Shown: one piece after another, positions 1 through 64,000 of the stretch
How the letters are laid out: every line of letters begins with the position of its first letter
Numbering within the stretch: the first letter of the stretch is position 1
Notes under the pieces: model-generated
Told to the model about the DNA's origin: nothing
The model's database searches: none
Seen by the model: the letters and a program-made list of their open reading frames with translations, nothing else
Position numbers and translations under genes: made by a program
NCBI RefSeq assembly: GCF_009931435.1
Contig: NZ_CP043414.1
Origin: Escherichia coli
GTDB lineage: Bacteria; Pseudomonadota; Gammaproteobacteria; Enterobacterales; Enterobacteriaceae
Length of the DNA stretch: 64,000 nucleotides
Strand: one strand, 5' to 3'

Positions 1-133
1 CAACCTGTGACGCAGACTGCGATATCGCGGATGACGCAACGCGGTTAATGGCCATTGCGGCGGCACCAGGCACCGCCGTTCTGCTGATACGGCTGAGGTT
101 TTCAACGGCCTGCTCAAGACCTTTTATGGCCAT
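1..133 (-). CDS. Z: Tail protein Z, N-terminal part (gene continues off-window)
   Basis: Reverse translation from the CAT at 131-133 gives MAIKGLEQ..., matching the recalled start of lambda gpZ; position immediately after FII. Confidence 0.8.
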   Translation of the reverse strand, partial: MAIKGLEQAVENLSRISRTAVPGAAAMAINRVASSAISQSASQV

Positions 134-144
134 ACATCCCCCTT

Positions 145-498
145 TCAGCGGCGACGGTTAACGGCAGGCGGCACGCCACGCCCAAGCCAGAGATGACAGC
201 TTCCGCCATCATCCGGCGAAATCCGGTCCACCCAGAAGTTTTCCTCGCCGATGGTCAGTGTGTCTCCACGCCGCAGCTGCCGCACATCATCAGTCCGGAC
301 AAACAGGGACGGGCTGGAGCCTTCAACGCGCACCCCCTGTCCGGCATAGCTGATATTTTCAGGGTCATCAAAAACACCACGTATCACAGCACCGGACAGC
401 TCACCGGATGTCATGGTGGCTGACGTTCCCATGTACCCGCGTATCGTTTCATCGGCGCGGGCAATGGCAGCATCGAACAGGTTATCGGAATCAGCCAC
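145..498 (-). CDS. FII: Head-tail connector protein FII
   Basis: 117-aa ORF near-identical to recalled lambda gpFII (MADxDNLFDAAIARADETIRGYMGTSAT...). Confidence 0.9.
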   Translation of the reverse strand: MADSDNLFDAAIARADETIRGYMGTSATMTSGELSGAVIRGVFDDPENISYAGQGVRVEGSSPSLFVRTDDVRQLRRGDTLTIGEENFWVDRISPDDGGSCHLWLGRGVPPAVNRRR

Positions 499-509
499 AG
501 CGCCTCCCG

Positions 510-905
510 TTATTGCATTCTGGCCAGGCCATGTTCTGTCATTTCGGCTGCCACACCGGCAGAGACACGAAACGCCGTTCCCGGCAGCACAAATGCCACA
601 GGCTCATCCCGCGTGGCGTGAAGTGCATCAGTATGCAGCGTCACCAGTGCCACGACCGTGACCAGAGCAGCCGTATCAGTCACGGTATCCGGCTGCGCTG
701 ATACCACCTCATTTTCATGTCCGGTCAGCGCATTTTCCGGGCTGACAGATGTGTCCTGACCGGCAGCGTCATCCGTGTCATCAAGCTCCTCTTCCAGCTC
801 TGCCACACGGAGCACCAGTTCTTCTTTCGTCCCCGTCAGGCTGACATCACGGTTCAGTTGCTCACCCAGCACCTGAAGACGGGCAATCAGTTCATCTTTC
901 GTCAT
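510..905 (-). CDS. FI: Head assembly protein FI
   Basis: ORF contains MTKDELIARL...GLARMQ matching lambda gpFI; start set at the internal Met that gives the 132-aa lambda length. Confidence 0.85.
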   Translation of the reverse strand: MTKDELIARLQVLGEQLNRDVSLTGTKEELVLRVAELEEELDDTDDAAGQDTSVSPENALTGHENEVVSAQPDTVTDTAALVTVVALVTLHTDALHATRDEPVAFVLPGTAFRVSAGVAAEMTEHGLARMQ

Positions 906-946
906 GGACTCCTCCACAGAGAGAAAATGGCCCCGAAGGGCCATGA

Positions 947-1972
947 TTACGCCAGTTGTACGGACACGAACGCATCAGGATCAGCCAGCAGCATCAGCGG
1001 TGCTGACTGAATCATGGTGAACTCACGCGCCGGATCGCCGGTGGTCACCCAGTTTTTCGGGTAGCGGGCAGAGGCGTTAATACCTTCGCGCTGTGCGTCC
1101 GCATCCTGAATGCAGCCATAGGTGCGCAGACCGCGTGCCTGAGTGTTCCCCAGCACCATCGTGTTGTCCGGCAGGAAGTTCTTTTTGACGTCGTTTTCCA
1201 CGTACTGTCCGGAATACACGACGATCGCCGTATCGCCATACATCCCCTTATAGGACACCGCTTCGCCCAGGTCTTTTACCGCTGTCTCCAGCTCGGAATT
1301 AGAGCCGCGACGGGTATCCAGCTTCTCCTTGACGGCTTTGAAGGAACGGAACAGCGCCCAGCCTTTCGGATCAAACACGATGATATTCACCACGCCGCTG
1401 GCGTTCAGCGCATAGGCTTCGATATCGTCGGTCGGGTCATACGTGGACTTGTCACGCTTGCTCCACTCCGTACCACCGGACTGTGTGATGTTGTTCGCCG
1501 CACTGCGGCCCATATCCACCTCAACCGGATCGAAGGCTTCACCGGTCATGGTGTATTTGCCCTTAAGCACGGCAGAAACGGCCTGCATCTCTTCGACCTG
1601 AGCAATGGCCAGCTCTTCGTCTCGCATGTTCTGCAGGATGATGCGACGGCGGCGGTAAGCCGGGTCCGCCAGATTCTGTGGATCTTCATCCGGCAGGCGA
1701 CGCAGGGTCATCTGCGGATTCACCTCATGCTTCGGCTTGACATATCCCGGTGTAAATTCAGAGGTGGAGCCGCCACGGGAGCGGATAACCTCACCGGAAA
1801 CAATCGGCGAAACGTACAGCGCCATGTTTACCAGTCCCGGAATTTGTGAGAGATAGACTTTCTCCGTGGTGAAGGGATAGCTCTCACGGAAAAAGAGACG
1901 CAGAAACAGCGGATCAAACTTAAATTTCTTCTCATTTGCCGCCAGCAGCTGGGCGGTTGTGTACATCGACAT
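947..1972 (-). CDS. E: Major capsid protein E
   Basis: MSMYTTAQLLAANE...FVSVQLA, near-identical to lambda gpE (341 aa). Confidence 0.95.
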   Translation of the reverse strand: MSMYTTAQLLAANEKKFKFDPLFLRLFFRESYPFTTEKVYLSQIPGLVNMALYVSPIVSGEVIRSRGGSTSEFTPGYVKPKHEVNPQMTLRRLPDEDPQNLADPAYRRRRIILQNMRDEELAIAQVEEMQAVSAVLKGKYTMTGEAFDPVEVDMGRSAANNITQSGGTEWSKRDKSTYDPTDDIEAYALNASGVVNIIVFDPKGWALFRSFKAVKEKLDTRRGSNSELETAVKDLGEAVSYKGMYGDTAIVVYSGQYVENDVKKNFLPDNTMVLGNTQARGLRTYGCIQDADAQREGINASARYPKNWVTTGDPAREFTMIQSAPLMLLADPDAFVSVQLA

Positions 1973-2027
1973 AAAAAAATCCCGTAAAAAAAGCCGCACA
2001 GGCGGCCTTTAGTGATGAAGGGTAAGG

Positions 2028-2360
2028 TTAAACGATGCTGATTGCCGTTCCGGCAAACGCGGTCCGTTTTTTCGTCTCGTCGCTGGCAGCCTCCGGCCAG
2101 AGCACATCCTCATAACGGAACGTGCCGGACTTGTAGAACGTCAGCGTGGTGCTGGTCTGGTCAGCAGCAACCGCCAGAATGCCAACGGCAGCACCGTCGG
2201 TGGTGCCATCCCACACAACCAGCTTACGGGTGGAGGTGTCCAGCATCAGCGGGGTCATTGCAGGCGCTTTCGCACTCAATCCGCCGGGCGCGGTTGCCGT
2301 ATGTGCCGGGTCACTGTTGCCCAGCGGCTGGTAATGGGTAAAGGTTTCTTTGCTCGTCAT
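2028..2360 (-). CDS. D: Capsid decoration protein D
   Basis: [12 protein letters not shown]...GTAISIV, near-identical to lambda gpD (110 aa). Confidence 0.95.
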
Positions 2361-2369
2361 AAACATCCC

Positions 2370-3669
2370 TTACACTGGTGTGTTCAGCAAATCGTTAACG
2401 GCATCAGATGCCGGGTTACCTGCAGCCAGCGGTGCCGGTGCCCCCTGCATCAGACGATCCAGCGCAGTGTCACTGCGCGCCTGTGCACTCTGTGGTGCAG
2501 CTGCCAGAATGCGGCGGGCCGTTTCCACGGTCATACCGGGGGTTTCGGCCAGCACGCGTGCCTGTTCTTCGCGTCCGTGAGCCTCCTCACAGTTGAGGAT
2601 CCCCATAATGCGGCTGTTTTCTGCCGCAACCGCAGCGGTGATCTGCGCGTTCACGTCCGGCTGCGCCGCGCTGGCGTTTTCGCCCTCCGTCGCTGGCACC
2701 ACGTCAGTAACGTCAGCCTGCGAAGCAGTGGCTGAAACAGTTGTTGATTGAGTCTCTTTGGTCATTCGCCCTCCTGAGAGACGGGATTTACGTGCATCCA
2801 GTGCATCACGCATAACGGTGATCGCATCGGTGCTGTTGACAAGTTCATCAGCCAGTCCGGCATCAATGGCCTCCTGACCGCTGTACACTGCAGCCTCGGT
2901 ATCCAGCACAGCCTGCACAGACAGGCCGGTATATGCCGACACCTTCTGCGCAAACATCTGGCGGGTTGCGTCCATCCGGGACTGCAGTGTCTCCCGGACG
3001 TCATCCGGAAGATGGCTGTAGGGATTGCCATCCACCTTATGGCTGCCGCTGTAAATCAGCGTGATTTCCACGCCCTGTTTCTCCAGGGCAGCACCGTAAT
3101 TACTGTGAGCCATCATGACGCCGATGGAGCCTGTCCGGGCGGTCTGCGTGACCAGACGCCGGGAGGCGGCGCTGGCAAGCAGCTGACCTGCACTGCAGTT
3201 CATGTCATTTGCCAGCGCCCATACCGGTTTTATGTCTCGCACACGGGCGATGATGTCAGCACAGTCAAATGCTCCCGCCACCATCCCGCCCGGTGTGTCC
3301 ATATCGAGCAGAATGCCGTCCACCATCGGGTCGCTGGCAGCCTGTTGCAGACGGGCGATAATGCCGTTGTAACCGGTCATCCCCGAATACGGCTGCAGCG
3401 CCCGTGTCCGGCTGACCAGCGTGCCGGAAACCGGCAGCACGGCGATGCCGTTCATGACCTGATAACTGCGGGCCTGTCGTGGTCCGTCATCATCACCGGA
3501 TAACGCCAGCGCCGCGGGTGCCTCTCCGGCAGTCAGGCTGTCGCCGGATACTGCATCCGTCAGGCGGCTGATCCCAAGCTGGCCTGCAAGCGCACAAAAG
3601 AAAACCCGCGCATAGGCGGATTCAAGCATCAGCGGCTCATTAAAAGCCATGCTGGCAATATGCGGGAGA

Positions 3670-3689
<20 letters not shown>
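2370..3689 (-). CDS. C: Head protease / minor capsid protein C, with the Nu3 scaffold nested in-frame at its 3' end
   Basis: Translation xTAELRNLPHIASMAF...DLLNTPV matches lambda gpC; S49/ClpP-like motif region present. Start inferred as GTG by length homology (439 aa); the ORF track extends the frame upstream. Confidence 0.85.
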
Positions 3690-7402
<3,713 letters not shown>

Positions 7403-8079
7403 ATTCCTTCATTTTTTCAGCAGACTCAACGCATTTATTAGCCCCCTTCGCAACCAGCTCTTTTAGATAAGCCAATTGTCTGCCTGTCAATTCAGGGAAT
7501 TTTCTTTGCATCGAAAGCGGAATACTGTCCAAAACAGATGCCAGTTCTCCGGATAACCGGGACAGGGCAAAAATAGAGAAAGCTGTATCAATCACCTTAT
7601 GCTCTGCAACCTGGTTTTTTAACCGCTGAGCAATAGCCTGTTCTTCCGTCAGGTTAACCCTGGCCTGAAGTAGCCTTTCCTCAAGATCATTTTCACCACC
7701 TGAAGATTTCTGGTTTTGTTGACGTCGCTCGCGATCTATCTCCAGTACAGTTTTAACGTCATAGAAAACCTCTCTCCCCCGGCGCTCAACAGGAGGAACA
7801 CCCCATTTATCAAATGCCTGTACAGAGATACCGATGGAGGAGGCCATGTCGCTTTTATTCAATAAAAAGGCCACAGCCCCTCCATAAACCACCGGCAAAA
7901 AAGCAATACAACAACCACGTTTTTTGTAAAACCCTCTGATTTTACATGCTTTTTCGTATAAGAAAGATCATCAGGTTGTTGTGTTTATTTTTCTTTCTTA
8001 TTACTTATCAAGTAGATATATCAAACGATAAAACAACAACCATCACCTCAAAAAAACTCGTAAATAGCGAAAACCCGCG

Positions 8080-8091
8080 AGGTCGCCGCCC
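8080..8091 (-). other. cos: cosN cohesive-end site (12-nt lambda-type GGGCGGCGACCT on the minus strand)
   Basis: Plus strand reads aggtcgccgccc, preceded by gcgaaaacccgcg, which is the reverse complement of the lambda left-end sequence GGGCGGCGACCTCGCGGGTTTTCGC; lies ~185 bp upstream of Nu1. Coordinates +/-2 nt. Confidence 0.65.
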
Positions 8092-8496
8092 CGTGGCAGG
8101 CCACCCCACCGGAAGGACCCGCACAAATGAGAGTGATTATCACCATTGCTGATGAATAAATTGATGAAAATCATTGAAACGCCTTTCAGCAAGATAACGG
8201 CGACGGTCGTTGTTGCACTCCGTAACTCTGCGACTAAGGTTAAAAGCATGGCCCTCTTTTGCCACCGGCAAATCTTCAATGGATTTCCCCTGCCGGTTTT
8301 TTATTTTCGTCGATGCATAACATTGCATTTACATCAATAGCGGCTATTGTCATTAGTATGTTGCATCAATGCATGGGTGGTATTGGCGGTCTTCGCCGGC
8401 CGGTTCTGTGTAGCTGGACCGGTTTTTTATTTCTCACATTACAGCAGCCCCTTAGAGTGAAGGGCTGCTGTAATGCCGCAATCTTTTTTAACATGA

Positions 8497-8520
8497 AAAA
8501 GGCCGCAGAGCGGCCTTTAT
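8497..8520 (-). terminator. Rho-independent terminator (stem aggccgc/gcggcct, T-run on the minus strand)
   Basis: GC-rich inverted repeat followed on the minus strand by TTTTTCATGTTAAAAAA. A further hairpin cluster lies at 8400-8471. Confidence 0.5.
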
Positions 8521-8537
8521 GGTTTATTGACAATTGA

Positions 8538-8753
8538 TTAAGACGTGTGGCACTTATTGGCACACCAATAGCAACCATTCACCCGGGAATATCCTTTGGC
8601 CTTTGCCTCTGTTACCGCCGAAGAACAATCACTATAGTAACCAAGGTAATCGCGGTTAGCTACAGCAGGAAGATATGAACATTCCTCAGCATGCACCTCA
8701 TGATCGCCATTGCTCTGAGCATTTTTGTTCACGTAATAGTGTTTAAAAACCAT
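8538..8753 (-). CDS. Hypothetical small Cys/Tyr-rich protein (cargo between lysis cassette and cos)
   Basis: 71-aa ORF in an AT-rich stretch; no family recognised by eye. Confidence 0.3.
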   Translation of the reverse strand: MVFKHYYVNKNAQSNGDHEVHAEECSYLPAVANRDYLGYYSDCSSAVTEAKAKGYSRVNGCYWCANKCHTS

Positions 8754-8876
8754 TGTATAACTCCATGTTGACGCTGATATTCAGCATTAACATGCTATAT
8801 CACCAATTACACAAACATAAGCTTGTTATTTCAATTAGTTGATAACGATCACCACTGAACTTTGGCCTTGCGAAAT

Positions 8877-9086
8877 TCAAATGTTTTTCTGACTATTATT
8901 GGGCCGATAAACAGATATTATTTGAGCGTTTTGGTTCATTACATAAGCAATATCTCCATCTTTCAGAATGACTTTCCCATCCTTTCCCGATACGGCAATA
9001 CTCCGCTGCTCAGGATGATAGCCAATGCTACGCCCGCAATGGATCTCTTCCCCACCATTTTGAGACATGACTTTTACAGTTAACAT
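8877..9086 (-). CDS. Hypothetical small protein
   Basis: 69-aa ORF in an AT-rich stretch; unrecognised. Confidence 0.3.
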   Translation of the reverse strand: MLTVKVMSQNGGEEIHCGRSIGYHPEQRSIAVSGKDGKVILKDGDIAYVMNQNAQIISVYRPNNSQKNI

Positions 9087-9173
9087 TTTTCTGCTCCTAT
9101 TTAGATGCCCTTTCCATCCGGGCCACTGTTCAAAGTAAATTTAGATTCAACAATATTCTGCTCTTACAGGCGA

Positions 9174-9356
9174 TCAGTTCTGCATACACTGCCGAACACC
9201 GTCGACAATTTCACAGACCTGAGAAGCTGTATCGAAAAGCTGGCGCGCCTTATCCAGGCTGACGCATCCCACCAGGAAAAAAGGCACCAGTATCGCTACC
9301 AGTGCCCATTTCGCCGCCGTTCGCGGCATTCTGTGTGTCCAGTGTTTTCGCTTCAT
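9174..9356 (-). CDS. Putative small lipoprotein (signal peptide plus LVGC lipobox); possible spanin-like or exclusion lipoprotein
   Basis: MKRKHWTHRMPRTAAKWALVAILVPFFLVGC...: hydrophobic N-terminus followed by Cys; located downstream of the endolysin. Confidence 0.35.
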   Translation of the reverse strand: MKRKHWTHRMPRTAAKWALVAILVPFFLVGCVSLDKARQLFDTASQVCEIVDGVRQCMQN

Positions 9357-9360
9357 CTCA

Positions 9361-9588
9361 CTATCCACCAATCAATCCGGATAAGCTCAATACTCGCCAG
9401 GCGGTGGAAATGAAAATGGCAACCAACATTGCTGAAAATGAAAGGCCAACAACCACACAGAGAATTCGCGCCAGTTTTATAATGCTATCTGACATATTTA
9501 CCCCTGCCCCACTTACGATTTCACAGCAATGAGCAATTTTGCCATCCCATACAGCATCGGAGACACAGCGATACCGACCGCCACCCAC
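9361..9588 (-). CDS. Putative small membrane protein (single TM)
   Basis: ORF with hydrophobic stretch ILCVVVGLSFSAMLVAIFISTAW; start unclear. A further overlapping small hydrophobic ORF is at 9513-9716. Confidence 0.25.
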   Translation of the reverse strand: MGGGRYRCVSDAVWDGKIAHCCEIVSGAGVNMSDSIIKLARILCVVVGLSFSAMLVAIFISTAWRVLSLSGLIGG

Positions 9589-9855
9589 TTAATGGCAAAA
9601 GCCACCGCTCTGCTGATGTCATCAGTTACAGGCGCTTTCAATTCAAGGCCGTTTTTCATAGTCAACCTCAACAGAATTAGTTTATACTTCCTCATGTTCT
9701 CCTTTGCCTTACCCAAGGCCAGAAACAGAAAACCCCGGACTGTTACCGCAGCCGGGGTTTTTGCTATCTGATGCTATGCCCCTTACTTTCGCTCATCGTA
9801 GCCCCAGAAAAGAGCCTGCATGAGTTGAGGGTGTTCAGCACTTCAGTGTCAGTTT

Positions 9856-10401
9856 TTAAACCACCACGCGCTCTTTCATCCAGCCATAGACAAACGACTC
9901 ATTGGCCTCGCGTTTCTCTGCCAGCTCCAGATAACGCTCGCCCTGCGTACAGTTCAGGGCTTTCACCAGTACCAGTTCACCATCCCTGCTGCGATTTTTC
10001 AGATATGCCCGTAATGCATTAAGAGTACGCGGCCCGATGCGTCCATCAGCATCCATATCCGGATAGAGTTTCCCGCGCAGGTTGAAAACGTTCAGCCAGC
10101 GCTGAAGCATTCTGGACGCCACAGTTGGCCCCATGTTCACGCCCGTATCGCACAACTCTGCGGCAATATCCGGAGACAGGTCCTCAACCTGGTCGAATCG
10201 TGGTCCGTACCAGTAGTCCGCCTCGAGTATTTCCAGCGCCTGCCCACGCGTCAGGTCACGCATATCGCCCTGATAACCGTGTGCACGGGCAACTTTTTCA
10301 GTGATGCCCCATTTAGTCGGACCACCTTTATCATCCGGGTGATTGACGTAACCGCCCTCTTTTCCCAGAATTTCGTCAAAAATTTCATCTTTCGACTTCA
10401 T
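9856..10401 (-). CDS. Endolysin, glycoside hydrolase family 108-type with C-terminal peptidoglycan-binding region
   Basis: Motif EGGYVNHPDDKGGPTKWGIT, typical of the GH108 lysozyme N-terminus; position after the holin-like genes. Confidence 0.75.
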   Translation of the reverse strand: MKSKDEIFDEILGKEGGYVNHPDDKGGPTKWGITEKVARAHGYQGDMRDLTRGQALEILEADYWYGPRFDQVEDLSPDIAAELCDTGVNMGPTVASRMLQRWLNVFNLRGKLYPDMDADGRIGPRTLNALRAYLKNRSRDGELVLVKALNCTQGERYLELAEKREANESFVYGWMKERVVV

Positions 10402-10402
10402 A

Positions 10403-10693
10403 TCAGCGCCTTCGTAATACAAGGATTTTTGATACGTTCCCGCGTGCTCGTATCACCAGCACGCAGAACACCAGGTTAATCAGGACGACCAGCCAGTTAC
10501 CGGGTGGAAAGCGACCACACAGATAACAAAGCGGCGCAAAGGCATAAAGCAGCATCAGCAGCCAGGCCAGCCACGACATCAGCGGTTTATGTCTCGACTC
10601 ACCACGACGATAAAAAAAGAGCGTCAGCACGATAACCGTGCTTAACACCACATTCAGTAATCCGGGAAGGTTACTTAACATTACCGCCTCCAC
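10403..10693 (-). CDS. Small polytopic membrane protein (holin/antiholin-like)
   Basis: 96 aa, mostly hydrophobic helices; immediately upstream of the endolysin. Confidence 0.4.
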   Translation of the reverse strand: MEAVMLSNLPGLLNVVLSTVIVLTLFFYRRGESRHKPLMSWLAWLLMLLYAFAPLCYLCGRFPPGNWLVVLINLVFCVLVIRARGNVSKILVLRRR

Positions 10694-11060
10694 CCCGCAG
10701 ACGGGAGAACAGCCCGGATACCAGCGATGCGATATCCTGCTGGTGGATGAATGAGAGAATCTTCACCGACACCACCGATACCAGTACCGCACAAAGCGCG
10801 TCGAGAGATGTGCTGTGGAGATTCAATTTTTCGACCAGCCAGGACGCAAGGACATCCGCCCCCAGCACGCCAACAATGAACGACACCAGAAAATGCGCCG
10901 CCACACGCCAGACAGAAATCACCTGTGGCATCGTGGCCACAAACAACGCCCCGGCAAACGCGCCAAACACAATCCCGAAATCCGTCCCGGTAAACAGCCC
11001 GAATACCGTCGCCCCGCCGAGCGCCACAGCAGTGCTGGAACCGGATAAGGGTTCAGACAT
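10671..11060 (-). CDS. Putative holin (multi-TM, Gly/Ala-rich helices)
   Basis: MSEPLSGSSTAVALGGATVFGLFTGTDFGIVFGAFAGALFVATMP...; first gene of the lysis cassette downstream of Q. Confidence 0.45.
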   Translation of the reverse strand: MSEPLSGSSTAVALGGATVFGLFTGTDFGIVFGAFAGALFVATMPQVISVWRVAAHFLVSFIVGVLGADVLASWLVEKLNLHSTSLDALCAVLVSVVSVKILSFIHQQDIASLVSGLFSRLRGGGGNVK

Positions 11061-11193
11061 ATTTATTCTCCTGTAAATAAAAAGGACCATCAGCGGCCCC
11101 GTAACTGACATTTTATTAACGTTTGAAGATATGGATATTTATCAGGGTTTACCGTTTTCTGAACCCTGGATATGTTAAGCATTCAGCCCGCCA

Positions 11194-11529
11194 GTGGTGG
11201 GACGCTGGCTCATCATAGAGAAAGAGGGATGGCTGATTACCTCTGATCAGGGAAATCACATGCAGTTTTTACATAAAAGAATGCATTTAAATGCAGGAGA
11301 TACGGTAGTGGTTGACTGCTCTCATCAGTGCAATATTTTGCTGATGACAGATACAAACTTTAATAACTACCGCAACGCAAGAAGCTTTCATCATCACGGT
11401 GGTGGCGGTTTTTTTCAGAGATTACCGGCCCACCTTCATGTACCGCATTCAGGTTACTGGAATATTACAATTGATTTAGGAGGCGGAAGTGCAGCTATTC
11501 GGCACTCCATTTCCGTCATCCCAGCATAG
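11194..11529 (+). CDS. Hypothetical protein on the opposite strand to phage late transcription (moron-like unit with its own terminator)
   Basis: ORF (probable start at the internal ATG giving MQFLHKRMHLNAGD...) followed by hairpins at 11557-11596 and a terminator at 11778-11815. Confidence 0.3.
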   Translation: MVGRWLIIEKEGWLITSDQGNHMQFLHKRMHLNAGDTVVVDCSHQCNILLMTDTNFNNYRNARSFHHHGGGGFFQRLPAHLHVPHSGYWNITIDLGGGSAAIRHSISVIPA

Positions 11530-11777
11530 CAACTCGCCTTTAGCCTGAGTAAATGCGTCCTCAAGGACGGCAACGAGTCGCAGTTGCGTGCCGTCCTTTA
11601 CACAGCGTGTGCAGGCAATACCTTCAGAACTTTCATTATGCCGAGCTCATACAATTTCACCATTTTGTTCAACTACAACGCTCATAATTTTCTTACACTT
11701 TTTTAATAAACCACACCAATAACAACCATCACCGATACCTTTTGTATGCTGTTATTTTGCATTACGGTGTAACGGCA

Positions 11778-11815
11778 AGAGCCCCCTCCCCGCCCTGAAA
11801 GGCTCTGTGTTTTTG
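11778..11815 (+). terminator. Rho-independent terminator (stem agagcc/ggctct followed by GTGTTTTT)
   Basis: Inverted repeat plus T-run, read directly. Confidence 0.45.
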
Positions 11816-11840
11816 ATGTGCGCCTGATGTGGCTCAGATA

Positions 11841-11864
11841 CAAAAAAGCTCGCAGTAGCGAGCT
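11841..11864 (-). terminator. Rho-independent terminator after the 92-aa minus-strand ORF (stem agctcgc/gcgagct plus T6)
   Basis: Inverted repeat followed by TTTTTT on the minus strand. Confidence 0.5.
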
Positions 11865-11887
11865 AACAGAAAATATGAAGCATGTTT

Positions 11888-12166
11888 TTATCCACGAAGT
11901 ATGACGTTGAATTCATCCATACCGACACGGCTGGCTATCTCGTTGTATTCCTCAACAAGAGCCAGCAATTCTGAATTAGCAGCCATGAACTCTTCAAAAA
12001 CCTTATGGATGGCATCACTGTTTAATAAAACAATGTTCTTTCCTGAAAGGCGATCAGGGGTAGAAAATATAACTGTCAAACGACTAAAGGCCCTGGCTCG
12101 TTCAGCATTAACATCCTCAATACGCTGCAACAAGCTGGAGCACCTGGAAATATCATCAATATTCAC
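11888..12166 (-). CDS. Hypothetical protein
   Basis: 92-aa ORF; unrecognised. Confidence 0.3.
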   Translation of the reverse strand: MNIDDISRCSSLLQRIEDVNAERARAFSRLTVIFSTPDRLSGKNIVLLNSDAIHKVFEEFMAANSELLALVEEYNEIASRVGMDEFNVILRG

Positions 12167-12684
12167 TCTACTCCTGCCATCTGGATGATAATCATTTCAC
12201 GGAGAGAAGCACTCAGAAGTACCACTGAAGTATAGCTGGTGACCAGCTACTTACACATCTATTGCCATCCTGCTGATGATAAGTCGACATTAGCCCTTCT
12301 GTCTATAAACGAAACAAAGGATAAGTTCAGGTTTTAAACACACTGCCAGGATAAAGTATTGTATACAGTATAGAAGAGCGTTATTGAATGACATAAAAAA
12401 CCAGACCTAATCCCTTATCCGGAAGATATATCAAATAAACGGGGAAAATGTATTAAGATGGCGTTCCTATTCTCTCCATCCCTGATGTCCACGTAACTCG
12501 TTATAGAATCAGAACGCCATCTGAATACACACAAAAAAGCTGGCTTCACACCCTCCAGATGTGTGAACGCAGTGCCCGACCACGTGCTTTCGCAACCAGC
12601 ACAAATCATTTTAAAGCATCGAAAAACGATCAGAATATATCAGAACTTCCTAGCATCCTGCTTGGCTTAGATATTAATCGAGGA

Positions 12685-13770
12685 TTAGCTCCTGTTCTTA
12701 TCTAATTGTGCATTTCGCAATTTATCGTTCAGCACCAATATTTCACCAACTGTTTGTTCAAAACGCCCGGACTCAAGTTCAACCCCAATCGTGCGACGCC
12801 CCAATCCCATTGCTGCTTTTATTGTTGCCCCCGATCCCATAAAAAAATCCGCAACCACATCCCCCGGACGACTGCTGGCAGAAATTATCTGACGCAACAT
12901 ATCCGCCGGTTTTTCGCAGGGATGCTTACCCGGATAATACTGCACGGGCTTATGCGTCCAGACGTCCGTATAAGGAACGGCGGCCGATACAGAAAAATAA
13001 CGCCGCAGAGATTTGTATTCCTCAAGCAGACTGGCATATTGCCGGTTCAGTTCACTGTATGTGCTGACCAGTTGCTGGTGTGGCGTTGCCAGCTCCCCAC
13101 GCTGGTGCTTTTCTTCTGCAACACACGCGAACAGCGCCTGCAGTTTTCTGTAATCAGCTTCGTTCGGTAACTGCCACTGACAGGTACCAAACCAGTGCGA
13201 CACCATGTTTTTCTTTCCGGTGGCTTCCGCTATCTGTTTGGACGTTATCCCCAGTGATTCACGCGCATCACGGAAGTAAGAAATCAGCGGGGCCATGACG
13301 TGTTGTTTAAGCTCGCGCTCCTTTGCCGCATAGCCATCATTTTTTGGCTGGTATGGCCCCTGATAATGTTCGGCAAACAGAATGCGCTCTGTTGCCGGGA
13401 AATACGCCCGCAGGCTTTCTTTGTTGCACCCGTTCCAGCGTCCGGATGGCTTCGCCCAGATAATGTGGTTCAGCACATTAAAGCGCTCACGCATCATGAT
13501 TTCGGTGTCAGATGCCAGGCGATGACCACAGAACAGGTAGAGACTTCCGGCAGGTTTCAGTACCCGCCAGAACTGAGCCAGACACTGATCCAGCCATTTC
13601 AGGTAATCATCGTCGCCCTTCCACTGGTTATCCCAGCCCTCGGGCTTCACTTTAAAGTATGGCGGGTCTGTGACTATCAGATCGACAGAGTTTTCCGGTA
13701 AGGTCTGGATAAATTCCAGGCAATCAGCGTTGATTAACTCACAACTGGATATTTTTACAGTATCAACCAT
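12685..13770 (-). CDS. Orphan DNA methyltransferase (N6-adenine/N4-cytosine type, beta class: motif IV DPPY before motif I FxGxG)
   Basis: LIVTDPPYF near the N-terminus and DFFMGSGAT near the C-terminus; no adjacent restriction endonuclease ORF. Confidence 0.8.
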   Translation of the reverse strand: MVDTVKISSCELINADCLEFIQTLPENSVDLIVTDPPYFKVKPEGWDNQWKGDDDYLKWLDQCLAQFWRVLKPAGSLYLFCGHRLASDTEIMMRERFNVLNHIIWAKPSGRWNGCNKESLRAYFPATERILFAEHYQGPYQPKNDGYAAKERELKQHVMAPLISYFRDARESLGITSKQIAEATGKKNMVSHWFGTCQWQLPNEADYRKLQALFACVAEEKHQRGELATPHQQLVSTYSELNRQYASLLEEYKSLRRYFSVSAAVPYTDVWTHKPVQYYPGKHPCEKPADMLRQIISASSRPGDVVADFFMGSGATIKAAMGLGRRTIGVELESGRFEQTVGEILVLNDKLRNAQLDKNRS

Positions 13771-13920
13771 AGATCAATAAGCACTTCTCTGATAGGCTCA
13801 TACCGCTTTTGCGCAAAGCAGATGGGCCTGAGGTTTGCTTGTGACCCTAACGCATGAGCAGATGGCTGGCAGGTGCCGCTAACACCCACCAGCCGCCCAT
13901 TACCACAAATGAAAAAACCT

Positions 13921-14118
13921 TCACTGCGGAAGGCGTCTGTAACAACCGAACTGATAATCTGCCAGACCCGCCATAACAAGCTGGGTCAGTATTAACTGAC
14001 AGCGTTCGCGTGAAAGGTAAGTATTCTGCGCAATTTCCCCAACTGTTGCCGGTTCAGTGACGCTTAATTCATTAAACACCACTCTGGCTGTTTCGGTCAT
14101 ATCCTGCTGTTTTAGCAT
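13921..14118 (-). CDS. Small protein with HTH/winged-helix-like segment
   Basis: 65 aa; TVGEIAQNTYLSRERCQLILTQLVMAGL resembles a DNA-binding recognition-helix region. Confidence 0.3.
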   Translation of the reverse strand: MLKQQDMTETARVVFNELSVTEPATVGEIAQNTYLSRERCQLILTQLVMAGLADYQFGCYRRLPQ

Positions 14119-14291
14119 GTCTTTTTCTCTTTATTGGTTAACGTGACATACCAATAACTCTTGTCGAAAAAGCCAGCAAGCTGAAAGACCGGTATTAATA
14201 ACCACCTGCACATTTTATGTACCGAACCATTTTTCTGGCATAAAAAACCTCTCAATGGCGGGCGGTAAAAATCTTTGTTACTCAAGAAATT

Positions 14292-15005
14292 TTAACGCAC
14301 TCTGACTGTATTAATTTCAAAATCATTAATATTTCCGCTATTAAATATAACGAATTTCTTACCCCCACTCCTGTATGATTTCGATAACACCAGACGATCA
14401 TCATAACGCGCAATAATGTAATACCATACATTCTCATAGTGGATCGCCTGATATTCCCTCTTAAACTGTGGTTTGTACCAACCGGCAATAAGAGAGAATG
14501 CCCAGAAATAAATCATAAACCCAGCCATCATGAACTCAATTCGGTGATGACGAATAAAAGACATTTCCGAAAAACATTTGACTGAAACAAGTCTTCTTCC
14601 AAACCTGACAAAAAGCGTGATTGTAAAGGCAGCAAGAATGCAGAAAATCAGTACATCTGGCTCAACATGCTGATGAATTACCGAAAACTCCAGAACAGGT
14701 GGAATAAAAAGCAGCAATATCGCGAGAAAAAGCCGGATAAAACTCAAATTTTGTATATTGCGCTTTTGTTTTATGCCCAAAAAGAAAACAATACCAACTC
14801 CCCATCCAATAAGGAATATAACGATAACTGTCACAGCATAAAACAAACTTCGTGCTACATCATCGACACCAGCCCCGACAACCCACCATGGAAAGCCATA
14901 GTAAAATGAAGTACCCCATCCATAGAAATAAGCGCTTCCCCATCCTAGACAGCCCATATAAGCAACAAAAAGTGAAGAGTTTCTGAGCAGAGCACTGTCA
15001 TCCAT
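14292..15005 (-). CDS. Uncharacterised polytopic inner-membrane protein (aromatic-rich, about 5-6 TM) in an AT-rich insert between Q-like gene and lysis cassette
   Basis: 237 aa with multiple hydrophobic helices (e.g. AVTVIVIFLIGWGVGIVFFLGI, LFLAILLLFIPPVL); AT-rich by inspection. Confidence 0.5.
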   Translation of the reverse strand: MDDSALLRNSSLFVAYMGCLGWGSAYFYGWGTSFYYGFPWWVVGAGVDDVARSLFYAVTVIVIFLIGWGVGIVFFLGIKQKRNIQNLSFIRLFLAILLLFIPPVLEFSVIHQHVEPDVLIFCILAAFTITLFVRFGRRLVSVKCFSEMSFIRHHRIEFMMAGFMIYFWAFSLIAGWYKPQFKREYQAIHYENVWYYIIARYDDRLVLSKSYRSGGKKFVIFNSGNINDFEINTVRVR

Positions 15006-15259
15006 AGTAACACCATTAACAACTCAAAAATATCAACACATATTACATAACAAATTGGATTCCATGCAGTCAAGGGGCGTCATTGATGGAGAAAGTATTG
15101 GCACAATCATCATCACGTTTAATGTCTATGCCATTTTTTTGGGGATAAAAAAACCCGCTCGGTCACGGGTTTTACTAGCTTTGCCATCACGTATAAAAAC
15201 GGCAAAATATCAGATTCACACGAAATATATGCCTTTTTATCTACTTTTGCAATACTTTG

Positions 15260-15931
15260 CTATGAAAATGCCGCCTTTTGTTTTGAACGTGTTCCCTCCA
15301 CCAACAATAAAGCTTCACCATCCAGCCGATGAAAAATGTGTTTCATTGCAACCCAGTGACCAGTAAATGTCTTGGACCAGTTTTTGGTTGTTACTCCCAC
15401 CAGTAACGCCAGTTCCTGGTATTCGTAACCTTCCCCACCAAAAAGCTCAGCTTTTACCGCCTGCGCCGCCAACCAGATCAACGTCTTCAGGCGCACCAGA
15501 GTTTTTCCTGCAATTTTTCTGGTACCGGATTGAGCATTAAATTCAGTCCACGCCCACTGCGTTATCGCGATCTGATGCTCCCAGCAAATGCTACCGCTGT
15601 AACACCACAGCAGCCAGGCTTTATGATGTTCTTCAAGAGACAGAACGGCGCGTCGCCATGATGATGTCGAAAACTCAACCGGACTGACCAGGGCAATTGA
15701 TGAACCTTTCGCCAGCGATTGCTTTCCCGGGATCGGTGGATTATCCAGCGTTACTATTTTTCCAGTGACCTTATCGCGGCACCGGATTTTTTTACGTCTG
15801 TAACGCCCTGTATTGAACATGGCATTCTCCTGCCAGGCTTCAAGCTGACCTTTTGTTGCTCCACTCAAATCAGCGGTGGCGATCGTGAGCTGCTCACGCA
15901 CAAACTGTAAATACTGGTTATTCATGCGCAC
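15260..15931 (-). CDS. Putative late-gene antiterminator (Q-like), assigned by position
   Basis: 223-aa ORF immediately downstream of rusA and upstream of the lysis region; sequence family not recognised with certainty. Confidence 0.4.
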   Translation of the reverse strand: MRMNNQYLQFVREQLTIATADLSGATKGQLEAWQENAMFNTGRYRRKKIRCRDKVTGKIVTLDNPPIPGKQSLAKGSSIALVSPVEFSTSSWRRAVLSLEEHHKAWLLWCYSGSICWEHQIAITQWAWTEFNAQSGTRKIAGKTLVRLKTLIWLAAQAVKAELFGGEGYEYQELALLVGVTTKNWSKTFTGHWVAMKHIFHRLDGEALLLVEGTRSKQKAAFS

Positions 15932-16281
15932 TCCAGTTCTGTGATTTTTATCCCCAGCCGACCACCGGGAATAACCTGACCGCGCATAATATTAACTTCA
16001 TCAAACTGCTCATCGTCGATAATCAGTCCCGCATGTGTCAGTGCATCCAGTGGTGCTTTCAGAATATTGTCCAGGTCACGACGGCGCTTATCCGGCGGCT
16101 CTGCAATAATTTTTATTGCCAGCCTTCCGGACAGATTTAATTTCAGTCGCTGCTGGCGAACAATAAGCGCCACATCCCGGCGATAACGCTCCCCTGCTTT
16201 TGATACAAAATATGTGCTGCCACGACGACGCCAGTAGGTATTCACCGTCGGCGGGTAAGGCAAAACAAATTCTATCCCCAT
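15922..16281 (-). CDS. rusA: Holliday-junction resolvase RusA
   Basis: 119 aa; PYPPTVNTYW...PPDKRRRDLDNILKAPLDALTHAGLIIDDEQ parallels recalled E. coli RusA (PWPPSNNRYY...[30 protein letters not shown]). Confidence 0.8.
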   Translation of the reverse strand: MGIEFVLPYPPTVNTYWRRRGSTYFVSKAGERYRRDVALIVRQQRLKLNLSGRLAIKIIAEPPDKRRRDLDNILKAPLDALTHAGLIIDDEQFDEVNIMRGQVIPGGRLGIKITELECA

Positions 16282-16293
16282 CAGTAACCTCTT

Positions 16294-17343
16294 TTATCCA
16301 AGCACGCCGGTTGCAAAGGCGTGATCAAGAAAACGAAAAATTAAATCAACCTGAGAACCATGCTTTTCTTCGAACGCCAACGGATCTGCATGAAGCTCGT
16401 TATGATGTTTACGACACAACGGTAACGTAAAAATATCGTGGGCCTTTGTTCCCATTCCACCCTGACCGTGACCAATCAGGTGATGGGGGTCGTCGGCTGG
16501 TTGACCACAACACGCACACGGCTGTGTCTTCACCCAGCGCGTATATTTCTCATTTACCCAACGGCGACGTTTAGGTCGCCTCATGAAAGATTCAGGAGAC
16601 TCCGGATCAACGGCAATGCTGACCACCGTCTTTTCCTGTGGCGGGATTTGTTGCTGGTGGACATGAGGCAACGGCGCAAGATTTTTTGTGCGCTGCTTCA
16701 GTATGCTGGTGGCGCTCTGCTCTCCCGGTACGATGTCACTTTCGCGATACACCGAGTGGATTTTTTCCGCACGTAATCCCAGAGAGCGACGTAATACTGC
16801 CTCCGGTAGCGCGTCCGCCACCTGATTGCAGACCGCCCACCAGGATAATTCAGCCAGCGATAATTCCCGCTCTTGTGTGCCATTCATTGCGTGACGTATG
16901 ACGTCAATCATCCAGGCAGCCAGATTCTGCTGAGCAAGTTGCTCCAGTGAATCAGATGTCTGCTCCCGCAGCTGGTTGTCGCAGTGCCAGCACAACACCA
17001 TCGCGCCAGTACCGTAACGATGTATGACGGTTTCGCTGTGATGATAATCGCCGTGTGGCCACTGGCAGGATTTCACGTGACGTAATAGCCAGTCAGACAG
17101 TGCGCCTGCACCACCTACAGCACGGATCACCCGCTCATCGCTGAAAAATGGCAGTAACGATTTGTCTTGCGCCAGCGGCTGGCGAACAGCGGGAACCTCT
17201 CCTGATGGCAGCGCCCGCATGTTTTTCGGTTCCGGCTCCACCAACACCCGGGTATTGTAAAATACCGGCATGGATTCACGGCCCGGATTAAGGACCACCA
17301 GCCCGAGTTCCGGTACCAGAACAGGTCGAAGTAATACCCGCAC
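16294..17343 (-). CDS. Prophage nin-region protein with C-terminal HNH-type motif (DUF968/YdfU-like)
   Basis: 349 aa; C-terminal CACCGQPADDPHHLIGHGQGG...CRKHHNELH (Cys/His HNH-like cluster); synteny with Qin-type ydfU recalled. Confidence 0.55.
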   Translation of the reverse strand: MRVLLRPVLVPELGLVVLNPGRESMPVFYNTRVLVEPEPKNMRALPSGEVPAVRQPLAQDKSLLPFFSDERVIRAVGGAGALSDWLLRHVKSCQWPHGDYHHSETVIHRYGTGAMVLCWHCDNQLREQTSDSLEQLAQQNLAAWMIDVIRHAMNGTQERELSLAELSWWAVCNQVADALPEAVLRRSLGLRAEKIHSVYRESDIVPGEQSATSILKQRTKNLAPLPHVHQQQIPPQEKTVVSIAVDPESPESFMRRPKRRRWVNEKYTRWVKTQPCACCGQPADDPHHLIGHGQGGMGTKAHDIFTLPLCRKHHNELHADPLAFEEKHGSQVDLIFRFLDHAFATGVLG

Positions 17344-17344
17344 G

Positions 17345-17623
17345 TTACCTCCAGATACGTTGCTGGTATGTGCGGGATGGACGCGGTGGACGTTCGGAAT
17401 AAGGGAGCCTGACAGAGATTATCCAGTGACGATAATCGAGGCTGAGGGCTTTCTTAACCTCGTATCCGCGCCTGCCGTAACACTGAATCAGCCATTCGGC
17501 CTGTTCTTCAGTGCATGGGGGATGCTGGTACCAGTCAGATTTGAATACATGAGAACGCCGCCCGTGCCTGCTGGCAAAAGCGGCTGAATTATCAGAATTG
17601 TGTAATTTGGTCTTGTGCGCCAT
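17345..17623 (-). CDS. Hypothetical small protein (rem-position ORF)
   Basis: ORF downstream of the doc terminator; start set at internal Met (MAHKTKL...). Confidence 0.3.
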   Translation of the reverse strand: MAHKTKLHNSDNSAAFASRHGRRSHVFKSDWYQHPPCTEEQAEWLIQCYGRRGYEVKKALSLDYRHWIISVRLPYSERPPRPSRTYQQRIWR

Positions 17624-17702
17624 CTGTTTTCTCTGCTGGCGCAGCAGGTGCCAGTTGTTCAGGCTGGCGTGCAGATTGTAAACCAGAATGCCCGGAAAAA
17701 AC

Positions 17703-17724
17703 AAAACCCGCCGAAGCGGGTTTT
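17703..17724 (-). terminator. Rho-independent terminator after doc (AAAACCCGCCGAAGCGGGTTTT)
   Basis: 5-bp GC stem with CGAA loop flanked by A- and T-runs; identical core repeated at 18548-18569. Confidence 0.6.
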
Positions 17725-17738
17725 CATTGGAAGCGCCT

Positions 17739-18233
17739 TTAGTTTTGCTGTTCTATTCTAAGCTTGATAGTTTCATACAAAACAATAGTTGCGCCTGTTT
17801 TACATAATTCCCGGCTGTCATACGCGCGAGACCAATAACACAACCAGTTCTCGAGATCTTCTCGAGTATAGGTTTTGCAGGCCAGTCCCTCTGCCATTTC
17901 CACGATTTCATCGCCTGGTGCTGTTAACTCATAGCCATTCAACAACAAGAAGACGTAACCAGCCATCATAGCTGTTCGTTTGTTCGCATTAGCAAACGGA
18001 TGATTCTGAATCAGACTTTCAATCAATACCGATGCCAGTACAAACATGTCATTAGTCTGTTCATACCATCGAACCATGCTGGGACGGGCCTGAGAAGAAC
18101 TTAAGTTATCTGGACTCAGAACACCAACGGGCTCATCTGGCGTCTGTAATTCAATTAGGGAACGATTGATTTCAACAAGATCATCAACCGTAAGGTAATG
18201 CACTCCTTCAACAATCTCAGCCATAGAGCACAA
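17739..18233 (-). CDS. doc: Doc/Fic-family toxin (death-on-curing-like)
   Basis: Motif HPFANANKRTA matches the Fic/Doc signature HxFx(D/N)(A/G)NKR. Confidence 0.8.
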   Translation of the reverse strand: MCSMAEIVEGVHYLTVDDLVEINRSLIELQTPDEPVGVLSPDNLSSSQARPSMVRWYEQTNDMFVLASVLIESLIQNHPFANANKRTAMMAGYVFLLLNGYELTAPGDEIVEMAEGLACKTYTREDLENWLCYWSRAYDSRELCKTGATIVLYETIKLRIEQQN

Positions 18234-18242
18234 TACCCATCA

Positions 18243-18470
18243 TTACACTTTTGAAAGTTCTTCCATGGCTTTCTCATAACGAGAAAAACCGAAATCAAAA
18301 GCATTTTTCACTTGTTCACGATGTGCGCAGTTTTCATCAATCGCTGGGCGAGGGACTGCCACAACGCTTTTATCGCGAGGCGGAATACTCAACCGCGTGT
18401 GTTTTTTGAGTGGGCAGCTCATACTAATGAGTCCTTTTGTTTTCCGATTATTGGCAAAGCCATGCACCAA
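18243..18470 (-). CDS. Putative antitoxin for Doc (not obviously Phd-like); start uncertain
   Basis: Small ORF immediately upstream of doc with a 9-nt gap; typical antitoxin-toxin gene order. Confidence 0.45.
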   Translation of the reverse strand: MVHGFANNRKTKGLISMSCPLKKHTRLSIPPRDKSVVAVPRPAIDENCAHREQVKNAFDFGFSRYEKAMEELSKV

Positions 18471-18547
18471 ATTTGATGCAAAATAGATCTGTTTGAGATC
18501 CTTAGGATAGTCTAATGGTAGCTAAAATTACAACCTCATAATGCGAC

Positions 18548-18569
18548 GAAAAACCCGCCGAAGCGGGTT
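18548..18569 (-). terminator. Rho-independent terminator after hok (same stem-loop as 17703-17724)
   Basis: AAAACCCGCCGAAGCGGGTT, followed by a T-run on the minus strand. Confidence 0.55.
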
Positions 18570-18637
18570 AAGTGCGGGTGCGTTGAGGATGCCTGACACA
18601 TCAGAGGTGGCGAGGGATTTCTCCCCCGCCAGGTCTC

Positions 18638-18793
18638 TTACTCCTCAGGTTCGTAAGCTGTGAAGACAGCGACCTCCGTCTGGCCGGTTCGGATTCGTAC
18701 CTCGCAGAGGTCTTTCCTCGTTACCAGTGCCGTCACAATGACGGTTAAACAGATGACGATCAGGGCGATTAACATCGCCTTTTGCTGCTTCAT
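18638..18793 (-). CDS. hok: Hok/Gef-family type I toxin (HokD/RelF-like, 51 aa)
   Basis: MKQQKAMLIALIVICLTVIVTALVTRKDLCEVRIRTGQTEVAVFTAYEPEE matches recalled HokD/RelF; the ORF track extends the frame upstream. The sok antisense RNA is expected around 18.8-18.95 kb but is not mapped. Confidence 0.85.
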   Translation of the reverse strand: MKQQKAMLIALIVICLTVIVTALVTRKDLCEVRIRTGQTEVAVFTAYEPEE

Positions 18794-19640
18794 AGCCTGC
18801 TTCTCCTTGCCTTTCGGCACGTAAGAGGCTAACCTAGATTTGCCGTTCATAGATTGAGCCTCAGATTAATGTTAAGCGTCTTGCAGGACGCGTAATGTTA
18901 ACTGGGGCTTTTCTATATCTGCCTTTGGTGTTCATGCCTGAGACAGATAGCCTCAAGCACCCGCAGCCATTGTACTTAACTCCCGTTACCTCGCCAATAT
19001 AAAATCAATCAGAAAGGCGATCCATAAGGACAATAGCAAGACAATAAATTGCCATTACCCGCAATAGCCAGCGCACATTTGAGGACCAGCACGACAACTT
19101 TCTGTATCGGACGTACACCAGTCCTGATAAATACAAGGCGGTCTCATCAGTGATGAAATGCAACTATTGAGTACAGTTTCTCTGATTTTTCTGTAAAACA
19201 TGGAACACAACAACTAAATATAACTAGCACTTCTTAAGATGTACAAATTCAGAGTTAAGATAACGTAAGCAGTTTTCTCAAAACTAAGTGTAAATTTTTA
19301 ATGAAGAGCAGTGCTATGCTCCTGATCATATATTCATTGTTTGGAACTGGAGGAATATTTAGGTTGCTGGAGTGGTTGATTGAATTTAAATCAACTAAGA
19401 CAAAAACCAACAATTAAAGATATGTGGTATATCAGAAAACAACTATCCGTATATTACTACAGAATTAAATACTAGCAACAAAGCTGTCTTTATTGATTTT
19501 TTATCTGATATCGAAATAAATAAACATAAAATAACCAACTAATTAAAACAGAGACTCGACAATGAGCCTCTATCTATTGTAACAGCACTTCCAAATTTAT
19601 TTTAGTAAGATAATAGCATGGGGCATACTAGCCCCATCTT

Positions 19641-21143
19641 TTAAACCGTTTCATCAAGGAAATACTTAGACGAATCATCCTGTTTCGGTTGATATGTTTT
19701 TTTTGCAGAATTAAGAACTCTTCTTAGTTCTTTTCTTAACTCAGGTAAACGCTCCTGAAGAGGGTTAGAACACCATTGTGAAGGCAACCCTCTTATAATA
19801 GCTTCGGAACAAAGCGGTGAAATAAGTTTTTCCATTTGATAATAGAAAGTTTTTGCTCGACTTACACGCATTGTGATCCTTTTTATTACATCTCTTTCAG
19901 ACTCAATTCTAGCACTCAGATCTCTTAATCTACTCCATACCTTAGCATCAGCAATATATGTATCATAAAGCATACACTCTATAAACGTGAAATTACTAAT
20001 AAGTTCTTTTGCAATATACCCCCCCAGCCGAGAAGGAATGAAACTTGATGAAGCTGTTGGATCTCCGTGATTTACGGTGAACAAAAACCTTTTATTGCAT
20101 AAATCAACGAGAACTCGATGCGTGAAAGAGTCACCTATACCAATTAACCTTAACTTTTCAGTTATTACCGAACCATCGATTTGTCTGAATCCGGGATCGC
20201 TTGCATACGAAACGATAACATTAAGAATGTACAGCCTCAATAATTGCATTTGTGTCACAGCTAAATTCGAATCAAACGGGTTCGCAATAGTCGACGTTGA
20301 CTCGCTATAAGTCAACTCAGTACCCAGTAATATAGCTCTAAATGCCTCATGACGTGGAAGAAGATATCTTCCTTGTTCTCTGAAAATTTGTACTGCTTTA
20401 CCTGGACTCGTATACCCTCTTTCTAAGAACTCACGAGTCATACGTAATGCTAATCGAACATCATCCGTAGCAAGAACTTCAATACGTGTTCCAATCTCAC
20501 TTCCCAGCACAGACCCACTAATAATATCGACTAATTGTGATATATCATCCAATACAACTTTAGCGCCATTTTCTGCAATAAAATTTCCACTTTTATTACT
20601 TGTCATATACTTTACTAGTGCAAAGCGTTTTGCAATCACACTACTTATTCTCGGTGGATCTATTTGTATAACTTCAAAATCGAAAGCATCTATAGCAGGT
20701 GAGTTTTTATGTTTGATAAATGTAGACTGCCTCAATGAAAGTACTAAATTTAATGAAAGCGCTCTGGAAATTGAAAATGACTCGGTAAATATCCGGGACT
20801 GGATATCATCAAACTCGATCTGATCAACGTTATCAATAACAAGAAAAAAAGATGTCTCTTTTGTAACACGACTTATTATTTTATCAACATAAGGTTTTAT
20901 CTTTTTATATTGTTCATATAAAAAATCCGAGATTCTGGTATTTTTTTGATCCTCACTCAATAAAAAAAGAGGTCCTGATTTTATCGCCTCAATATCTTCT
21001 CGAAATGCATCAAATACAAAATCCTTATTACTCAAAACAGGATGCTTATTGATATATTCCAGAATTGATTTATAAATAAAATCGACTATTGAACTTTCTG
21101 ATGGATTATCTAGAAAGTCTATATGAACCCAATGCGGCGTCAA
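19641..21143 (-). CDS. 3' ORF of split nuclease-NTPase gene: Walker B-like FFLVIDNVD plus ~400-aa C-terminal region; track start is TTG and the frame is open further upstream
   Basis: Same strand as, and overlapping frame with, the upstream ORF across an A8 tract; hhhhDxxD motif ~100 aa into the ORF; AT-rich. Confidence 0.6.
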   Translation of the reverse strand: MTPHWVHIDFLDNPSESSIVDFIYKSILEYINKHPVLSNKDFVFDAFREDIEAIKSGPLFLLSEDQKNTRISDFLYEQYKKIKPYVDKIISRVTKETSFFLVIDNVDQIEFDDIQSRIFTESFSISRALSLNLVLSLRQSTFIKHKNSPAIDAFDFEVIQIDPPRISSVIAKRFALVKYMTSNKSGNFIAENGAKVVLDDISQLVDIISGSVLGSEIGTRIEVLATDDVRLALRMTREFLERGYTSPGKAVQIFREQGRYLLPRHEAFRAILLGTELTYSESTSTIANPFDSNLAVTQMQLLRLYILNVIVSYASDPGFRQIDGSVITEKLRLIGIGDSFTHRVLVDLCNKRFLFTVNHGDPTASSSFIPSRLGGYIAKELISNFTFIECMLYDTYIADAKVWSRLRDLSARIESERDVIKRITMRVSRAKTFYYQMEKLISPLCSEAIIRGLPSQWCSNPLQERLPELRKELRRVLNSAKKTYQPKQDDSSKYFLDETV

Positions 21144-21147
21144 GATA

Positions 21148-22146
21148 TCACATTGATTTGAAAAAAAACTCTTTTATTCTAACCTTTCTCATGTAATGAA
21201 GAAATGTTGTTTTACCTGCACCTACAGTCCCAAGTAACAAGATCGCGAGAGGTTTGTCATTCCTGACTTTTATTTTTTTCTTCCCTTTAACCTGAAACTT
21301 ATCAACTATTCTTTTTGTATCTTTATCATTAAGCCCTTTTAGTACTTCACCATTCAGCACACTTGAACGCCTACCTATATTCATTCTAATTTTACTATCG
21401 AATCTCATAGTTTCTGGTGTTGAAACATAACATTTATCAAAGGAGTCTTCATCCAAGTAAAGTATAGAATCAGAAAAAGCCAACCTTAATTCATCAGCAA
21501 TCAAATGATATATTGGATTATTTGTCTGTGTTCTGTTTTGTTGCGAATAAAAATTTCTTAATTTTCTAAATTCTATTTGATTTTCGACGCGACCTAAAAG
21601 TGCTGTTTCTAGACTTCCTGATATAACATTTTCACGACTAAGTAAATCATAGAATTCTTGATAATTATCATTTAAGCAATCTTCTAACGACCAGAACACA
21701 AGCGCTATTGAATCATTAAATTTGACATTGTCATGCCTCTGAGCTGCAAAACATGCCCATACATTTCCATTCGTAGCGACAGCATAATCTATACCAAATT
21801 TCCTGGCGTAATCTCTAGCTTGTATTATCGCTTCACCAAGATCACTTTGTAAAAAACTATTACTTAGCTTTATTTTTCTTTTTCCTGGAATTGTACTAAA
21901 GCTTGGCCCTGCCTTTTTAGCTTCAACAACAAGAGCAATATTAGCTGTTTTTAGTATATAATCAGCATAAGTTGTCAAACCATCTTCAGTCACATGCTCT
22001 TCTGGTTTTATATCACTATCAGTCCACATCAAGACTTCCTTTAATACCCGATCTATCACTTTTAGTCTTGTGGCTGCTTCATTTGCATTTTCTAATTGTA
22101 AATGATGATAAGCTGATAATATTTCCGAAATAAATGTTTTCTCCAT
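21148..22146 (-). CDS. 5' ORF of split nuclease-NTPase gene: N-terminal PD-(D/E)xK (HsdR-N/Mrr-like) nuclease domain plus Walker A P-loop
   Basis: N-terminus ANEAATRLKVIDRVL...YADYILKT...ALVVEAKK...QARDYA...YAVATNG (restriction-endonuclease-like fold); C-terminus LAILLLGTVGAGKTTFLHYM (GxxGxGKT), then a stop 22 codons later inside the homopolymer. Confidence 0.65.
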   Translation of the reverse strand: MEKTFISEILSAYHHLQLENANEAATRLKVIDRVLKEVLMWTDSDIKPEEHVTEDGLTTYADYILKTANIALVVEAKKAGPSFSTIPGKRKIKLSNSFLQSDLGEAIIQARDYARKFGIDYAVATNGNVWACFAAQRHDNVKFNDSIALVFWSLEDCLNDNYQEFYDLLSRENVISGSLETALLGRVENQIEFRKLRNFYSQQNRTQTNNPIYHLIADELRLAFSDSILYLDEDSFDKCYVSTPETMRFDSKIRMNIGRRSSVLNGEVLKGLNDKDTKRIVDKFQVKGKKKIKVRNDKPLAILLLGTVGAGKTTFLHYMRKVRIKEFFFKSM

Positions 22147-22856
22147 AGATTATTCTCTCTATAAAAAATAACGAAAATTTTTCTGATTAGTTTTACCGCA
22201 TTTAGTTACAATAACCTAGCTATGTCAAGTCTGATGTTATCCTAAATTTCATTTTTGTTATATTATCCTCTAATTCTTAAGGCACACGTTTGAAAAGCGT
22301 CGACTTTCTCCTGTATGCTCTGAAGGTATCATTTACTCTGATTTTTCACGCAGTGTGCCGGATAGTTTTCTGTCAGGATAGAGCCCTAGATGACACGGAT
22401 GACCGCTGATGACCTGAATATGATCATGTCGCTAACATTCGCCATGGGTAATATTATTAGCCAATCCCGCCCCATCTGTTCATTCTGCTCCTGAATGCCC
22501 CCCCCCCGAAGTCAGCAGACTATGGCCTCGTTGCTGACATGCTCAGAGCCAACTCCTTACCCCCTTACGTAGAAGCAATCTCAGGCACCATTAGTGATTA
22601 CGGTAACCGAGCAGTTGTATTACACCGAACCGACTACCGCTATCATCAACACCTATCTTTGGGGCATAAAAGCGTGGCATAAAGGAAGCAACTAGGCAGT
22701 GATTATGTAAGTACATCTGTAAAACGGACCATCCATTTTAAATATCCTCTGATCCCCCTCAATATCCACCTCTAGCACAAAGCGGACAACCACGCTAGCT
22801 CTCCCCTGTACCATGAAAATTTCAATTCACATATGTATTAATGCTCTTTAGTCTCT

Positions 22857-23279
22857 TCACTTCAATAAATACTGAGAATCCCCCTGATAAAACGACAATA
22901 TGCGCTGCATAACTTCGCTTTTACGGCACTCACTACAAATTATATTATGATGCCTGTCGTAGCGACGTATTTCTCCATCAGGTAATGACCAGATAAGGTC
23001 CGGATCAACCGCAGATGGTTTCTTCAGCTTTGCCCTTGAGAGCTTTTTACGGGCATTTTGCCAGTCCTTACGCGCCTGTTCAGACGGGAATAACCCGTAA
23101 CCAGAGTTGTATACATCGCCACTGGCAACCAGCTCTCTGGCCAGAACGCTCATCAGATATCTTGTTGCCCCAGTTTTAGCTTCCAGTTGTCGTAACGTCT
23201 CTCGCCCGCTCTGGCGTACGAGATCAACAATCTGCCCTTTAATTTTTTCCCGCTCTTCCTGTGTAAATACTTTTGCCAT
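22857..23279 (-). CDS. Hypothetical protein (nin-region)
   Basis: ORF with start set at internal Met (MAKVFTQEE...); unrecognised. Confidence 0.35.
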   Translation of the reverse strand: MAKVFTQEEREKIKGQIVDLVRQSGRETLRQLEAKTGATRYLMSVLARELVASGDVYNSGYGLFPSEQARKDWQNARKKLSRAKLKKPSAVDPDLIWSLPDGEIRRYDRHHNIICSECRKSEVMQRILSFYQGDSQYLLK

Positions 23280-23295
23280 AAGCCCTCCCCTGGAA

Positions 23296-24114
23296 TCACT
23301 TTTCCGACACAATACGACTGGAGGAATCGACAATCTGTCGGACAATATCCCGGTGCTTGTTCAGCTCCCGCAGCGCGGCGCAGACTCGCTCCCACTTCTG
23401 GACATGACTTTTCGCCCGGCGAAGTTCGCGGCTTGCCATATGCAGCGATGGTAAAATCAGGCCATTCGCTCGCGTTTCGGTGAACGATGGCAACGACTGC
23501 ACAATGTCCCCCACAGTATCTGTTTTAATTTCTTCCTGTGTTGCCGCTTCCTGTACTGGTAACGCAACACCGGCTGACTGAGAAAAGGCTTTACCAGGTG
23601 TTTTCGCTACCGATACAACTTTCGGCTCTGCTGGTAAATTTTCCCCGGTTTCTTTTACCAGCATCCACTTACACCCCTTCCCCTGTCCCAGCTTAATCGC
23701 CATGCCATCGCGGCAAAGCTTTTCCATCGCAGAAACCAGCGACCTGACGCAATCAGCACGCCCCACAGCAATTGCAATCTCAGCGGTGGTCATTGCCCCA
23801 CTATGAGCAAGTGTGGACAGGATTTCGCAGCGTTTCAGTGGCTCACGCTCTTTTCTACTGACCACCGGATGGGATTTTCTTTCCACTTTACACACCGTTA
23901 CTTTTTTTTCTTTCACGCCCGTTTGTCGTTCTGAAACAGACCAGTAACCATTAACCGACACAACTTCTCCCAGCTCTTCGTACTCCCTCAGCATTTTAAT
24001 CGCCTCTGCAGGTTCAATGCCCAAACTGGCAGCAAGCTCGGTGCACGTCACCTTTTGCATCGCTTTTAACGTATCAATCAACGTTTCCATCAAAATTTCT
24101 CCCGTTAAAATCAT
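23296..24114 (-). CDS. Hypothetical early protein in the P/helicase-loader position (no Walker A; winged-helix-like repeats)
   Basis: 272-aa ORF downstream of the replication-initiator-like gene; no P-loop seen, so not DnaC-like. Confidence 0.35.
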   Translation of the reverse strand: MILTGEILMETLIDTLKAMQKVTCTELAASLGIEPAEAIKMLREYEELGEVVSVNGYWSVSERQTGVKEKKVTVCKVERKSHPVVSRKEREPLKRCEILSTLAHSGAMTTAEIAIAVGRADCVRSLVSAMEKLCRDGMAIKLGQGKGCKWMLVKETGENLPAEPKVVSVAKTPGKAFSQSAGVALPVQEAATQEEIKTDTVGDIVQSLPSFTETRANGLILPSLHMASRELRRAKSHVQKWERVCAALRELNKHRDIVRQIVDSSSRIVSEK

Positions 24115-24134
24115 TTACCAATCTCAAACCAAAC

Positions 24135-25097
24135 TTATCCCCTGAACCCTGGCGGAATTTCGGTGTCCGGTTCAGAAATATGATTCACACAACGCTGTAC
24201 AGGCGAACGCCCCAGACGGATAACCAGCTCATCCCATTTATCGCGAAGTTTTGACGGACTCATGATGTTTTTTACCCAGAATGGATCCCGCTGTACCCGA
24301 CCAAACATTTCGCAGATTTGTCTGTGAGTTCTGCCATCCAGCATCCGCATTATGCGCACGTCATTGGCCCATGCTGTCCAGTTGGGTTCTTTCGGTCGGG
24401 TGATCTCGCCATCATCGCTGGCGGCCTGTTCGTAAAGACTCACGATTCGCCCCCAGATCCACTGTGCGCATGCCAAATCCTCCTGATTTCCCCACTGACG
24501 TTTTTTTGCACTAAACACAATCGCATCAGGATGTCGGGTTAAAAAGTCCTGTTCAGCCGTCTGCGGGTCCGGTTGCGAAGCTTCCGGACGAAAAGATCTT
24601 TTATCTGACGGATCAGGTTTTAATACTGACGGATCGGGGCCAACCATCGCCCCCCTAACCGGCTGTTTTTTACAAACGGTTGATCCATCAAAATTTGACG
24701 GGTCAATCGTTGAGGGGGCAATATTTGACTGGTCAACTGTTAACGGGTCATTTTTTGCCGGGCTAATTTTTCTTTTCGGTTTATATGCCTCACGCGCCGC
24801 CTCAGCTGCTGCTTCGAGTTTTTCCACATTAAGGCGGTAGATATTGCTTTCATTACGCCCACCGACCTTACGCTCCTCCTTCGTCAGCCAGCCGTTCTTT
24901 TCCAGTTCCGCTATCGCCGCTTTAACCGTTGATTCACTCTTTGCCCCAATCTGACGACGAATGGTCTCCACTGCAGGCCATGACACACCTTCGTCATTGC
25001 TGTAGTCTGCAAGGCGAGCCATTACTGCCACCCTGGATAAGATCATGCCGGTGAAGGCGCACCCTTCCCAGACAAGACCATGAAGCTTGCTGCTCAT
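24135..25097 (-). CDS. Putative replication initiation protein (O-like position, N-terminal HTH/winged-helix)
   Basis: 320 aa; N-terminal ...LADYSNDEGVSWPAVETIRRQIGAKSESTVKAAIAELEKNGWL... resembles replisome-organiser HTH domains; position after the cro/cII-like genes. Confidence 0.5.
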   Translation of the reverse strand: MSSKLHGLVWEGCAFTGMILSRVAVMARLADYSNDEGVSWPAVETIRRQIGAKSESTVKAAIAELEKNGWLTKEERKVGGRNESNIYRLNVEKLEAAAEAAREAYKPKRKISPAKNDPLTVDQSNIAPSTIDPSNFDGSTVCKKQPVRGAMVGPDPSVLKPDPSDKRSFRPEASQPDPQTAEQDFLTRHPDAIVFSAKKRQWGNQEDLACAQWIWGRIVSLYEQAASDDGEITRPKEPNWTAWANDVRIMRMLDGRTHRQICEMFGRVQRDPFWVKNIMSPSKLRDKWDELVIRLGRSPVQRCVNHISEPDTEIPPGFRG

Positions 25098-25120
25098 AAA
25101 AAACCCCGAACACCGTGCTT

Positions 25121-25546
25121 TTAGTGCATCACCACAGCATTTCCTGCCGGGCCACCACGATTCATCTGATTGAAACCGGCGATTGCCACTGCGACAAAAT
25201 CATCAGCGTCTCTCACCAGTCGTTCCCGCGTCTCCACCAACTCCCGAAAATAGACTGAACTGTGGCTGCGCATCCGGGCCACCAGCAGAGGTGGCATTGC
25301 TTTTTCGATCGCTGGTAACAACGCCTGAATTTTTTCAACCGCATCAGTAGTGTCTTTCTCCACCCAGCGGAAAATTTTCTGGGTATTACGAGCCAGGGCT
25401 TCTGGATGGCTGTCGTCGTACAGTTCCGGGGACGTCATTCCCAGTTCGAAATAAGCCCTGGTTATCTTGGCCGCCGGAACTTTTTCACCATCCGGACGCG
25501 CCCAAGCATTCATAGCCATGCGGATGTGTTCATGCTTGATTTTCAT
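25121..25546 (-). CDS. ydaT: YdaT-like protein (Rac-type, CII-position)
   Basis: 141 aa starting MKIKHEHI..., as recalled for Rac YdaT; follows the cro-like gene. Confidence 0.55.
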   Translation of the reverse strand: MKIKHEHIRMAMNAWARPDGEKVPAAKITRAYFELGMTSPELYDDSHPEALARNTQKIFRWVEKDTTDAVEKIQALLPAIEKAMPPLLVARMRSHSSVYFRELVETRERLVRDADDFVAVAIAGFNQMNRGGPAGNAVVMH

Positions 25547-25770
25547 GAATCATTCTTTCCTTCGTTCAAGGTGTTATCCTTCTTTTTGTAAAGTTCTGGG
25601 TTCAAAGATAATTTTCCCTTGGAGTATGCGGCAGCTTCCGCGGCCCTCCCCTTGGGAACTATTTCACCAGGACGTTTGCGCCACATGTATATAGCTTCAC
25701 GGGTTATCCCATAAAAATCGGCAACTCTCTGAACAGAGCCAAAAAACTGGACAAGTTCATCAACTCGCAT
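25543..25770 (-). CDS. Cro/YdaS-like HTH regulator
   Basis: 75-aa ORF divergent from the CI-like repressor across an operator-containing spacer. Confidence 0.6.
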   Translation of the reverse strand: MRVDELVQFFGSVQRVADFYGITREAIYMWRKRPGEIVPKGRAAEAAAYSKGKLSLNPELYKKKDNTLNEGKNDS

Positions 25771-25779
25771 TTCACCCTC

Positions 25780-25830
25780 CTAAAACTAAGTATTTTTAGA
25801 TTAAAGGATAATTTTTTTTAGGTCAATGCA
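25780..25830. promoter_or_regulatory. Right operator/promoter region between cro-like and cI-like genes (palindromes built on CTAAAA/TTTTAG)
   Basis: CTAAAACTAAGTATTTTTAG and TTTTAGgtcaatgcaatCTAAAA in a 92-bp divergent intergenic spacer. Confidence 0.5.
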
Positions 25831-25862
25831 ATCTAAAATAATTTATATTCAATTCACGGGAG

Positions 25863-26513
25863 ATGATGATGGAAAGCCTTGGCATTAGGCTTAAGAGACT
25901 CAGAAAAGACAAGGGACTGACCCAAGTCGAACTGGGCAAGCTTTCTGGCGTAACAGGGGTAACTATAGGGTACTGGGAGAAAGACCTAAACGAACCCGGT
26001 AGCAAAGCTCTTAGTAAATTAGCCCAAGCACTAGGAACTACTGAGTCCTATCTCCTATATGGAGTATCGTCTACTGAACCTACCCTTGTGCAGAACAATT
26101 CAGGCACCCAAATCCCCTATCTTTCATGGGGGGAAGCAATTTCTTTCCTAATTTTAGAAGGAGAGAAAACTATGGGAAATGCCGACAGAATCACCACATT
26201 CTTTGACGTCAAGGAGGGGGATTTTGCCGTTTCAATGCCTGATGACACTATGCACAACCCATCAGGGTCGCCAAGCATTCCGGTTGGTGCCACAGTGATC
26301 ATGAGGCCTAGAGAAAAATATAAAAATGGTAGTATCGTCGCTGTAATAGTCCCAGATCCGCTTACAAACGAACCATCTATGACTATAAAAAAATTAGTCA
26401 TCGACGGAAAACTCGTGTATTTAAGCCCCCTCAATCCTCGCTATCAATCGTCCTTACTGACACCTGAATGTAAAATTGTTGCTGTAGCAAAAGGTGTGCA
26501 GTTCAGCCTATAG
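25863..26513 (+). CDS. cI: CI-like repressor (N-terminal HTH plus C-terminal S24 LexA-like autopeptidase domain)
   Basis: 216 aa; LTQVELGKLSGVTGVTIGYWEK (HTH) and C-terminal VIMRP...GSIVAVIV...KKLVIDGKLVYLSPLNP; divergent from the cro-like gene. Confidence 0.85.
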   Translation: MMMESLGIRLKRLRKDKGLTQVELGKLSGVTGVTIGYWEKDLNEPGSKALSKLAQALGTTESYLLYGVSSTEPTLVQNNSGTQIPYLSWGEAISFLILEGEKTMGNADRITTFFDVKEGDFAVSMPDDTMHNPSGSPSIPVGATVIMRPREKYKNGSIVAVIVPDPLTNEPSMTIKKLVIDGKLVYLSPLNPRYQSSLLTPECKIVAVAKGVQFSL

Positions 26514-26536
26514 CTTCCACTTTGTTTTTCAATCAG

Positions 26537-26560
26537 AGGTCGGCTTTGTCGACCTTTTTT
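26537..26560 (+). terminator. Rho-independent terminator after cI-like gene (aggtcg...cgacct plus T6)
   Basis: Inverted repeat followed by TTTTTT. Confidence 0.55.
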
Positions 26561-26577
26561 AAATATATCTAGATCAC

Positions 26578-26611
26578 ACTTGACTATAAAACTAAATAGA
26601 TTTAGTTTTAT
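26578..26611 (+). promoter_or_regulatory. Putative left operator/promoter (pL/oL-like): -35 TTGACT overlapping the palindrome ATAAAACTAAAT-AG-ATTTAGTTTTAT
   Basis: 12-bp perfect inverted arms sharing the TAAAACTAA half-site with the right operator. Confidence 0.5.
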
Positions 26612-26786
26612 GGTATACCACCTCACCCCGCCCCACAGAACGCAGGGCAATACTTCGAGTTACCAGGCAGTGGTCAGGGGTTAAGTAGCCAGCCCGAGGC
26701 GTAAGAACATGACGGCAGGGTTCAACTTTAACTATGCAGCAGGTTTTTGTTCCGCTCCCCCGGCGTTAAGGGGAAATGAGGTCAAC

Positions 26787-26939
26787 ATGGATACTATCGA
26801 TCTTGGCAACAGTGAATCTCTGGTATGCGGCGTGTTTCCCAACCAGGACGGTACGTTCACCGCGATAACGTATACCAAAAGCAAAACGTTTAAAACCGAA
26901 ACTGGCGCGCATCGCTGGTTAGCCAGAAACACTGACTGA
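26787..26939 (+). CDS. Small early-left protein (hypothetical)
   Basis: ATG preceded by GAGG RBS (MDTIDLGNSESLV...); first ORF after the putative pL. Confidence 0.3.
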   Translation: MDTIDLGNSESLVCGVFPNQDGTFTAITYTKSKTFKTETGAHRWLARNTD

Positions 26940-26950
26940 TGAGGTTGACT

Positions 26951-27340
26951 ATGGAATTTAAAGAGTTACCAAAAGAAATCCAAGAAATTGCAGCACATAC
27001 ACTTCGTCAACGTCTGAACGAAGTTGCATTAGAAGCTGAAACGAAAAAAGACATTGATAATATGGCTCGTAATGTGCGCGATGCGTTTACCGGACTGTAT
27101 TCTGTTTCTGTTGAGGACAATAACATTCCTGACGAACAGGAAGAGAGTACAGACCCCCACAAATTCTGGAAATCTGTAGAGGTCATTGCAAAAGCCAAAC
27201 TACTGGAACTTAACAACTTATATCATCGTGAGAATGATGGTCGTCAATCTTTGCATCATCAGGGAGTCGCCACCCTGATAGCTCTAACGAAAGAGCAAGG
27301 CGAATATCATCCAGTGGCATTAAACGACACTGTGAAATAG
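26951..27340 (+). CDS. Hypothetical early-left protein
   Basis: 130-aa acidic ORF; unrecognised. Overlapped by a minus-strand ORF (27210-27587) that I consider less likely. Confidence 0.35.
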   Translation: MEFKELPKEIQEIAAHTLRQRLNEVALEAETKKDIDNMARNVRDAFTGLYSVSVEDNNIPDEQEESTDPHKFWKSVEVIAKAKLLELNNLYHRENDGRQSLHHQGVATLIALTKEQGEYHPVALNDTVK

Positions 27341-27906
27341 TCCATCCATGTTTACGGGATAGATAAAGATATATCGCTTCGAAACCATCGACATGGTTTG
27401 GATAGCCTTCCTCAGCAGCAAGGTTATCCCCAAAACATTCAAGAATATAATTTAAACGCGCTGTTTCATAATGAATCTTCCAGCGAGTCTGATTTAGTTT
27501 GCTGACCATTTTAATTTTATCCTCCATTGAGGTTACTGGTTGAGAATGGAGACCACACGTGACAGCGCGTGGTCGTGCGCCGGACACGGATAAGAATCCG
27601 GCACAAACAGTTTACTGAAAGGATATATCCCTGAAAAGTCAGGGCATAACGCGAAAGCGCACGGCGAAGTCATTCCTCCCTTTGTTGTGTACCACTGACA
27701 TCTTCGTCTGTGCGCTTCCGGTTGTGGCAATCCGCGAAATGGCGCGGCGGTAAGTATGGCGGGGTTATTCCTTCCCCGTTGAGGACACCGGGTTGTCAGG
27801 TTGACCATACGCTTAAGTGACAACCCCGCTGCAACAACCCATGTTGATTACCTTTTGGCGGGTATCCGTTTTTTGTTTTCCCTTGTGATACCCGCCCTTT
27901 TTAAAG

Positions 27907-28068
27907 TGAATTTTGTGATGCGGTGAATGCGGCTCAGCGCACGCGGAACAGTTAAAAAGGCCAGTTGACTTCCGTATTGGTTCTTATGGGTGGGTTCTCT
28001 GTATCCGGCGTTAATTATTAACTGGTTAACGTCACCTGGAGGCACCAGGCACCGCATCACAAAATTCA
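27907..28068. repeat. 19-bp perfect inverted repeat pair (TGAATTTTGTGATGCGGTG / CACCGCATCACAAAATTCA) flanking ~125 bp
   Basis: Arms at 27907-27925 and 28050-28068, read directly; the right arm ends ~18 bp before the next ORF start. Confidence 0.6.
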
Positions 28069-28085
28069 TTGTTGAGGATGCGATA

Positions 28086-28268
28086 ATGGAAACGTTATTA
28101 CCAAACGTCAATACGTCTGAAGGTTGTTTTGAAATTGGTGTCAGAATCAGTAACCCTGTATTTACTGAAGATGCCATTAATAAGAGAAAACACGAACGGG
28201 AGCTATTAAATCAAATATGCATTGTTTCAATGCTGGCCCGTTTACGCCTGATGCAAAAAGGACGATGA
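28086..28268 (+). CDS. Small hypothetical early protein
   Basis: METLLPNVNTSEGCFEIG...; 60 aa. Confidence 0.3.
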   Translation: METLLPNVNTSEGCFEIGVRISNPVFTEDAINKRKHERELLNQICIVSMLARLRLMQKGR

Positions 28269-28474
28269 CAATGAATACAGTATTTGCACTCGTTCTGACG
28301 GTTTTTCTTAATACAGGCGAGCCAGTCGATCTTGTTATTGGTATACATGACTCAATGAAAGAATGCATGGCTGCCGCAGCGGAACAGAAAATTCCCGGCA
28401 ACTGTTATCCGGTTGATAAAGTTATTCGCATGGACAATAACGAAATCCCGGCAGGACTTAAAACAGCGCCGTAA
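28265..28474 (+). CDS. Small hypothetical protein with hydrophobic N-terminus (possible secreted/membrane)
   Basis: MTMNTVFALVLTVFLNTGEP...; RBS-like AAGGA upstream. Confidence 0.35.
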   Translation: MTMNTVFALVLTVFLNTGEPVDLVIGIHDSMKECMAAAAEQKIPGNCYPVDKVIRMDNNEIPAGLKTAP

Positions 28475-28554
28475 TTAATATCCGGTTTCATTTTTATATG
28501 CCAGCAATGGCAGGGATTTGTTCACCCTTAAATCTGTAATGAGGTTAAAACAAA

Positions 28555-31026
28555 ATGAGTAAAGTCTTTATTTGCGCCGCCATTCCGGACGAACAGGCAA
28601 TAAAGGAAGAAGGTGCAGTCGCTGTAGCCACTGCCATTGAAGCCGGCGACGAACGCCGCGCCCGAGCCAAATTTACCTGGCAATTCCTGGAGCAATATCC
28701 GGCTGCTCAGGACTGCGCTTATAAATTTCTTGTTTGCGAGGATAAACCCGGCATGCCCCGCCCTGCCATCGACTCCTGGGATACCGAATATATGCAGGAA
28801 AACTGCTGGGATGAGGAATCCGCTTCCTTTATTCCGGTCGAACCAGAATCCGATCCGATGAACGTCAATTTTGACAAGCTGTCCCCTGAAGTACAGAACG
28901 CGGTCCTGGTTAAGTTCGACACATGTGAAAACATCACCGTTGATATGGTTATTAGCGCACAGGAATTGTTGCAGGAAGACATGGCAACATTCGACGGACA
29001 TATCGTTGAAGCGTTGATGAAAATGCCAGAAGTTAACGCCATGTATCCGGAGCTTAAGTTGCACGCCATTGGGTGGGTTAAGCATAAATGTATTCCTGGT
29101 GCTAAATGGCCCGAAATTCAGGCAGAGATGCGCATCTGGAAAAAACGTCGCGAAGGTGAACGCAAGGAAACCGGAAAATACACGTCTGTTGTTGATCTCG
29201 CCCGCGCCAGAGCCAATCAACAGTACACTGACAATTCAACAGGAAAAATCAGCCCGGTCATTGCTGCCACTCATCGCGAATACAAGCAGACATGGAAAAC
29301 ACTGGATGACGAACTGGCCTACGCTCTCTGGCCTGGTGATGTGGATGCCGGAAACATTGACGGCAGCATCCATCGCTGGGCAAAAAATGAAGTTATCGAC
29401 AACGACCGCGAAGACTGGAAGCGTATCTCGGCATCAATGCGCAAACAGCCTGATGCCCTTCGCTACGACCGCCAGACTATTTTTGGCCTTGTCCGTGAAC
29501 GTCCGATCGACATTCACAAAGACCCTGTGGCACTGAACAAATACATTACTGAATACCTGACTACAAAGGGCGTGTTTGAAGATGAAGGAAGAAATCAGAG
29601 CGCAACTGATACTCTCTCGTCACCAGTACCAGAAACTGATGCAGTGGAAACGGCAATTCCGGACAACGAAAAAACCGAATGCAAAGTGGAAGTCGAACCA
29701 TCTGTAGAGCGTGAGGGGCCGTTCTACTTCCTCTTCACCGACAAGGATGGCGAAAAATATGGTCGCGCAAACAAACTTTCTGGTCTGAATAAGGCGCTGA
29801 CTGCAGGGGCTACTGAAATCACGAAAGAAGAATATTTTGCCCGTAAAAACGGTACATACTCAGGTTCACAACAAAATACTGGTGCATCTGACACGACCGC
29901 ACAACCAGAGCCGGTAAAAGTTACCGCTGACGAAGTAAACAAAATTATGCAGGCAGCCAATATCACCCAGCCTGACGCCGATAAGTTGCTTGCTGTATCA
30001 CGTGGTGAATTTGTTGAAGGGATTAGCGACCCGAATGATCCGAAATGGGTGAAGGGGATTGAAACCCGCGATTCAGTGAATCAGAACCAGCAAGAAACGG
30101 AACAGAACGACCAGAAAGCGGAACAAAACAGCCCAAATGCGTTACAAAACGAGCCAGAAACGAAACAACCTGAGCCAGTAGCGCAACAGGAAGCGGAAAA
30201 AGTCTGCACCGCCTGCGGTCAGACCGGCGGCGGCAACTGCCCTGATTGTGGTGCGGTGATGGGCGACGCAACATACCAAGAAACATTCGATGACAAGAAC
30301 CAGGTTGAAGTTCAGGAAGACGATTCGGAGAAAATGGAAGGCGCTGAACATCCACACAAAGAGAATGCTGGCAGCGCTCAGGATCACGCCAGCGATAGTG
30401 AAACTGGCGAGACGGCAGATCCCTTAATTACGGTGAACGGTCATCACGTTATCACATCCACCAGCAGGACGTGTGACCATCTAATGATCGACCTTGAAAC
30501 CATGGGAAAAAATCCTGATGCCCCGATTATCTCAATAGGTGCAATATTTTTCGATCCGCAAACCGGAGATATGGGACCGGAATTTAGTAAGACTATCGAT
30601 CTGGAAACTGCTGGCGGAGTCATTGATCGGGACACCATTAAATGGTGGCTTAAACAATCACGCGAAGCGCAATCTGCCATTATGACCGATGAAATCCCGT
30701 TAGATGATGCACTGTTACAATTGCGGGAATTTATCGACGAAAACTCCGGTGAATTTTTTGTTCAGGTCTGGGGAAATGGAGCCAACTTCGACAACACGAT
30801 TTTGCGCCGTTCATACGAACGGCAGGGGATCCCCTGCCCGTGGCGTTACTACAACGATCGCGATGTACGCACAATCGTTGAGCTGGGGAAAGCCATAGAC
30901 TTCGATGCCAGAACGGCTATTCCATTCGAAGGTGAGCGCCATAATGCACTTGATGACGCCCGTTACCAGGCAAAATACGTTTCAGCAATCTGGCAAAAAC
31001 TGATCCCGAATCCGGTTGATTTTTAA
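28555..31026 (+). CDS. Large prophage exonuclease: RecE-like N-terminal/central region fused to a C-terminal DEDDh (DnaQ-like) 3'-5' exonuclease domain
   Basis: 823 aa; central DADKLLAVSRGEFVEGISDPNDPKWVKGIETRD resembles recalled Rac RecE; C-terminal motifs MIDLETMG, NGANFD, HNALDDARY = DEDDh exo I-III; Cys cluster CTACGQ...CPDCG. Confidence 0.65.
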   Translation: MSKVFICAAIPDEQAIKEEGAVAVATAIEAGDERRARAKFTWQFLEQYPAAQDCAYKFLVCEDKPGMPRPAIDSWDTEYMQENCWDEESASFIPVEPESDPMNVNFDKLSPEVQNAVLVKFDTCENITVDMVISAQELLQEDMATFDGHIVEALMKMPEVNAMYPELKLHAIGWVKHKCIPGAKWPEIQAEMRIWKKRREGERKETGKYTSVVDLARARANQQYTDNSTGKISPVIAATHREYKQTWKTLDDELAYALWPGDVDAGNIDGSIHRWAKNEVIDNDREDWKRISASMRKQPDALRYDRQTIFGLVRERPIDIHKDPVALNKYITEYLTTKGVFEDEGRNQSATDTLSSPVPETDAVETAIPDNEKTECKVEVEPSVEREGPFYFLFTDKDGEKYGRANKLSGLNKALTAGATEITKEEYFARKNGTYSGSQQNTGASDTTAQPEPVKVTADEVNKIMQAANITQPDADKLLAVSRGEFVEGISDPNDPKWVKGIETRDSVNQNQQETEQNDQKAEQNSPNALQNEPETKQPEPVAQQEAEKVCTACGQTGGGNCPDCGAVMGDATYQETFDDKNQVEVQEDDSEKMEGAEHPHKENAGSAQDHASDSETGETADPLITVNGHHVITSTSRTCDHLMIDLETMGKNPDAPIISIGAIFFDPQTGDMGPEFSKTIDLETAGGVIDRDTIKWWLKQSREAQSAIMTDEIPLDDALLQLREFIDENSGEFFVQVWGNGANFDNTILRRSYERQGIPCPWRYYNDRDVRTIVELGKAIDFDARTAIPFEGERHNALDDARYQAKYVSAIWQKLIPNPVDF

Positions 31027-31092
31027 TGTTCAACCCTGATCGCCGTCCCCGAATTATATTGGCGGCGGTCATGCTGTAAGGCACGTGACCAC

Positions 31093-31344
31093 ATGTACGA
31101 ATTAACTCTATCGCCAGCAGAGATTCAAGAGATCACGAAATACGAGCGATACACAAAACAGCAACACCAGTTAAGGCTGCACGGTATCCCATTTGTAATC
31201 GGTCCTAAAAACGAACCAATAGTTCTTCGCAGGGATATTCCACACGGACTGACTACGATGCCAAAAGCACCTGAACTGGTTTCCGCTGAACCCGATTTTG
31301 AGGCGCTGAACAATGGGAAGACCAAGAAAAAACAAAAAAGATAA
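31093..31344 (+). CDS. xis: Putative excisionase/recombination directionality factor (by position and size)
   Basis: 83-aa basic ORF immediately upstream of, and overlapping, int. Confidence 0.45.
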   Translation: MYELTLSPAEIQEITKYERYTKQQHQLRLHGIPFVIGPKNEPIVLRRDIPHGLTTMPKAPELVSAEPDFEALNNGKTKKKQKR

Positions 31345-32332
31345 TGCACTACCACCGCGTGTTAGATCGAATGGTTACAGTTACGTATGGAAACCCAAAG
31401 GAAGCACAAGAACTATAGGGCTCGGAAGAGTGCGGGAAACCAGCGTAGCTAAAGTCTGGCAAAATTATGAGCTGGAAAAAGCAAAACTCCACAACATAAT
31501 GACAGTAGCTAAATTATGGCACATGTTTATGGACTCCCCTGCATTTACAGAACTGGCCCCCCGAACCCAAAAAGATTATCGGCAACATCAAAGGGCATTG
31601 TTGGCAGTATTCGGAAAAGTGCTTGCTGATAATGTAAAAATTGAACAGGTAAGAATTTTCATGGATAAGCGAGGACTTGAGAGCAAGACCCAAGCAAACC
31701 ATGAACTGGCAAGTCTGAGCCGTGTATACGGATGGGGATATGAGCGTGGGTATGTGAAAAATAATCCATGCAAAGGAGTCAGAAAATTCACACTTAAAGC
31801 CCGTACTGTTTACATCACCGATGAACAGTATGCTGCAATATATGCGGAAGCAATTCCACAGTTACGTATTGCAATGGAGATATCCTATCTTTGTGCGGCA
31901 AGGCTCGGTGATGTACTCGAGCTGAAATGGCAGGATATTATGGAGAAAGGGATTTACATTGAGCAAAACAAGACCGGCACTAAACAAATCAAGGAATGGT
32001 CTCCGCGATTACGTACGGCGATCCAGTTAGCCCGAAATGTATCTTCCGGCACATGCGAGTATGTGATCAACACAACCAAAGGCGGGAAGGTAATAGCCAA
32101 GACGCTGAACAACTGGTGGAATCAGGCTAAACGTGCAGCCGAGCAAAAAGCCGGCGTTCCGTTTGGGTGCAACTTCCATGACATAAAAGCCAAAGGGATT
32201 TCAGATTACGAAGGCAGCAGTCGCGACAAACAAATTTTCAGTGGACACAAAACAGAAAATCAGGTGTTGATTTACGATCGTAAAACCAAAATAACACCAA
32301 CACTGGATTTGCCGCTTGTGGTCAGTAAGTAG
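31313..32332 (+). CDS. int: Tyrosine site-specific integrase
   Basis: 339 aa; C-terminal catalytic region with R...HDIKAKG...GHKTENQVLIYDR (H-x-x-R and Tyr nucleophile context); adjacent to the att/tRNA fragment. Confidence 0.9.
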   Translation: MGRPRKNKKDNALPPRVRSNGYSYVWKPKGSTRTIGLGRVRETSVAKVWQNYELEKAKLHNIMTVAKLWHMFMDSPAFTELAPRTQKDYRQHQRALLAVFGKVLADNVKIEQVRIFMDKRGLESKTQANHELASLSRVYGWGYERGYVKNNPCKGVRKFTLKARTVYITDEQYAAIYAEAIPQLRIAMEISYLCAARLGDVLELKWQDIMEKGIYIEQNKTGTKQIKEWSPRLRTAIQLARNVSSGTCEYVINTTKGGKVIAKTLNNWWNQAKRAAEQKAGVPFGCNFHDIKAKGISDYEGSSRDKQIFSGHKTENQVLIYDRKTKITPTLDLPLVVSK

Positions 32333-32473
32333 GCAATACAGAAAATTTTCTGGCAAAAAGACTTGGTATATTAACTCTGAATAACTCCCTAATATATTGA
32401 TTTTTCTTGGTGTCAAGTCTGATTAACTTTTCGGCCATTTTCCGTATTATACTGATTTTTCTTTATTTTTCTT

Positions 32474-32533
32474 CGGTCTTGAAAACCGGCGACCCGAAAG
32501 GGTTCCAGAGTTCGAATCTCTGCGCTTCCGCCA
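32474..32533 (+). tRNA. serT: Partial tRNA-Ser(UGA): 3' 60 nt of serT (anticodon arm to CCA), prophage attachment-site core at the junction with host DNA
   Basis: CGGTCTTGAAAACCGGCGACCCGAAAGGGTTCCAGAGTTCGAATCTCTGCGCTTCCGCCA matches the recalled 3' portion of E. coli serT; the 5' ~28 nt are absent, replaced by phage DNA. Confidence 0.8.
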
Positions 32534-32541
32534 AATAAGAT

Positions 32542-32576
32542 AAGGGGTTAGCTAAATGCTAACCCCTTTTTCTTTT
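32542..32576 (+). terminator. Native serT rho-independent terminator
   Basis: AAGGGGTTAGC-taaat-GCTAACCCCTT followed by a T-rich run. Confidence 0.65.
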
Positions 32577-32739
32577 GCCTGTCGAAATTCTCAGGGCGTT
32601 ATATTTGCTTAATGACCTGATAATCCGCTGTTAAACCTGTTCCAGATCAAATGCGTAAAGATGGGTAAAACTTCTGGGTACCCTTGCGCATTATTATTAT
32701 GCTGCTTAATTAATTACATCTGTCATAGAGAGTGACTCA

Positions 32740-33399
32740 ATGGATCGTATTGTTAGTTCTTCACATGACCGTACATCGCTGCTTAGCACCCATAAGGTGC
32801 TGCGTAATACCTATTTTCTGCTGAGCCTGACGCTGGCCTTTTCGGCGATTACCGCAACTGCCAGTACGGTGCTGATGCTGCCATCTCCGGGTCTGATTCT
32901 GACGCTGGTGGGTATGTATGGTTTGATGTTCCTGACCTATAAAACGGCGAATAAGCCGACCGGAATTATCTCCGCATTCGCCTTTACCGGTTTTCTGGGT
33001 TATATCCTCGGACCAATTCTGAATACCTATCTGTCTGCCGGAATGGGTGACGTAATCGCTATGGCACTGGGTGGAACGGCGTTAGTGTTCTTCTGCTGCT
33101 CTGCGTATGTGCTGACCACCCGCAAAGATATGTCGTTCCTTGGCGGTATGCTGATGGCGGGTATTGTGGTGGTGCTGATTGGTATGGTTGCTAATATCTT
33201 CCTGCAGCTGCCTGCCCTGCATCTGGCGATCAGCGCGGTCTTCATTCTGATCTCCTCTGGCGCTATCTTGTTTGAAACCAGCAACATCATTCATGGCGGT
33301 GAAACGAACTATATTCGTGCCACGGTTAGCCTGTATGTTTCGCTGTACAACATCTTCGTCAGCCTGCTGAGCATTCTGGGCTTCGCCAGCCGCGATTAA
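32740..33399 (+). CDS. yccA: Inner-membrane FtsH modulator YccA (BAX inhibitor-1 family)
   Basis: 219 aa, 7-TM profile, matches recalled YccA; conserved K-12 neighbourhood. Confidence 0.95.
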
Positions 33400-33489
33400 T
33401 CTCACCCGCTAACACTTTCATAGCCTCGCTTTATGCGGGGCTTTGTTTTTTGTTACACTGCCGCCAGTCTGATTAAGGTAGTAATAATT

Positions 33490-33819
33490 ATGCTGATCTT
33501 CGAAGGTAAAGAGATAGAAACGGATACCGAAGGCTATCTCAAAGAAAGCAGCCAGTGGAGTGAGCCGCTGGCAGTGGTGATTGCAGAGAACGAAGGGATT
33601 ACTCTGTCACCAGAACACTGGGAAGTGGTGCGTTTTGTGCGTGATTTCTATCTGGAATTCAATACTTCTCCGGCGATTCGTATGCTGGTAAAAGCGATGG
33701 CGAATAAATTTGGCGAAGAAAAAGGTAACAGCCGCTATTTATACCGACTGTTTCCGAAAGGTCCGGCTAAGCAAGCCACCAAAATTGCTGGCCTGCCAAA
33801 ACCGGTAAAATGTATTTAA
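33490..33819 (+). CDS. tusE: Sulfur relay protein TusE
   Basis: [30 protein letters not shown]...; 109 aa from the internal Met of the ORF. Confidence 0.9.
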
Positions 33820-34094
33820 TGGATACGAAAATCGGTTAATTCCCCCGAGGGATGATGCGGCTCGCTGAGCACCCGTTCTACACGCGCAGAACGCGGGCCG
33901 CCACTCTTTAACCACTGCATTAATTTTTCTACCTGCCCTTCTTCACCGCAGGCAACCACTTCCACGCTGCCATCGTCAAGATTTTTGGCGTACCCGGCTA
34001 ATCCCAGCTTTTTCGCTTCATACTGCGTGGTATAGCGAAATCCAACGCCCTGAACTCGCCCGTAAACCCAGGCAATTATGCAGACTTTCGACAT
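33816..34094 (-). CDS. yccX: Acylphosphatase
   Basis: [32 protein letters not shown]... (92 aa). Confidence 0.9.
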
Positions 34095-34188
34095 TGCTGC
34101 TCTCCTTATCCTTAATGGACGCGTTGCAAATCCATGGAAAACTCCGGACAATGACGCCCATTTCTTTGCATCGACAGAAAAGTAAATT

Positions 34189-35379
34189 ATGAGTGTACGT
34201 TTAGTGTTAGCCAAAGGGCGCGAAAAATCATTACTTCGTCGCCATCCGTGGGTCTTTTCCGGGGCCGTTGCCCGCATGGAAGGTAAAGCCAACCTCGGTG
34301 AAACCATCGATATTGTTGATCATCAGGGAAAATGGTTAGCACGCGGCGCTTATTCGCCAGCTTCGCAAATCCGGGCGCGCGTCTGGACGTTTGACCCGAA
34401 TGAATCTATCGACATTGCTTTTTTTACCCGCCGTTTGCAACAAGCACAAAAATGGCGTGACTGGCTGGCGCAAAAAGATGGCCTCGACAGTTATCGTTTA
34501 ATCGCCGGTGAATCTGATGGCCTGCCGGGAATTACTATCGATCGTTTCGGTAATTTTCTGGTGCTGCAGCTGCTAAGCGCTGGCGCGGAATACCAGCGTG
34601 CGGCATTAATTAGTGCCCTGCAAACGCTCTACCCGGAATGTGCAATTTACGATCGCAGCGACGTTGCGGTACGTAAAAAAGAAGGGATGGAACTGACCCA
34701 GGGCCCCGTTACCGGAGAGCTACCGCCTGCCCTGCTGCCGATTGAAGAACACGGCATGAAGCTGCTGGTGGACATACAGCACGGGCACAAAACGGGCTAC
34801 TACCTGGACCAGCGTGACAGCCGCCTGGCTACCCGCCGCTACGTTGAAAATAAACGCGTACTTAACTGTTTCTCCTATACCGGTGGTTTCGCCGTATCGG
34901 CATTGATGGGCGGTTGTAGCCAGGTTGTCAGCGTTGATACCTCCCAGGAAGCGCTGGATATTGCACGGCAGAATGTTGAGCTGAACAAACTGGATCTGAG
35001 CAAGGCTGAGTTTGTCCGTGATGATGTCTTTAAATTGCTGCGTACTTATCGCGATCGCGGTGAAAAATTTGACGTTATCGTGATGGACCCACCGAAGTTT
35101 GTTGAGAATAAAAGCCAGTTGATGGGCGCGTGTCGTGGCTATAAAGACATCAACATGCTGGCGATTCAGTTGCTGAATGAAGGCGGAGTTCTCCTGACTT
35201 TCTCCTGTTCCGGTCTGATGACCAGCGATTTATTTCAGAAAATCATCGCGGATGCCGCAATTGATGCCGGTCGTGATGTACAATTTATAGAGCAGTTCCG
35301 TCAGGCAGCCGATCATCCGGTGATCGCTACCTACCCGGAAGGGCTATATCTGAAAGGGTTTGCCTGTCGCGTCATGTAA
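34189..35379 (+). CDS. rlmI: 23S rRNA m5C1962 methyltransferase RlmI
   Basis: 396-aa ORF with PUA plus SAM-MTase architecture, matching RlmI/YccW. Confidence 0.95.
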
Positions 35380-35754
<375 letters not shown>

Positions 35755-35798
35755 TCCCTGAACAAATCCCCGGAAGGTTTTGGCCTTCCGGGGATTTT

Positions 35799-36212
35799 TT
35801 ATTTGGCCAGGCCCAGGCGAGGGATCTCAATAGCCGGGCAGCGATCCATCACCACATTTAACCCGGCATCCCGTGCCAGTACTGCCGCTTGCTCATTAAT
35901 CACCCCCAGTTGCATCCAGAGGGTTTTCGCGCCAATGGCGATCGCTTCCTGCGCCACGCCCCACGCCGCTTCTGAATTACGGAAAACATCGACCATATCG
36001 ACTTTTTCCGGAACTTCTGCCAGCGTGCCATACCCCTGCTGGCCCAGCAGCGTTTTGCCGGCAACTTTTGGTGAAACCGGAATGACGTGATACCCCTGGT
36101 CGAGTAGATATTTCATCACGCGATAGCTGGGACGATCGGGTTTGTCGCTTGCCCCCACCAGCGCAATGGTATGAGTGGACGTTAAAATGCCTGCAATATC
36201 GGTTTCTTTCAT
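35799..36212 (-). CDS. yccU: CoA-binding protein YccU
   Basis: [32 protein letters not shown]...; 137 aa. Confidence 0.9.
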
Positions 36213-36384
36213 TATTTCCTCCAGACTGTTTAACAAAGTGTACGACAAAGCCGACATGCCAACCATGCAGCTAATACGAATGAATGAGAGCAAAAGCGGG
36301 AATTATGTCTATATGTTAGTAAGTATGATTAAAGAAAAATTTTGACACATTATTATTCGGGCGGTCTTTTGACAGGAGCTACCT

Positions 36385-37047
36385 ATGAAAACCGGCATCG
36401 TGACCACCTTGATTGCATTATGTTTGCCGGTATCCGTTTTTGCCACCACGCTGCGGCTTTCAACCGATGTCGATCTTCTGGTACTCGACGGCAAGAAGGT
36501 TTCCAGCTCTCTGCTGCGCGGTGCGGACAGCATTGAACTGGATAATGGACCACATCAGTTAGTGTTTCGCGTTGAGAAGACGATTCATCTTTCCAATAGT
36601 GAAGAACGGCTGTATATCTCCCCACCACTAGTGGTCAGTTTTAATACCCAGCTCATCAACCAGGTCAATTTTCGCCTGCCTCGCCTGGAGAATGAGCGGG
36701 AAGCTAACCATTTTGATGCCGCGCCGCGCCTTGAATTGTTGGATGGCGATGCGACGCCGATTCCGGTAAAGCTGGATATTCTCGCCATTACCTCAACGGC
36801 AAAAACGATTGATTATGAGGTCGAGGTTGAACGCTATAACAAATCCGCGAAACGCGCTTCACTACCGCAATTTGCCACGATGATGGCAGATGACAGTACG
36901 CTGCTTTCGGGTGTTTCCGAGCTGGATGCTATTCCACCGCAGTCTCAGGTGCTCACAGAACAACGGCTGAAGTATTGGTTTAAACTGGCTGACCCACAAA
37001 CGCGAAATACTTTTCTGCAATGGGCGGAAAAACAACCATCTTCCTGA
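36385..37047 (+). CDS. yccT: Periplasmic protein YccT (signal peptide present)
   Basis: 220 aa, N-terminal signal sequence; conserved position. Confidence 0.9.
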
Positions 37048-37142
37048 GATTTTTGTGCCTGTGCGCAGGCTTTTTCGGTCTTTCTCTTGCAGCGATAAGT
37101 GCTTACAGTAATCTGTAGGAAAGTTAACTACGGATGTACATT

Positions 37143-37601
37143 ATGGAACTGACGACACGTACTTTACCTGCGCGGAAACATATTGCGCTGGTGGCACACG
37201 ATCACTGCAAACAAATGCTGATGAGCTGGGTGGAACGGCATCAACCGTTACTGGAACAACACGTACTGTATGCAACAGGCACTACCGGTAACTTAATTTC
37301 CCGCGCGACCGGCATGAACGTCAACGCGATGTTGAGTGGCCCAATGGGGGGGGACCAGCAGGTTGGCGCATTGATCTCAGAAGGTAAAATTGATGTATTG
37401 ATTTTCTTCTGGGACCCACTAAATGCCGTGCCGCACGATCCTGACGTGAAAGCCTTGCTGCGTCTGGCGACGGTATGGAACATTCCGGTTGCCACCAACG
37501 TGGCAACGGCAGACTTCATTATCCAGTCACCGCATTTCAACGACGCGGTCGATATTCTGATCCCCGATTATCAGCGTTATCTCGCGGACCGTCTGAAGTA
37601 A
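37143..37601 (+). CDS. mgsA: Methylglyoxal synthase
   Basis: [24 protein letters not shown]...; 152 aa. Confidence 0.95.
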
Positions 37602-37632
37602 TATTACACAGGTGGCAAACGCCACCTGTTTC

Positions 37633-39687
37633 CTACGGTTTTCTCGCCACCGGCACATCCAGATTTTTCAGTATTTCGACAAAGGGAGAGGGATTCTCTT
37701 TGTTAAACAATGCCCATACCCGATGGCGTGCCCGGGTCAGCGCCACGTACATTAACCGCCGTTCTTCAGCGTCCGGAAAATCCTCAACCGGGGGTAGTAG
37801 CGCCTCTTCCATAATCGACTCCCGCGCCGCAGCCGGAAAACCATCACTCCCCTCCTGCAAGCCAACGATGATGACGTAATCCGCCTGTTGCCCTTTGCTG
37901 GCATGAATGGTCATAAAATCGATTTGCAACTTCGGCCAGCGTGTTGCCGCTTTTTCCAGGCTGGCAGGCCTCATGTGATGGTAACGCGCCAGGATCAGAA
38001 TGCGCTCTTCCGGTTTGGCATAACCAGAGAGCTTATCCAGCAAAGCATCAAGTTGACTCTCATCCAATAACGTGACGGCTTTTTTGTCTCCATTGGTTAA
38101 GCTGTTTAGCGGCTTTTTCAGCTGGCCAGGGTTCTGCTGAATAAAACGGTTTGCCACCTCACCGATACGACTGTTAAAACGGTAAGTCGTGTCTAAATCA
38201 CAGCGATCGCCTTCACCAAAGTTTTCATGGAAAGCGGTGGTGAGCGACATTTGCGCACCGCTGAAACGGTAAATCGCCTGCCAGTCATCGCCAACGGCGA
38301 ACAACGTCGTTTGACTGTTTTGCTTGCGTAATGCCGCTAACAACGCTGCACGCTGCGGCGAGATATCCTGAAATTCATCAACCAGAATATGCTTCCACGG
38401 GCTGATAAAGCGACCTTTCTCCAGAATCACAATCGCCTGGTGAATAAGGCCGGAAAAATCGACAGCGTTTTCTGCCTTCAGCGCACCTTTCCAGGCTTTT
38501 AATAACGGGGCCATCAACTTGATACGTTTACTGAACAAGTCGCGAATCTCTTCAGGTGCATTGGCAATCATTTCTGCCTGTGCACCGCCGTGCATTCGCA
38601 TCAGACTTACCCAGCGATCGAGGCGAGAAGCAAGACGATGCTGTAATTTCTCATCATCCCAGAAGTTACCTTCTGGCACTGACCACTGCATTTCTTCCGT
38701 CAGCCATTGCCGCCAGCCCTTCGCCTGCGCTTTCTTTTCGCTGCATTGCTTACGCCACTCAGCAATAAAGAGTTCATGACGGGCAGCGGTATCATTTTCT
38801 AGTTTGCTGACTGTCGGAACTTTTTTGCTGCCCTGCTGAATAATATGCAGCGCCAGCGCATGAAATGTGCGTGCGGTAATGTCTTCGGTATGTAGTCGTT
38901 CTCGGATACGCTCGTCCATCTCTTCAGCTGCTTTGCGACCAAACGCCAGCAATAAAATTTGCTCAGGGGACGCTTCACCACGCGCCAGCAACCAGCCTGC
39001 ACGGGCCACCAGCACCGACGTTTTTCCGCTTCCTGCACCGGCCAGCACTAACAGAGAATGCTCGCCGTTAACGACTGCCCGGGCCTGCGCCGGATTCAGC
39101 GGTGAAGACTCAACCTGACGGAAAAAATCCACATACTCGGTAAGCATAGCTTCGGTATACGCCTGATTATGCTGCAACCGAGCGCCTTCAATATCTTTTA
39201 ACCAGGCCTGACATTTACGCCACGCCTCACGGCAGTTATCGAATTCTTCCAGTCGGTTGACCGGCAACGGCAACGCCAACAAAGCCTGGCGGATTTGTTG
39301 CTGCACGCCAGAAGTTTGCTCACGCGTCAGCCATTTATTTTCTCCGGTGCGCGTGGCAATCAAATCCAGTTGCTGGCGTAAAACACCAGCCGCAATTTCG
39401 CTCATCTCAGCACTCCACCGCCGCCAGTGAGCATCAAGATGATGGTAAAAACGCTGCGTCTCGCCCCATTCGGTGCCGTGCAGACGCACCACTTTTTCGT
39501 CCGGCAGTACAAATTCCAGCTCGCCCCATACCAGACCGCGCTTACAGTGAATTGCCAGTAATTGATTGAAAGGAATAAGGTATTCGTGGCGATCGCCGGA
39601 GACTTTAATCCCGGCATTGAGGATCACCGCCCGATCGTAAGGGTGCTGTGCCAGACGTTTTCCAAGCGTTGTCGCTTTCAGTTCCAT
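37633..39687 (-). CDS. helD: DNA helicase IV
   Basis: UvrD-like motifs (GxGKT Walker A etc.); 684 aa from MELKATTLGKRL.... Confidence 0.95.
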   Translation of the reverse strand: MELKATTLGKRLAQHPYDRAVILNAGIKVSGDRHEYLIPFNQLLAIHCKRGLVWGELEFVLPDEKVVRLHGTEWGETQRFYHHLDAHWRRWSAEMSEIAAGVLRQQLDLIATRTGENKWLTREQTSGVQQQIRQALLALPLPVNRLEEFDNCREAWRKCQAWLKDIEGARLQHNQAYTEAMLTEYVDFFRQVESSPLNPAQARAVVNGEHSLLVLAGAGSGKTSVLVARAGWLLARGEASPEQILLLAFGRKAAEEMDERIRERLHTEDITARTFHALALHIIQQGSKKVPTVSKLENDTAARHELFIAEWRKQCSEKKAQAKGWRQWLTEEMQWSVPEGNFWDDEKLQHRLASRLDRWVSLMRMHGGAQAEMIANAPEEIRDLFSKRIKLMAPLLKAWKGALKAENAVDFSGLIHQAIVILEKGRFISPWKHILVDEFQDISPQRAALLAALRKQNSQTTLFAVGDDWQAIYRFSGAQMSLTTAFHENFGEGDRCDLDTTYRFNSRIGEVANRFIQQNPGQLKKPLNSLTNGDKKAVTLLDESQLDALLDKLSGYAKPEERILILARYHHMRPASLEKAATRWPKLQIDFMTIHASKGQQADYVIIVGLQEGSDGFPAAARESIMEEALLPPVEDFPDAEERRLMYVALTRARHRVWALFNKENPSPFVEILKNLDVPVARKP

Positions 39688-39809
39688 GACTCTGTAGATC
39701 CACACGAAATGATTTCTTATCAGTGTAACCGTCAGAGAAAACGTGCTCCAGCCCAAAAAAACGTTACAATTGCCGCCCATTACTGAAAACCACAGTAAAG
39801 CGAGGTTTT

Positions 39810-40256
39810 ATGCGTACCGTTTTGAACATTCTGAACTTTGTGCTTGGCGGATTTGCCACCACTCTGGGCTGGCTGTTGGCGACTCTGGTCAGTATTGTGC
39901 TAATTTTTACCTTACCGCTGACACGATCCTGCTGGGAGATCACTAAACTGTCTCTGGTGCCTTATGGCAATGAAGCTATTCATGTCGATGAACTGAACCC
40001 GGCTGGCAAAAATGTGCTGCTGAATACTGGCGGTACGGTATTGAATATTTTCTGGCTGATTTTCTTTGGCTGGTGGTTATGCCTGATGCACATTGCAACG
40101 GGCATCGCACAATGTATTTCCATCATTGGCATTCCTGTCGGCATTGCGAACTTTAAAATTGCCGCTATTGCACTATGGCCGGTCGGTCGTCGCGTGGTAT
40201 CGGTAGAAACAGCGCAAGCTGCGCGTGAAGCCAATGCACGTCGTCGTTTTGAATAA
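39810..40256 (+). CDS. yccF: Inner membrane protein YccF
   Basis: 148 aa, hydrophobic; conserved position. Confidence 0.9.
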   Translation: MRTVLNILNFVLGGFATTLGWLLATLVSIVLIFTLPLTRSCWEITKLSLVPYGNEAIHVDELNPAGKNVLLNTGGTVLNIFWLIFFGWWLCLMHIATGIAQCISIIGIPVGIANFKIAAIALWPVGRRVVSVETAQAAREANARRRFE

Positions 40257-40265
40257 TCCACTAAT

Positions 40266-42428
40266 ATGGCCTTTATGCTAAGTCCTTTGCTCAAACGCTA
40301 TACCTGGAACAGCGCCTGGCTGTATTACGCGCGTATTTTTATTGCGCTTTGTGGAACCACAGCGTTTCCGTGGTGGCTGGGTGATGTAAAACTGACGATT
40401 CCGCTGACGCTGGGGATGGTGGCAGCGGCGCTGACCGATCTCGATGACCGGCTGGCGGGACGTTTGCGTAACCTCATCATTACGCTGTTCTGCTTTTTTA
40501 TCGCCTCGGCCTCAGTAGAATTGCTGTTTCCCTGGCCCTGGCTATTTGCAATTGGTTTAACGCTCTCTACCAGCGGCTTCATTTTGCTCGGCGGTCTGGG
40601 TCAACGCTATGCAACAATTGCCTTCGGTGCGTTACTGATCGCCATTTACACTATGTTGGGGACGTCACTGTATGAGCACTGGTATCAGCAGCCGATGTAT
40701 CTGCTGGCCGGTGCCGTCTGGTACAACGTCCTGACACTTATTGGTCATCTGCTGTTCCCGGTCCGCCCGTTACAGGACAACCTGGCGCGTTGCTATGAAC
40801 AACTGGCGCGTTATCTTGAGCTCAAGTCGCGCATGTTTGATCCTGATATTGAAGATGAAAGCCAGGCACCGCTGTACGATTTGGCTCTCGCCAACGGTCA
40901 GCTGATGGCGACATTGAATCAGACGAAACTCTCGCTGCTGACCCGCTTACGTGGCGATCGTGGTCAACGGGGAACGCGTCGCACGCTGCATTATTACTTT
41001 GTCGCGCAGGATATTCACGAGCGTGCCAGTTCTTCTCATATTCAGTATCAAACATTGCGTGAACATTTTCGCCACAGCGACGTGCTGTTCCGTTTTCAGC
41101 GACTGATGTCGATGCAGGGCCAGGCGTGCCAGCAACTGTCACGTTGTATTTTGCTGCGTCAGCCTTATCAACATGATCCGCATTTTGAGCGCGCTTTTAC
41201 GCATATTGATGCTGCGCTGGAGCGGATGCGCGATAACGGCGCGCCTGCCGATTTACTCAAAACACTGGGATTTTTGCTGAACAATTTACGCGCTATTGAT
41301 GCCCAACTGGCAACAATTGAATCAGAACAGGCCCAGGCACTGCCCCATAATAATGACGAAAATGAGCTCGCTGATGACAGCCCGCACGGATTGAGTGATA
41401 TCTGGCTGCGTCTTAGCCGTCACTTCACACCGGAATCCGCCCTCTTCCGTCATGCGGTAAGAATGTCGCTGGTGTTGTGCTTCGGCTACGCCATCATTCA
41501 GATAACCGGAATGCATCACGGGTATTGGATATTGCTGACAAGTTTGTTTGTCTGCCAGCCAAACTATAACGCCACGCGCCACCGCCTGAAGTTAAGGATT
41601 ATTGGTACGCTGGTAGGTATCGCCATTGGCATTCCTGTGCTGTGGTTTGTGCCGTCACTGGAAGGGCAGCTGGTGCTGCTGGTTATTACCGGCGTGCTCT
41701 TTTTTGCCTTCCGTAACGTGCAATATGCCCATGCAACGATGTTCATCACACTTTTGGTGCTACTTTGTTTTAACTTGCTGGGTGAAGGTTTTGAAGTGGC
41801 GTTACCTCGCGTAATCGATACGCTGATTGGTTGTGCCATTGCGTGGGCGGCGGTGAGCTACATCTGGCCTGACTGGAAGTTTCGCAATCTGCCGCGCATG
41901 CTCGAACGTGCCACCGAGGCCAACTGTCGCTATCTCGATGCCATACTGGAGCAATACCATCAGGGGCGTGATAACCGTCTGGCGTATCGTATTGCCCGCC
42001 GCGATGCACACAACCGTGATGCTGAACTGGCGTCGGTGGTATCAAATATGTCCAGCGAGCCGAACGTTACCCCGCAAATTCGCGAGGCCGCGTTTCGGTT
42101 GCTGTGCCTTAACCATACGTTTACCAGCTATATCTCAGCCCTCGGTGCTCACCGGGAGCAGTTAACTAATCCTGAAATTCTGGCGTTTCTTGATGACGCA
42201 GTTTGCTATGTTGATGACGCGCTACATCATCAACCTGCTGATGAAGAACGCGTCAATCAGGCATTAGCTGACCTGAAACAGCGGATGCAGCAACTTGAAC
42301 CACGGGCAGACAGCAAAGAACCTCTGGTCGTACAACAAGTCGGGTTATTGATTGCATTACTGCCAGAGATTGGTCGTCTGCAACGCCAGATTACTCAAGT
42401 TCCGCAGGAAACTCCTGTTTCGGCGTAA
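40266..42428 (+). CDS. yccS: Inner membrane protein YccS (FUSC-like)
   Basis: 720-aa polytopic membrane protein; conserved position; start +/- a few codons. Confidence 0.9.
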   Translation: MAFMLSPLLKRYTWNSAWLYYARIFIALCGTTAFPWWLGDVKLTIPLTLGMVAAALTDLDDRLAGRLRNLIITLFCFFIASASVELLFPWPWLFAIGLTLSTSGFILLGGLGQRYATIAFGALLIAIYTMLGTSLYEHWYQQPMYLLAGAVWYNVLTLIGHLLFPVRPLQDNLARCYEQLARYLELKSRMFDPDIEDESQAPLYDLALANGQLMATLNQTKLSLLTRLRGDRGQRGTRRTLHYYFVAQDIHERASSSHIQYQTLREHFRHSDVLFRFQRLMSMQGQACQQLSRCILLRQPYQHDPHFERAFTHIDAALERMRDNGAPADLLKTLGFLLNNLRAIDAQLATIESEQAQALPHNNDENELADDSPHGLSDIWLRLSRHFTPESALFRHAVRMSLVLCFGYAIIQITGMHHGYWILLTSLFVCQPNYNATRHRLKLRIIGTLVGIAIGIPVLWFVPSLEGQLVLLVITGVLFFAFRNVQYAHATMFITLLVLLCFNLLGEGFEVALPRVIDTLIGCAIAWAAVSYIWPDWKFRNLPRMLERATEANCRYLDAILEQYHQGRDNRLAYRIARRDAHNRDAELASVVSNMSSEPNVTPQIREAAFRLLCLNHTFTSYISALGAHREQLTNPEILAFLDDAVCYVDDALHHQPADEERVNQALADLKQRMQQLEPRADSKEPLVVQQVGLLIALLPEIGRLQRQITQVPQETPVSA

Positions 42429-43020
42429 GAGAGTCAGCCCATTCTGCAAGCTCCTGGCGGCGTGCCACCGGGAGCGCAGCTTCATGAATGCCGATAATGG
42501 CCCCTTCAAGCATAAACAGAATCTTTTCTGTCACCAGACTGTTTTGCTGCCGCAGTCGCAACCAACACATTTTTGCCCCAAGTATACGTAACGCCCGTAC
42601 ATCCTTAATCCCCACCTCCCCGAGTATCGCTTCCAGATGAAAAGACATATTGGGCAAATCTTTCAGTCTTTCCCGGGTATTGCGCGTGCTTTTCTCTTTC
42701 AGCGCTGCATCGAGAGAATATTTCGACAGACGCACCAGCTTCAGTTGATTTCGCCATAGACTTTCATCAACCCGATAGTAATTGAGGGTAACGGATCGGC
42801 CACACTTTTTATATGTCAGCCAGACAGGCGGATGTTTTACACAGTACTGTGCACTTTGCTCACAAGCCCGAAGATACAACTCACCATCAGAAACCATCGC
42901 AAACACCGTGTCGTCAACGGTCAGGCTGTAACTACCAAACAATGATCGGTATTCAATTGTGCCCAACGTTGCCAGGTATTCTTGTGATTTATAGATCCGC
43001 TTATAGGAGAGGCTTTTCAT
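42391..43020 (-). CDS. sxy: Competence regulator Sxy/TfoX
   Basis: 209 aa; divergent from sulA as in K-12. Confidence 0.9.
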   Translation of the reverse strand: MKSLSYKRIYKSQEYLATLGTIEYRSLFGSYSLTVDDTVFAMVSDGELYLRACEQSAQYCVKHPPVWLTYKKCGRSVTLNYYRVDESLWRNQLKLVRLSKYSLDAALKEKSTRNTRERLKDLPNMSFHLEAILGEVGIKDVRALRILGAKMCWLRLRQQNSLVTEKILFMLEGAIIGIHEAALPVARRQELAEWADSLTPKQEFPAELE

Positions 43021-43196
43021 AAAATTCCTTTTAAAATCATAACATAAAAGAATTATTCACATTAACGGATCCGTTAACTACGAAAATAGGCAACTTATTC
43101 TTAAGGGGCAAGATTAATTTATGTTTTCCCGTCACTAACGACAAAATTTGCGAGGCTCTTTCCGAAAATAGGGTTGATCTTTGTCGTCACTGGATG

Positions 43197-43216
43197 TACT
43201 GTACATCCATACAGTA
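43197..43216 (+). promoter_or_regulatory. LexA box (SOS operator) of sulA
   Basis: TACTGTACATCCATACAGTA fits CTGT-N8-ACAG, ~22 bp upstream of the sulA ATG. Confidence 0.85.
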
Positions 43217-43238
43217 ACTCACAGGGGCTGGATTGATT

Positions 43239-43748
43239 ATGTACACTTCAGGCTATGCACATCGTTCTTCGTCGTTCTCATCCGCAGCAAGTAAAATTGC
43301 GCGTGTCTCTACGGAAAACACTACAGCCGGGCTTATCAGTGAAGTTGTCTATCGCGAAGATCAGCCCATGATGACGCAACTTCTACTGTTGCCATTGTTA
43401 CAGCAACTCGGTCAGCAATCGCGCTGGCAACTCTGGTTAACACCGCAACAAAAACTGAGTCGGGAATGGGTTCAGGCATCTGGGCTACCCTTAACGAAAG
43501 TGATGCAGATTAGCCAGCTCTCCCCTTGCCACACTGTGGAGTCAATGGTTCGCGCTTTACGCACGGGCAATTACAGTGTGGTGATCGGTTGGTTGGCAGA
43601 TGATTTGACTGAAGAAGAGCATGCTGAACTTGTTGATGCGGCAAATGAAGGTAACGCTATGGGGTTTATTATGCGTCCGGTAAGCGCATCCTCTCACGCA
43701 ACGAGACAACTTTCCGGGCTAAAAATTCACTCTAATTTGTATCATTAA
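43239..43748 (+). CDS. sulA: SOS cell-division inhibitor SulA
   Basis: [36 protein letters not shown]...; 169 aa. Confidence 0.95.
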
Positions 43749-44104
43749 GTAAATTTAGGAGTAATCCTGGAACTTTTTTTGTCGCCCAGCCAATGCTTTC
43801 AGTCGTGACTAATATTCCTTGCGAAGTCTTGTCTGAAGCGGTTTCCGCGATTTTCTTCTGTAAATTGTCGCTGACAAAAAAGATTAAACGTACCTTATAC
43901 AAGACTTTTTTTTCATATGCCTGACGGAGTTCACACTTGTAAGTTTTCAACTACGTTGTAGACTTTACATCGCCAGGGGTGCTCGGCATAAGCCGAAGAT
44001 ATCGGTAGAGTTAATATTGAGCAGATCCCCCGGTGAAGGATTTAACCGTGTTATCTCGTTGGAGATATTCATGGCGTATTTTGGATGATAACGAGGCGCA
44101 AAAA

Positions 44105-45157
44105 ATGAAAAAGACAGCTATCGCGATTGCAGTGGCACTGGCTGGTTTCGCTACCGTAGCGCAGGCCGCTCCGAAAGATAACACCTGGTACACTGGTGCT
44201 AAACTGGGCTGGTCCCAGTACCATGACACTGGTTTCATCAACAACAATGGTCCGACCCACGAAAACCAACTGGGTGCAGGTGCTTTTGGTGGTTACCAGG
44301 TTAACCCGTATGTTGGCTTTGAAATGGGTTACGACTGGTTAGGTCGTATGCCGTACAAAGGCGACAACATCAATGGCGCATATAAAGCTCAGGGCGTTCA
44401 ACTGACCGCCAAACTGGGTTACCCAATCACTGACGATCTGGACATCTACACTCGTCTGGGTGGTATGGTATGGCGTGCAGACACCAAGGCTAACGTACCT
44501 GGTGGCGCATCCTTTAAAGACCACGATACCGGTGTTTCTCCGGTCTTCGCTGGCGGTGTTGAGTACGCGATCACTCCTGAAATCGCTACCCGTCTGGAAT
44601 ACCAGTGGACCAACAACATCGGTGACGCACACACCATCGGTACTCGTCCGGACAACGGCCTGCTGAGCCTGGGTGTTTCCTACCGTTTCGGTCAGGGCGA
44701 AGCAGCTCCAGTAGTTGCTCCGGCACCAGCTCCGGCACCGGAAGTACAGACCAAGCACTTCACTCTGAAGTCTGACGTTCTGTTCAACTTCAACAAAGCA
44801 ACCCTGAAACCGGAAGGTCAGGCTGCTCTGGATCAGCTGTACAGCCAGCTGAGCAACCTGGATCCGAAAGATGGTTCCGTAGTTGTTCTGGGTTACACTG
44901 ACCGCATCGGTTCTGACGCTTACAACCAGGGTCTGTCCGAGCGTCGTGCTCAGTCCGTTGTTGATTACCTGATCTCTAAAGGTATCCCGGCAGACAAAAT
45001 CTCTGCACGTGGTATGGGTGAATCCAACCCGGTTACTGGCAACACCTGTGACAACGTGAAACAGCGTGCTGCGCTGATCGACTGCCTGGCTCCGGATCGT
45101 CGCGTAGAGATCGAAGTTAAAGGCATCAAAGACGTTGTAACTCAGCCGCAGGCTTAA
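44105..45157 (+). CDS. ompA: Outer membrane protein A (loop-variant allele)
   Basis: [21 protein letters not shown] signal peptide, beta-barrel, APAPAPAP hinge, OmpA-C domain; long 5' UTR upstream. Confidence 0.95.
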
Positions 45158-45173
45158 GTTATCGTCTGATAGA

Positions 45174-45200
45174 AAAACCCCGCAGCTGCGGGGTTTTTTT
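45174..45200 (+). terminator. ompA rho-independent terminator
   Basis: AAAAACCCCGCAGCTGCGGGGTTTTTTT. Confidence 0.8.
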
Positions 45201-45232
45201 CGCCTTGCGTAAATTGAACTGACTCTCGACAG

Positions 45233-45685
45233 TTATTCCTTACCCAGTAATGCCTGCAGATCCTGCTTTAAAGAAGACATTTTATTCGCGTATTTCTCTT
45301 TGTTTTCCGCATCTTCAATCAGCTGAACAATCGTTTCGGAAAGTGTTTTACCGCGACGCTGCGCCAGACCAGCCAGACGTTGCCAGACAATAAATTCCAG
45401 ATCGATCGATTTTTTGCGCGTATGCTGGTGTTCCGCATTAAAATGGCGCTTTCGTCTGGCCCGAATGGTCTGCTTCATGCGATTGACCAGTTCCGGATTC
45501 ATATGCTTGTCAATCCAGCCATTTACCAGCACGGGTTCATTTTCCAGCGAGAGCAACACATCGACGGCTTCCTGGGCGGCACTGGCTTCTATGTAACGGG
45601 TGATTAACTCCCCTTCGCGGTGCTTCTTCACCAGATACTTCCATTTCCAACCGCTTTCAAGATTTTCAAGTTGTTGATATTTCAT
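45233..45685 (-). CDS. matP: Ter macrodomain organiser MatP
   Basis: 150 aa, [26 protein letters not shown].... Confidence 0.9.
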
Positions 45686-45870
45686 AGCGATCTCAATGTT
45701 ACCGTGTAACTCTTTACAGAATATCAGCTTTTTAGGCCAGTGAAGAAAAGAATCTCCATCCTGTGAGCTTTAACGCCCATGCCAGGAGTATTGTCGGTGC
45801 TTTCTACGTGTGCTGCAGTGCCGGTTACGGTATAATCGCGGCTTTGACAACAGACTAAAAAACATCAACT

Positions 45871-47631
45871 TTGACCATTACGAAACTTGCATGGCGTGAC
45901 CTGGTTCCTGATACCGATAGCTATCAGGAAATATTTGCTCAGCCACATTTGATTGACGAAAACGATCCTTTATTCAGTGATACTCAACCGCGACTGCAAT
46001 TTGCGCTGGAGCAGTTGCTGCATACGCGAGCATCCTCCTCTTTTATGCTGGCGAAGGCCCCGGAAGAGTCTGAGTATCTGAATCTTATTGCCGATGCCGC
46101 GCGTGCGCTACAAAGCGATGCAGGCCAACTGGTGGGCGGTCACTATGAGGTTTCCGGCCACACCATCCGCTTACGTAACGCAGTGAGTGCAGATGATAAT
46201 TTTGCGACTTTAACGCAAGTTGTCGCTGCCGACTGGGTAGAAGCGGAACAACTCTTTGGCTGCCTGCGCCAGTTTAATGGTGACATTACCCTGCAGCCAG
46301 GTCTGGTGCATCAGGCAAATGGCGGTATTCTCATCATCTCTTTGCGTACACTGCTGGCGCAACCTCTGCTGTGGATGCGGCTGAAAAATATCGTTAACCG
46401 CGAGCGTTTTGACTGGGTTGCGTTTGATGAGTCCCGCCCTCTCCCCGTCTCTGTGCCTTCGATGCCATTGAAGCTGAAAGTCATTCTGGTAGGCGAACGC
46501 GAATCATTAGCTGATTTCCAGGAGATGGAACCAGAGCTTTCAGAGCAGGCTATTTATAGCGAATTTGAAGACACTCTGCAGATTGTCGATGCGGAGTCAG
46601 TAAGCCAGTGGTGTCGCTGGGTGACATTGGCCGCCAGACATAATCACTTACCTGCACCGGGAGCGGATGCCTGGCCGGTACTTATCCGCGAAGCAGCACG
46701 CTACACCGGTGAACAAGAAACACTTCCGCTTAGCCCGCAGTGGATCCTCCGCCAGTGTAAAGAGGTCGCCTCCCTGTGCGATGGCGACACCTTCTCCGGC
46801 GAGCAGCTAAACTTAATGCTGCAGCAGCGTGAATGGCGTGAAGGTTTCCTCGCTGAACGCATGCAGGATGAGATCCTTCAGGAGCAAATCCTGATTGAAA
46901 CCGAAGGCGAACGCATCGGGCAAATTAACGCCCTTTCGGTCATTGAATTTCCGGGTCATCCGCGCGCTTTTGGCGAACCTTCTCGCATTAGCTGCGTTGT
47001 ACATATTGGCGATGGTGAATTCACTGACATCGAACGCAAAGCGGAGCTTGGCGGCAATATCCATGCGAAAGGGATGATGATCATGCAGGCGTTCCTGATG
47101 TCGGAACTTCAGCTTGAGCAACAGATCCCCTTCTCAGCATCGCTGACATTTGAGCAGTCATATAGCGAAGTGGATGGCGATAGTGCCTCAATGGCTGAAC
47201 TCTGCGCCCTGATAAGCGCCCTCGCCGATGTGCCGGTGAATCAGAGTATTGCTATCACAGGTTCAGTCGATCAATTCGGTCGCGCCCAGCCAGTCGGTGG
47301 TTTAAATGAGAAAATCGAAGGCTTCTTTGCTATTTGCCAGCAACGTGAGTTAACGGGGAAACAAGGTGTCATTATCCCCACTGCTAACGTTCGCCATTTA
47401 AGTCTTCACAGTGAACTGGTGAAAGCGGTAGAAGAAGGCAAATTCACCATCTGGGCAGTAGACGATGTGACTGACGCACTGCCGTTATTATTAAATCTGG
47501 TGTGGGATGGCGAAGGCCAAACGACGCTGATGCAAACCATCCAGGAACGTATCGCGCAAGCATCGCAACAGGAAGGACGTCACCGTTTTCCATGGCCATT
47601 ACGTTGGCTGAACTGGTTTATTCCGAACTGA
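45871..47631 (+). CDS. ycbZ: Lon-like protease homologue YcbZ (LonH)
   Basis: 586 aa; conserved position between matP and fabA. Confidence 0.9.
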
Positions 47632-47643
47632 TCGGACTTGTTC

Positions 47644-47661
47644 AGCGTACACGTGTTAGCT
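47644..47661 (+). promoter_or_regulatory. fabA operator palindrome (FabR/FadR-type site)
   Basis: AGCGTACACGTGTTAGCT, with central ACACGTGT palindrome, ~40 bp upstream of the fabA ATG. Confidence 0.6.
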
Positions 47662-47699
47662 ATCCTGCGTGCTTCAATAAAATAAGGCTTACAGAGAAC

Positions 47700-48218
47700 A
47701 TGGTAGATAAACGCGAATCCTATACAAAAGAAGACCTTCTTGCCTCTGGTCGCGGTGAACTGTTTGGCGCTAAAGGCCCGCAATTGCCAGCACCGAACAT
47801 GCTGATGATGGACCGTGTCGTCAAAATGACCGAAACGGGGGGGAACTTCGACAAAGGGTATGTTGAAGCAGAACTGGATATCAATCCGGATCTGTGGTTC
47901 TTCGGATGCCACTTCATTGGCGATCCGGTTATGCCGGGATGCCTGGGCCTGGACGCAATGTGGCAGCTGGTAGGGTTCTACCTCGGCTGGCTGGGCGGCG
48001 AAGGTAAAGGCCGCGCACTGGGTGTTGGCGAAGTGAAATTCACTGGTCAGGTTCTGCCGACAGCGAAAAAAGTGACCTACCGTATTCACTTTAAACGCAT
48101 TGTTAATCGTCGTCTGATTATGGGTCTGGCAGATGGCGAAGTGCTGGTTGATGGTCGTCTGATCTATACCGCCAGCGACCTGAAAGTCGGTCTGTTCCAG
48201 GATACGTCTGCCTTCTGA
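47700..48218 (+). CDS. fabA: 3-hydroxydecanoyl-ACP dehydratase/isomerase
   Basis: [30 protein letters not shown]...; 172 aa. Confidence 0.95.
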
Positions 48219-48244
48219 TTGAAATCAGACAGAGTATAAAAAGG

Positions 48245-48275
48245 CGAAACCTCCGCATTGCGGAGGTTTCTTTTT
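48245..48275. terminator. Bidirectional rho-independent terminator between fabA and rmf
   Basis: AAACCTCCGCATTGCGGAGGTTTCTTTTT, with an A-run upstream and T-run downstream. Confidence 0.75.
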
Positions 48276-48287
48276 AAAGAGACAGAA

Positions 48288-48455
48288 TCAGGCCATTACT
48301 ACCCTGTCCGCCATGGCTTCTCGCCAGCCTCCCAGCCATTGTGACCTTTGATTCAGCGTCTGATAGGGACACATTTCTTTTGAGCGTCCGGCGATGCCGG
48401 CCTGATAACCACGTTGATGTGCCCGTTCCAGGCGATCTCGTTTTTGTCTCTTCAT
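48288..48455 (-). CDS. rmf: Ribosome modulation factor
   Basis: Manual reverse translation gives MKRQKRDRLERAHQRGYQAGIAGRSKEMCPYQTLNQRSQWLGGWREAMADRVVMA (55 aa); below the ORF-track length cutoff. Confidence 0.9.
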   Translation of the reverse strand: MKRQKRDRLERAHQRGYQAGIAGRSKEMCPYQTLNQRSQWLGGWREAMADRVVMA

Positions 48456-48710
48456 GCCTCGTTTCCCTCATACTGGTTTCTGGTGGAAAAGAAAACAGTG
48501 ATTACTAAATGTGCAATCACAGTTAAGCAATACCGCGAATCATAACTGCCGTCAATGCGCAAAATTCACGCCACTGTCATATTTGTGAGCTACACGGGCA
48601 TGTCGGTTGTACAAAAAATGTGAAGAGGAACAACTTTTTCCGCACGTTAGAAACAAAAAAACCGCCTCAGGCTACATACCGGAGACGGTCATATTTACAA
48701 ATCTTTATAA

Positions 48711-49274
48711 TTAAGGTAGACGCTTTATCTCTTGCGCAATAGAAGCGGCTTCCTGACTCCAGACACTGGCCAGCACCTTAACCATCTCATCGTAACCATC
48801 CTGAGTTTGCACCCCTTCCAGACGGAACGGACGTTTGATCAGTTGTCCCTGGTGGTTCAACAGCCACTCACCACTGACAATGACCTTGCCATCATAGCGC
48901 CCGTTAAACTCCGTTACGGTAACATTGAGCGTATCCTGGGCGCTTCCCAGAGGCTGGGAGGCAACCACCCAGCCGGGCAGTTGCGTGCTCAGGTTGGCAA
49001 CCAGAGTGTTGCGCAACTGTTGATCCAACGGGCTGGCCCACAAGTTGTTGTTGGCAATCACATACTTCACATCACTGGTTTGATAAACCACACCATTTCC
49101 GGCCAGATAGTCAGGAACAGCGACCTGCTCTACCCATAACAGGCGATTACCCTGGCTGGCGGTACTTTGTGTACCGCTCTGCACCACAGGTAACTGGTAA
49201 TAGTTTTTATTGATCTCGCCGGAGCTGCATCCGGCCAGCCACAGTGCCGCAATCGTCACTAGCCACTTTTTCAT
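48711..49274 (-). CDS. pqiC: Paraquat-inducible lipoprotein PqiC (YmbA)
   Basis: 187 aa, lipoprotein signal (LAGCSSG); last gene of pqiABC. Confidence 0.9.
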   Translation of the reverse strand: MKKWLVTIAALWLAGCSSGEINKNYYQLPVVQSGTQSTASQGNRLLWVEQVAVPDYLAGNGVVYQTSDVKYVIANNNLWASPLDQQLRNTLVANLSTQLPGWVVASQPLGSAQDTLNVTVTEFNGRYDGKVIVSGEWLLNHQGQLIKRPFRLEGVQTQDGYDEMVKVLASVWSQEAASIAQEIKRLP

Positions 49275-50911
49275 TGTTTCGCCCTCTTCGGCTCTGGATC
49301 TTTTTTGTCCTTCGCTTCAAATACCAGCGCGTTACTCTTCTCGTTGAGCGTTTTCAGCACCGGCTGCAGTTCACGCAACACCTGATCAAGGCGCTGCATA
49401 TCCGCCACCATCTTGTTGTAGGCTGCGGAGCCAGGCTGGAAGCCCTGCATACTGCGATTCAACTCACGTAATGTAGACTGCATATCGGTCGGCAACTGCT
49501 GCATCGACTGGCTGGCGAGGATCTTGTTCATGCTATCCAGCGTCGTTTGCAGGTTTTTCATGGTGCGCTGACTTTCAGAAAGCGTACTGGTCGCCTGCTC
49601 AATCATCGGATTCAATGGCAGTTTGTTGATCTTATCCAACGCTTCCATCAGACGCTGCTGGATTTGCGCCAGGCCACCGCTAACGGTCGGGATAATCTGA
49701 TAACCATTAAACTCACGAATACCGGTAATAGCAGGGCTATTTGGATAGAAATCGAGATCAACATACAGTGCGCCAGTGACCAGATTTCCGGTCTTCAGCG
49801 ATCCGCGTAAACCACGTTTCAACAATTCGCCAAGGTGCTCAACAACATCCGCATTTTCACCAAGCTGCATTTTCAGCCGCTCTGGTTCGATACGAATCAG
49901 TACCGGAATACGGTAATCATCGTTAAATGTCTGCCGCATATTCGGCGCAAAGAACGGTACTTTGCTTACGGTACCCAGGCGAATACCCCGGAATTCTACC
50001 GGAGCTCCCGGTTGCAGACCGCGTACCGAATCTTTAAAGAACATCAGATAATCAATGTGATCGGTGTACAACGAATCCTGAATGCTCTTCTGATCATCAT
50101 ACAAAACGAAAGCTGTTTTCGGTGCCACTGGCTGCCCTAAATCCAGACCTTCCGGCACATCAAAGCTGACACCGCCACTAAGCAGCGTTGTCAATGAGCC
50201 CATCTCCACACGCATTCCCGCTGACGTCAAATCAACCGCAATGCCACTATCTTTCCAGAAGCGAACATTGCTGGTCACCAGTCGGTCATAAGGTGCATTG
50301 ATGAACAGTTGATAGCTGATATTGCGTTTTTGCGTATCGAAGGTGCTGGTTTCAACCGAACCTACCCGATAGCCACGGAACAGCACCGGATCTCCTGGCG
50401 AGAGCTGCCCGGCTTTTTTACTATCGAGAATCACACGGATACCTTTTGCATCAGGCGGGGCCAACGGTGGAGAATCCAGCAAATCGTATTTATCCATTTT
50501 GCTGCCTTTCGCACCTGGTTGCAGTTCGATATATACCCCAGACAGCAGCGTACCCAGACCGCTAATCCCTTCTCGACCAATCTGCGGTTTTACCACCCAA
50601 AAGACGGTATCTTTATGCAGCAATTTTTCCATACCGGAATTCAGCCGCGCTTTGATTTCAACGTGCGTCAAATCATCAGCCAGTGTGGCGCTTTCAACCA
50701 CGCCGACGTCAACGCTACGGCTTTTAATGGTGGTTTTACCACCTTCTATTCCTTCCGCATTCGCGGTGATCAGGGTCACTTCCGGCCCCTGATGGCTGTA
50801 ATGATAAAAAAGAACCCAGGCCCCAATGAGCGCCGTGACGATAGGAAATATCCACACGGGAGACCAGTTCTTCACTTTCTGGATTTTGGCTTCCCCATTA
50901 TTAGATTCCAT
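49271..50911 (-). CDS. pqiB: MCE-domain intermembrane transport protein PqiB
   Basis: 546 aa from MESNNGEAKIQKVKNWSPVWIF.... Confidence 0.95.
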   Translation of the reverse strand: MESNNGEAKIQKVKNWSPVWIFPIVTALIGAWVLFYHYSHQGPEVTLITANAEGIEGGKTTIKSRSVDVGVVESATLADDLTHVEIKARLNSGMEKLLHKDTVFWVVKPQIGREGISGLGTLLSGVYIELQPGAKGSKMDKYDLLDSPPLAPPDAKGIRVILDSKKAGQLSPGDPVLFRGYRVGSVETSTFDTQKRNISYQLFINAPYDRLVTSNVRFWKDSGIAVDLTSAGMRVEMGSLTTLLSGGVSFDVPEGLDLGQPVAPKTAFVLYDDQKSIQDSLYTDHIDYLMFFKDSVRGLQPGAPVEFRGIRLGTVSKVPFFAPNMRQTFNDDYRIPVLIRIEPERLKMQLGENADVVEHLGELLKRGLRGSLKTGNLVTGALYVDLDFYPNSPAITGIREFNGYQIIPTVSGGLAQIQQRLMEALDKINKLPLNPMIEQATSTLSESQRTMKNLQTTLDSMNKILASQSMQQLPTDMQSTLRELNRSMQGFQPGSAAYNKMVADMQRLDQVLRELQPVLKTLNEKSNALVFEAKDKKDPEPKRAKQ

Positions 50912-50915
50912 ACTG

Positions 50916-52169
50916 TCAGGACTCCTCATGCTCTGATTCAGGTTGACGATCCCACGACAAACGCGGGTCAAACGTCATAGCAGAAAACATTGTCATTATG
51001 ACGACTAAAGCAAACATTAATGCACCCATTGCCGGATAAATACTCATTAAACCTCCCATACGCACCAGCGCCGAGAGCACCGCGATGACGAAAACGTCAA
51101 TCATCGACCAGCGGCCTACAAACTCAACAACTTCATAAATCAAATGCATTCTTTCACTGTCGCGCTTGCCATGTCCTTTAGCATCCCAACACAGCCACGC
51201 GATGGCGATCATCTTTAACGTTGGCACCATAATACTGGCCAGAAAGATAACCGCAGCGACGGGATAAGAGCCTTCGCTCCATAACAGAATAACCCCGGCG
51301 AGAATCGTCGACGGCATCTTCGAGCCTAATAAATCCGTCACCATGATGGGCAAAATATTCGCCGGCAGATACAACATGATGGACGTAACAAGCAGTGCGA
51401 GTGTCCACTGCAGGCTGTTTCTACGACGAACATACCCTTTGGTACTACAGCGCGGGCACACAGGTTCATCAGCAGGAAGGATTGCCGTGCAACAGGAGCA
51501 CGAACGCAGCCCCTGGCGTATCCCCGTGACGCCCGGTTTTAGCGGCTGGCGCAGTTCTGGCATTGGGGCGATATCGTCCCATAACCAGCGACGATCAACG
51601 CACTGAAAGGCGCGCAGTTGCAGGACACAAAATAAACACCAGGGGAGAAAGCTACTGCCGACACCAATGCTGCCGTAAGCCATCAGTTTAACGAAACTCA
51701 CCAGCACACCCGCGAGGAAAATCTCCGCCATTCCCCAGGTTTTGAGTTGAAAAAGCACCCGTGCCAGTTGCTCTTTTAAACGGACCGGTAATTCCGCGCG
51801 ATTCACCAGTAACAGAATGGTTATCAGACAAAACGCGGGAACCAGTTGCACAAACAACAGGAAAAAGGTGCCGAGGCTGGCGTAGTCCTCAGAAAAAAGC
51901 ACGCCGGGAATTTCCAGTAATGTAATTTCACTGGTAACTCCTGCAACGTTCATATTCACAAAAGGAAACAAGTTGGACAGCAACAGCATGAACAGTGCAG
52001 CCAACGCATAGGCGGTAGGACGCTGCCGAGGGGCATCCCACGCCACGGTTAACGTTGTGCCACACCGGGGACATGCCGCTTTCTGACCATGCTCAAGGCG
52101 CGGTAACGCCACCAGCATGTCACACTGCGAGCACAGGATGTGCTTCGCGGCATGATGATGTTCGCACAT
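50916..52169 (-). CDS. pqiA: Inner membrane protein PqiA
   Basis: 417 aa, polytopic with Cys-rich N-terminus. Confidence 0.95.
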   Translation of the reverse strand: MCEHHHAAKHILCSQCDMLVALPRLEHGQKAACPRCGTTLTVAWDAPRQRPTAYALAALFMLLLSNLFPFVNMNVAGVTSEITLLEIPGVLFSEDYASLGTFFLLFVQLVPAFCLITILLLVNRAELPVRLKEQLARVLFQLKTWGMAEIFLAGVLVSFVKLMAYGSIGVGSSFLPWCLFCVLQLRAFQCVDRRWLWDDIAPMPELRQPLKPGVTGIRQGLRSCSCCTAILPADEPVCPRCSTKGYVRRRNSLQWTLALLVTSIMLYLPANILPIMVTDLLGSKMPSTILAGVILLWSEGSYPVAAVIFLASIMVPTLKMIAIAWLCWDAKGHGKRDSERMHLIYEVVEFVGRWSMIDVFVIAVLSALVRMGGLMSIYPAMGALMFALVVIMTMFSAMTFDPRLSWDRQPESEHEES

Positions 52170-52298
52170 TGGTACTCCTTAATGATGCGCTATTTTACAG
52201 ATGACGAACAAAGTGTTGGTTTTCATGCCTGATAAACCCAGTGCATCAGGCAATTTTACCGTTGTCAGCTGTCTCTGTTTAAATCGACTATTTTGCGA

Positions 52299-54206
52299 TC
52301 AGCCACCATTTTTTAACGCTTCAAGATACTCCCAGCGTTCAAAGGCTTGCTCCAGCTCCTGCTCTGCAGCAGCCATATCGGCGAGCACTTTTTGTGTCTG
52401 CTCATGGGGCTGACTGAAGAAGGAAGCATCCGCCACCTGCGTCTGTAGGGCTTCCAGCTTCGCCTCCAGATCTTCGAGCAATTGCGGTAGCTGCTCCAGT
52501 TCGCGCTGCAATTTATAGCTTAGTTTGCTACTGCTGCGTTTTACAGTTTCTGCTTTTGGCACGGCGGTTTCTTCGGTTTTTTTCACCGCAGGCTGTTTAA
52601 GCGCCACATACTGTTCTTGCTGACCACGGGCATCATGATAACCGCCGACATAACGACCAATTTTACCGCCGCCTTCGAAGATCCAGCATTCTGTAACCGT
52701 GTTATCGACAAACTGACGATCGTGGCTCACCAGCAATACCGTGCCCTGGTAGCTGTCGATCAGTTCTTCCAGCAATTCCAGCGTTTCGACATCAAGGTCG
52801 TTGGTCGGTTCGTCAAGAATCAATAAATTGCTTGGTTTGAGGAACAAACGCGCCAGCAGCAAGCGGTTACGCTCACCGCCAGATAGCGCACGTACCGGCG
52901 TCATCGCCCGTTTCGGATGGAACAGGAAGTCCTGCAAATAACCCAGTACATGGCGTGGTTTGCCGTTAACCATCACTTCTTGTTTGCCTTCGGCCAGGTT
53001 ATCCATCACCGTTTTATCGGGATCCAGTTCCGCGCGGTGCTGATCGAAATAAGCCACTTCCAGTTTGGTGCCAACGTGAATACGCCCGCTGTCCGCCTGA
53101 AGCTGACCGAGCATCAGTTTCAGCAGCGTGGTTTTGCCGCACCCATTCGGGCCAATCAGGGCAATTTTGTCGCCACGTAGAACCTGGGCAGAAAAATCTT
53201 TTACCAGTTGCTTACCGTCAACCTGGTAGCAAACGTCTTCCATTTCGAAAACGATCTTTCCGGAGCGGCTGGCTTCTTCCACCTGCATCTTTGCGGTACC
53301 CATCACTTCGCGACGCTCGCCACGCTCGCGACGCATTGCTTTCAGGGCGCGTACGCGGCCTTCATTACGGGTACGGCGTGCTTTGATCCCCTGGCGGATC
53401 CACACCTCTTCCTGCGCCAGTTTGCGATCGAACTCGGCATTTTGTAGTTCTTCCACGCGCAGGGCTTCTTCTTTTTCCAGCAGGTACTGGTCGTAATTCC
53501 CAGGATAGGTCACCAACTTGCCGCGATCGAGATCAACAATGCGCGTCGCCATATTGCGGATAAACGAACGGTCGTGGGAGATGAAAATTATCGTCCCATT
53601 GAAGGTTTTAAGGAATCCTTCCAGCCAGTCGATGGTTTCGATATCCAGGTGGTTAGTCGGTTCGTCGAGCAGCAATACGCGCGGATTGCTCACCAGCGCG
53701 CGTCCTAATGCCGCTTTACGCAACCAGCCGCCGGAAAGCGACGACAGCGCAACGTTAGGATCTAACCCCAGTTGCGCCAGCACTTCGTTAATGCGGTTTT
53801 CCAGCTGCCACAGGTTGTGGTGATCCAACTGTTCCTGAACCTTCGCCAGTTCGTTGAGATTTTTCTCGCTCGGGTCGTTCATCACCAGGCGCGAAATATC
53901 GTGATAGCGTTTCAGGTATTCCGCTTGTTCTTCAATGCCTTCGGCAACGAAATCATAAACGCTACCCTCAACGTTACGCGGCGGATCCTGTTGCAGACGA
54001 GCGACAATCAAATCTTGCTCGTAAATAATGCGACCGTCATCCAGCCCTTGTTCACGGTTGAGGATTTTCATTAACGTCGATTTGCCTGCGCCGTTACGGC
54101 CTACCAGACAAACACGTTCGTTATCTTCGATATGCAGTTCTGCGTTATCGAGAAGCGGCGCGTCGCTGAACGACAGCCATGCGCCATGCATACTGATTAA
54201 TGACAT
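52299..54206 (-). CDS. uup: ABC-F family ATPase Uup
   Basis: 635 aa with two ABC cassettes (GRNGAGKST, GPNGCGKTT; LSGG signature motifs). Confidence 0.95.
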   Translation of the reverse strand: MSLISMHGAWLSFSDAPLLDNAELHIEDNERVCLVGRNGAGKSTLMKILNREQGLDDGRIIYEQDLIVARLQQDPPRNVEGSVYDFVAEGIEEQAEYLKRYHDISRLVMNDPSEKNLNELAKVQEQLDHHNLWQLENRINEVLAQLGLDPNVALSSLSGGWLRKAALGRALVSNPRVLLLDEPTNHLDIETIDWLEGFLKTFNGTIIFISHDRSFIRNMATRIVDLDRGKLVTYPGNYDQYLLEKEEALRVEELQNAEFDRKLAQEEVWIRQGIKARRTRNEGRVRALKAMRRERGERREVMGTAKMQVEEASRSGKIVFEMEDVCYQVDGKQLVKDFSAQVLRGDKIALIGPNGCGKTTLLKLMLGQLQADSGRIHVGTKLEVAYFDQHRAELDPDKTVMDNLAEGKQEVMVNGKPRHVLGYLQDFLFHPKRAMTPVRALSGGERNRLLLARLFLKPSNLLILDEPTNDLDVETLELLEELIDSYQGTVLLVSHDRQFVDNTVTECWIFEGGGKIGRYVGGYHDARGQQEQYVALKQPAVKKTEETAVPKAETVKRSSSKLSYKLQRELEQLPQLLEDLEAKLEALQTQVADASFFSQPHEQTQKVLADMAAAEQELEQAFERWEYLEALKNGG

Positions 54207-54217
54207 TACTATTCCTT

Positions 54218-56326
54218 TCAGGCTGCGGTAATCAGCCAGCAGTTGTGGATCTGGCGGTTACGGGCGAAATCCTGGGAGAGCGTTTTTTGCGTAATTTCTT
54301 GTGCTTTCAGTCCCAGTTTTGCCAGTCCGTCAAGATCCATACGGAAGCCACGTTTGTTGTTCGAGAACATGATCGTCCCACCAGCACGCAGCAGACGTTT
54401 CAAATCTTTCATCAGCGCCAGATGATCGCGCTGAACATCAAACGCATCTTCCATTCGTTTTGAGTTAGAGAAGGTTGGCGGATCGATAAAGATCAGATCG
54501 AACTGTTCATTTGCCTCACGCAGCCACGCCAGGCAATCGGCCTGAATCAGGCGATGCGCACGCCCGGTTAGGCCATTCAGACGCAGGTTGCGTTCTGCCC
54601 ACTCCAGATAAGTACGCGACATATCCACGGTGGTAGTGCTGCGTGCACCGCCTAATCCCGCGTGCACGGTGGCGCTGCCGGTATAAGAGAACAGGTTGAG
54701 GAAATCTTTGCCTTTGCTCATCTGACCGAGCATACGACGGGCGATACGGTGATCGAGGAACAGACCGGTATCGAGGTAATCCGTCAGGTTCACCCACAAG
54801 TGAGCGTTATATTCGGTGACTTCGAGAAACTCGCCCTTCTCGCCCAGTTTCTGGTACTGATTTTTGCCCTTCTGGCGTTCACGGGTTTTCAGCACCAGTT
54901 TGTTTGGCGCAATCCCCAGTACCGAAATGGTTGCAGCGATAATATCGAACAGACGCTGACGCGCTTTGTGCGCATCAATAGTTTTTGGCGGCGCATACTC
55001 CTGCACCACCACCCAGTCGGCATAACGATCAACGGCAACGTTATATTCCGGCAGATCGGCGTCATACAGGCGGTAACATTCAATCCCTTCCTGGCGAGCC
55101 CACTTCTCGAATTTTTTGAGGTTCTTACGCAGGCGGTTAGCGTAGTCTTCCGCTACCATCGCCGGTTTGCTGTCTGGAGTGCTTTCGGCAACGTGGTAAT
55201 TTTTCTGTACGCAGTCCAGCGGGCCGTTTTTTGCCTTGTACTGTTTGTCTGCACGCAGCTGCAAGCAGCTGAGTAGATCCGGCGAGGCACTAAACAAAGA
55301 GAGATTCCAGCCACCGAACTGGTTTTTCATGATTCGGCCCAGCAGACTATGCAGCGCAATCAGCGCCGGTTCGCTGTCCAGACGTTCACCGTATGGCGGG
55401 TTGCTCAACACTGTACCGTACGGCCCTTTCGGCAGCGGATTGGTCAGTTGCGCAACATCTTTCACCTCAAAGGTAATCAGTTCACCAATCCCCGCAAGAC
55501 GTGCGTTAGTGCGCGCACGTTGAATCACCCGGGCGTCGCTGTCCGAACCGTAAAAATGAGAGCTATACTCAGCCAGGCCTTTACGGGCGCGAGTTTGCGC
55601 TTCCGCTTTCACTTCCTGCCAGATAGCTTCATCATGCTGCGCCCAGCCGCTAAAGCCCCAACGCCCACGGTGCAAACCTGGTGCGCGATCGGTCGCCAGC
55701 ATCGCAGCTTCAATCAGCAACGTACCAGAACCACACATTGGATCGAGCAGCGGTGTTCCCGGCTGCCAGCCGGATCGCATCACAATCGCGGCTGCCAGGG
55801 TTTCTTTGATCGGCGCAATACCAGCACGATCGCGATAGCCACGCAGATGTAAACCATCACCACTGAGATCAAGGGCGATACTGGCAGTTTCTTTATGCAG
55901 CCAGACGTTAACGCGGATATCCGGCGCATCGCGATCAACATTTGGACGCGGCAAATTTTTCCGCGTGAAAGCATCGACGATCGCGTCTTTCACTTTCATC
56001 GCGCCGTACTGGCTGTTGCGAATGGTGTCATTTAAACCACTGAAATGGACAGCGAAGGTCGCGCCAGGATTAAACATCTCTGTCCAGTTGATCGCCTGAA
56101 CGCCGAGATAGAGGTCTAAATCACTGTAAACCTTACACTCGCCCAGCGGCAACATAATACGCGAGGCCAGGCGGCTCCACATCAGGCTCTGGTAAACAAG
56201 CCGTGTGTCGCCCTTAAAATGGACCCCACCCTGAACCACCTGGCATTCAACGGCCCCCAGGTTTTCCAGTTCAGTTTTTAACAGCTCTTCCAGCCCACGG
56301 GCCGTACTGGCAAACAGAGAATTCAT
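54218..56326 (-). CDS. rlmL: Bifunctional 23S rRNA methyltransferase RlmKL (RlmL)
   Basis: 702 aa; THUMP plus two SAM-MTase domains. Confidence 0.95.
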
Positions 56327-56423
56327 ATCGTCACTTTTACTCTAAGAAAATTGTTGCGCATTATAGCTAATAAGCGCGTCATGTCATAAAGTTGAGGGCT
56401 TATTTTCATTTGAGGACCGCACC

Positions 56424-57533
56424 GTGGCGACATTAACCCGGCTTTTTATTCATCCTGTTAAATCGATGCGCGGCATTGGTCTTACACATGCTCTGGCAGA
56501 TGTCAGTGGTCTGGCCTTCGATCGCATCTTTATGATCACGGAACCTGACGGTACGTTTATTACCGCTCGCCAGTTTCCCCAGATGGTACGGTTTACTCCT
56601 TCACCTGTGCATGATGGCTTGCATCTCACCGCACCAGATGGCAGTAGCGCATATGTTCGTTTTGCTGATTTCGCAACACAAGACGCACCAACCGAAGTTT
56701 GGGGCACACATTTTACCGCGCGAATTGCGCCAGACGCGATCAACAAATGGTTAAGTGGATTTTTCTCCCGCGAAGTGCAATTGCGCTGGGTGGGGCCACA
56801 AATGACCCGGCGCGTGAAACGCCACAACACTGTACCTCTGTCATTTGCTGATGGCTATCCTTACCTTCTTGCTAACGAAGCCTCGTTACGTGATCTCCAA
56901 CACCGTTGTCCGGCCAGTGTAAAAATGGAGCAATTCCGCCCCAATCTGGTGGTTTCCGGCGCGTCAGCCTGGGAAGAAGATAGCTGGAAAGTGCTTCGTA
57001 TTGGTGATGTGGTGTTTGATGTGGTTAAACCTTGTAGCCGCTGTATTTTCACCACCGTCAGCCCAGAAAAAGGGCAAAAACATCCGGCAGGCGAACCATT
57101 AAAAACATTGCAATCTTTCCGAACAGCCCAGGATAACGGCGATGTCGATTTTGGTCAGAATTTAATTGCCCGTAATAGTGGCGTGATTCGCGTTGGCGAC
57201 GAGGTGGAAATTCTTGCAACGGCTCCGGCGAAAGTTTACGGCGCAGCTGCCGTGGACGATACCGTCGACGCCGCGCAGCAACCGGACGCAAATGTAGATA
57301 TTGACTGGCAAGGGCAGGCATTTCGTGGAAATAACCAACAGGTTCTGCTGGAGCAATTAGAAAATCGGGGAATTCGTATCCCTTATTCTTGCCGCGCGGG
57401 CATTTGTGGAAGCTGCCGTGTTCAGCTTTTAGAAGGCGAAGTCACCCCGCTCAAAAAATCAGCAATCAGCAATGATGGCACCATTCTTTGCTGTAGTTGT
57501 GTGCCGAAGACTGCGCTTAAACTAGCGCGTTAA
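56424..57533 (+). CDS. ycbX: MOSC-domain plus 2Fe-2S ferredoxin protein YcbX
   Basis: 369 aa; C-terminal [10 protein letters not shown] ferredoxin motif. Confidence 0.9.
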
Positions 57534-58072
57534 ACTGCCTGTTCGAGGCTGAAACTGTCAACATTAACCTGCGGTTTCAGCCTGTCATTCATGATTTTGA
57601 TGGCGTCCCCCAACTGCATCGCGCGACCCGCAATAACAACGCAGGGTTGTGCCAGCAGGCACAGTGCGGCATTTTCGCCAGATTCAACGACCAGCAAATT
57701 GACCTGCTCGTAAGTGTCGCTCAACCAAACGCAGGCCGCATCGCCCGGCATGGGCACCCACATTTCACCATGGGAAACAAAATGCCAGCTTTTCGGCATT
57801 TGCGGTTTGAGATAACGAATTGCTACCAGCGCATTAAGCACCAGTTCGGCTTTTTGTTCTTTAGATAAATTAAAATCGCGGCATTTTTCTTCAAATGAGA
57901 AATAGAGCGCGGCGTCGTCAACGCAAAAGCCTGCGGGAGAAAAGGCATCTGGAGTCAACATTTTGCGCGCAAAACGTGAGCGAAATAGCATACCATTGGC
58001 TAAATCGAGCATCATTCGATCGTGCTCTTCATCGTAATACCAACGCCAGTTATCGTCTGGTTTAATTCGCAT
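57530..58072 (-). CDS. zapC: Cell division protein ZapC
   Basis: [24 protein letters not shown]...; 180 aa. Confidence 0.9.
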
Positions 58073-58245
58073 TTGCCTCTCCCCTACCCTATAAAACCGC
58101 AGCAACACAATCCATTGTCGCTTCGCTTAATAACCTCAACAATAAAAGTACAAAATGTCTAAATAAGCAACAGCGATGAATATAAAACAACCAGGGCTTA
58201 AAATAAAGCCCTGATTATCTTATAAAGAGGAATTCGAAGAAATAA

Positions 58246-59256
58246 TTAGATATGGGTAACGATTTCTTTAATCAGCGGCGGTCCTTTAAAAATAAAACCA
58301 GAATAAATTTGCACCAGTGAGGCCCCCGCAGCAATCTTTTCACGCGCAGCGATAACCGAGTCAATGCCGCCAACACCGATGATCGGTAAGCGACCGTTTA
58401 ATTCCTGAGACAAACGGCGAATAATTTCGGTGCTTTTTAACTGTAGCGGACGACCACTTAAGCCACCGGTTTGATCACAATTTTTCATTCCCTGAACCAG
58501 AGAACGATCGAGCGTGGTATTGGTTGCAATAACGCCATCAATATTATGGCGAACTAAACTATCGGCAACCTGGATCAATTCTTCTTCAGAAAGATCCGGC
58601 GCGATCTTCACGGCGATCGGCACATATTTATGGTGCATCGCTTGCAAATCATTTTGCTTATTTTTAATCGCGGTTAAGAGATCATCCAGCGCTTCGCCAT
58701 ATTGCAGTGTGCGTAATCCTGGGGTATTCGGCGATGAAATATTGATGGCGATATATCCCGCATAGGCATAGATTTTTTCCATACAAATCAGATAGTCATC
58801 TTTACCCTGCTCCACCGGCGTATCTTTATTTTTGCCGATATTAATCCCCAGAACACCATCGTAATGAGCTTTTTTTACGTTCTCAACGAGGTTATCAACG
58901 CCGAGATTATTAAAGCCCATACGGTTGATCAAACCTTCGGCATCTACCAGACGAAAGAGACGCGGCTTGTCATTACCTGGCTGTGGACGTGGCGTGACGG
59001 TACCGATCTCGATAGATCCAAACCCCATCGCGCCTAACGCGTCAATGCACTCCCCGTCTTTATCAAGACCGGCTGCCAGACCAAGCGGATTTTTAAACGT
59101 CAGGCCCATGCAGTTAACAGGTTTCGCAGGCACTTTCTGCCGCACCAGTGCTTCAAACGGTGTTCCTGTAATACGGCGTAATTGCTGAAAAGTAAACTCA
59201 TGAGCGCGCTCTGGATCGAGCTGGAAAAGGGCTTTACGAACGAAGGGGTAGTACAT
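58246..59256 (-). CDS. pyrD: Dihydroorotate dehydrogenase (quinone)
   Basis: [21 protein letters not shown]...; 336 aa. Confidence 0.95.
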
Positions 59257-59492
59257 GAACTCTCCTGGATTCCCGGTGTGCAAACCGGGGGCGTATTATG
59301 TGCGAGTTCGGACCAAAAGGGAATTGACCTACGGCAATAAATAGCAAACGTTTTCTTATTGCGCTTTTTTTATGCTTTTTTTGGCTTTGCTTCGTCAGAT
59401 AAATCATTTCGACTCGCGGACGCCCTCTGTCAGACTGACCAAATTGTTATCAATTTTAACAAAACAAGAACAATTGGTTATAAGGAGAGAGT

Positions 59493-60068
59493 ATGCGTGT
59501 CATCACCCTGGCGGGGAGTCCTCGCTTTCCTTCTCGCTCCAGCTCCTTGCTGGAATATGCGCGGGAAAAACTGAATGGCCTGGATGTAGAGGTTTATCAC
59601 TGGAATCTGCAAAACTTCGCCCCGGAAGATCTGCTTTATGCTCGTTTCGATAGTCCGGCACTCAAGACCTTCACCGAACAGCTGCAACAGGCTGATGGAC
59701 TGATAGTCGCTACACCTGTGTATAAAGCCGCCTATTCCGGTGCGCTGAAAACCCTGCTCGACCTGCTGCCAGAGCGCGCTTTGCAAGGCAAAGTGGTGCT
59801 GCCGCTGGCGACGGGCGGCACGGTGGCTCACCTTTTGGCGGTCGATTACGCCCTTAAACCGGTTTTAAGCGCACTGAAAGCCCAGGAGATCCTGCACGGC
59901 GTGTATGCCGATGACTCACAGGTGATTGATTACCACCACAAACCCCAATTCACGCCAAATCTGCAAACCCGTCTTGATACCGCGCTAGAAACTTTCTGGC
60001 AGGCACTTCACCGCCGTGATGTTCAGGTTCCTGACCTTCTGTCTCTGCGAGGTAATGCCCATGCGTAA
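59493..60068 (+). CDS. ssuE: NADPH-dependent FMN reductase SsuE
   Basis: 191 aa; first gene of ssuEADCB. Confidence 0.9.
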   Translation: MRVITLAGSPRFPSRSSSLLEYAREKLNGLDVEVYHWNLQNFAPEDLLYARFDSPALKTFTEQLQQADGLIVATPVYKAAYSGALKTLLDLLPERALQGKVVLPLATGGTVAHLLAVDYALKPVLSALKAQEILHGVYADDSQVIDYHHKPQFTPNLQTRLDTALETFWQALHRRDVQVPDLLSLRGNAHA

Positions 60069-61020
60069 GATCATTAAACTGGCGCTGGCGGGATTGCTTA
60101 GCGTCTCTACACTCGCGATTGCCGCAGAGTCGTCTCCAGATGCGTTACGTATTGGCTATCAGAAAGGCAGTATTGGTATGGTGCTGGCAAAAAGCCACCA
60201 ATTATTGGAAAAACGCTATCCGCAAACAAAAATCTCGTGGGTGGAGTTCCCCGCTGGCCCACAGATGCTGGAGGCGTTAAACGTTGGCAGTATCGATCTC
60301 GGCAGTACCGGGGATATTCCACCAATCTTTGCCCAGGCTGCCGGGGCTGATTTGGTGTACGTGGGCGTCGAGCCGCCGAAGCCCAAAGCCGAAGTGATTC
60401 TGGTGGCAGATAACAGTCCGATCAAAACCGTAGCCGATCTTAAAGGTCACAAAGTTGCCTTTCAGAAAGGTTCCAGCTCGCACAATCTTTTACTACGCGC
60501 ACTACGCCAGGCCGGGCTTAAATTCACGGATATCCAGCCCACTTACCTGACGCCTGCCGATGCCCGCGCCGCGTTCCAGCAAGGTAACGTCGACGCATGG
60601 GCTATCTGGGATCCCTACTACTCCGCTGCGTTATTACAGGGCGGCGTGCGGGTGCTGAAAGACGGCACCGATCTTAATCAAACCGGCTCGTTTTACCTGG
60701 CAGCTCGTCCCTATGCAGAAAAAAACGGCGCATTTATTCAGGGTGTACTGGCAACCTTTAGTGAGGCCGATGCGTTAACCCGCAGCCAGCGCGAGCAAAG
60801 CATCGCTTTACTGGCAAAAACGATGGGCTTACCAACGCCGGTGATTGCCTCTTATTTAGATCATCGCCCCCCTACCACCATCAAACCGGTTAACGCCGAG
60901 GTTGCCGCCTTACAGCAGCAAACGGCAGATCTGTTTTATGAAAACCGTCTGGTACCGAAAAAAGTCGATATCCGCCAGCGCATCTGGCAGCCCACTCAAC
61001 TGGAAGGAAAACAATTATGA
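60061..61020 (+). CDS. ssuA: Aliphatic sulfonate-binding periplasmic protein SsuA
   Basis: [21 protein letters not shown]... signal peptide; 319 aa. Confidence 0.9.
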
Positions 61021-62162
61021 GTCTGTATATGTTCTGGTTTTTACCGACCCACGGAGACGGACATTACCTGGGAACGGAAGAAGGTTCACGCCCGGTTGAT
61101 CACGGTTATCTGCAACAAATTGCGCAAGCGGCGGATCGTCTGGGCTATACCGGTGTGCTAATTCCCACAGGGCGCTCGTGTGAAGATGCGTGGCTGGTGG
61201 CAGCGTCGATGATCCCTGTGACGCAACGGTTGAAGTTTCTTGTTGCCCTGCGCCCCAGCGTAACCTCACCTACCGTTGCTGCCCGCCAGGCCGCCACGCT
61301 GGATCGTCTCTCTAACGGACGCGCGTTGTTTAATCTGGTCACAGGCAGCGATCCGCAAGAGCTGGCAGGCGACGGCGTATTCCTCGATCATTGCGAGCGT
61401 TACGAAGCCTCGTCTGAATTTACACAGGTCTGGCGGCGCTTATTGCAGGGCGAAACCGTCGATTTTAACGGTAAACATATACATGTACGCGGAGCAAAAC
61501 TGCTCTTCCCGCCAATTCAACAGCCCTATCCTCCGCTTTACTTTGGCGGCTCGTCAGACGTCGCCCAGGATCTGGCCGCTGAACAGGTTGATCTCTACCT
61601 CACCTGGGGCGAACCACCGGAGCTGGTAAAAGAGAAGATCGCGCAAGTGCGGGCGAAAGCTGCCGCGCATGGACGCAAAATTCGTTTCGGTATTCGTCTG
61701 CATGTGATTGTTCGTGAAACTAACGACGAAGCGTGGCAGGCCGCCGAGCGGTTAATCTCGCATCTTGATGATGAGACCATCGCCAAAGCACAAGCCGCGT
61801 TTGCCCGCACCGATTCCGTGGGGCAACAGCGAATGGCGGCGCTACATAACGGCAAGCGCGACAATCTGGAAATCAGCCCCAATTTATGGGCGGGCGTTGG
61901 CTTAGTGCGCGGCGGTGCCGGGACGGCGTTGGTGGGCGATGGTCCGACGGTCGCCGCGCGAATCAACGAATACGCTGCGCTTGGCATCGACAGCTTTGTG
62001 CTTTCTGGTTATCCGCATCTGGAAGAAGCGTATCGGGTCGGCGAGTTGTTGTTCCCACATCTGGATATTGCCATTCCGGAAATTCCCCAGCCACAACCGC
62101 TGAATCCGCAAGGCGAAGCGGTGGCGAATGATTTTATCCCCCGTAACGTCGCGCAAAGCTAA
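61017..62162 (+). CDS. ssuD: Alkanesulfonate monooxygenase SsuD
   Basis: 381 aa, [19 protein letters not shown].... Confidence 0.95.
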
Positions 62163-62172
62163 GGAAGAAATA

Positions 62173-62964
62173 ATGGCAACGCCAGTGAAGAAGTGGTTAT
62201 TGCGCGTTGCCCCCTGGTTTTTACCGGTGGGCATCGTGGCGGTGTGGCAACTGGCCTCCTCGGTTGGCTGGCTGTCGACGCGTATTTTGCCCTCTCCGGA
62301 AGGGGTGGTAATGGCGTTCTGGTCGCTCTCAGCCAGCGGCGAATTGTGGCAGCATCTGGCGATCAGCTCCTGGCGGGCGTTGATTGGTTTTTCAATTGGC
62401 GGATCGCTGGGGTTGATTCTGGGACTGATAAGCGGACTGTCGCGCTGGGGAGAAAGGCTGCTGGATACCTCAATTCAGATGTTGCGCAACGTGCCGCATC
62501 TGGCGCTGATCCCGCTGGTGATTTTGTGGTTTGGTATTGATGAATCCGCAAAAATCTTTCTGGTGGCGCTCGGCACGCTATTCCCCATTTATATCAACAC
62601 CTGGCACGGCATCCGTAATATCGATCGCGGTCTGGTGGAAATGGCGCGTAGCTATGGATTATCCGGCATACCGCTGTTTATCCATGTGATCCTGCCTGGT
62701 GCCCTGCCCTCAATTATGGTCGGCGTACGTTTTGCGTTGGGCCTGATGTGGCTGACGCTGATTGTTGCCGAAACCATTTCTGCCAATTCCGGCATTGGTT
62801 ATCTGGCGATGAATGCGCGGGAGTTTTTGCAAACGGATGTGGTGGTAGTCGCCATTATTCTCTACGCCCTGCTCGGCAAACTTGCTGACGTCAGCGCGCA
62901 GCTGTTAGAGCACCTCTGGCTGCGCTGGAATCCGGCTTATCATTTGAAGGAGGCCACGGTATGA
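62173..62964 (+). CDS. ssuC: Sulfonate ABC transporter permease SsuC
   Basis: [20 protein letters not shown]...; 263 aa. Confidence 0.9.
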
Positions 62965-63728
62965 ATACTGCTCGTCTGAACCAGGGCACACCCTTGTTAC
63001 TCAATGCAGTAAGCAAACATTACGCAGAAAATATCGTTCTGAACCAACTGGATTTACATATTCCGGCAGGTCAGTTTGTGGCGGTGGTGGGCCGCAGCGG
63101 TGGTGGCAAAAGTACCCTGCTGCGCCTGCTGGCAGGTCTGGAAACGCCAACCGCAGGCGATGTGTTAGCGGGTACCACGCCGCTAGCTGAGATTCAGGAA
63201 GACACGCGAATGATGTTTCAGGATGCGCGTCTGCTACCGTGGAAATCGGTGATTGATAACGTTGGGCTGGGCCTTAAAGGCCAGTGGCGCGATGCCGCGC
63301 GTCGGGCGCTGGCTGCGGTAGGGCTGGAGAATCGCGCGCGGGAATGGCCTGCCGCACTTTCTGGCGGGCAGAAACAGCGTGTGGCGCTGGCAAGAGCGTT
63401 GATTCATCGACCGGGTTTATTATTGCTTGATGAACCGCTCGGGGCGCTGGACGCCCTGACTCGGCTCGAGATGCAGGATTTGATTGTGTCACTTTGGCAG
63501 GAGCACGGCTTTACCGTACTGTTGGTGACGCATGATGTGAGCGAAGCGGTAGCAATGGCGGACCGGGTGTTGTTAATTGAAGAGGGAAAAATTGGTCTGG
63601 ATTTGACGGTGGATATCCCCCGTCCGCGCCGGTTAGGGTCGGTGAGATTAGCAGAGCTGGAAGCGGAAGTGTTGCAACGGGTGATGCAGCGTGGGCACTC
63701 TGAACAACCGATTCGGCGTCATGGTTAA
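62961..63728 (+). CDS. ssuB: Sulfonate ABC transporter ATPase SsuB
   Basis: 255 aa; Walker [10 protein letters not shown], signature LSGGQKQR. Confidence 0.95.
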
Positions 63729-63730
63729 TA

Positions 63731-63920
63731 TGCCGGATGTGGCGCACAAAAACAGCGGTTTCAACGGATTGTAGGCCTGATAAGACGCGTCAAGCGTCGC
63801 ATCAGGCATTTGGGCACGGCTGCCGGATGCGGCGTGAACGCCTTATCCAGCCTACAAAACCAGCATTTTCAACGGACTTGTAGGCCTGATAAGACGCGTC
63901 AAGCGTCGCATCCGGCATTT
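63731..63920. repeat. REP/BIME cluster (two copies of GCCTGATAAGACGCGTCAAGCGTCGCATC(A/C)GGC plus companion palindromes)
   Basis: Near-identical ~33-bp palindromic units at ~63774-63806 and ~63883-63915, typical of E. coli REP elements. Confidence 0.75.
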
Positions 63921-64000
63921 GGGCTCAAAAGTATCAAGCCAGTGCTTTAGTTATCTTCTCGTACAGATCGCCAGAGAGATTTTCCAGCCCTTTCAACTGC

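Follow-up and report, generated by a model that had tools for sequence, protein, structure and literature searches.

Within the window, a stretch of 64,000 nucleotides from Escherichia coli (contig NZ_CP043414.1), the early-left operon of a prophage carries an intact copy of the gene that is known from K-12 as the pseudogene ydfE. Its 823-aa product is a mosaic of four modules, namely YdfE_N, YdfE_C, an acidic zinc-ribbon linker and a C-terminal DEDDh domain, and most likely works as a partner-independent 3'-5' DNA exonuclease, with the polarity predicted from the family of its nuclease domain. Taken as one, the explanation that we are dealing with intact ydfE, which belongs to the standard gene set of lambdoid prophages of the Qin/mEp460/Tritos type, encodes a four-module mosaic and serves as a nuclease-only recombination module, appears probable to us. 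The gene and the relevant features around it are arranged as follows:

25863 to 26513, plus strand: CI/LexA-type repressor, start of the early-left region (phrog_4; annotated as 'LexA family protein' in BCE049)
28086 to 28474, plus strand: dicB and a ydfD-like gene (DUF1482), directly upstream and in the order found in Qin (phrog_1251, phrog_1092; BCE049, Tritos and K-12 annotations)
28555 to 31026, plus strand: the whole gene for the 823-aa modular exonuclease, intact K-12 ydfE (open reading frame, PHROG 2082, identity to ydfE)
28555 to 29220, plus strand: non-catalytic N-terminal module (about aa 1-222; YdfE_N on homologues)
29287 to 29859, plus strand: non-catalytic middle module (YdfE_C; about aa 245-435), a distant relative of the central part of RecE
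29974 to 30432, plus strand: acidic Q/E/N-rich linker (aa 474-626) that RecE also has, the region where the mosaic is joined
30205 to 30249, plus strand: CxxC-x7-CxxC, putative zinc ribbon (aa 551-565; motif positions, conservation in RecE, weak DZR match)
30478 to 30993, plus strand: DEDDh exonuclease domain, DexA/Rv2179c-like (aa 642-813; PF16473, catalytic residues, fold)
31093 to 32332, plus strand: next downstream, with no recT before them, excisionase (31093-31344) and integrase (31313-32332) (phrog_1266, integrase PHROGs, annotation of sister loci)

The reading frame starts with ATG, and its product matches PHROG 2082 from end to end (aa 1-823 of 823). The K-12 pseudogene shares 93% amino-acid identity with aa 1-256, and everything past about aa 256 is missing from the Qin copy, which is cut by IS2E. 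Copies with 99.9% identity occur in E. coli genomes under the labels 'exonuclease' or '3'-5' exonuclease', and the ydfE alleles of Tritos, mEp460, HannyBb and PPompW are the same gene, with 90-97% nucleotide identity, identical neighbours and membership in PHROG 2082; integrase and attachment site vary among the prophages that carry it. Of the 5426 complete E. coli genomes, 3531 contain 80% or more of the gene and 4063 (about 75%) the segment for the DEDDh domain, often in several copies. This is hence an ordinary, very common and already catalogued gene, and its domain arrangement is not unusual but the commonest form of the gene in E. coli, already annotated as such. The literature on ydfE consists of incidental mentions in our searches, which also covered Rv2179c in phages and returned no functional study of the protein.

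The sequence matches that support the architecture are far beyond chance. For the first 470 residues, the assignment comes from precomputed Pfam matches of homologues that are 87-100% identical over aa 1-470 and carry both YdfE_N (PF27430) and YdfE_C (PF27432); both models are newer than the Pfam copy that we used. AlphaFold2 (AF2) predicted confident domains at aa 245-340 and 388-435, and a fold search of the N-terminal 470 residues gave no recognisable fold. A weak second BLASTP match connects aa 262-336 with residues 295-368 of RecE (27%, E 2e-4). Residues 1-470 are members of the YdfE_N/YdfE_C families and RecE-like at most distantly, the counterpart in RecE being its N-terminal two-thirds.

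The similarity to RecE is concentrated in the linker, where BLASTP aligned aa 474-626 with residues 471-616 of Rac-SA53 RecE at 73% identity over 153 aa (E 6e-66). On the nucleotide level, 81% identity extends over positions 29974-30422 of the window and stops just short of the nuclease domain. Both CxxC pairs are kept between the two proteins, CTAC at aa 551-554 and CPDC at aa 562-565, and the match of this putative zinc ribbon to Pfam DZR is weak (E 0.12). The low-complexity character and the cysteine cluster that had been described from the letters of the DNA are borne out, with Q, E, N and D making up 54% of residues 501-550. The claim of the same sequence-only reading that the central stretch resembles RecE has to be divided: it holds closely for aa 474-626, whereas aa 1-470 do not share this resemblance beyond a distant relation.

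For the C-terminal part, that reading had proposed a DEDDh domain in place of a PD-(D/E)xK nuclease, and both the domain and its motifs, like the 823-aa frame and the CxxC pairs, are found where they had been placed. PF16473 (Rv2179c-like) scores 227 bits on aa 642-813 (E 1.6e-67; Pfam cut-off 27 bits), and the match covers profile positions 2-177 of 177; the RNase_T match on the same domain is weak. The motifs DLETMG (aa 646-651), NGANFD (aa 741-746) and HNALDD (aa 796-801, H-x4-D) supply the catalytic residues D646, E648, D746, H796 and D801, which align with D7, E9, D119, H186 and D191 of T4 DexA. This pentad is invariant in seven aligned sequences, and the catalytic residues are conserved down to 60% identity. 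The AF2 model of the domain (pLDDT 84, pTM 0.84) found T4 DexA (8KEL) as its best Foldseek match in the PDB (E 8.6e-11, TM 0.76), and Cas2-DnaQ and RNase T were matched as well. The Pfam family of the domain, PF16473, carries an RNase name.

Comparison with Rac RecE clarifies what the two proteins have in common. They share the early-left position just upstream of xis and int, a similar size, a modular plan, the zinc-ribbon linker and a distantly homologous middle region; in both, the N-terminal part has no known function (for RecE: PMC11611040). In contrast, Rac-SA53 RecE starts with Exonuc_VIII (PF06630), ends with a PD-(D/E)xK 5'-3' nuclease (DUF3799 match) and is followed by recT, whereas the protein in the window starts with YdfE_N, ends with DEDDh and is not accompanied by recT. 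A Pfam scan of the product detected neither a PD-(D/E)xK domain nor DUF3799 nor Exonuc_VIII (PF06630), and BLASTP against the nuclease region of RecE showed no similarity. The RecE equivalog model PRK09709 (NCBIfam) aligned at aa 238-626 only, with model positions 261-603, and scored 282 bits, below the cut-off of 1269. A label as canonical RecE or exodeoxyribonuclease VIII was rejected on these grounds, as nuclease type, equivalog score, Exonuc_VIII and recT all speak against it.

Relatives of the gene show directly that nuclease domains have been swapped, which supports the earlier proposal of a domain-swapped RecE relative. Among representatives of clusters at 50% identity, two alternative N-terminal modules are joined in different combinations to a nuclease of the DEDDh or the PD-(D/E)xK type. 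The representative P0128 is 85-92% identical to Rac-SA53 RecE over the first ~450 residues, while its linker and its DEDDh domain are 89% and 97% identical to those of the protein in the window. The reverse combination is found in P0131, P0193 and P0221, which join the N-terminal type of our gene to a RecE-type PD-(D/E)xK domain.

The type of nuclease goes along with the presence of recT. All nine individually inspected loci with a DEDDh form (the window, L001, L002, L005, L006, L010, L012/L013, L014 and L016) lack recT and run straight into xis and int, and the same arrangement was observed in 76 of 76 loci from IMG/VR, a survey that used the linker peptide as query, covers close relatives only and includes many loci with ~1.4 kb of downstream DNA. 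In the PD-(D/E)xK forms L004, L015 and L011, recT lies directly downstream. Among the loci examined, the rule is therefore a PD-(D/E)xK ending with recT and a DEDDh ending without it, which is the one observation here that may go beyond what is in the databases. The nuclease segment of the Rac-SA53 RecE type is present in 191 of the 5426 complete E. coli genomes, so that the DEDDh segment is in about twenty-fold excess; combined with the recT rule, this means that the unstudied form is what E. coli normally carries, and that the textbook RecE is the exception.

The context of the locus is in agreement with a nuclease that stands alone. The order repressor, ydfA-like gene, DicF-like sRNA, dicB, ydfD-like gene, ydfE, xis and int is identical in BCE049, mEp460, vB_EcoS-689R5, Tritos and K-12. 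Between the stop codon and xis there are only 66 bases, and therefore no adjacent gene can have been missed, in whichever frame. As had been noted at the outset, the other open reading frames between repressor and integrase are small (all 133 aa or shorter); their matches are confined to the DUF1391/YdfA-like, phrog_1363, DicB, DUF1482/YdfD-like and excisionase families, and none belongs to an annealing-protein family. Searches by tblastn with Rac RecT, lambda Bet, Exo and Gam, and P22 Erf, Abc1 and Abc2 yielded no hit below E 0.01 in the window, in line with the stated lack of a Bet/RecT partner. The same queries gave no match below E 0.001 in the complete sister prophage of strain BCE049. 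Neither early-left operon, in the window or in the BCE049 sister prophage, contains an annealing protein, an SSB or a RecBCD inhibitor. The locus thus corresponds to the definition of a nuclease-only 'Tritos-type' Rec module (PMC12315714). Tritos, the prototype of the 'nuclease +, SAP -, anti-RecBCD -' Rec module, carries a syntenic gene with 92% nucleotide identity and likewise has the nuclease without SAP, SSB or anti-RecBCD; DnaQ-like nucleases have been found in lambdoid Rec modules (PMC12315714). Four and three Chi sites on the two strands of the prophage part inside the window correspond to an ordinary E. coli density without orientation bias, and the window alone lends no support to a Chi-based argument.

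Based on these data, we propose that the ydfE product would be made together with dicB, xis and int upon induction of the prophage and would act alone, as a nuclease-only recombination module, in the form of a Mg2+-dependent 3'-5' exonuclease on DNA. The polarity is predicted from the DEDDh family, and the DNA substrate together with the polarity is suggested by the relationship with DexA (28% identity) and with the E. coli protein EcD (37%). At a guess, by analogy with RecE, the RecE-like body may be a scaffold on which DNA ends are delivered or assembled. A 3'-5' enzyme leaves no 3' tail of the kind that an annealing protein such as RecT or Bet needs, and would therefore do without one; if it supports recombination or the trimming of ends, this would depend on host RecA/RecBCD functions. 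Because 3'-5' exonucleases usually inhibit homologous recombination (PMC12315714), the recombination role of the protein is not self-evident. A more radical and in our estimate doubtful view is that the RecE/YdfE body is a polarity-neutral platform for DNA ends and the DEDDh version not a recombination enzyme but a weapon or an end-trimmer. If true, the same body would be fitted either with a 5'-3' nuclease and RecT or with a 3'-5' DexA-like nuclease alone, the latter serving as an induced weapon against DNA of competitor phages (possibly modified) or of the host, or, alternatively, as a factor that trims ends and so channels phage DNA into the host RecBCD-Chi pathway.

The use as an inter-phage weapon can also be considered separately, as a defence or competition function of the prophage alongside dicB and DicF, in which an EcD ('HREX')- or DexA-like domain degrades the DNA of superinfecting phages (e.g. 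5hmC T-even) or of the host instead of taking part in recombination. We regard this as rather unlikely, while several findings point in its direction. DexA and EcD are DNA exonucleases, and plasmid-borne EcD breaks down the DNA of T4 and gives protection against this phage (PMC12153337), a defence activity shown for EcD only. EcD (189 aa, recovered via the published primer) keeps the catalytic residues of the DexA/Rv2179c-like family and is 37% identical to aa 644-816 over the whole domain (E 4e-33). The list of DexA homologues in the same study of 2025 includes URC08875.1 of vB_EcoS-689R5 (PMC12153337), which is near-identical to our protein, with 98% identity in the C-terminal domain. DexA (8KEL/8KEN) is the closest solved structure by both sequence and fold, and retention of the gene in about 75% of E. 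coli genomes, often in multiple copies, would fit as well. On the other hand, the gene lies inside a repressed early-left operon at the position of the Rec module, and a promoter/terminator scan found sites no more numerous than in shuffled sequence and none convincing upstream of the gene. EcD is a stand-alone protein without the RecE-like body, and DexA, a stand-alone protein of 227 aa from a virulent phage with extra loops, is only ~28% identical. The residue said to confer specificity on EcD differs as well: Ala78, which replaces D90 of DexA and is said to prevent tetramers and cleavage of unmodified DNA (PMC12153337), corresponds to Asp718, as in DexA. W152 of DexA, which together with D169 is involved in 5hmC recognition (PMC12153337), is Tyr765. 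D169 itself lies opposite Phe783, with D782 and D784 on either side, and the outcome for W152 and D169 depends on the alignment. Finally, the gene is not among the defence genes catalogued in PADLOC (2023 library), where the only hit was generic, to a Cas-associated DEDDh entry (E 1.9e-5).

An RNA exonuclease that trims phage transcripts or the DicF sRNA in the manner of Rv2179c or RNase T is quite improbable. The idea draws on names, i.e. '3'-5' exoribonuclease' in RefSeq and 'Rv2179c-like 3'-5' exoribonuclease' for the best Pfam family, on strong fold matches to RNase T, oligoribonuclease and REXO2, and on the DicF-like sRNA in the operon. However, DexA ranks above every RNase in the fold search and is the only match in a PDB sequence search (E 1.5e-6); DexA and EcD, the closer relatives that have been characterised, have DNA as their substrate, and the body of the protein is common to a DNA recombination exonuclease.

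Marginally less credible still is a hidden two-component recombinase, whose annealing partner would be either one of the operon's small proteins, not recognised as such, or a RecT/Bet that another prophage of the same genome provides in trans. In its favour, the linker in common with RecE is conserved, several small early-left frames have no known function, and the DEDDh-type gene and recE often reside in one E. coli genome (RM11911 is in both match lists). Against this stand the size and the family matches of those frames, the mutual exclusion of DEDDh ending and recT in every locus examined, the missing 3' tail for RecT or Bet after 3'-5' resection, and the rarity of RecE-type nuclease DNA relative to the DEDDh segment.

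The reading as a decaying, non-functional prophage remnant like the IS2E-truncated K-12 copy, to which the many partial database entries might also point, was rejected as next to negligible: the frame is intact, the gene and its catalytic residues are conserved, the coverage among complete genomes is high, and the gene is found in the isolated phages mEp460, Tritos, HannyBb and Evi. The partial entries stem in many cases from short contigs (a few kb), which would agree with breaks in the assembly.

What can be learned about this protein by an inexpensive direct assay of its polarity, substrate and phenotype would also bear on the N-terminal part of RecE, which is used in direct-cloning recombineering. 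The findings are of practical use for annotation: databases list the gene under the names 'exodeoxyribonuclease VIII', 'exonuclease' or '3'-5' exoribonuclease', and two of these three labels are probably wrong, since the comparisons with RecE failed and the nearest characterised relatives act on DNA.

The prophage that carries the exonuclease gene is lambdoid; its head and lysis genes occupy the left part of the window, and its integrase adjoins the chromosomal yccA-tusE-rlmI. From the repressor, the early-left operon runs through a DUF1391/YdfA-like gene with a 133-aa ORF, a DicF-like sRNA, dicB and a DUF1482/YdfD-like gene to the exonuclease, xis and int. This is the order of the dicB operon in the K-12 Qin prophage, whose pseudogene ydfE is 93% identical to our ORF over aa 1-256. 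Because of both the shared order and this identity, the gene represents the intact form of ydfE, in contrast to the K-12 copy, which has the same neighbours but is cut off by IS2E.

Features of the early-left operon and of the 823-aa protein
25863-26513: CI-type repressor, start point for reading the operon
about 27845-27902 (+): DicF-like sRNA variant
28555..31026 (+): exonuclease gene (intact ydfE), ATG start, 823 aa
31093-31344: xis, directly after the exonuclease
31313-32332: integrase (int), after xis
aa 551-554 and 562-565: two CxxC pairs
aa 646-651: DLETMG motif
aa 741-746: NGANFD motif
aa 796-801: HNALDD motif (H-x4-D)

In a Pfam search, PF16473 (Rv2179c-like 3'-5' exonuclease) spanned aa 642-813 (E 1.6e-67; 227 bits, cut-off 27 bits), and RNase_T matched weakly. 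Alignment with T4-type DexA identified D646, E648, D746, H796 and D801 as counterparts of the DexA catalytic residues, all five invariant in seven aligned sequences with identities down to 27%. A PDB sequence search likewise matched DexA alone (8KEL/8KEN, E 1.5e-6), and for aa 636-823 as modelled by AF2 (pLDDT 84, pTM 0.84), Foldseek ranked DexA first (E 8.6e-11, TM 0.76), above Cas2-DnaQ and RNase T. The DEDDh assignment is secure, and family membership points to 3'-5' polarity and a DNA substrate.

The preceding part resembles RecE: aa 474-626 are 73% identical to the RecE of Rac-SA53 (BLASTP, E 6e-66), zinc-ribbon cysteines included, and aa 262-336 give a second, weak match. The NCBIfam RecE equivalog aligned only with aa 238-626 (282 bits, cut-off 1269), and Q/E/N/D make up 54% of aa 501-550. 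Thus, the sequence-only reading had correctly described the ORF, its motifs with the Q/E/N-rich stretch, the RecE-like part and the DEDDh domain, and its interpretation as a domain swap is correct, too. Searching aa 1-630 against 1.84 billion cluster representatives matched only 255 clusters, so the family is a narrow enterobacterial one, and module-by-module BLAST of the long matches revealed the following natural combinations.

Module combinations (N-terminal module + nuclease) among cluster representatives
YdfE_N + DEDDh: our protein, P0122
Exonuc_VIII (RecE type) + DEDDh: P0128, P0141, P0244
YdfE_N + PD-(D/E)xK: P0131, P0193, P0221
Exonuc_VIII (RecE type) + PD-(D/E)xK: canonical RecE
either N-terminal type without recognisable nuclease: several relatives

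P0128 follows Rac-SA53 RecE as far as the linker (85-92% identity), beyond which it continues with a DEDDh domain 97% identical to ours. In nucleotide comparisons, recE is similar to 29974-30422, a segment ending just short of the nuclease domain, and similarity to the P0128 gene extends from 30001 to 31073. The conserved linker is the site of module exchange. The motifs R-G-E-[FY]-V-x-G-I-S-D-P-x-D-P-K-W-V, G-x-F-S-[IV]-[DE]-G-L and E-T-L-N-x-M-G-Y recur in disordered linkers of the YdfE/RecE-type relatives P0125-P0266 and could serve as docking peptides that bind partner proteins.

The type of nuclease co-varies with recT, which is worth recording. For every DEDDh-type gene examined, xis/int come immediately next and recT is lacking, namely in the window, the near-identical prophage of strain BCE049, the phages mEp460, vB_EcoS-689R5 and Tritos, and the loci L010, L012/L013, L014 and L016, and recT lies at the stop codon of every PD-(D/E)xK-type gene examined (Rac-SA53, L015, L011). 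The linker peptide retrieved 80 IMG/VR loci, which are close relatives only and often have short downstream flanks; 76 of them encode the DEDDh domain, a contig end truncates the other four, and no match to RecT or PD-(D/E)xK occurred in any.

In the most probable reading, held with moderate confidence, the protein is a partner-independent 3'-5' DNA exonuclease of the early-left operon, which would be made upon prophage induction and would alone constitute a nuclease-only Rec module, with the RecE-like body as presumed scaffold. Since 3'-5' digestion leaves no 3' tail, it is understandable that an annealing protein is lacking. This arrangement is already in the literature: among lambdoid recombination modules (PMC12315714, Genome Res 2025), the 'Tritos' type has a nuclease and lacks SAP (annealing protein), SSB and anti-RecBCD, and DnaQ-like nucleases in Rec modules are noted; Tritos carries a syntenic copy 92% identical to our gene. 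PADLOC, a promoter scan and Chi counts did not discriminate between this reading and its rivals.

A less likely alternative is a DexA/EcD-like weapon that attacks other phages or the DNA of the host. EcD, an E. coli DexA homologue, digests T4 DNA and protects cells according to the study that solved the DexA structure (PMC12153337, NAR 2025), and the vB_EcoS-689R5 protein, with a C-terminal domain 98% identical to ours, is among the homologues that this study tabulates. EcD, recovered via the published primer, is 37% identical to aa 644-816. However, it is a stand-alone protein of 189 aa with Ala78, as in PMC12153337, whereas our protein keeps Asp718 (DexA D90), a position linked there to specificity; EcD-like selectivity is thus not simply transferable. 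The 189-aa protein that the EcD forward primer yields in the IMG/VR locus L026 (from 3480 on the reverse strand) ends ...CCTGAACATATGA, and the reverse primer as printed has ...CCTGAAACATATGA, one A more, which reflects allelic variation or a misprint in the paper's table.

An RNase is improbable: RefSeq names include '3'-5' exoribonuclease', but DexA ranks above RNase T structurally. Other RefSeq names are 'exonuclease' and '3'-5' exonuclease', and several phage records use 'exodeoxyribonuclease VIII'; this mislabelling as RecE or exoribonuclease is worth recording. Slightly less probable still is a hidden partner. PHROGs assigned no early-left ORF to an annealing-protein family, Pfam scans of further prophage ORFs gave the same outcome, and tblastn queries with Rac RecT, lambda Bet/Exo/Gam and P22 Erf/Abc1/Abc2 yielded no match under the thresholds of E 0.01 for the window and E 0.001 for the complete BCE049 prophage. 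Only 66 bases separate the stop codon from xis, which leaves no room for an overlooked adjacent gene; the absence of a Bet/RecT partner noted from the sequence therefore stands, also in the sister prophage. A dead remnant, the fate of K-12 ydfE, is very unlikely for this intact ORF.

This prophage gene is ubiquitous and already catalogued: PHROG 2082 covers its full length, and among 5426 complete E. coli genomes, 4783 contain some part of it and 3531 at least 80% (median two copies per genome). The DEDDh segment alone occurs in 4063 (8106 places), the Rac-SA53-type RecE nuclease segment in 191. A literature search found no functional study of ydfE.

Several further observations concern the prophage. 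The diverged DicF-like sRNA (27845-27902, +) shares the terminal hairpin, T-run and downstream 'AAAGTGAATT' with K-12 dicF, differs in its 5' half and was not reported by Rfam at gathering score. Two low-GC genes (19641-22146, -; 500 and 332 aa; GC 0.34-0.40) show weak matches only (HSDR_N-like, methyl-directed REase-like, P-loop resembling Zeta/AriA); BCE049 holds different genes at this position, and the pair is probably a defence or cargo insert. A Fic/DOC-family gene (17739-18233) adjoins a hok/sok-type locus (Rfam sok, 18788-18962) in the region 17739-18962 (-). ARAGORN detected no tRNA across the whole 64-kb window. The cII position (25121-25546, -) holds a YdaT_toxin-family gene, and the replication region encodes an HTH_36 protein, then DUF1627 and DUF977 genes, instead of lambda O/P. 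Where the integrase meets yccA (32332-32740), there is a perfect 11-bp bidirectional terminator-like hairpin (32542-32568).

Follow-up and report, generated by a model that had tools for sequence, protein, structure and literature searches.

A probable integrase-proximal prophage junction at the tRNA-Ser gene serT of Escherichia coli

Introduction

Downstream of an integrase gene in this E. coli DNA, the 3' part of a tRNA-Ser gene stands in front of the chromosomal gene yccA, and the 5' part of the gene is not beside it. In E. coli, tRNA-Ser(UGA) is known to be encoded by a single gene, serT. The question raised by this locus is therefore twofold: what process left a partial copy of such a gene at this position; and where the complete gene would lie.

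Here, the locus was analysed within the window, by which is meant the whole 64-kb stretch of DNA, and was compared with occupied, unoccupied and phage-borne attachment sites. The comparisons make it very probable that a lambda-like prophage entered the single-copy serT here by Campbell-type site-specific integration, and that the locus is the junction on its integrase side. The arrangement itself is already known and published: it is the Sp4/CP-933M-type integration module at serT.

A displaced 3' fragment of serT

The fragment extends over 60 nt at 32474..32533 on the plus strand, with the sequence CGGTCTTGAAAACCGGCGACCCGAAAGGGTTCCAGAGTTCGAATCTCTGCGCTTCCGCCA, and is identical to the serT of K-12 (tRNA-Ser, anticodon UGA) at 60/60 positions, from tRNA position 28 to the terminal CCA. 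The identity block described below begins at position 28 (C28), the second base on the 5' side of the anticodon stem. The 60-mer, CGGTCTTGAAAACCGG...GCTTCCGCCA, has one copy in the 64-kb window, at these coordinates and with 0 mismatches, and was matched in 0/100 shuffles of the sequence. A second copy was sought across the window and not found. The 5' 28 nt of serT were likewise sought in the whole window with up to 3 mismatches allowed, and were not found. ARAGORN detects no intact tRNA in the 64 kb, and no tRNA reaches the Rfam gathering threshold in the window, where the sole Rfam matches are sok, the pyrD leader and naRNA4. The displaced fragment explains this empty tRNA scan.

On its 3' side, the fragment adjoins chromosomal sequence. 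Over the 150 nt that follow it, identity to the K-12 DNA downstream of serT is 99.3%, and the native rho-independent terminator of serT is present at 32542..32576 (plus strand) as in K-12: a hairpin with an 11-bp stem occupies 32542..32568 and is followed by a T-run. The first chromosomal gene is yccA, at 32740..33399 on the plus strand (Pfam Bax1-I, E=1.7e-47), whose equivalent in relatives is annotated as FtsH protease modulator YccA. The prophage ends on the right at window position 32473; with the duplicated block included, the boundary is 32538.

The first-pass annotation of this DNA had described a 60-nt tRNA-Ser 3' duplicate beside the integrase, lacking the 5' part of the tRNA and running from the anticodon stem to CCA and on into the native terminator and yccA. 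This description agrees in each respect with the exact serT copy, the missing 5' 28 nt, the K-12 identity, the hairpin and the Pfam match. Re-examination of the fragment's coordinates with ARAGORN and Rfam reveals no intact tRNA-Ser there.

Comparison of the four attachment sites

Campbell-type integration relates four attachment sites, and all of these were compared pairwise by a script; the common block is exactly 65 bp for each pair of site types. The unoccupied attB of K-12, in the order hyaA, serT, terminator and yccA, has the structure B-O-B'. The attP of phage Evi, which consists of an int-proximal arm, the 65-bp block and a distal arm, is P-O-P'. The attL of SOI121, EC556 and Sakai, each with an intact serT beside hyaA, is B-O-P'. 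The remaining site, attR, is represented by the junction at window position 32474 and is P-O-B'. This use of attR follows the 5'-to-3' sense of the tRNA; by the lambda convention, the int-proximal junction is attL.

The arms are 96.5-100% identical within a type and unrelated between types. The int-proximal arm, at 32333..32473 of the window (plus strand), shares 96.5% identity with the int-side arm of the Evi attP; it is also conserved in Sakai Sp4 and is unrelated to the K-12 sequence upstream of the block. The distal arm is 98.8% identical between SOI121 and Evi. The B arm is 100% identical between K-12 and SOI121, and the B' arm is 99.3% identical between K-12 and the window. Recombination of the arms as B-O-B', P-O-P', B-O-P' and P-O-B' is the signature of Campbell integration. 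The shared 65-bp block with recombined arms in four att sites thus upholds the original reading of the locus as a prophage junction at serT.

Pairwise extension places the exact identity block at 32474..32538 on the plus strand. It comprises the 60 nt of the tRNA and AATAA, as identity between junction types reaches 5 nt beyond CCA. The first base that follows CCA is not the same at the two ends in Sakai, where the exact block is therefore 60 bp.

The junction (window 31000-33400, matched over at least 80% of its length) is present in 742/5426 complete E. coli genomes. The closest matches among these 5426 genomes have 99.4% identity for the junction, 99.0% for the prophage and 99.2% for the chromosome.

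These comparisons also bear on whether the fragment could be a tRNA pseudogene, left when an unrelated insertion or deletion truncated serT without site-specific recombination. The lack of an intact tRNA in the window is compatible with such an event. However, the block and the int-proximal arm are present together as attP in a free phage genome. The breakpoint, moreover, is identical in hundreds of genomes and lies at most 1 nt from that in the attP of phage BUCT708, whose integrase is 54% identical to the one studied here. Loss of serT, the sole tRNA-Ser(UGA) gene, would also not be tolerated. The probability of a truncated pseudogene is accordingly negligible, and the four-site comparison effectively refutes it.

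Related integration modules

The integration module can be identified as one of the Sp4/CP-933M/Evi type. In O157:H7 Sakai, the element annotated as 'prophage Sp4, lambda-like phage' extends from an int-fragment-yccA junction through to an intact serT beside hyaA. Its integrase, ECs_1055, is 97% identical to that of the window (328/339), and the two elements share the order xis-int-fragment-terminator-yccA, the 60-nt fragment and the int-proximal arm. At its other end, next to hyaA, Sp4 has the intact serT and then the same distal arm. In contrast, the rest of the prophage is mosaic, and the structural and regulatory genes of the window are nearest those of the SOI121 prophage. Sp4 of Sakai is equivalent to CP-933M of EDL933. 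Sp4 has been placed between yccA and tRNA-Ser(tga) (PMC8190617), and CP-933M between yccK and tRNA-SerT (PMC5552260).

Escherichia phage Evi (LR597642) is a coliphage from infant faecal samples (PMC10910852). Its xis-int module is the same as that of the window (96.3% DNA identity). Unlike the element in the window, Evi has other head and tail genes (an HK97-type capsid module) and is a non-integrated phage genome. Its record is permuted, with int, attP and the tail-fibre genes contiguous. A more distant counterpart is the 'Stenotrophomonas phage' BUCT708, introduced above for its breakpoint.

The identity block and the proposed site of strand exchange

The identity block enters the tRNA gene on the 5' side of the anticodon stem and covers the whole of the gene from there on, which assigns the site to the anticodon-loop sublocation. 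The loop itself, CTTGAAA as read from the sequence, occupies 32478..32484 on the plus strand and lies within a CGGT/ACCG inverted repeat. A 7-nt spacer with a flanking inverted repeat is the core geometry of tyrosine recombinases.

Because the block is identical in all four sites, sequence comparison does not resolve the crossover point, and we infer its position from the edge of the block. Here, 4 nt of the block precede the anticodon loop; in the attP of BUCT708, where the block starts at G29, 3 nt precede it. This constrained left boundary beside the anticodon loop in both systems argues for exchange within the loop. Strand exchange most probably occurs there, and the CTTGAAA 7-mer is proposed as the 7-bp strand-exchange region, with putative core-type binding sites.

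The first-pass annotation called a 60-bp identity segment long for an att core, and in doing so it took the identity block for the crossover core. The stretch of 60-65 bp is an identity block, distinct from the crossover core, and its length is ordinary. For an anticodon-centred site, the element needs the whole of the gene between the anticodon stem and the 3' terminus. That stretch measures ~45 nt in ordinary tRNAs and ~60 nt in tRNA-Ser, a class II tRNA with a long variable arm. Anticodon-centred (class A) integration sites in tRNA genes were reportedly catalogued by Williams in 2002. In the Islander survey, such sites are the commonest class, with 2083/3919 islands (PMC4383910). The present site resembles those of class A in several respects: a displaced 3' fragment at one end and a regenerated gene at the other; a block that begins in the anticodon stem and reaches the 3' end; and an integrase within the element (PMC4383910). 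There is no difference of substance from class A sites, as the longer block relative to class I tRNAs reflects the long variable arm.

Integrase and probable excisionase

The integrase gene lies inside the prophage at 31313..32332 on the plus strand, 141 nt from the identity block, and encodes a 339-aa tyrosine recombinase of the lambda-Int type (Pfam PF00589; PHROG integrase families). Residues 1-318 align with residues 1-339 of lambda Int (PDB), the arm-binding N-terminus included, and the alignment begins at residue 1 of each protein (MGRPRKN.. and MGRRRSH..). The catalytic residues of lambda Int have clear positional counterparts in this alignment: R212 (Arg-I) corresponds to R197; K235 to K220; H308 to H289; R311 (Arg-II) to K292; H333 to H312; and the nucleophilic tyrosine Y342 to Y321.

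Five of these positions, R197, K220, H289, H312 and Y321, are conserved in 111-117 of the 117 sequences aligned. This family set was obtained by a search of 1.84 billion representative proteins, which returned 116 full-length hits that were aligned together with the query; the family representatives are at 50% identity or less. The sixth position differs. The Arg-II of the R-H-R triad is absent from the window integrase, which has K292 in its place within the motif FHDIKAKGIS. Among the 117 aligned sequences, the Arg-II position is Lys in 89, Arg in 27 and Gly in 1, and the motif FHD[IL]KAKG[IV]S is conserved. Lysine at this position is a clade trait and, as judged from these alignments, gives no sign of inactivation. 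Pal_Y-Int_1, an integrase that also has Lys at Arg-II, integrates DNA experimentally (PMC12884075).

The possibility that the lysine marks a dead integrase was considered and rejected, as Lys is the majority state in the family representatives. It is also countered by the plaque-isolated phage Evi, which has the same xis-int module.

Upstream of int, an 83-aa gene at 31093..31344 (plus strand) overlaps the 5' end of int with its 3' end. Its product contains DUF4224 (Pfam, E=1.8e-9) and matches PHROG phrog_1266, 'excisionase' (E=6.5e-23), and the counterpart in Sakai Sp4 is annotated as a phage excisionase. This DUF4224 protein probably serves as the excisionase when the reaction runs in reverse. 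The 823-aa open reading frame that precedes xis encodes an exonuclease, common in lambdoid prophages.

Putative arm-type and IHF-like elements

Candidate elements of a complex attachment site are present in the int-proximal arm. A putative arm-type integrase site, ACTTGGTATA, lies at 32361..32370 on the plus strand and belongs to a repeat family in the Evi attP. There, ACTTGGTATA-type repeats number four: one int-proximal; and three in tandem in the distal arm, at 11-12 bp spacing. The distal arm with three tandem repeats is seen in Evi, SOI121 and Sakai. In the window, CTTGGTATA occurs a single time in 64 kb; at least one match was obtained in 26/100 shuffles, so that this occurrence alone is not significant. 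A putative second repeat, the degenerate TCTTGGTGTCAA (Evi repeat D5), lies at 32405..32416 on the plus strand, and it is kept between the window and Sakai Sp4 despite differences around it.

Between these two repeats, a match to the IHF consensus WATCAANNNNTTR is located at 32390..32402 on the minus strand, with a presumptive role in bending the arm. In 7.4 kb of Evi, WATCAANNNNTTR has only two matches, both inside attP: one in the int-proximal arm; and one at the border of the block and the distal arm.

The ACTTGGTATA repeats are putative arm-type sites, to which the integrase would bind. At the equivalent place, the attP of BUCT708 has three tandem repeats of the CTTAGAATA type, and its integrase is 54% identical. 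Different repeats at the same place are expected if arm-type sites co-evolve with the N-terminal domain of Int.

Beyond the block, the distal arm starts with a hairpin and T-run, AAGGGGTTACCAAATGGTAGCCCCTT, which resembles the native serT terminator. At attL, this phage-borne terminator stands in place of the native one.

Taken as a system, the module resembles that of lambda in several ways. The integrase is homologous over its full length, arm-binding N-terminal domain included. Arm-type repeats, 1-2 on one side and 3 in tandem on the opposite side, combine with IHF-consensus sites in a complex attP. The excisionase gene is small and shares an overlap with int, whose transcription runs towards att. 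The module differs in its tRNA-gene target and in the length of the identity block, which is 65 bp here and 15 bp in lambda. The three tandem arm repeats are int-distal here, whereas the lambda P'1-3 arm sites are int-proximal. Further differences are Lys in place of Arg-II, and an Xis of the DUF4224 family. The anatomy of this att site, with its block, arm repeats and IHF-like sites, could be of use for the construction of a serT-targeting integrase tool.

Proposed mechanism of integration

In the mechanism proposed, attP carries the serT sequence between the anticodon stem and CCA together with the next 5 nt, and then the phage's own terminator hairpin. The lambda-Int-type integrase would recombine this attP with chromosomal serT, most probably with exchange across the 7-nt anticodon loop. 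The reaction would likely involve: core-type sites on the anticodon stem; arm-type repeats in both arms; and IHF-like bends.

Two products would result. At the far prophage end, an intact, phage-completed serT would be followed by the phage terminator. At the near end, the 3' part of the original chromosomal gene persists as a 60-nt fragment without function, with int on one side and the native terminator and yccA on the other. Since serT is the sole gene for tRNA-Ser(UGA), regeneration of the gene is obligatory, which accounts for the presence of its whole 3' part in the phage.

The prophage body

A lambdoid prophage fills positions 1..32473 of the window, as delimited by the open reading frame list, synteny with SOI121, Pfam and the Rfam match to sok. 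Its structural genes comprise head-tail joining, capsid, protease, portal and terminase genes. It also contains genes for lysis, a methyltransferase, Q, RusA, hok/sok, replication and a CI-like repressor (HTH and S24), together with dicB-region genes, the exonuclease, xis and int. Tail genes were not found in window 1..32473, which places the other end of the prophage to the left of position 1.

Two statements of the first-pass annotation concern this region. Phage DNA and int do lie upstream of the fragment, as the 339-aa integrase and the prophage sequence attest. The other end of the prophage had been placed outside the window; this is borne out by a prophage that occupies the whole of 1..32473 and by the single copy of the block.

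The closest prophage is that of SOI121, with 98.1-99.7% identity over window 1-17670, 18551-23288 and 26621-33400 and mosaic replacement between these segments. SOI121 has an intact 834-aa open reading frame whose counterpart in the window is broken in two by a 1-nt insertion near 21161.

This split raises an alternative in which the origin of the junction is the same and the prophage is now fixed and defective, with neither excision nor particles. The junction would then be a fossil and not a working attR. Decay is frequent at the serT site; EC556 contains a decayed 20.4-kb remnant with many pseudogenes between the same two repeats, with its intact serT beside hyaA. The split 834-aa frame is in keeping with the same process. 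However, int and xis are full length, with the lengths annotated in relatives, and the elements of the attR arm are conserved. The open reading frames for head, terminase, lysis, Q, replication and the CI-like repressor are also open, and are syntenic with the 45.8-kb SOI121 prophage. Considered together, these features make a fixed, defective prophage unlikely, although it is the alternative that deserves most weight.

The predicted far end

In the source prophage, an intact serT at the far end is inferred from relatives. SOI121 has the order hyaA, an intact 88-nt tRNA-Ser, tail-fibre assembly and tail genes, and then the segment equivalent to the window. Its two copies of the block are 45,834 bp apart, and the equivalent of window position 1 is 14,574 bp from the serT copy. 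Next to hyaA, some 14-15 kb to the left of window position 1, an intact, phage-completed serT is thus predicted. It should carry the 65-bp block with the TCAAGGGGTTACC... arm after it, and the order of the far end is predicted as: hyaA; the 88-nt serT; AATAATCAAGGGGTTACC... with three TTGGTATA repeats; and the tail-fibre genes.

This prediction assumes one element between the two repeats. If the site instead held a tandem array, the far end would abut a second element, the intact serT would lie beyond that element, and a further 3' fragment would stand between the two. Regenerated tRNA sites are reusable, and 125 of the islands in Islander belong to tandem arrays with at least two members (PMC4383910). 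In addition, the 2.4-kb junction query has up to 4 matching places in some E. coli genomes. Its median number of matches, though, is one per genome, and SOI121, EC556 and Sakai each have a single element between serT and the fragment. A tandem array is for these reasons very improbable, and a single prophage with serT regenerated beside hyaA is the arrangement preferred.

Possible further roles of the fragment and of the integrase

In the 3' untranslated path of int lie both the fragment and the hairpin that follows it. One could suppose that the fragment and hairpin direct the processing or retroregulation of int mRNA, in analogy to lambda sib, and, separately, that the clade with Lys for Arg-II employs a modified form of catalysis. 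Both suggestions draw on geometry and a conserved substitution, and they are regarded as extremely doubtful. Were retroregulation to operate, the int signal would differ between the two states of the phage: the hairpin AAGGGGTTACCAAATGGTAGCCCCTT would follow int in the free phage, and the native serT terminator would do so in the prophage.

Integrase and attachment site

The lambda-Int-type integrase of the serT prophage (339 aa; window 31313..32332) carries a lysine, K292, where lambda Int has its catalytic Arg-II, R311. This residue, encoded at window 32186..32188, lies in the motif FHDIKAKGIS. In an alignment of 117 sequences, comprising the query and 116 representatives at ≤50% identity, lysine is the commonest residue of the integrase clade at this position (89 of 117), with arginine in 27. 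An active integrase bearing a Lys-for-Arg-II substitution has been described recently (PMC12884075).

A related int/attP region is found in Stenotrophomonas phage vB_SmeS_BUCT708 (OM816834; record L007, 2501..3887) and likewise in BUCT709. Both are recorded as Stenotrophomonas phages, encode a DUF4224 Xis, and have an integrase with 54% identity to that of the window. Each contains a 59-nt block that matches enterobacterial serT exactly. The pairing of a Stenotrophomonas host with an attP identical in this block to E. coli serT is unexpected. The arrangement differs from that of the window: in the two phages, int flanks attP on the opposite side, in convergent orientation to the tRNA piece, and is adjoined by three CTTAGAATA-type repeats.

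In the Sakai prophage Sp4 and the free coliphage Evi alike, the int-distal arm of the attachment site is followed by a short fragment of the effector gene espV (Sakai record L010, 1102..1284; Evi record L004, 4546..4728), and in Sakai tccP2 is close to this fragment. Thus, the attP of this phage group is adjoined by type III effector cargo.

Prophage interior

The closest relative of the window prophage, in strain SOI121, is 98-99.7% identical except across two segments that the two prophages do not have in common: window 17671..18550, near the hok/sok locus, and window 23289..26620, the replication/immunity region. The latter encodes a 216-aa HTH and S24 repressor (25863..26513) and contains, as an exception, a 420-bp block (25132..25551) with 92.9% identity to the SOI121 prophage. 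These differences are lambdoid mosaicism of the typical kind.

A sok antitoxin RNA is matched in Rfam at window 18788..18962 on the minus strand (105 bits), adjoining the position at which a hokD-type toxin gene is annotated in SOI121; this indicates that the prophage bears a type I toxin-antitoxin locus.

Where SOI121 has a single 834-aa hypothetical protein, the window has two neighbouring minus-strand ORFs of 332 and 500 aa (19641..22146). An extra A near 21161, relative to SOI121, shifts the frame, reflecting either a true pseudogene or a homopolymer sequencing error. Neither ORF has a confident Pfam family; the 332-aa ORF has only a below-threshold match to HSDR_N_2.

Chromosomal flank

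Among 5426 complete RefSeq E. coli genomes, a collection that excludes Shigella, the best identity to the tusE to ompA region (window 33400..45400) is 99.2%. The source strain is therefore absent from the collection, and may be of a sparsely sampled lineage or Shigella. The chromosomal part also contains minus-strand Rfam matches to the PyrD leader (59251..59324) and naRNA4 (63774..63852); both are to be expected in E. coli and have no connection with the serT junction.

Follow-up and report, generated by a model that had tools for sequence, protein, structure and literature searches.

A long-loop ompA allele of a known OmpA isoform at its native position in an Escherichia coli chromosome

The ompA gene and its surroundings

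The DNA analysed here, which we call the window, is a stretch of 64,000 nucleotides from Escherichia coli (contig NZ_CP043414.1 of assembly GCF_009931435.1), and the genes around ompA lie in it in the order yccS-sxy-sulA-ompA-matP-ycbZ-fabA, which is the same in K-12 and in 15 other strains. The features of ompA itself are collected in Table 1. We place the start of the gene at the ATG at 44105, on the basis of the annotated K-12 homologue and of a GAGG ribosome-binding site shortly 5' of it; the mechanically called open reading frame begins at a GTG that lies farther 5' than the true ATG. The product matches the NCBIfam equivalog NF008071, "porin OmpA", over its full length (residues 1-350, 676.1 bits against a cutoff of 277), carries the OmpA membrane barrel of Pfam PF01389 at residues 23-199 (E = 1e-79), and matches solved OmpA chains from end to end. 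An AlphaFold2 model built on a 12-sequence alignment has eight strands at low confidence (mean pLDDT 43), and we use it for strand topology only, the assignment of loops being taken from the solved-structure literature. The protein is identical to RefSeq WP_000750415.1, found in strains 2013C-4282 and 100117. In the public protein collection this record, named "MULTISPECIES: porin OmpA [Escherichia]", occurs on at least 1,000 contigs, as does each of the six ompA alleles that we queried there, so that these counts give no ranking of abundance among them.

Table 1. Positions of ompA and its associated features in the window.
Feature	Position	Strand	Description
Promoter-proximal region and 5' UTR of ompA	43891..44104	+	214 nt, including the GAGG ribosome-binding site
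ompA coding sequence	44105..45157	+	long-loop (ompA2 / OmpA-long) allele; 351 codons including stop, 350 aa
Signal peptide	44105..44167	+	21 residues, same as K-12
Loop 1 polymorphic codon, mature residue 25	44240..44242	+	Asn (AAC), as K-12
Loop 2 variable triplet	44363..44371	+	DNI (K-12 SVE); 8 nt changes in 3 codons
Loop 3 variable segment	44489..44521	+	11 residues (K-12 SNVYGKN); same as PDB 9fzd
Extra 12 nt within loop 3	44504-44515	+	encodes GASF
Loop 4 polymorphic codon	44630..44632	+	His, as K-12 (Asn in Liao pattern II)
Codon for mature residue 161	44660..44662	+	Leu (K-12 Met); start of last barrel strand, strand taken from the low-confidence model
Periplasmic peptidoglycan-binding OmpA domain, PF00691	44780..45067	+	residues 226-321, E = 4e-24
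Intrinsic terminator hairpin	45172..45201	.	CCCCGC-AGCT-GCGGGG, A run before and T7 run after; between convergent ompA and matP

Across all eight allele backgrounds that we aligned, the 214 nt of promoter-proximal sequence and 5' UTR show no differences (alignment columns 143-356). Farther upstream, in the sulA-ompA intergenic region, 5-6 positions are unlike most comparators and are shared with strain N96; we considered a regulatory difference here and rejected it, since these changes lie more than 220 nt 5' of the ATG and everything nearer the gene is invariant. At the other end, direct folding confirms the terminator hairpin (dG -20.1 kcal/mol, z -4.4, with 0 of 200 shuffles as stable). A scan for consensus promoters and terminators returned nothing meaningful 5' of ompA, and the same scan missed this hairpin. 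Because the expression signals, the signal peptide and the protein sequence of the periplasmic domain are all the same as in K-12, we infer that the structural role of OmpA and its expression would stay as they are in K-12, with only the exposed surface altered.

The window also contains a lambdoid prophage at about 8,000-32,100, with lysis genes, a DNA methyltransferase, a Q antiterminator, RusA, hokD, cro/cI-like regulators, dicB, an exonuclease and a tyrosine integrase. It is inserted directly upstream of yccA, which the integrase at its end adjoins, and because ARAGORN found no tRNA genes in positions 1-64,000 its attachment site is not an intact tRNA gene within the window. The 25-kb prophage stretch is covered to at least 80% in only 3 of 5,426 complete genomes; in the best match, strain SOI121, a 2.5-kb gene for a "hypothetical protein" lies between hokD and the replication/immunity region, and this gene could be the prophage-encoded defence cargo to which the original prediction thought the OmpA loops might be relevant. 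That link we rejected. Upstream of ompA, some 12 kb with around a dozen core genes lie between it and the end of the prophage. The gene is part of a conserved core block, sxy-sulA-ompA-matP, its allele is widespread independently of the prophage, and we found nothing that links the two.

Loop differences from K-12 and the known isoforms

Alignment with the annotated K-12 BW25113 OmpA (WP_000750416.1, 346 aa; OmpA-short, Liao pattern I-alpha, PDB 1BXW, 1QJP and 9FZC) shows that 339 of 346 aligned residues are the same and that the two differ solely (numbering of mature K-12 OmpA) by S66D, V67N and E68I in loop 2, S108A, Y111P, an insertion of GASF and N114D in loop 3, and M161L. The two proteins share their locus, promoter, 5' UTR, signal peptide, periplasmic domain, Asn25 and the loop 4 His, and are set apart by loop 2, by a loop 3 that is four residues shorter in K-12, and by residue 161. 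This bears out the original prediction that extracellular loops differ from the K-12 form: both of the loop strings that it quoted from the window are present, and the strings that it gave for K-12, KGSVENGAYKAQ and ADTKSNVYGKNHDTGV, are correct and agree also with PDB 9fzc. It had further held that the barrel strands and the periplasmic domain are conserved, which is exact for the periplasmic domain and the signal peptide, neither of which changes at the protein level (the DNA of the PF00691 domain is a distinct synonymous haplotype), but the strands carry the conservative M161L, which it overlooked. M/L at this residue is a known polymorphism (Liao 2017 table, PMC5413513).

Six of the seven nonsynonymous codons fall inside 10 loop codons and one in the remaining 336 (Fisher p = 6e-10), and several of the loop codons have two or three bases changed, so that the clustering is not a matter of chance.

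The allele class to which the window gene belongs is already known, common and structurally characterised, and its subtype is minor but catalogued. Two isoforms, OmpA-short and OmpA-long, form the main groups among about 90,000 genomes (PMC12259851), and the window protein has the features of OmpA-long, namely a loop 3 four residues longer than SNVYGKN and DNI, not SVE, in loop 2. The corresponding classes ompA1 and ompA2 were named by Power et al. 2006, who concluded, as related in PMC9560509, that isolates of class ompA2 show reduced sensitivity to lysis by phages. Each of the nanobodies Nb01 and Nb39 binds one isoform only and makes extensive contacts with loop 3 (PMC12259851). In the crystallised complex of OmpA-long with Nb39 (PDB 9FZD; Liao pattern III, ompA2), 173 of 175 aligned barrel residues equal those of the window protein, with no difference in loop 2, loop 3 or the His of loop 4; the crystallised protein has Pro25 and Met161, the window protein Asn25 and Leu161.

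Residue 25 is what defines the subtype. Among other long-loop alleles it is mostly Pro and in some Asp (GAC, one nucleotide from AAC). Since the window protein has Asn25 rather than the Pro25 of Liao patterns II and III, it corresponds to an unnamed minor pattern of Liao 2017 and to neither of those two. This pattern, N / DNI / 11-residue loop 3 / H, was found in 2 of 78 isolates (Liao 2017 Table 3A, PMC5413513): the environmental isolates 110 and 307 match the window in all four loops exactly, and are known there from the loop pattern alone. In the same study a loop 3 of ANVPGGASF occurs in 39.7% of isolates, and DNI accompanies the long loop 3 (PMC5413513). The nearest other protein haplotype is the Asp25 long allele WP_001305912.1 (strains BEC1-S17-ESBL-09 and Ecol_316), which differs only at residue 25; its gene differs from that of the window by 16-17 nt over the whole length and has a different synonymous haplotype in its 3' half. 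The 3' half in the window is a synonymous haplotype common to only a handful of strains.

How common are these forms? With a 69-nt query that spans it, the long loop 3 is found in 38% of complete E. coli genomes (2,062 of 5,426), against about 60% for the short form, and 1,053-bp ompA alleles make up about 40% of evenly sampled matches, in agreement with this figure. Within the allele, only the Asn25 subtype is uncommon: 13 of the 5,426 complete genomes carry the window haplotype at 99.9% identity, a count by DNA identity outside which the same protein on other synonymous backgrounds falls, and in one more, at 99.1%, the encoded loop 3 is another. Plasmids account for five of the ompA matches in the genome collection; on one of these, the 4,668-bp NZ_CP097216.1 of strain BE311, 344 bp are 89.9% identical to ompA nt 199-554 and are annotated "outer membrane beta-barrel protein".

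Receptor specificity and selection on the loops

The part of OmpA that is altered would be the shape and chemistry of about 14 exposed residues that ligands read, and a changed receptor specificity is, we argue from published experiments, the likely consequence of the loop set. The original prediction had pointed to the loops as phage receptors, and experiment agrees that natural loop variants alter infection by some Gp38 phages (PMC12032242). In that study, eight natural ECOR variants of OmpA were expressed in MG1655 delta-ompA, phages with type 1 Gp38 (FL08, AV119) infected all eight, and phages with type 2 Gp38 (FL12, FL18, FL20) were confined to variants 1, 3 and 4, a restriction explained by loop 2a together with loop 3a or 3b. 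For these three variants the text of the study also describes contacts with E89 of loop 2, which is mature E68; it names MG1655 as the host for phage isolation, and relates that classical phage-resistance mutations fall at residues 25, 70, 110 and 154, one per loop (PMC12032242). From its statements on E89 and on the MG1655 host we infer that loops 2a, 3a and 3b of variants 1, 3 and 4 are of the SVE or short, K-12-type class. On that mapping the window allele, which combines a long loop 3 with Ile at mature residue 68, is predicted to confer resistance to phages with type 2 Gp38 and to admit those with type 1, a prediction which draws on isogenic experiments with natural variants other than the exact combination of Asn25, DNI, long loop 3 and Leu161. 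More generally, phage adhesins, antibodies and nanobodies specific for the short form should fail to bind the window strain, and ligands that are specific for the long form or tolerate both should bind its OmpA.

Phages need not be the main agents that keep this loop set. It is possible, though we hold the idea only tentatively, that it is kept mainly by other pressures, such as host immunity (antibody, neutrophil elastase), colicins or the mating proteins of conjugative plasmids. Liao 2022 (PMC9560509) reports allele effects on killing by neutrophil elastase, on surface charge and on biofilm, finds alleles unevenly spread over phylogroups and pathotypes, and counts the roles of colicin receptor and mediator of conjugation among those of OmpA. 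However, nothing in the window separates such pressures, and the clearest all-or-nothing phenotype among isogenic strains is phage infection (PMC12032242). Such pressures are in any case compatible with the account of a long-loop ompA given here and do not exclude it.

We consider it rather unlikely, on the other hand, that the loop differences are without functional consequence for the window strain and are simply inherited with the lineage, with no current selection by ligands, for example because O-antigen masks the protein. The O-antigen does keep bulky probes off OmpA in most clinical strains (PMC12259851), and with such shielding in the window strain the allele may matter little for its phage sensitivity. 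Moreover, attachment does not differ significantly between the commonest patterns I and II (Liao 2017, PMC5413513), and host-range work with Sf6, in which ligands likewise read the OmpA loops, finds in vitro affinities that differ little between loop variants. Against this stand four observations which together argue for a polymorphism visible to selection: the nonsynonymous changes are concentrated in the loops, as described above; synonymous differences from K-12 are also enriched around them (11 of 66 codons, compared with 16 of 284 elsewhere, p = 0.008), as expected of two long-maintained allele classes; the long and short forms both persist in E. coli at the frequencies given above; and isogenic swaps change phage plating and nanobody binding (PMC12032242, PMC12259851).

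Ancestry of the long-loop surface and the mosaic around it

The framing of the window allele as a variant of the K-12 form turns out to be the wrong way round. For an outgroup comparison we took a single genome from each species and searched it with a degenerate pattern for the conserved strand that lies between loop 2 and loop 3, a pattern that also fits K-12-type alleles and thus favours neither form. This recovered 14 genomes, 12 of them from outside E. coli: E. albertii, two cryptic Escherichia, S. enterica subsp. arizonae and diarizonae, six Citrobacter and Intestinirhabdus, with E. fergusonii, E. marmotae and S. enterica subsp. enterica absent from the set. In all 12, loop 3 has 11 or 12 residues and loop 2 reads DNI, or DNV in the case of Intestinirhabdus. 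The exact loop 3 of the window occurs in E. albertii (NBRC 107761), C. sedlakii and two C. amalonaticus genomes, whose loop 2 is DNI as well, and C. sedlakii and the two C. amalonaticus genomes also share Asn25. At the DNA level, the segment from loop 2 to loop 3 differs between the window and C. amalonaticus by 7 synonymous and 0 nonsynonymous codons, with K-12 the outlier over this segment at 14.2%, and the window barrel as a whole is 2.7% from E. albertii and 5.9% from K-12. Because all 12 genomes from outside E. coli have DNI or DNV with a long loop 3, the long-loop surface is, on this comparison of sequences, the ancestral one, and the SVE / SNVYGKN short form of K-12, with its 4-residue deletion, the derived one; that 38% of complete E. 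coli genomes also carry the long form fits the same reversal. The long-loop surface would then be common to other Escherichia, to Citrobacter and, in similar form, to Salmonella, and the K-12 short form would persist in E. coli beside the ancestral long form.

Taken together with the locus, we are highly confident that ompA in the window is a normal single-copy chromosomal gene in its native sxy-sulA-ompA-matP position, encoding the ancestral long-loop isoform, with DNI and a long loop 3, in its less common Asn25 subtype.

Divergence along the region is uneven. Relative to K-12, and with gap positions counted, the barrel half of ompA is 7.2% diverged, the C-terminal half 2.4% and the flanking genes 0.4-2.4%. 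Relative to the nearest complete genome, strain 100117, a block at about 40-46 kb, comprising the 3' end of yccS, sxy, sulA, ompA and matP, is nearly identical (0-7 differences per kb), and 15-32 differences per kb are found at 33-35, 38-40, 46-47 and 51-56 kb. Over the 24 kb from 33,000 to 57,000 none of the complete E. coli genomes is more than 99.0% identical to the window, and this, with the patchy divergence, indicates that the source lineage is poorly represented among complete genomes and strongly mosaic here. The neighbouring ycbZ, a Lon-like AAA ATPase gene (45,871-47,631), is 1.2-2.0% from every comparator, including strains with a near-identical ompA block, which implies a recombination breakpoint between matP and ycbZ. 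The gene travels within some 6 kb of DNA that a few other strains have in nearly identical form and that more diverged sequence borders on either side, which is the usual recombination mosaic of E. coli.

One could go further and suppose that Asn25 on a long-loop surface, found by DNA in those 13 genomes and within a block of about 6 kb in otherwise diverged strains, confers a receptor specificity of its own and is maybe spreading by recombination under phage pressure. We regard this as quite doubtful; if it were true, the Asn25 long allele might escape both the ligands that need Pro25 with a long loop 3 and those that need short loops.

That ompA came in recently from a foreign genus, Citrobacter for example, or from E. 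albertii is very improbable, and whole-gene distances lead us to reject a foreign genus as the source. For an import speak the protein sequences of loops 1-3, which equal those of C. amalonaticus and C. sedlakii, the loop-3 DNA, which is 1/42 nt from E. albertii and from C. amalonaticus alike, and the block around ompA, which differs in ancestry from its flanks. Over its whole length, however, the gene is 6.9-7.9% from complete Citrobacter genes (6.9-7.7% for C. amalonaticus and C. sedlakii), with E. albertii at 3.0%, and for these three species the divergence falls mostly on synonymous sites. Only 0.1% separates it from 13 E. coli genomes, and 2-3% from other long alleles of that species. Moreover, 38% of E. 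coli genomes have long alleles, with E. coli-like flanks, and the block matches other E. coli strains and no other species.

Thus the ancestral long-loop reading chiefly corrects a perspective. The textbook OmpA of K-12 is the derived short-loop form, as judged by the outgroup comparison, and it is the window strain and about 38% of complete genomes that would carry the ancestral surface. Knowing the OmpA isoform of a strain helps to predict how it is recognised by OmpA-dependent phages (for instance T-even phages with type 2 Gp38), by nanobodies and by antibodies and, as is all already published, such prediction is useful in phage-therapy matching and in diagnostics.
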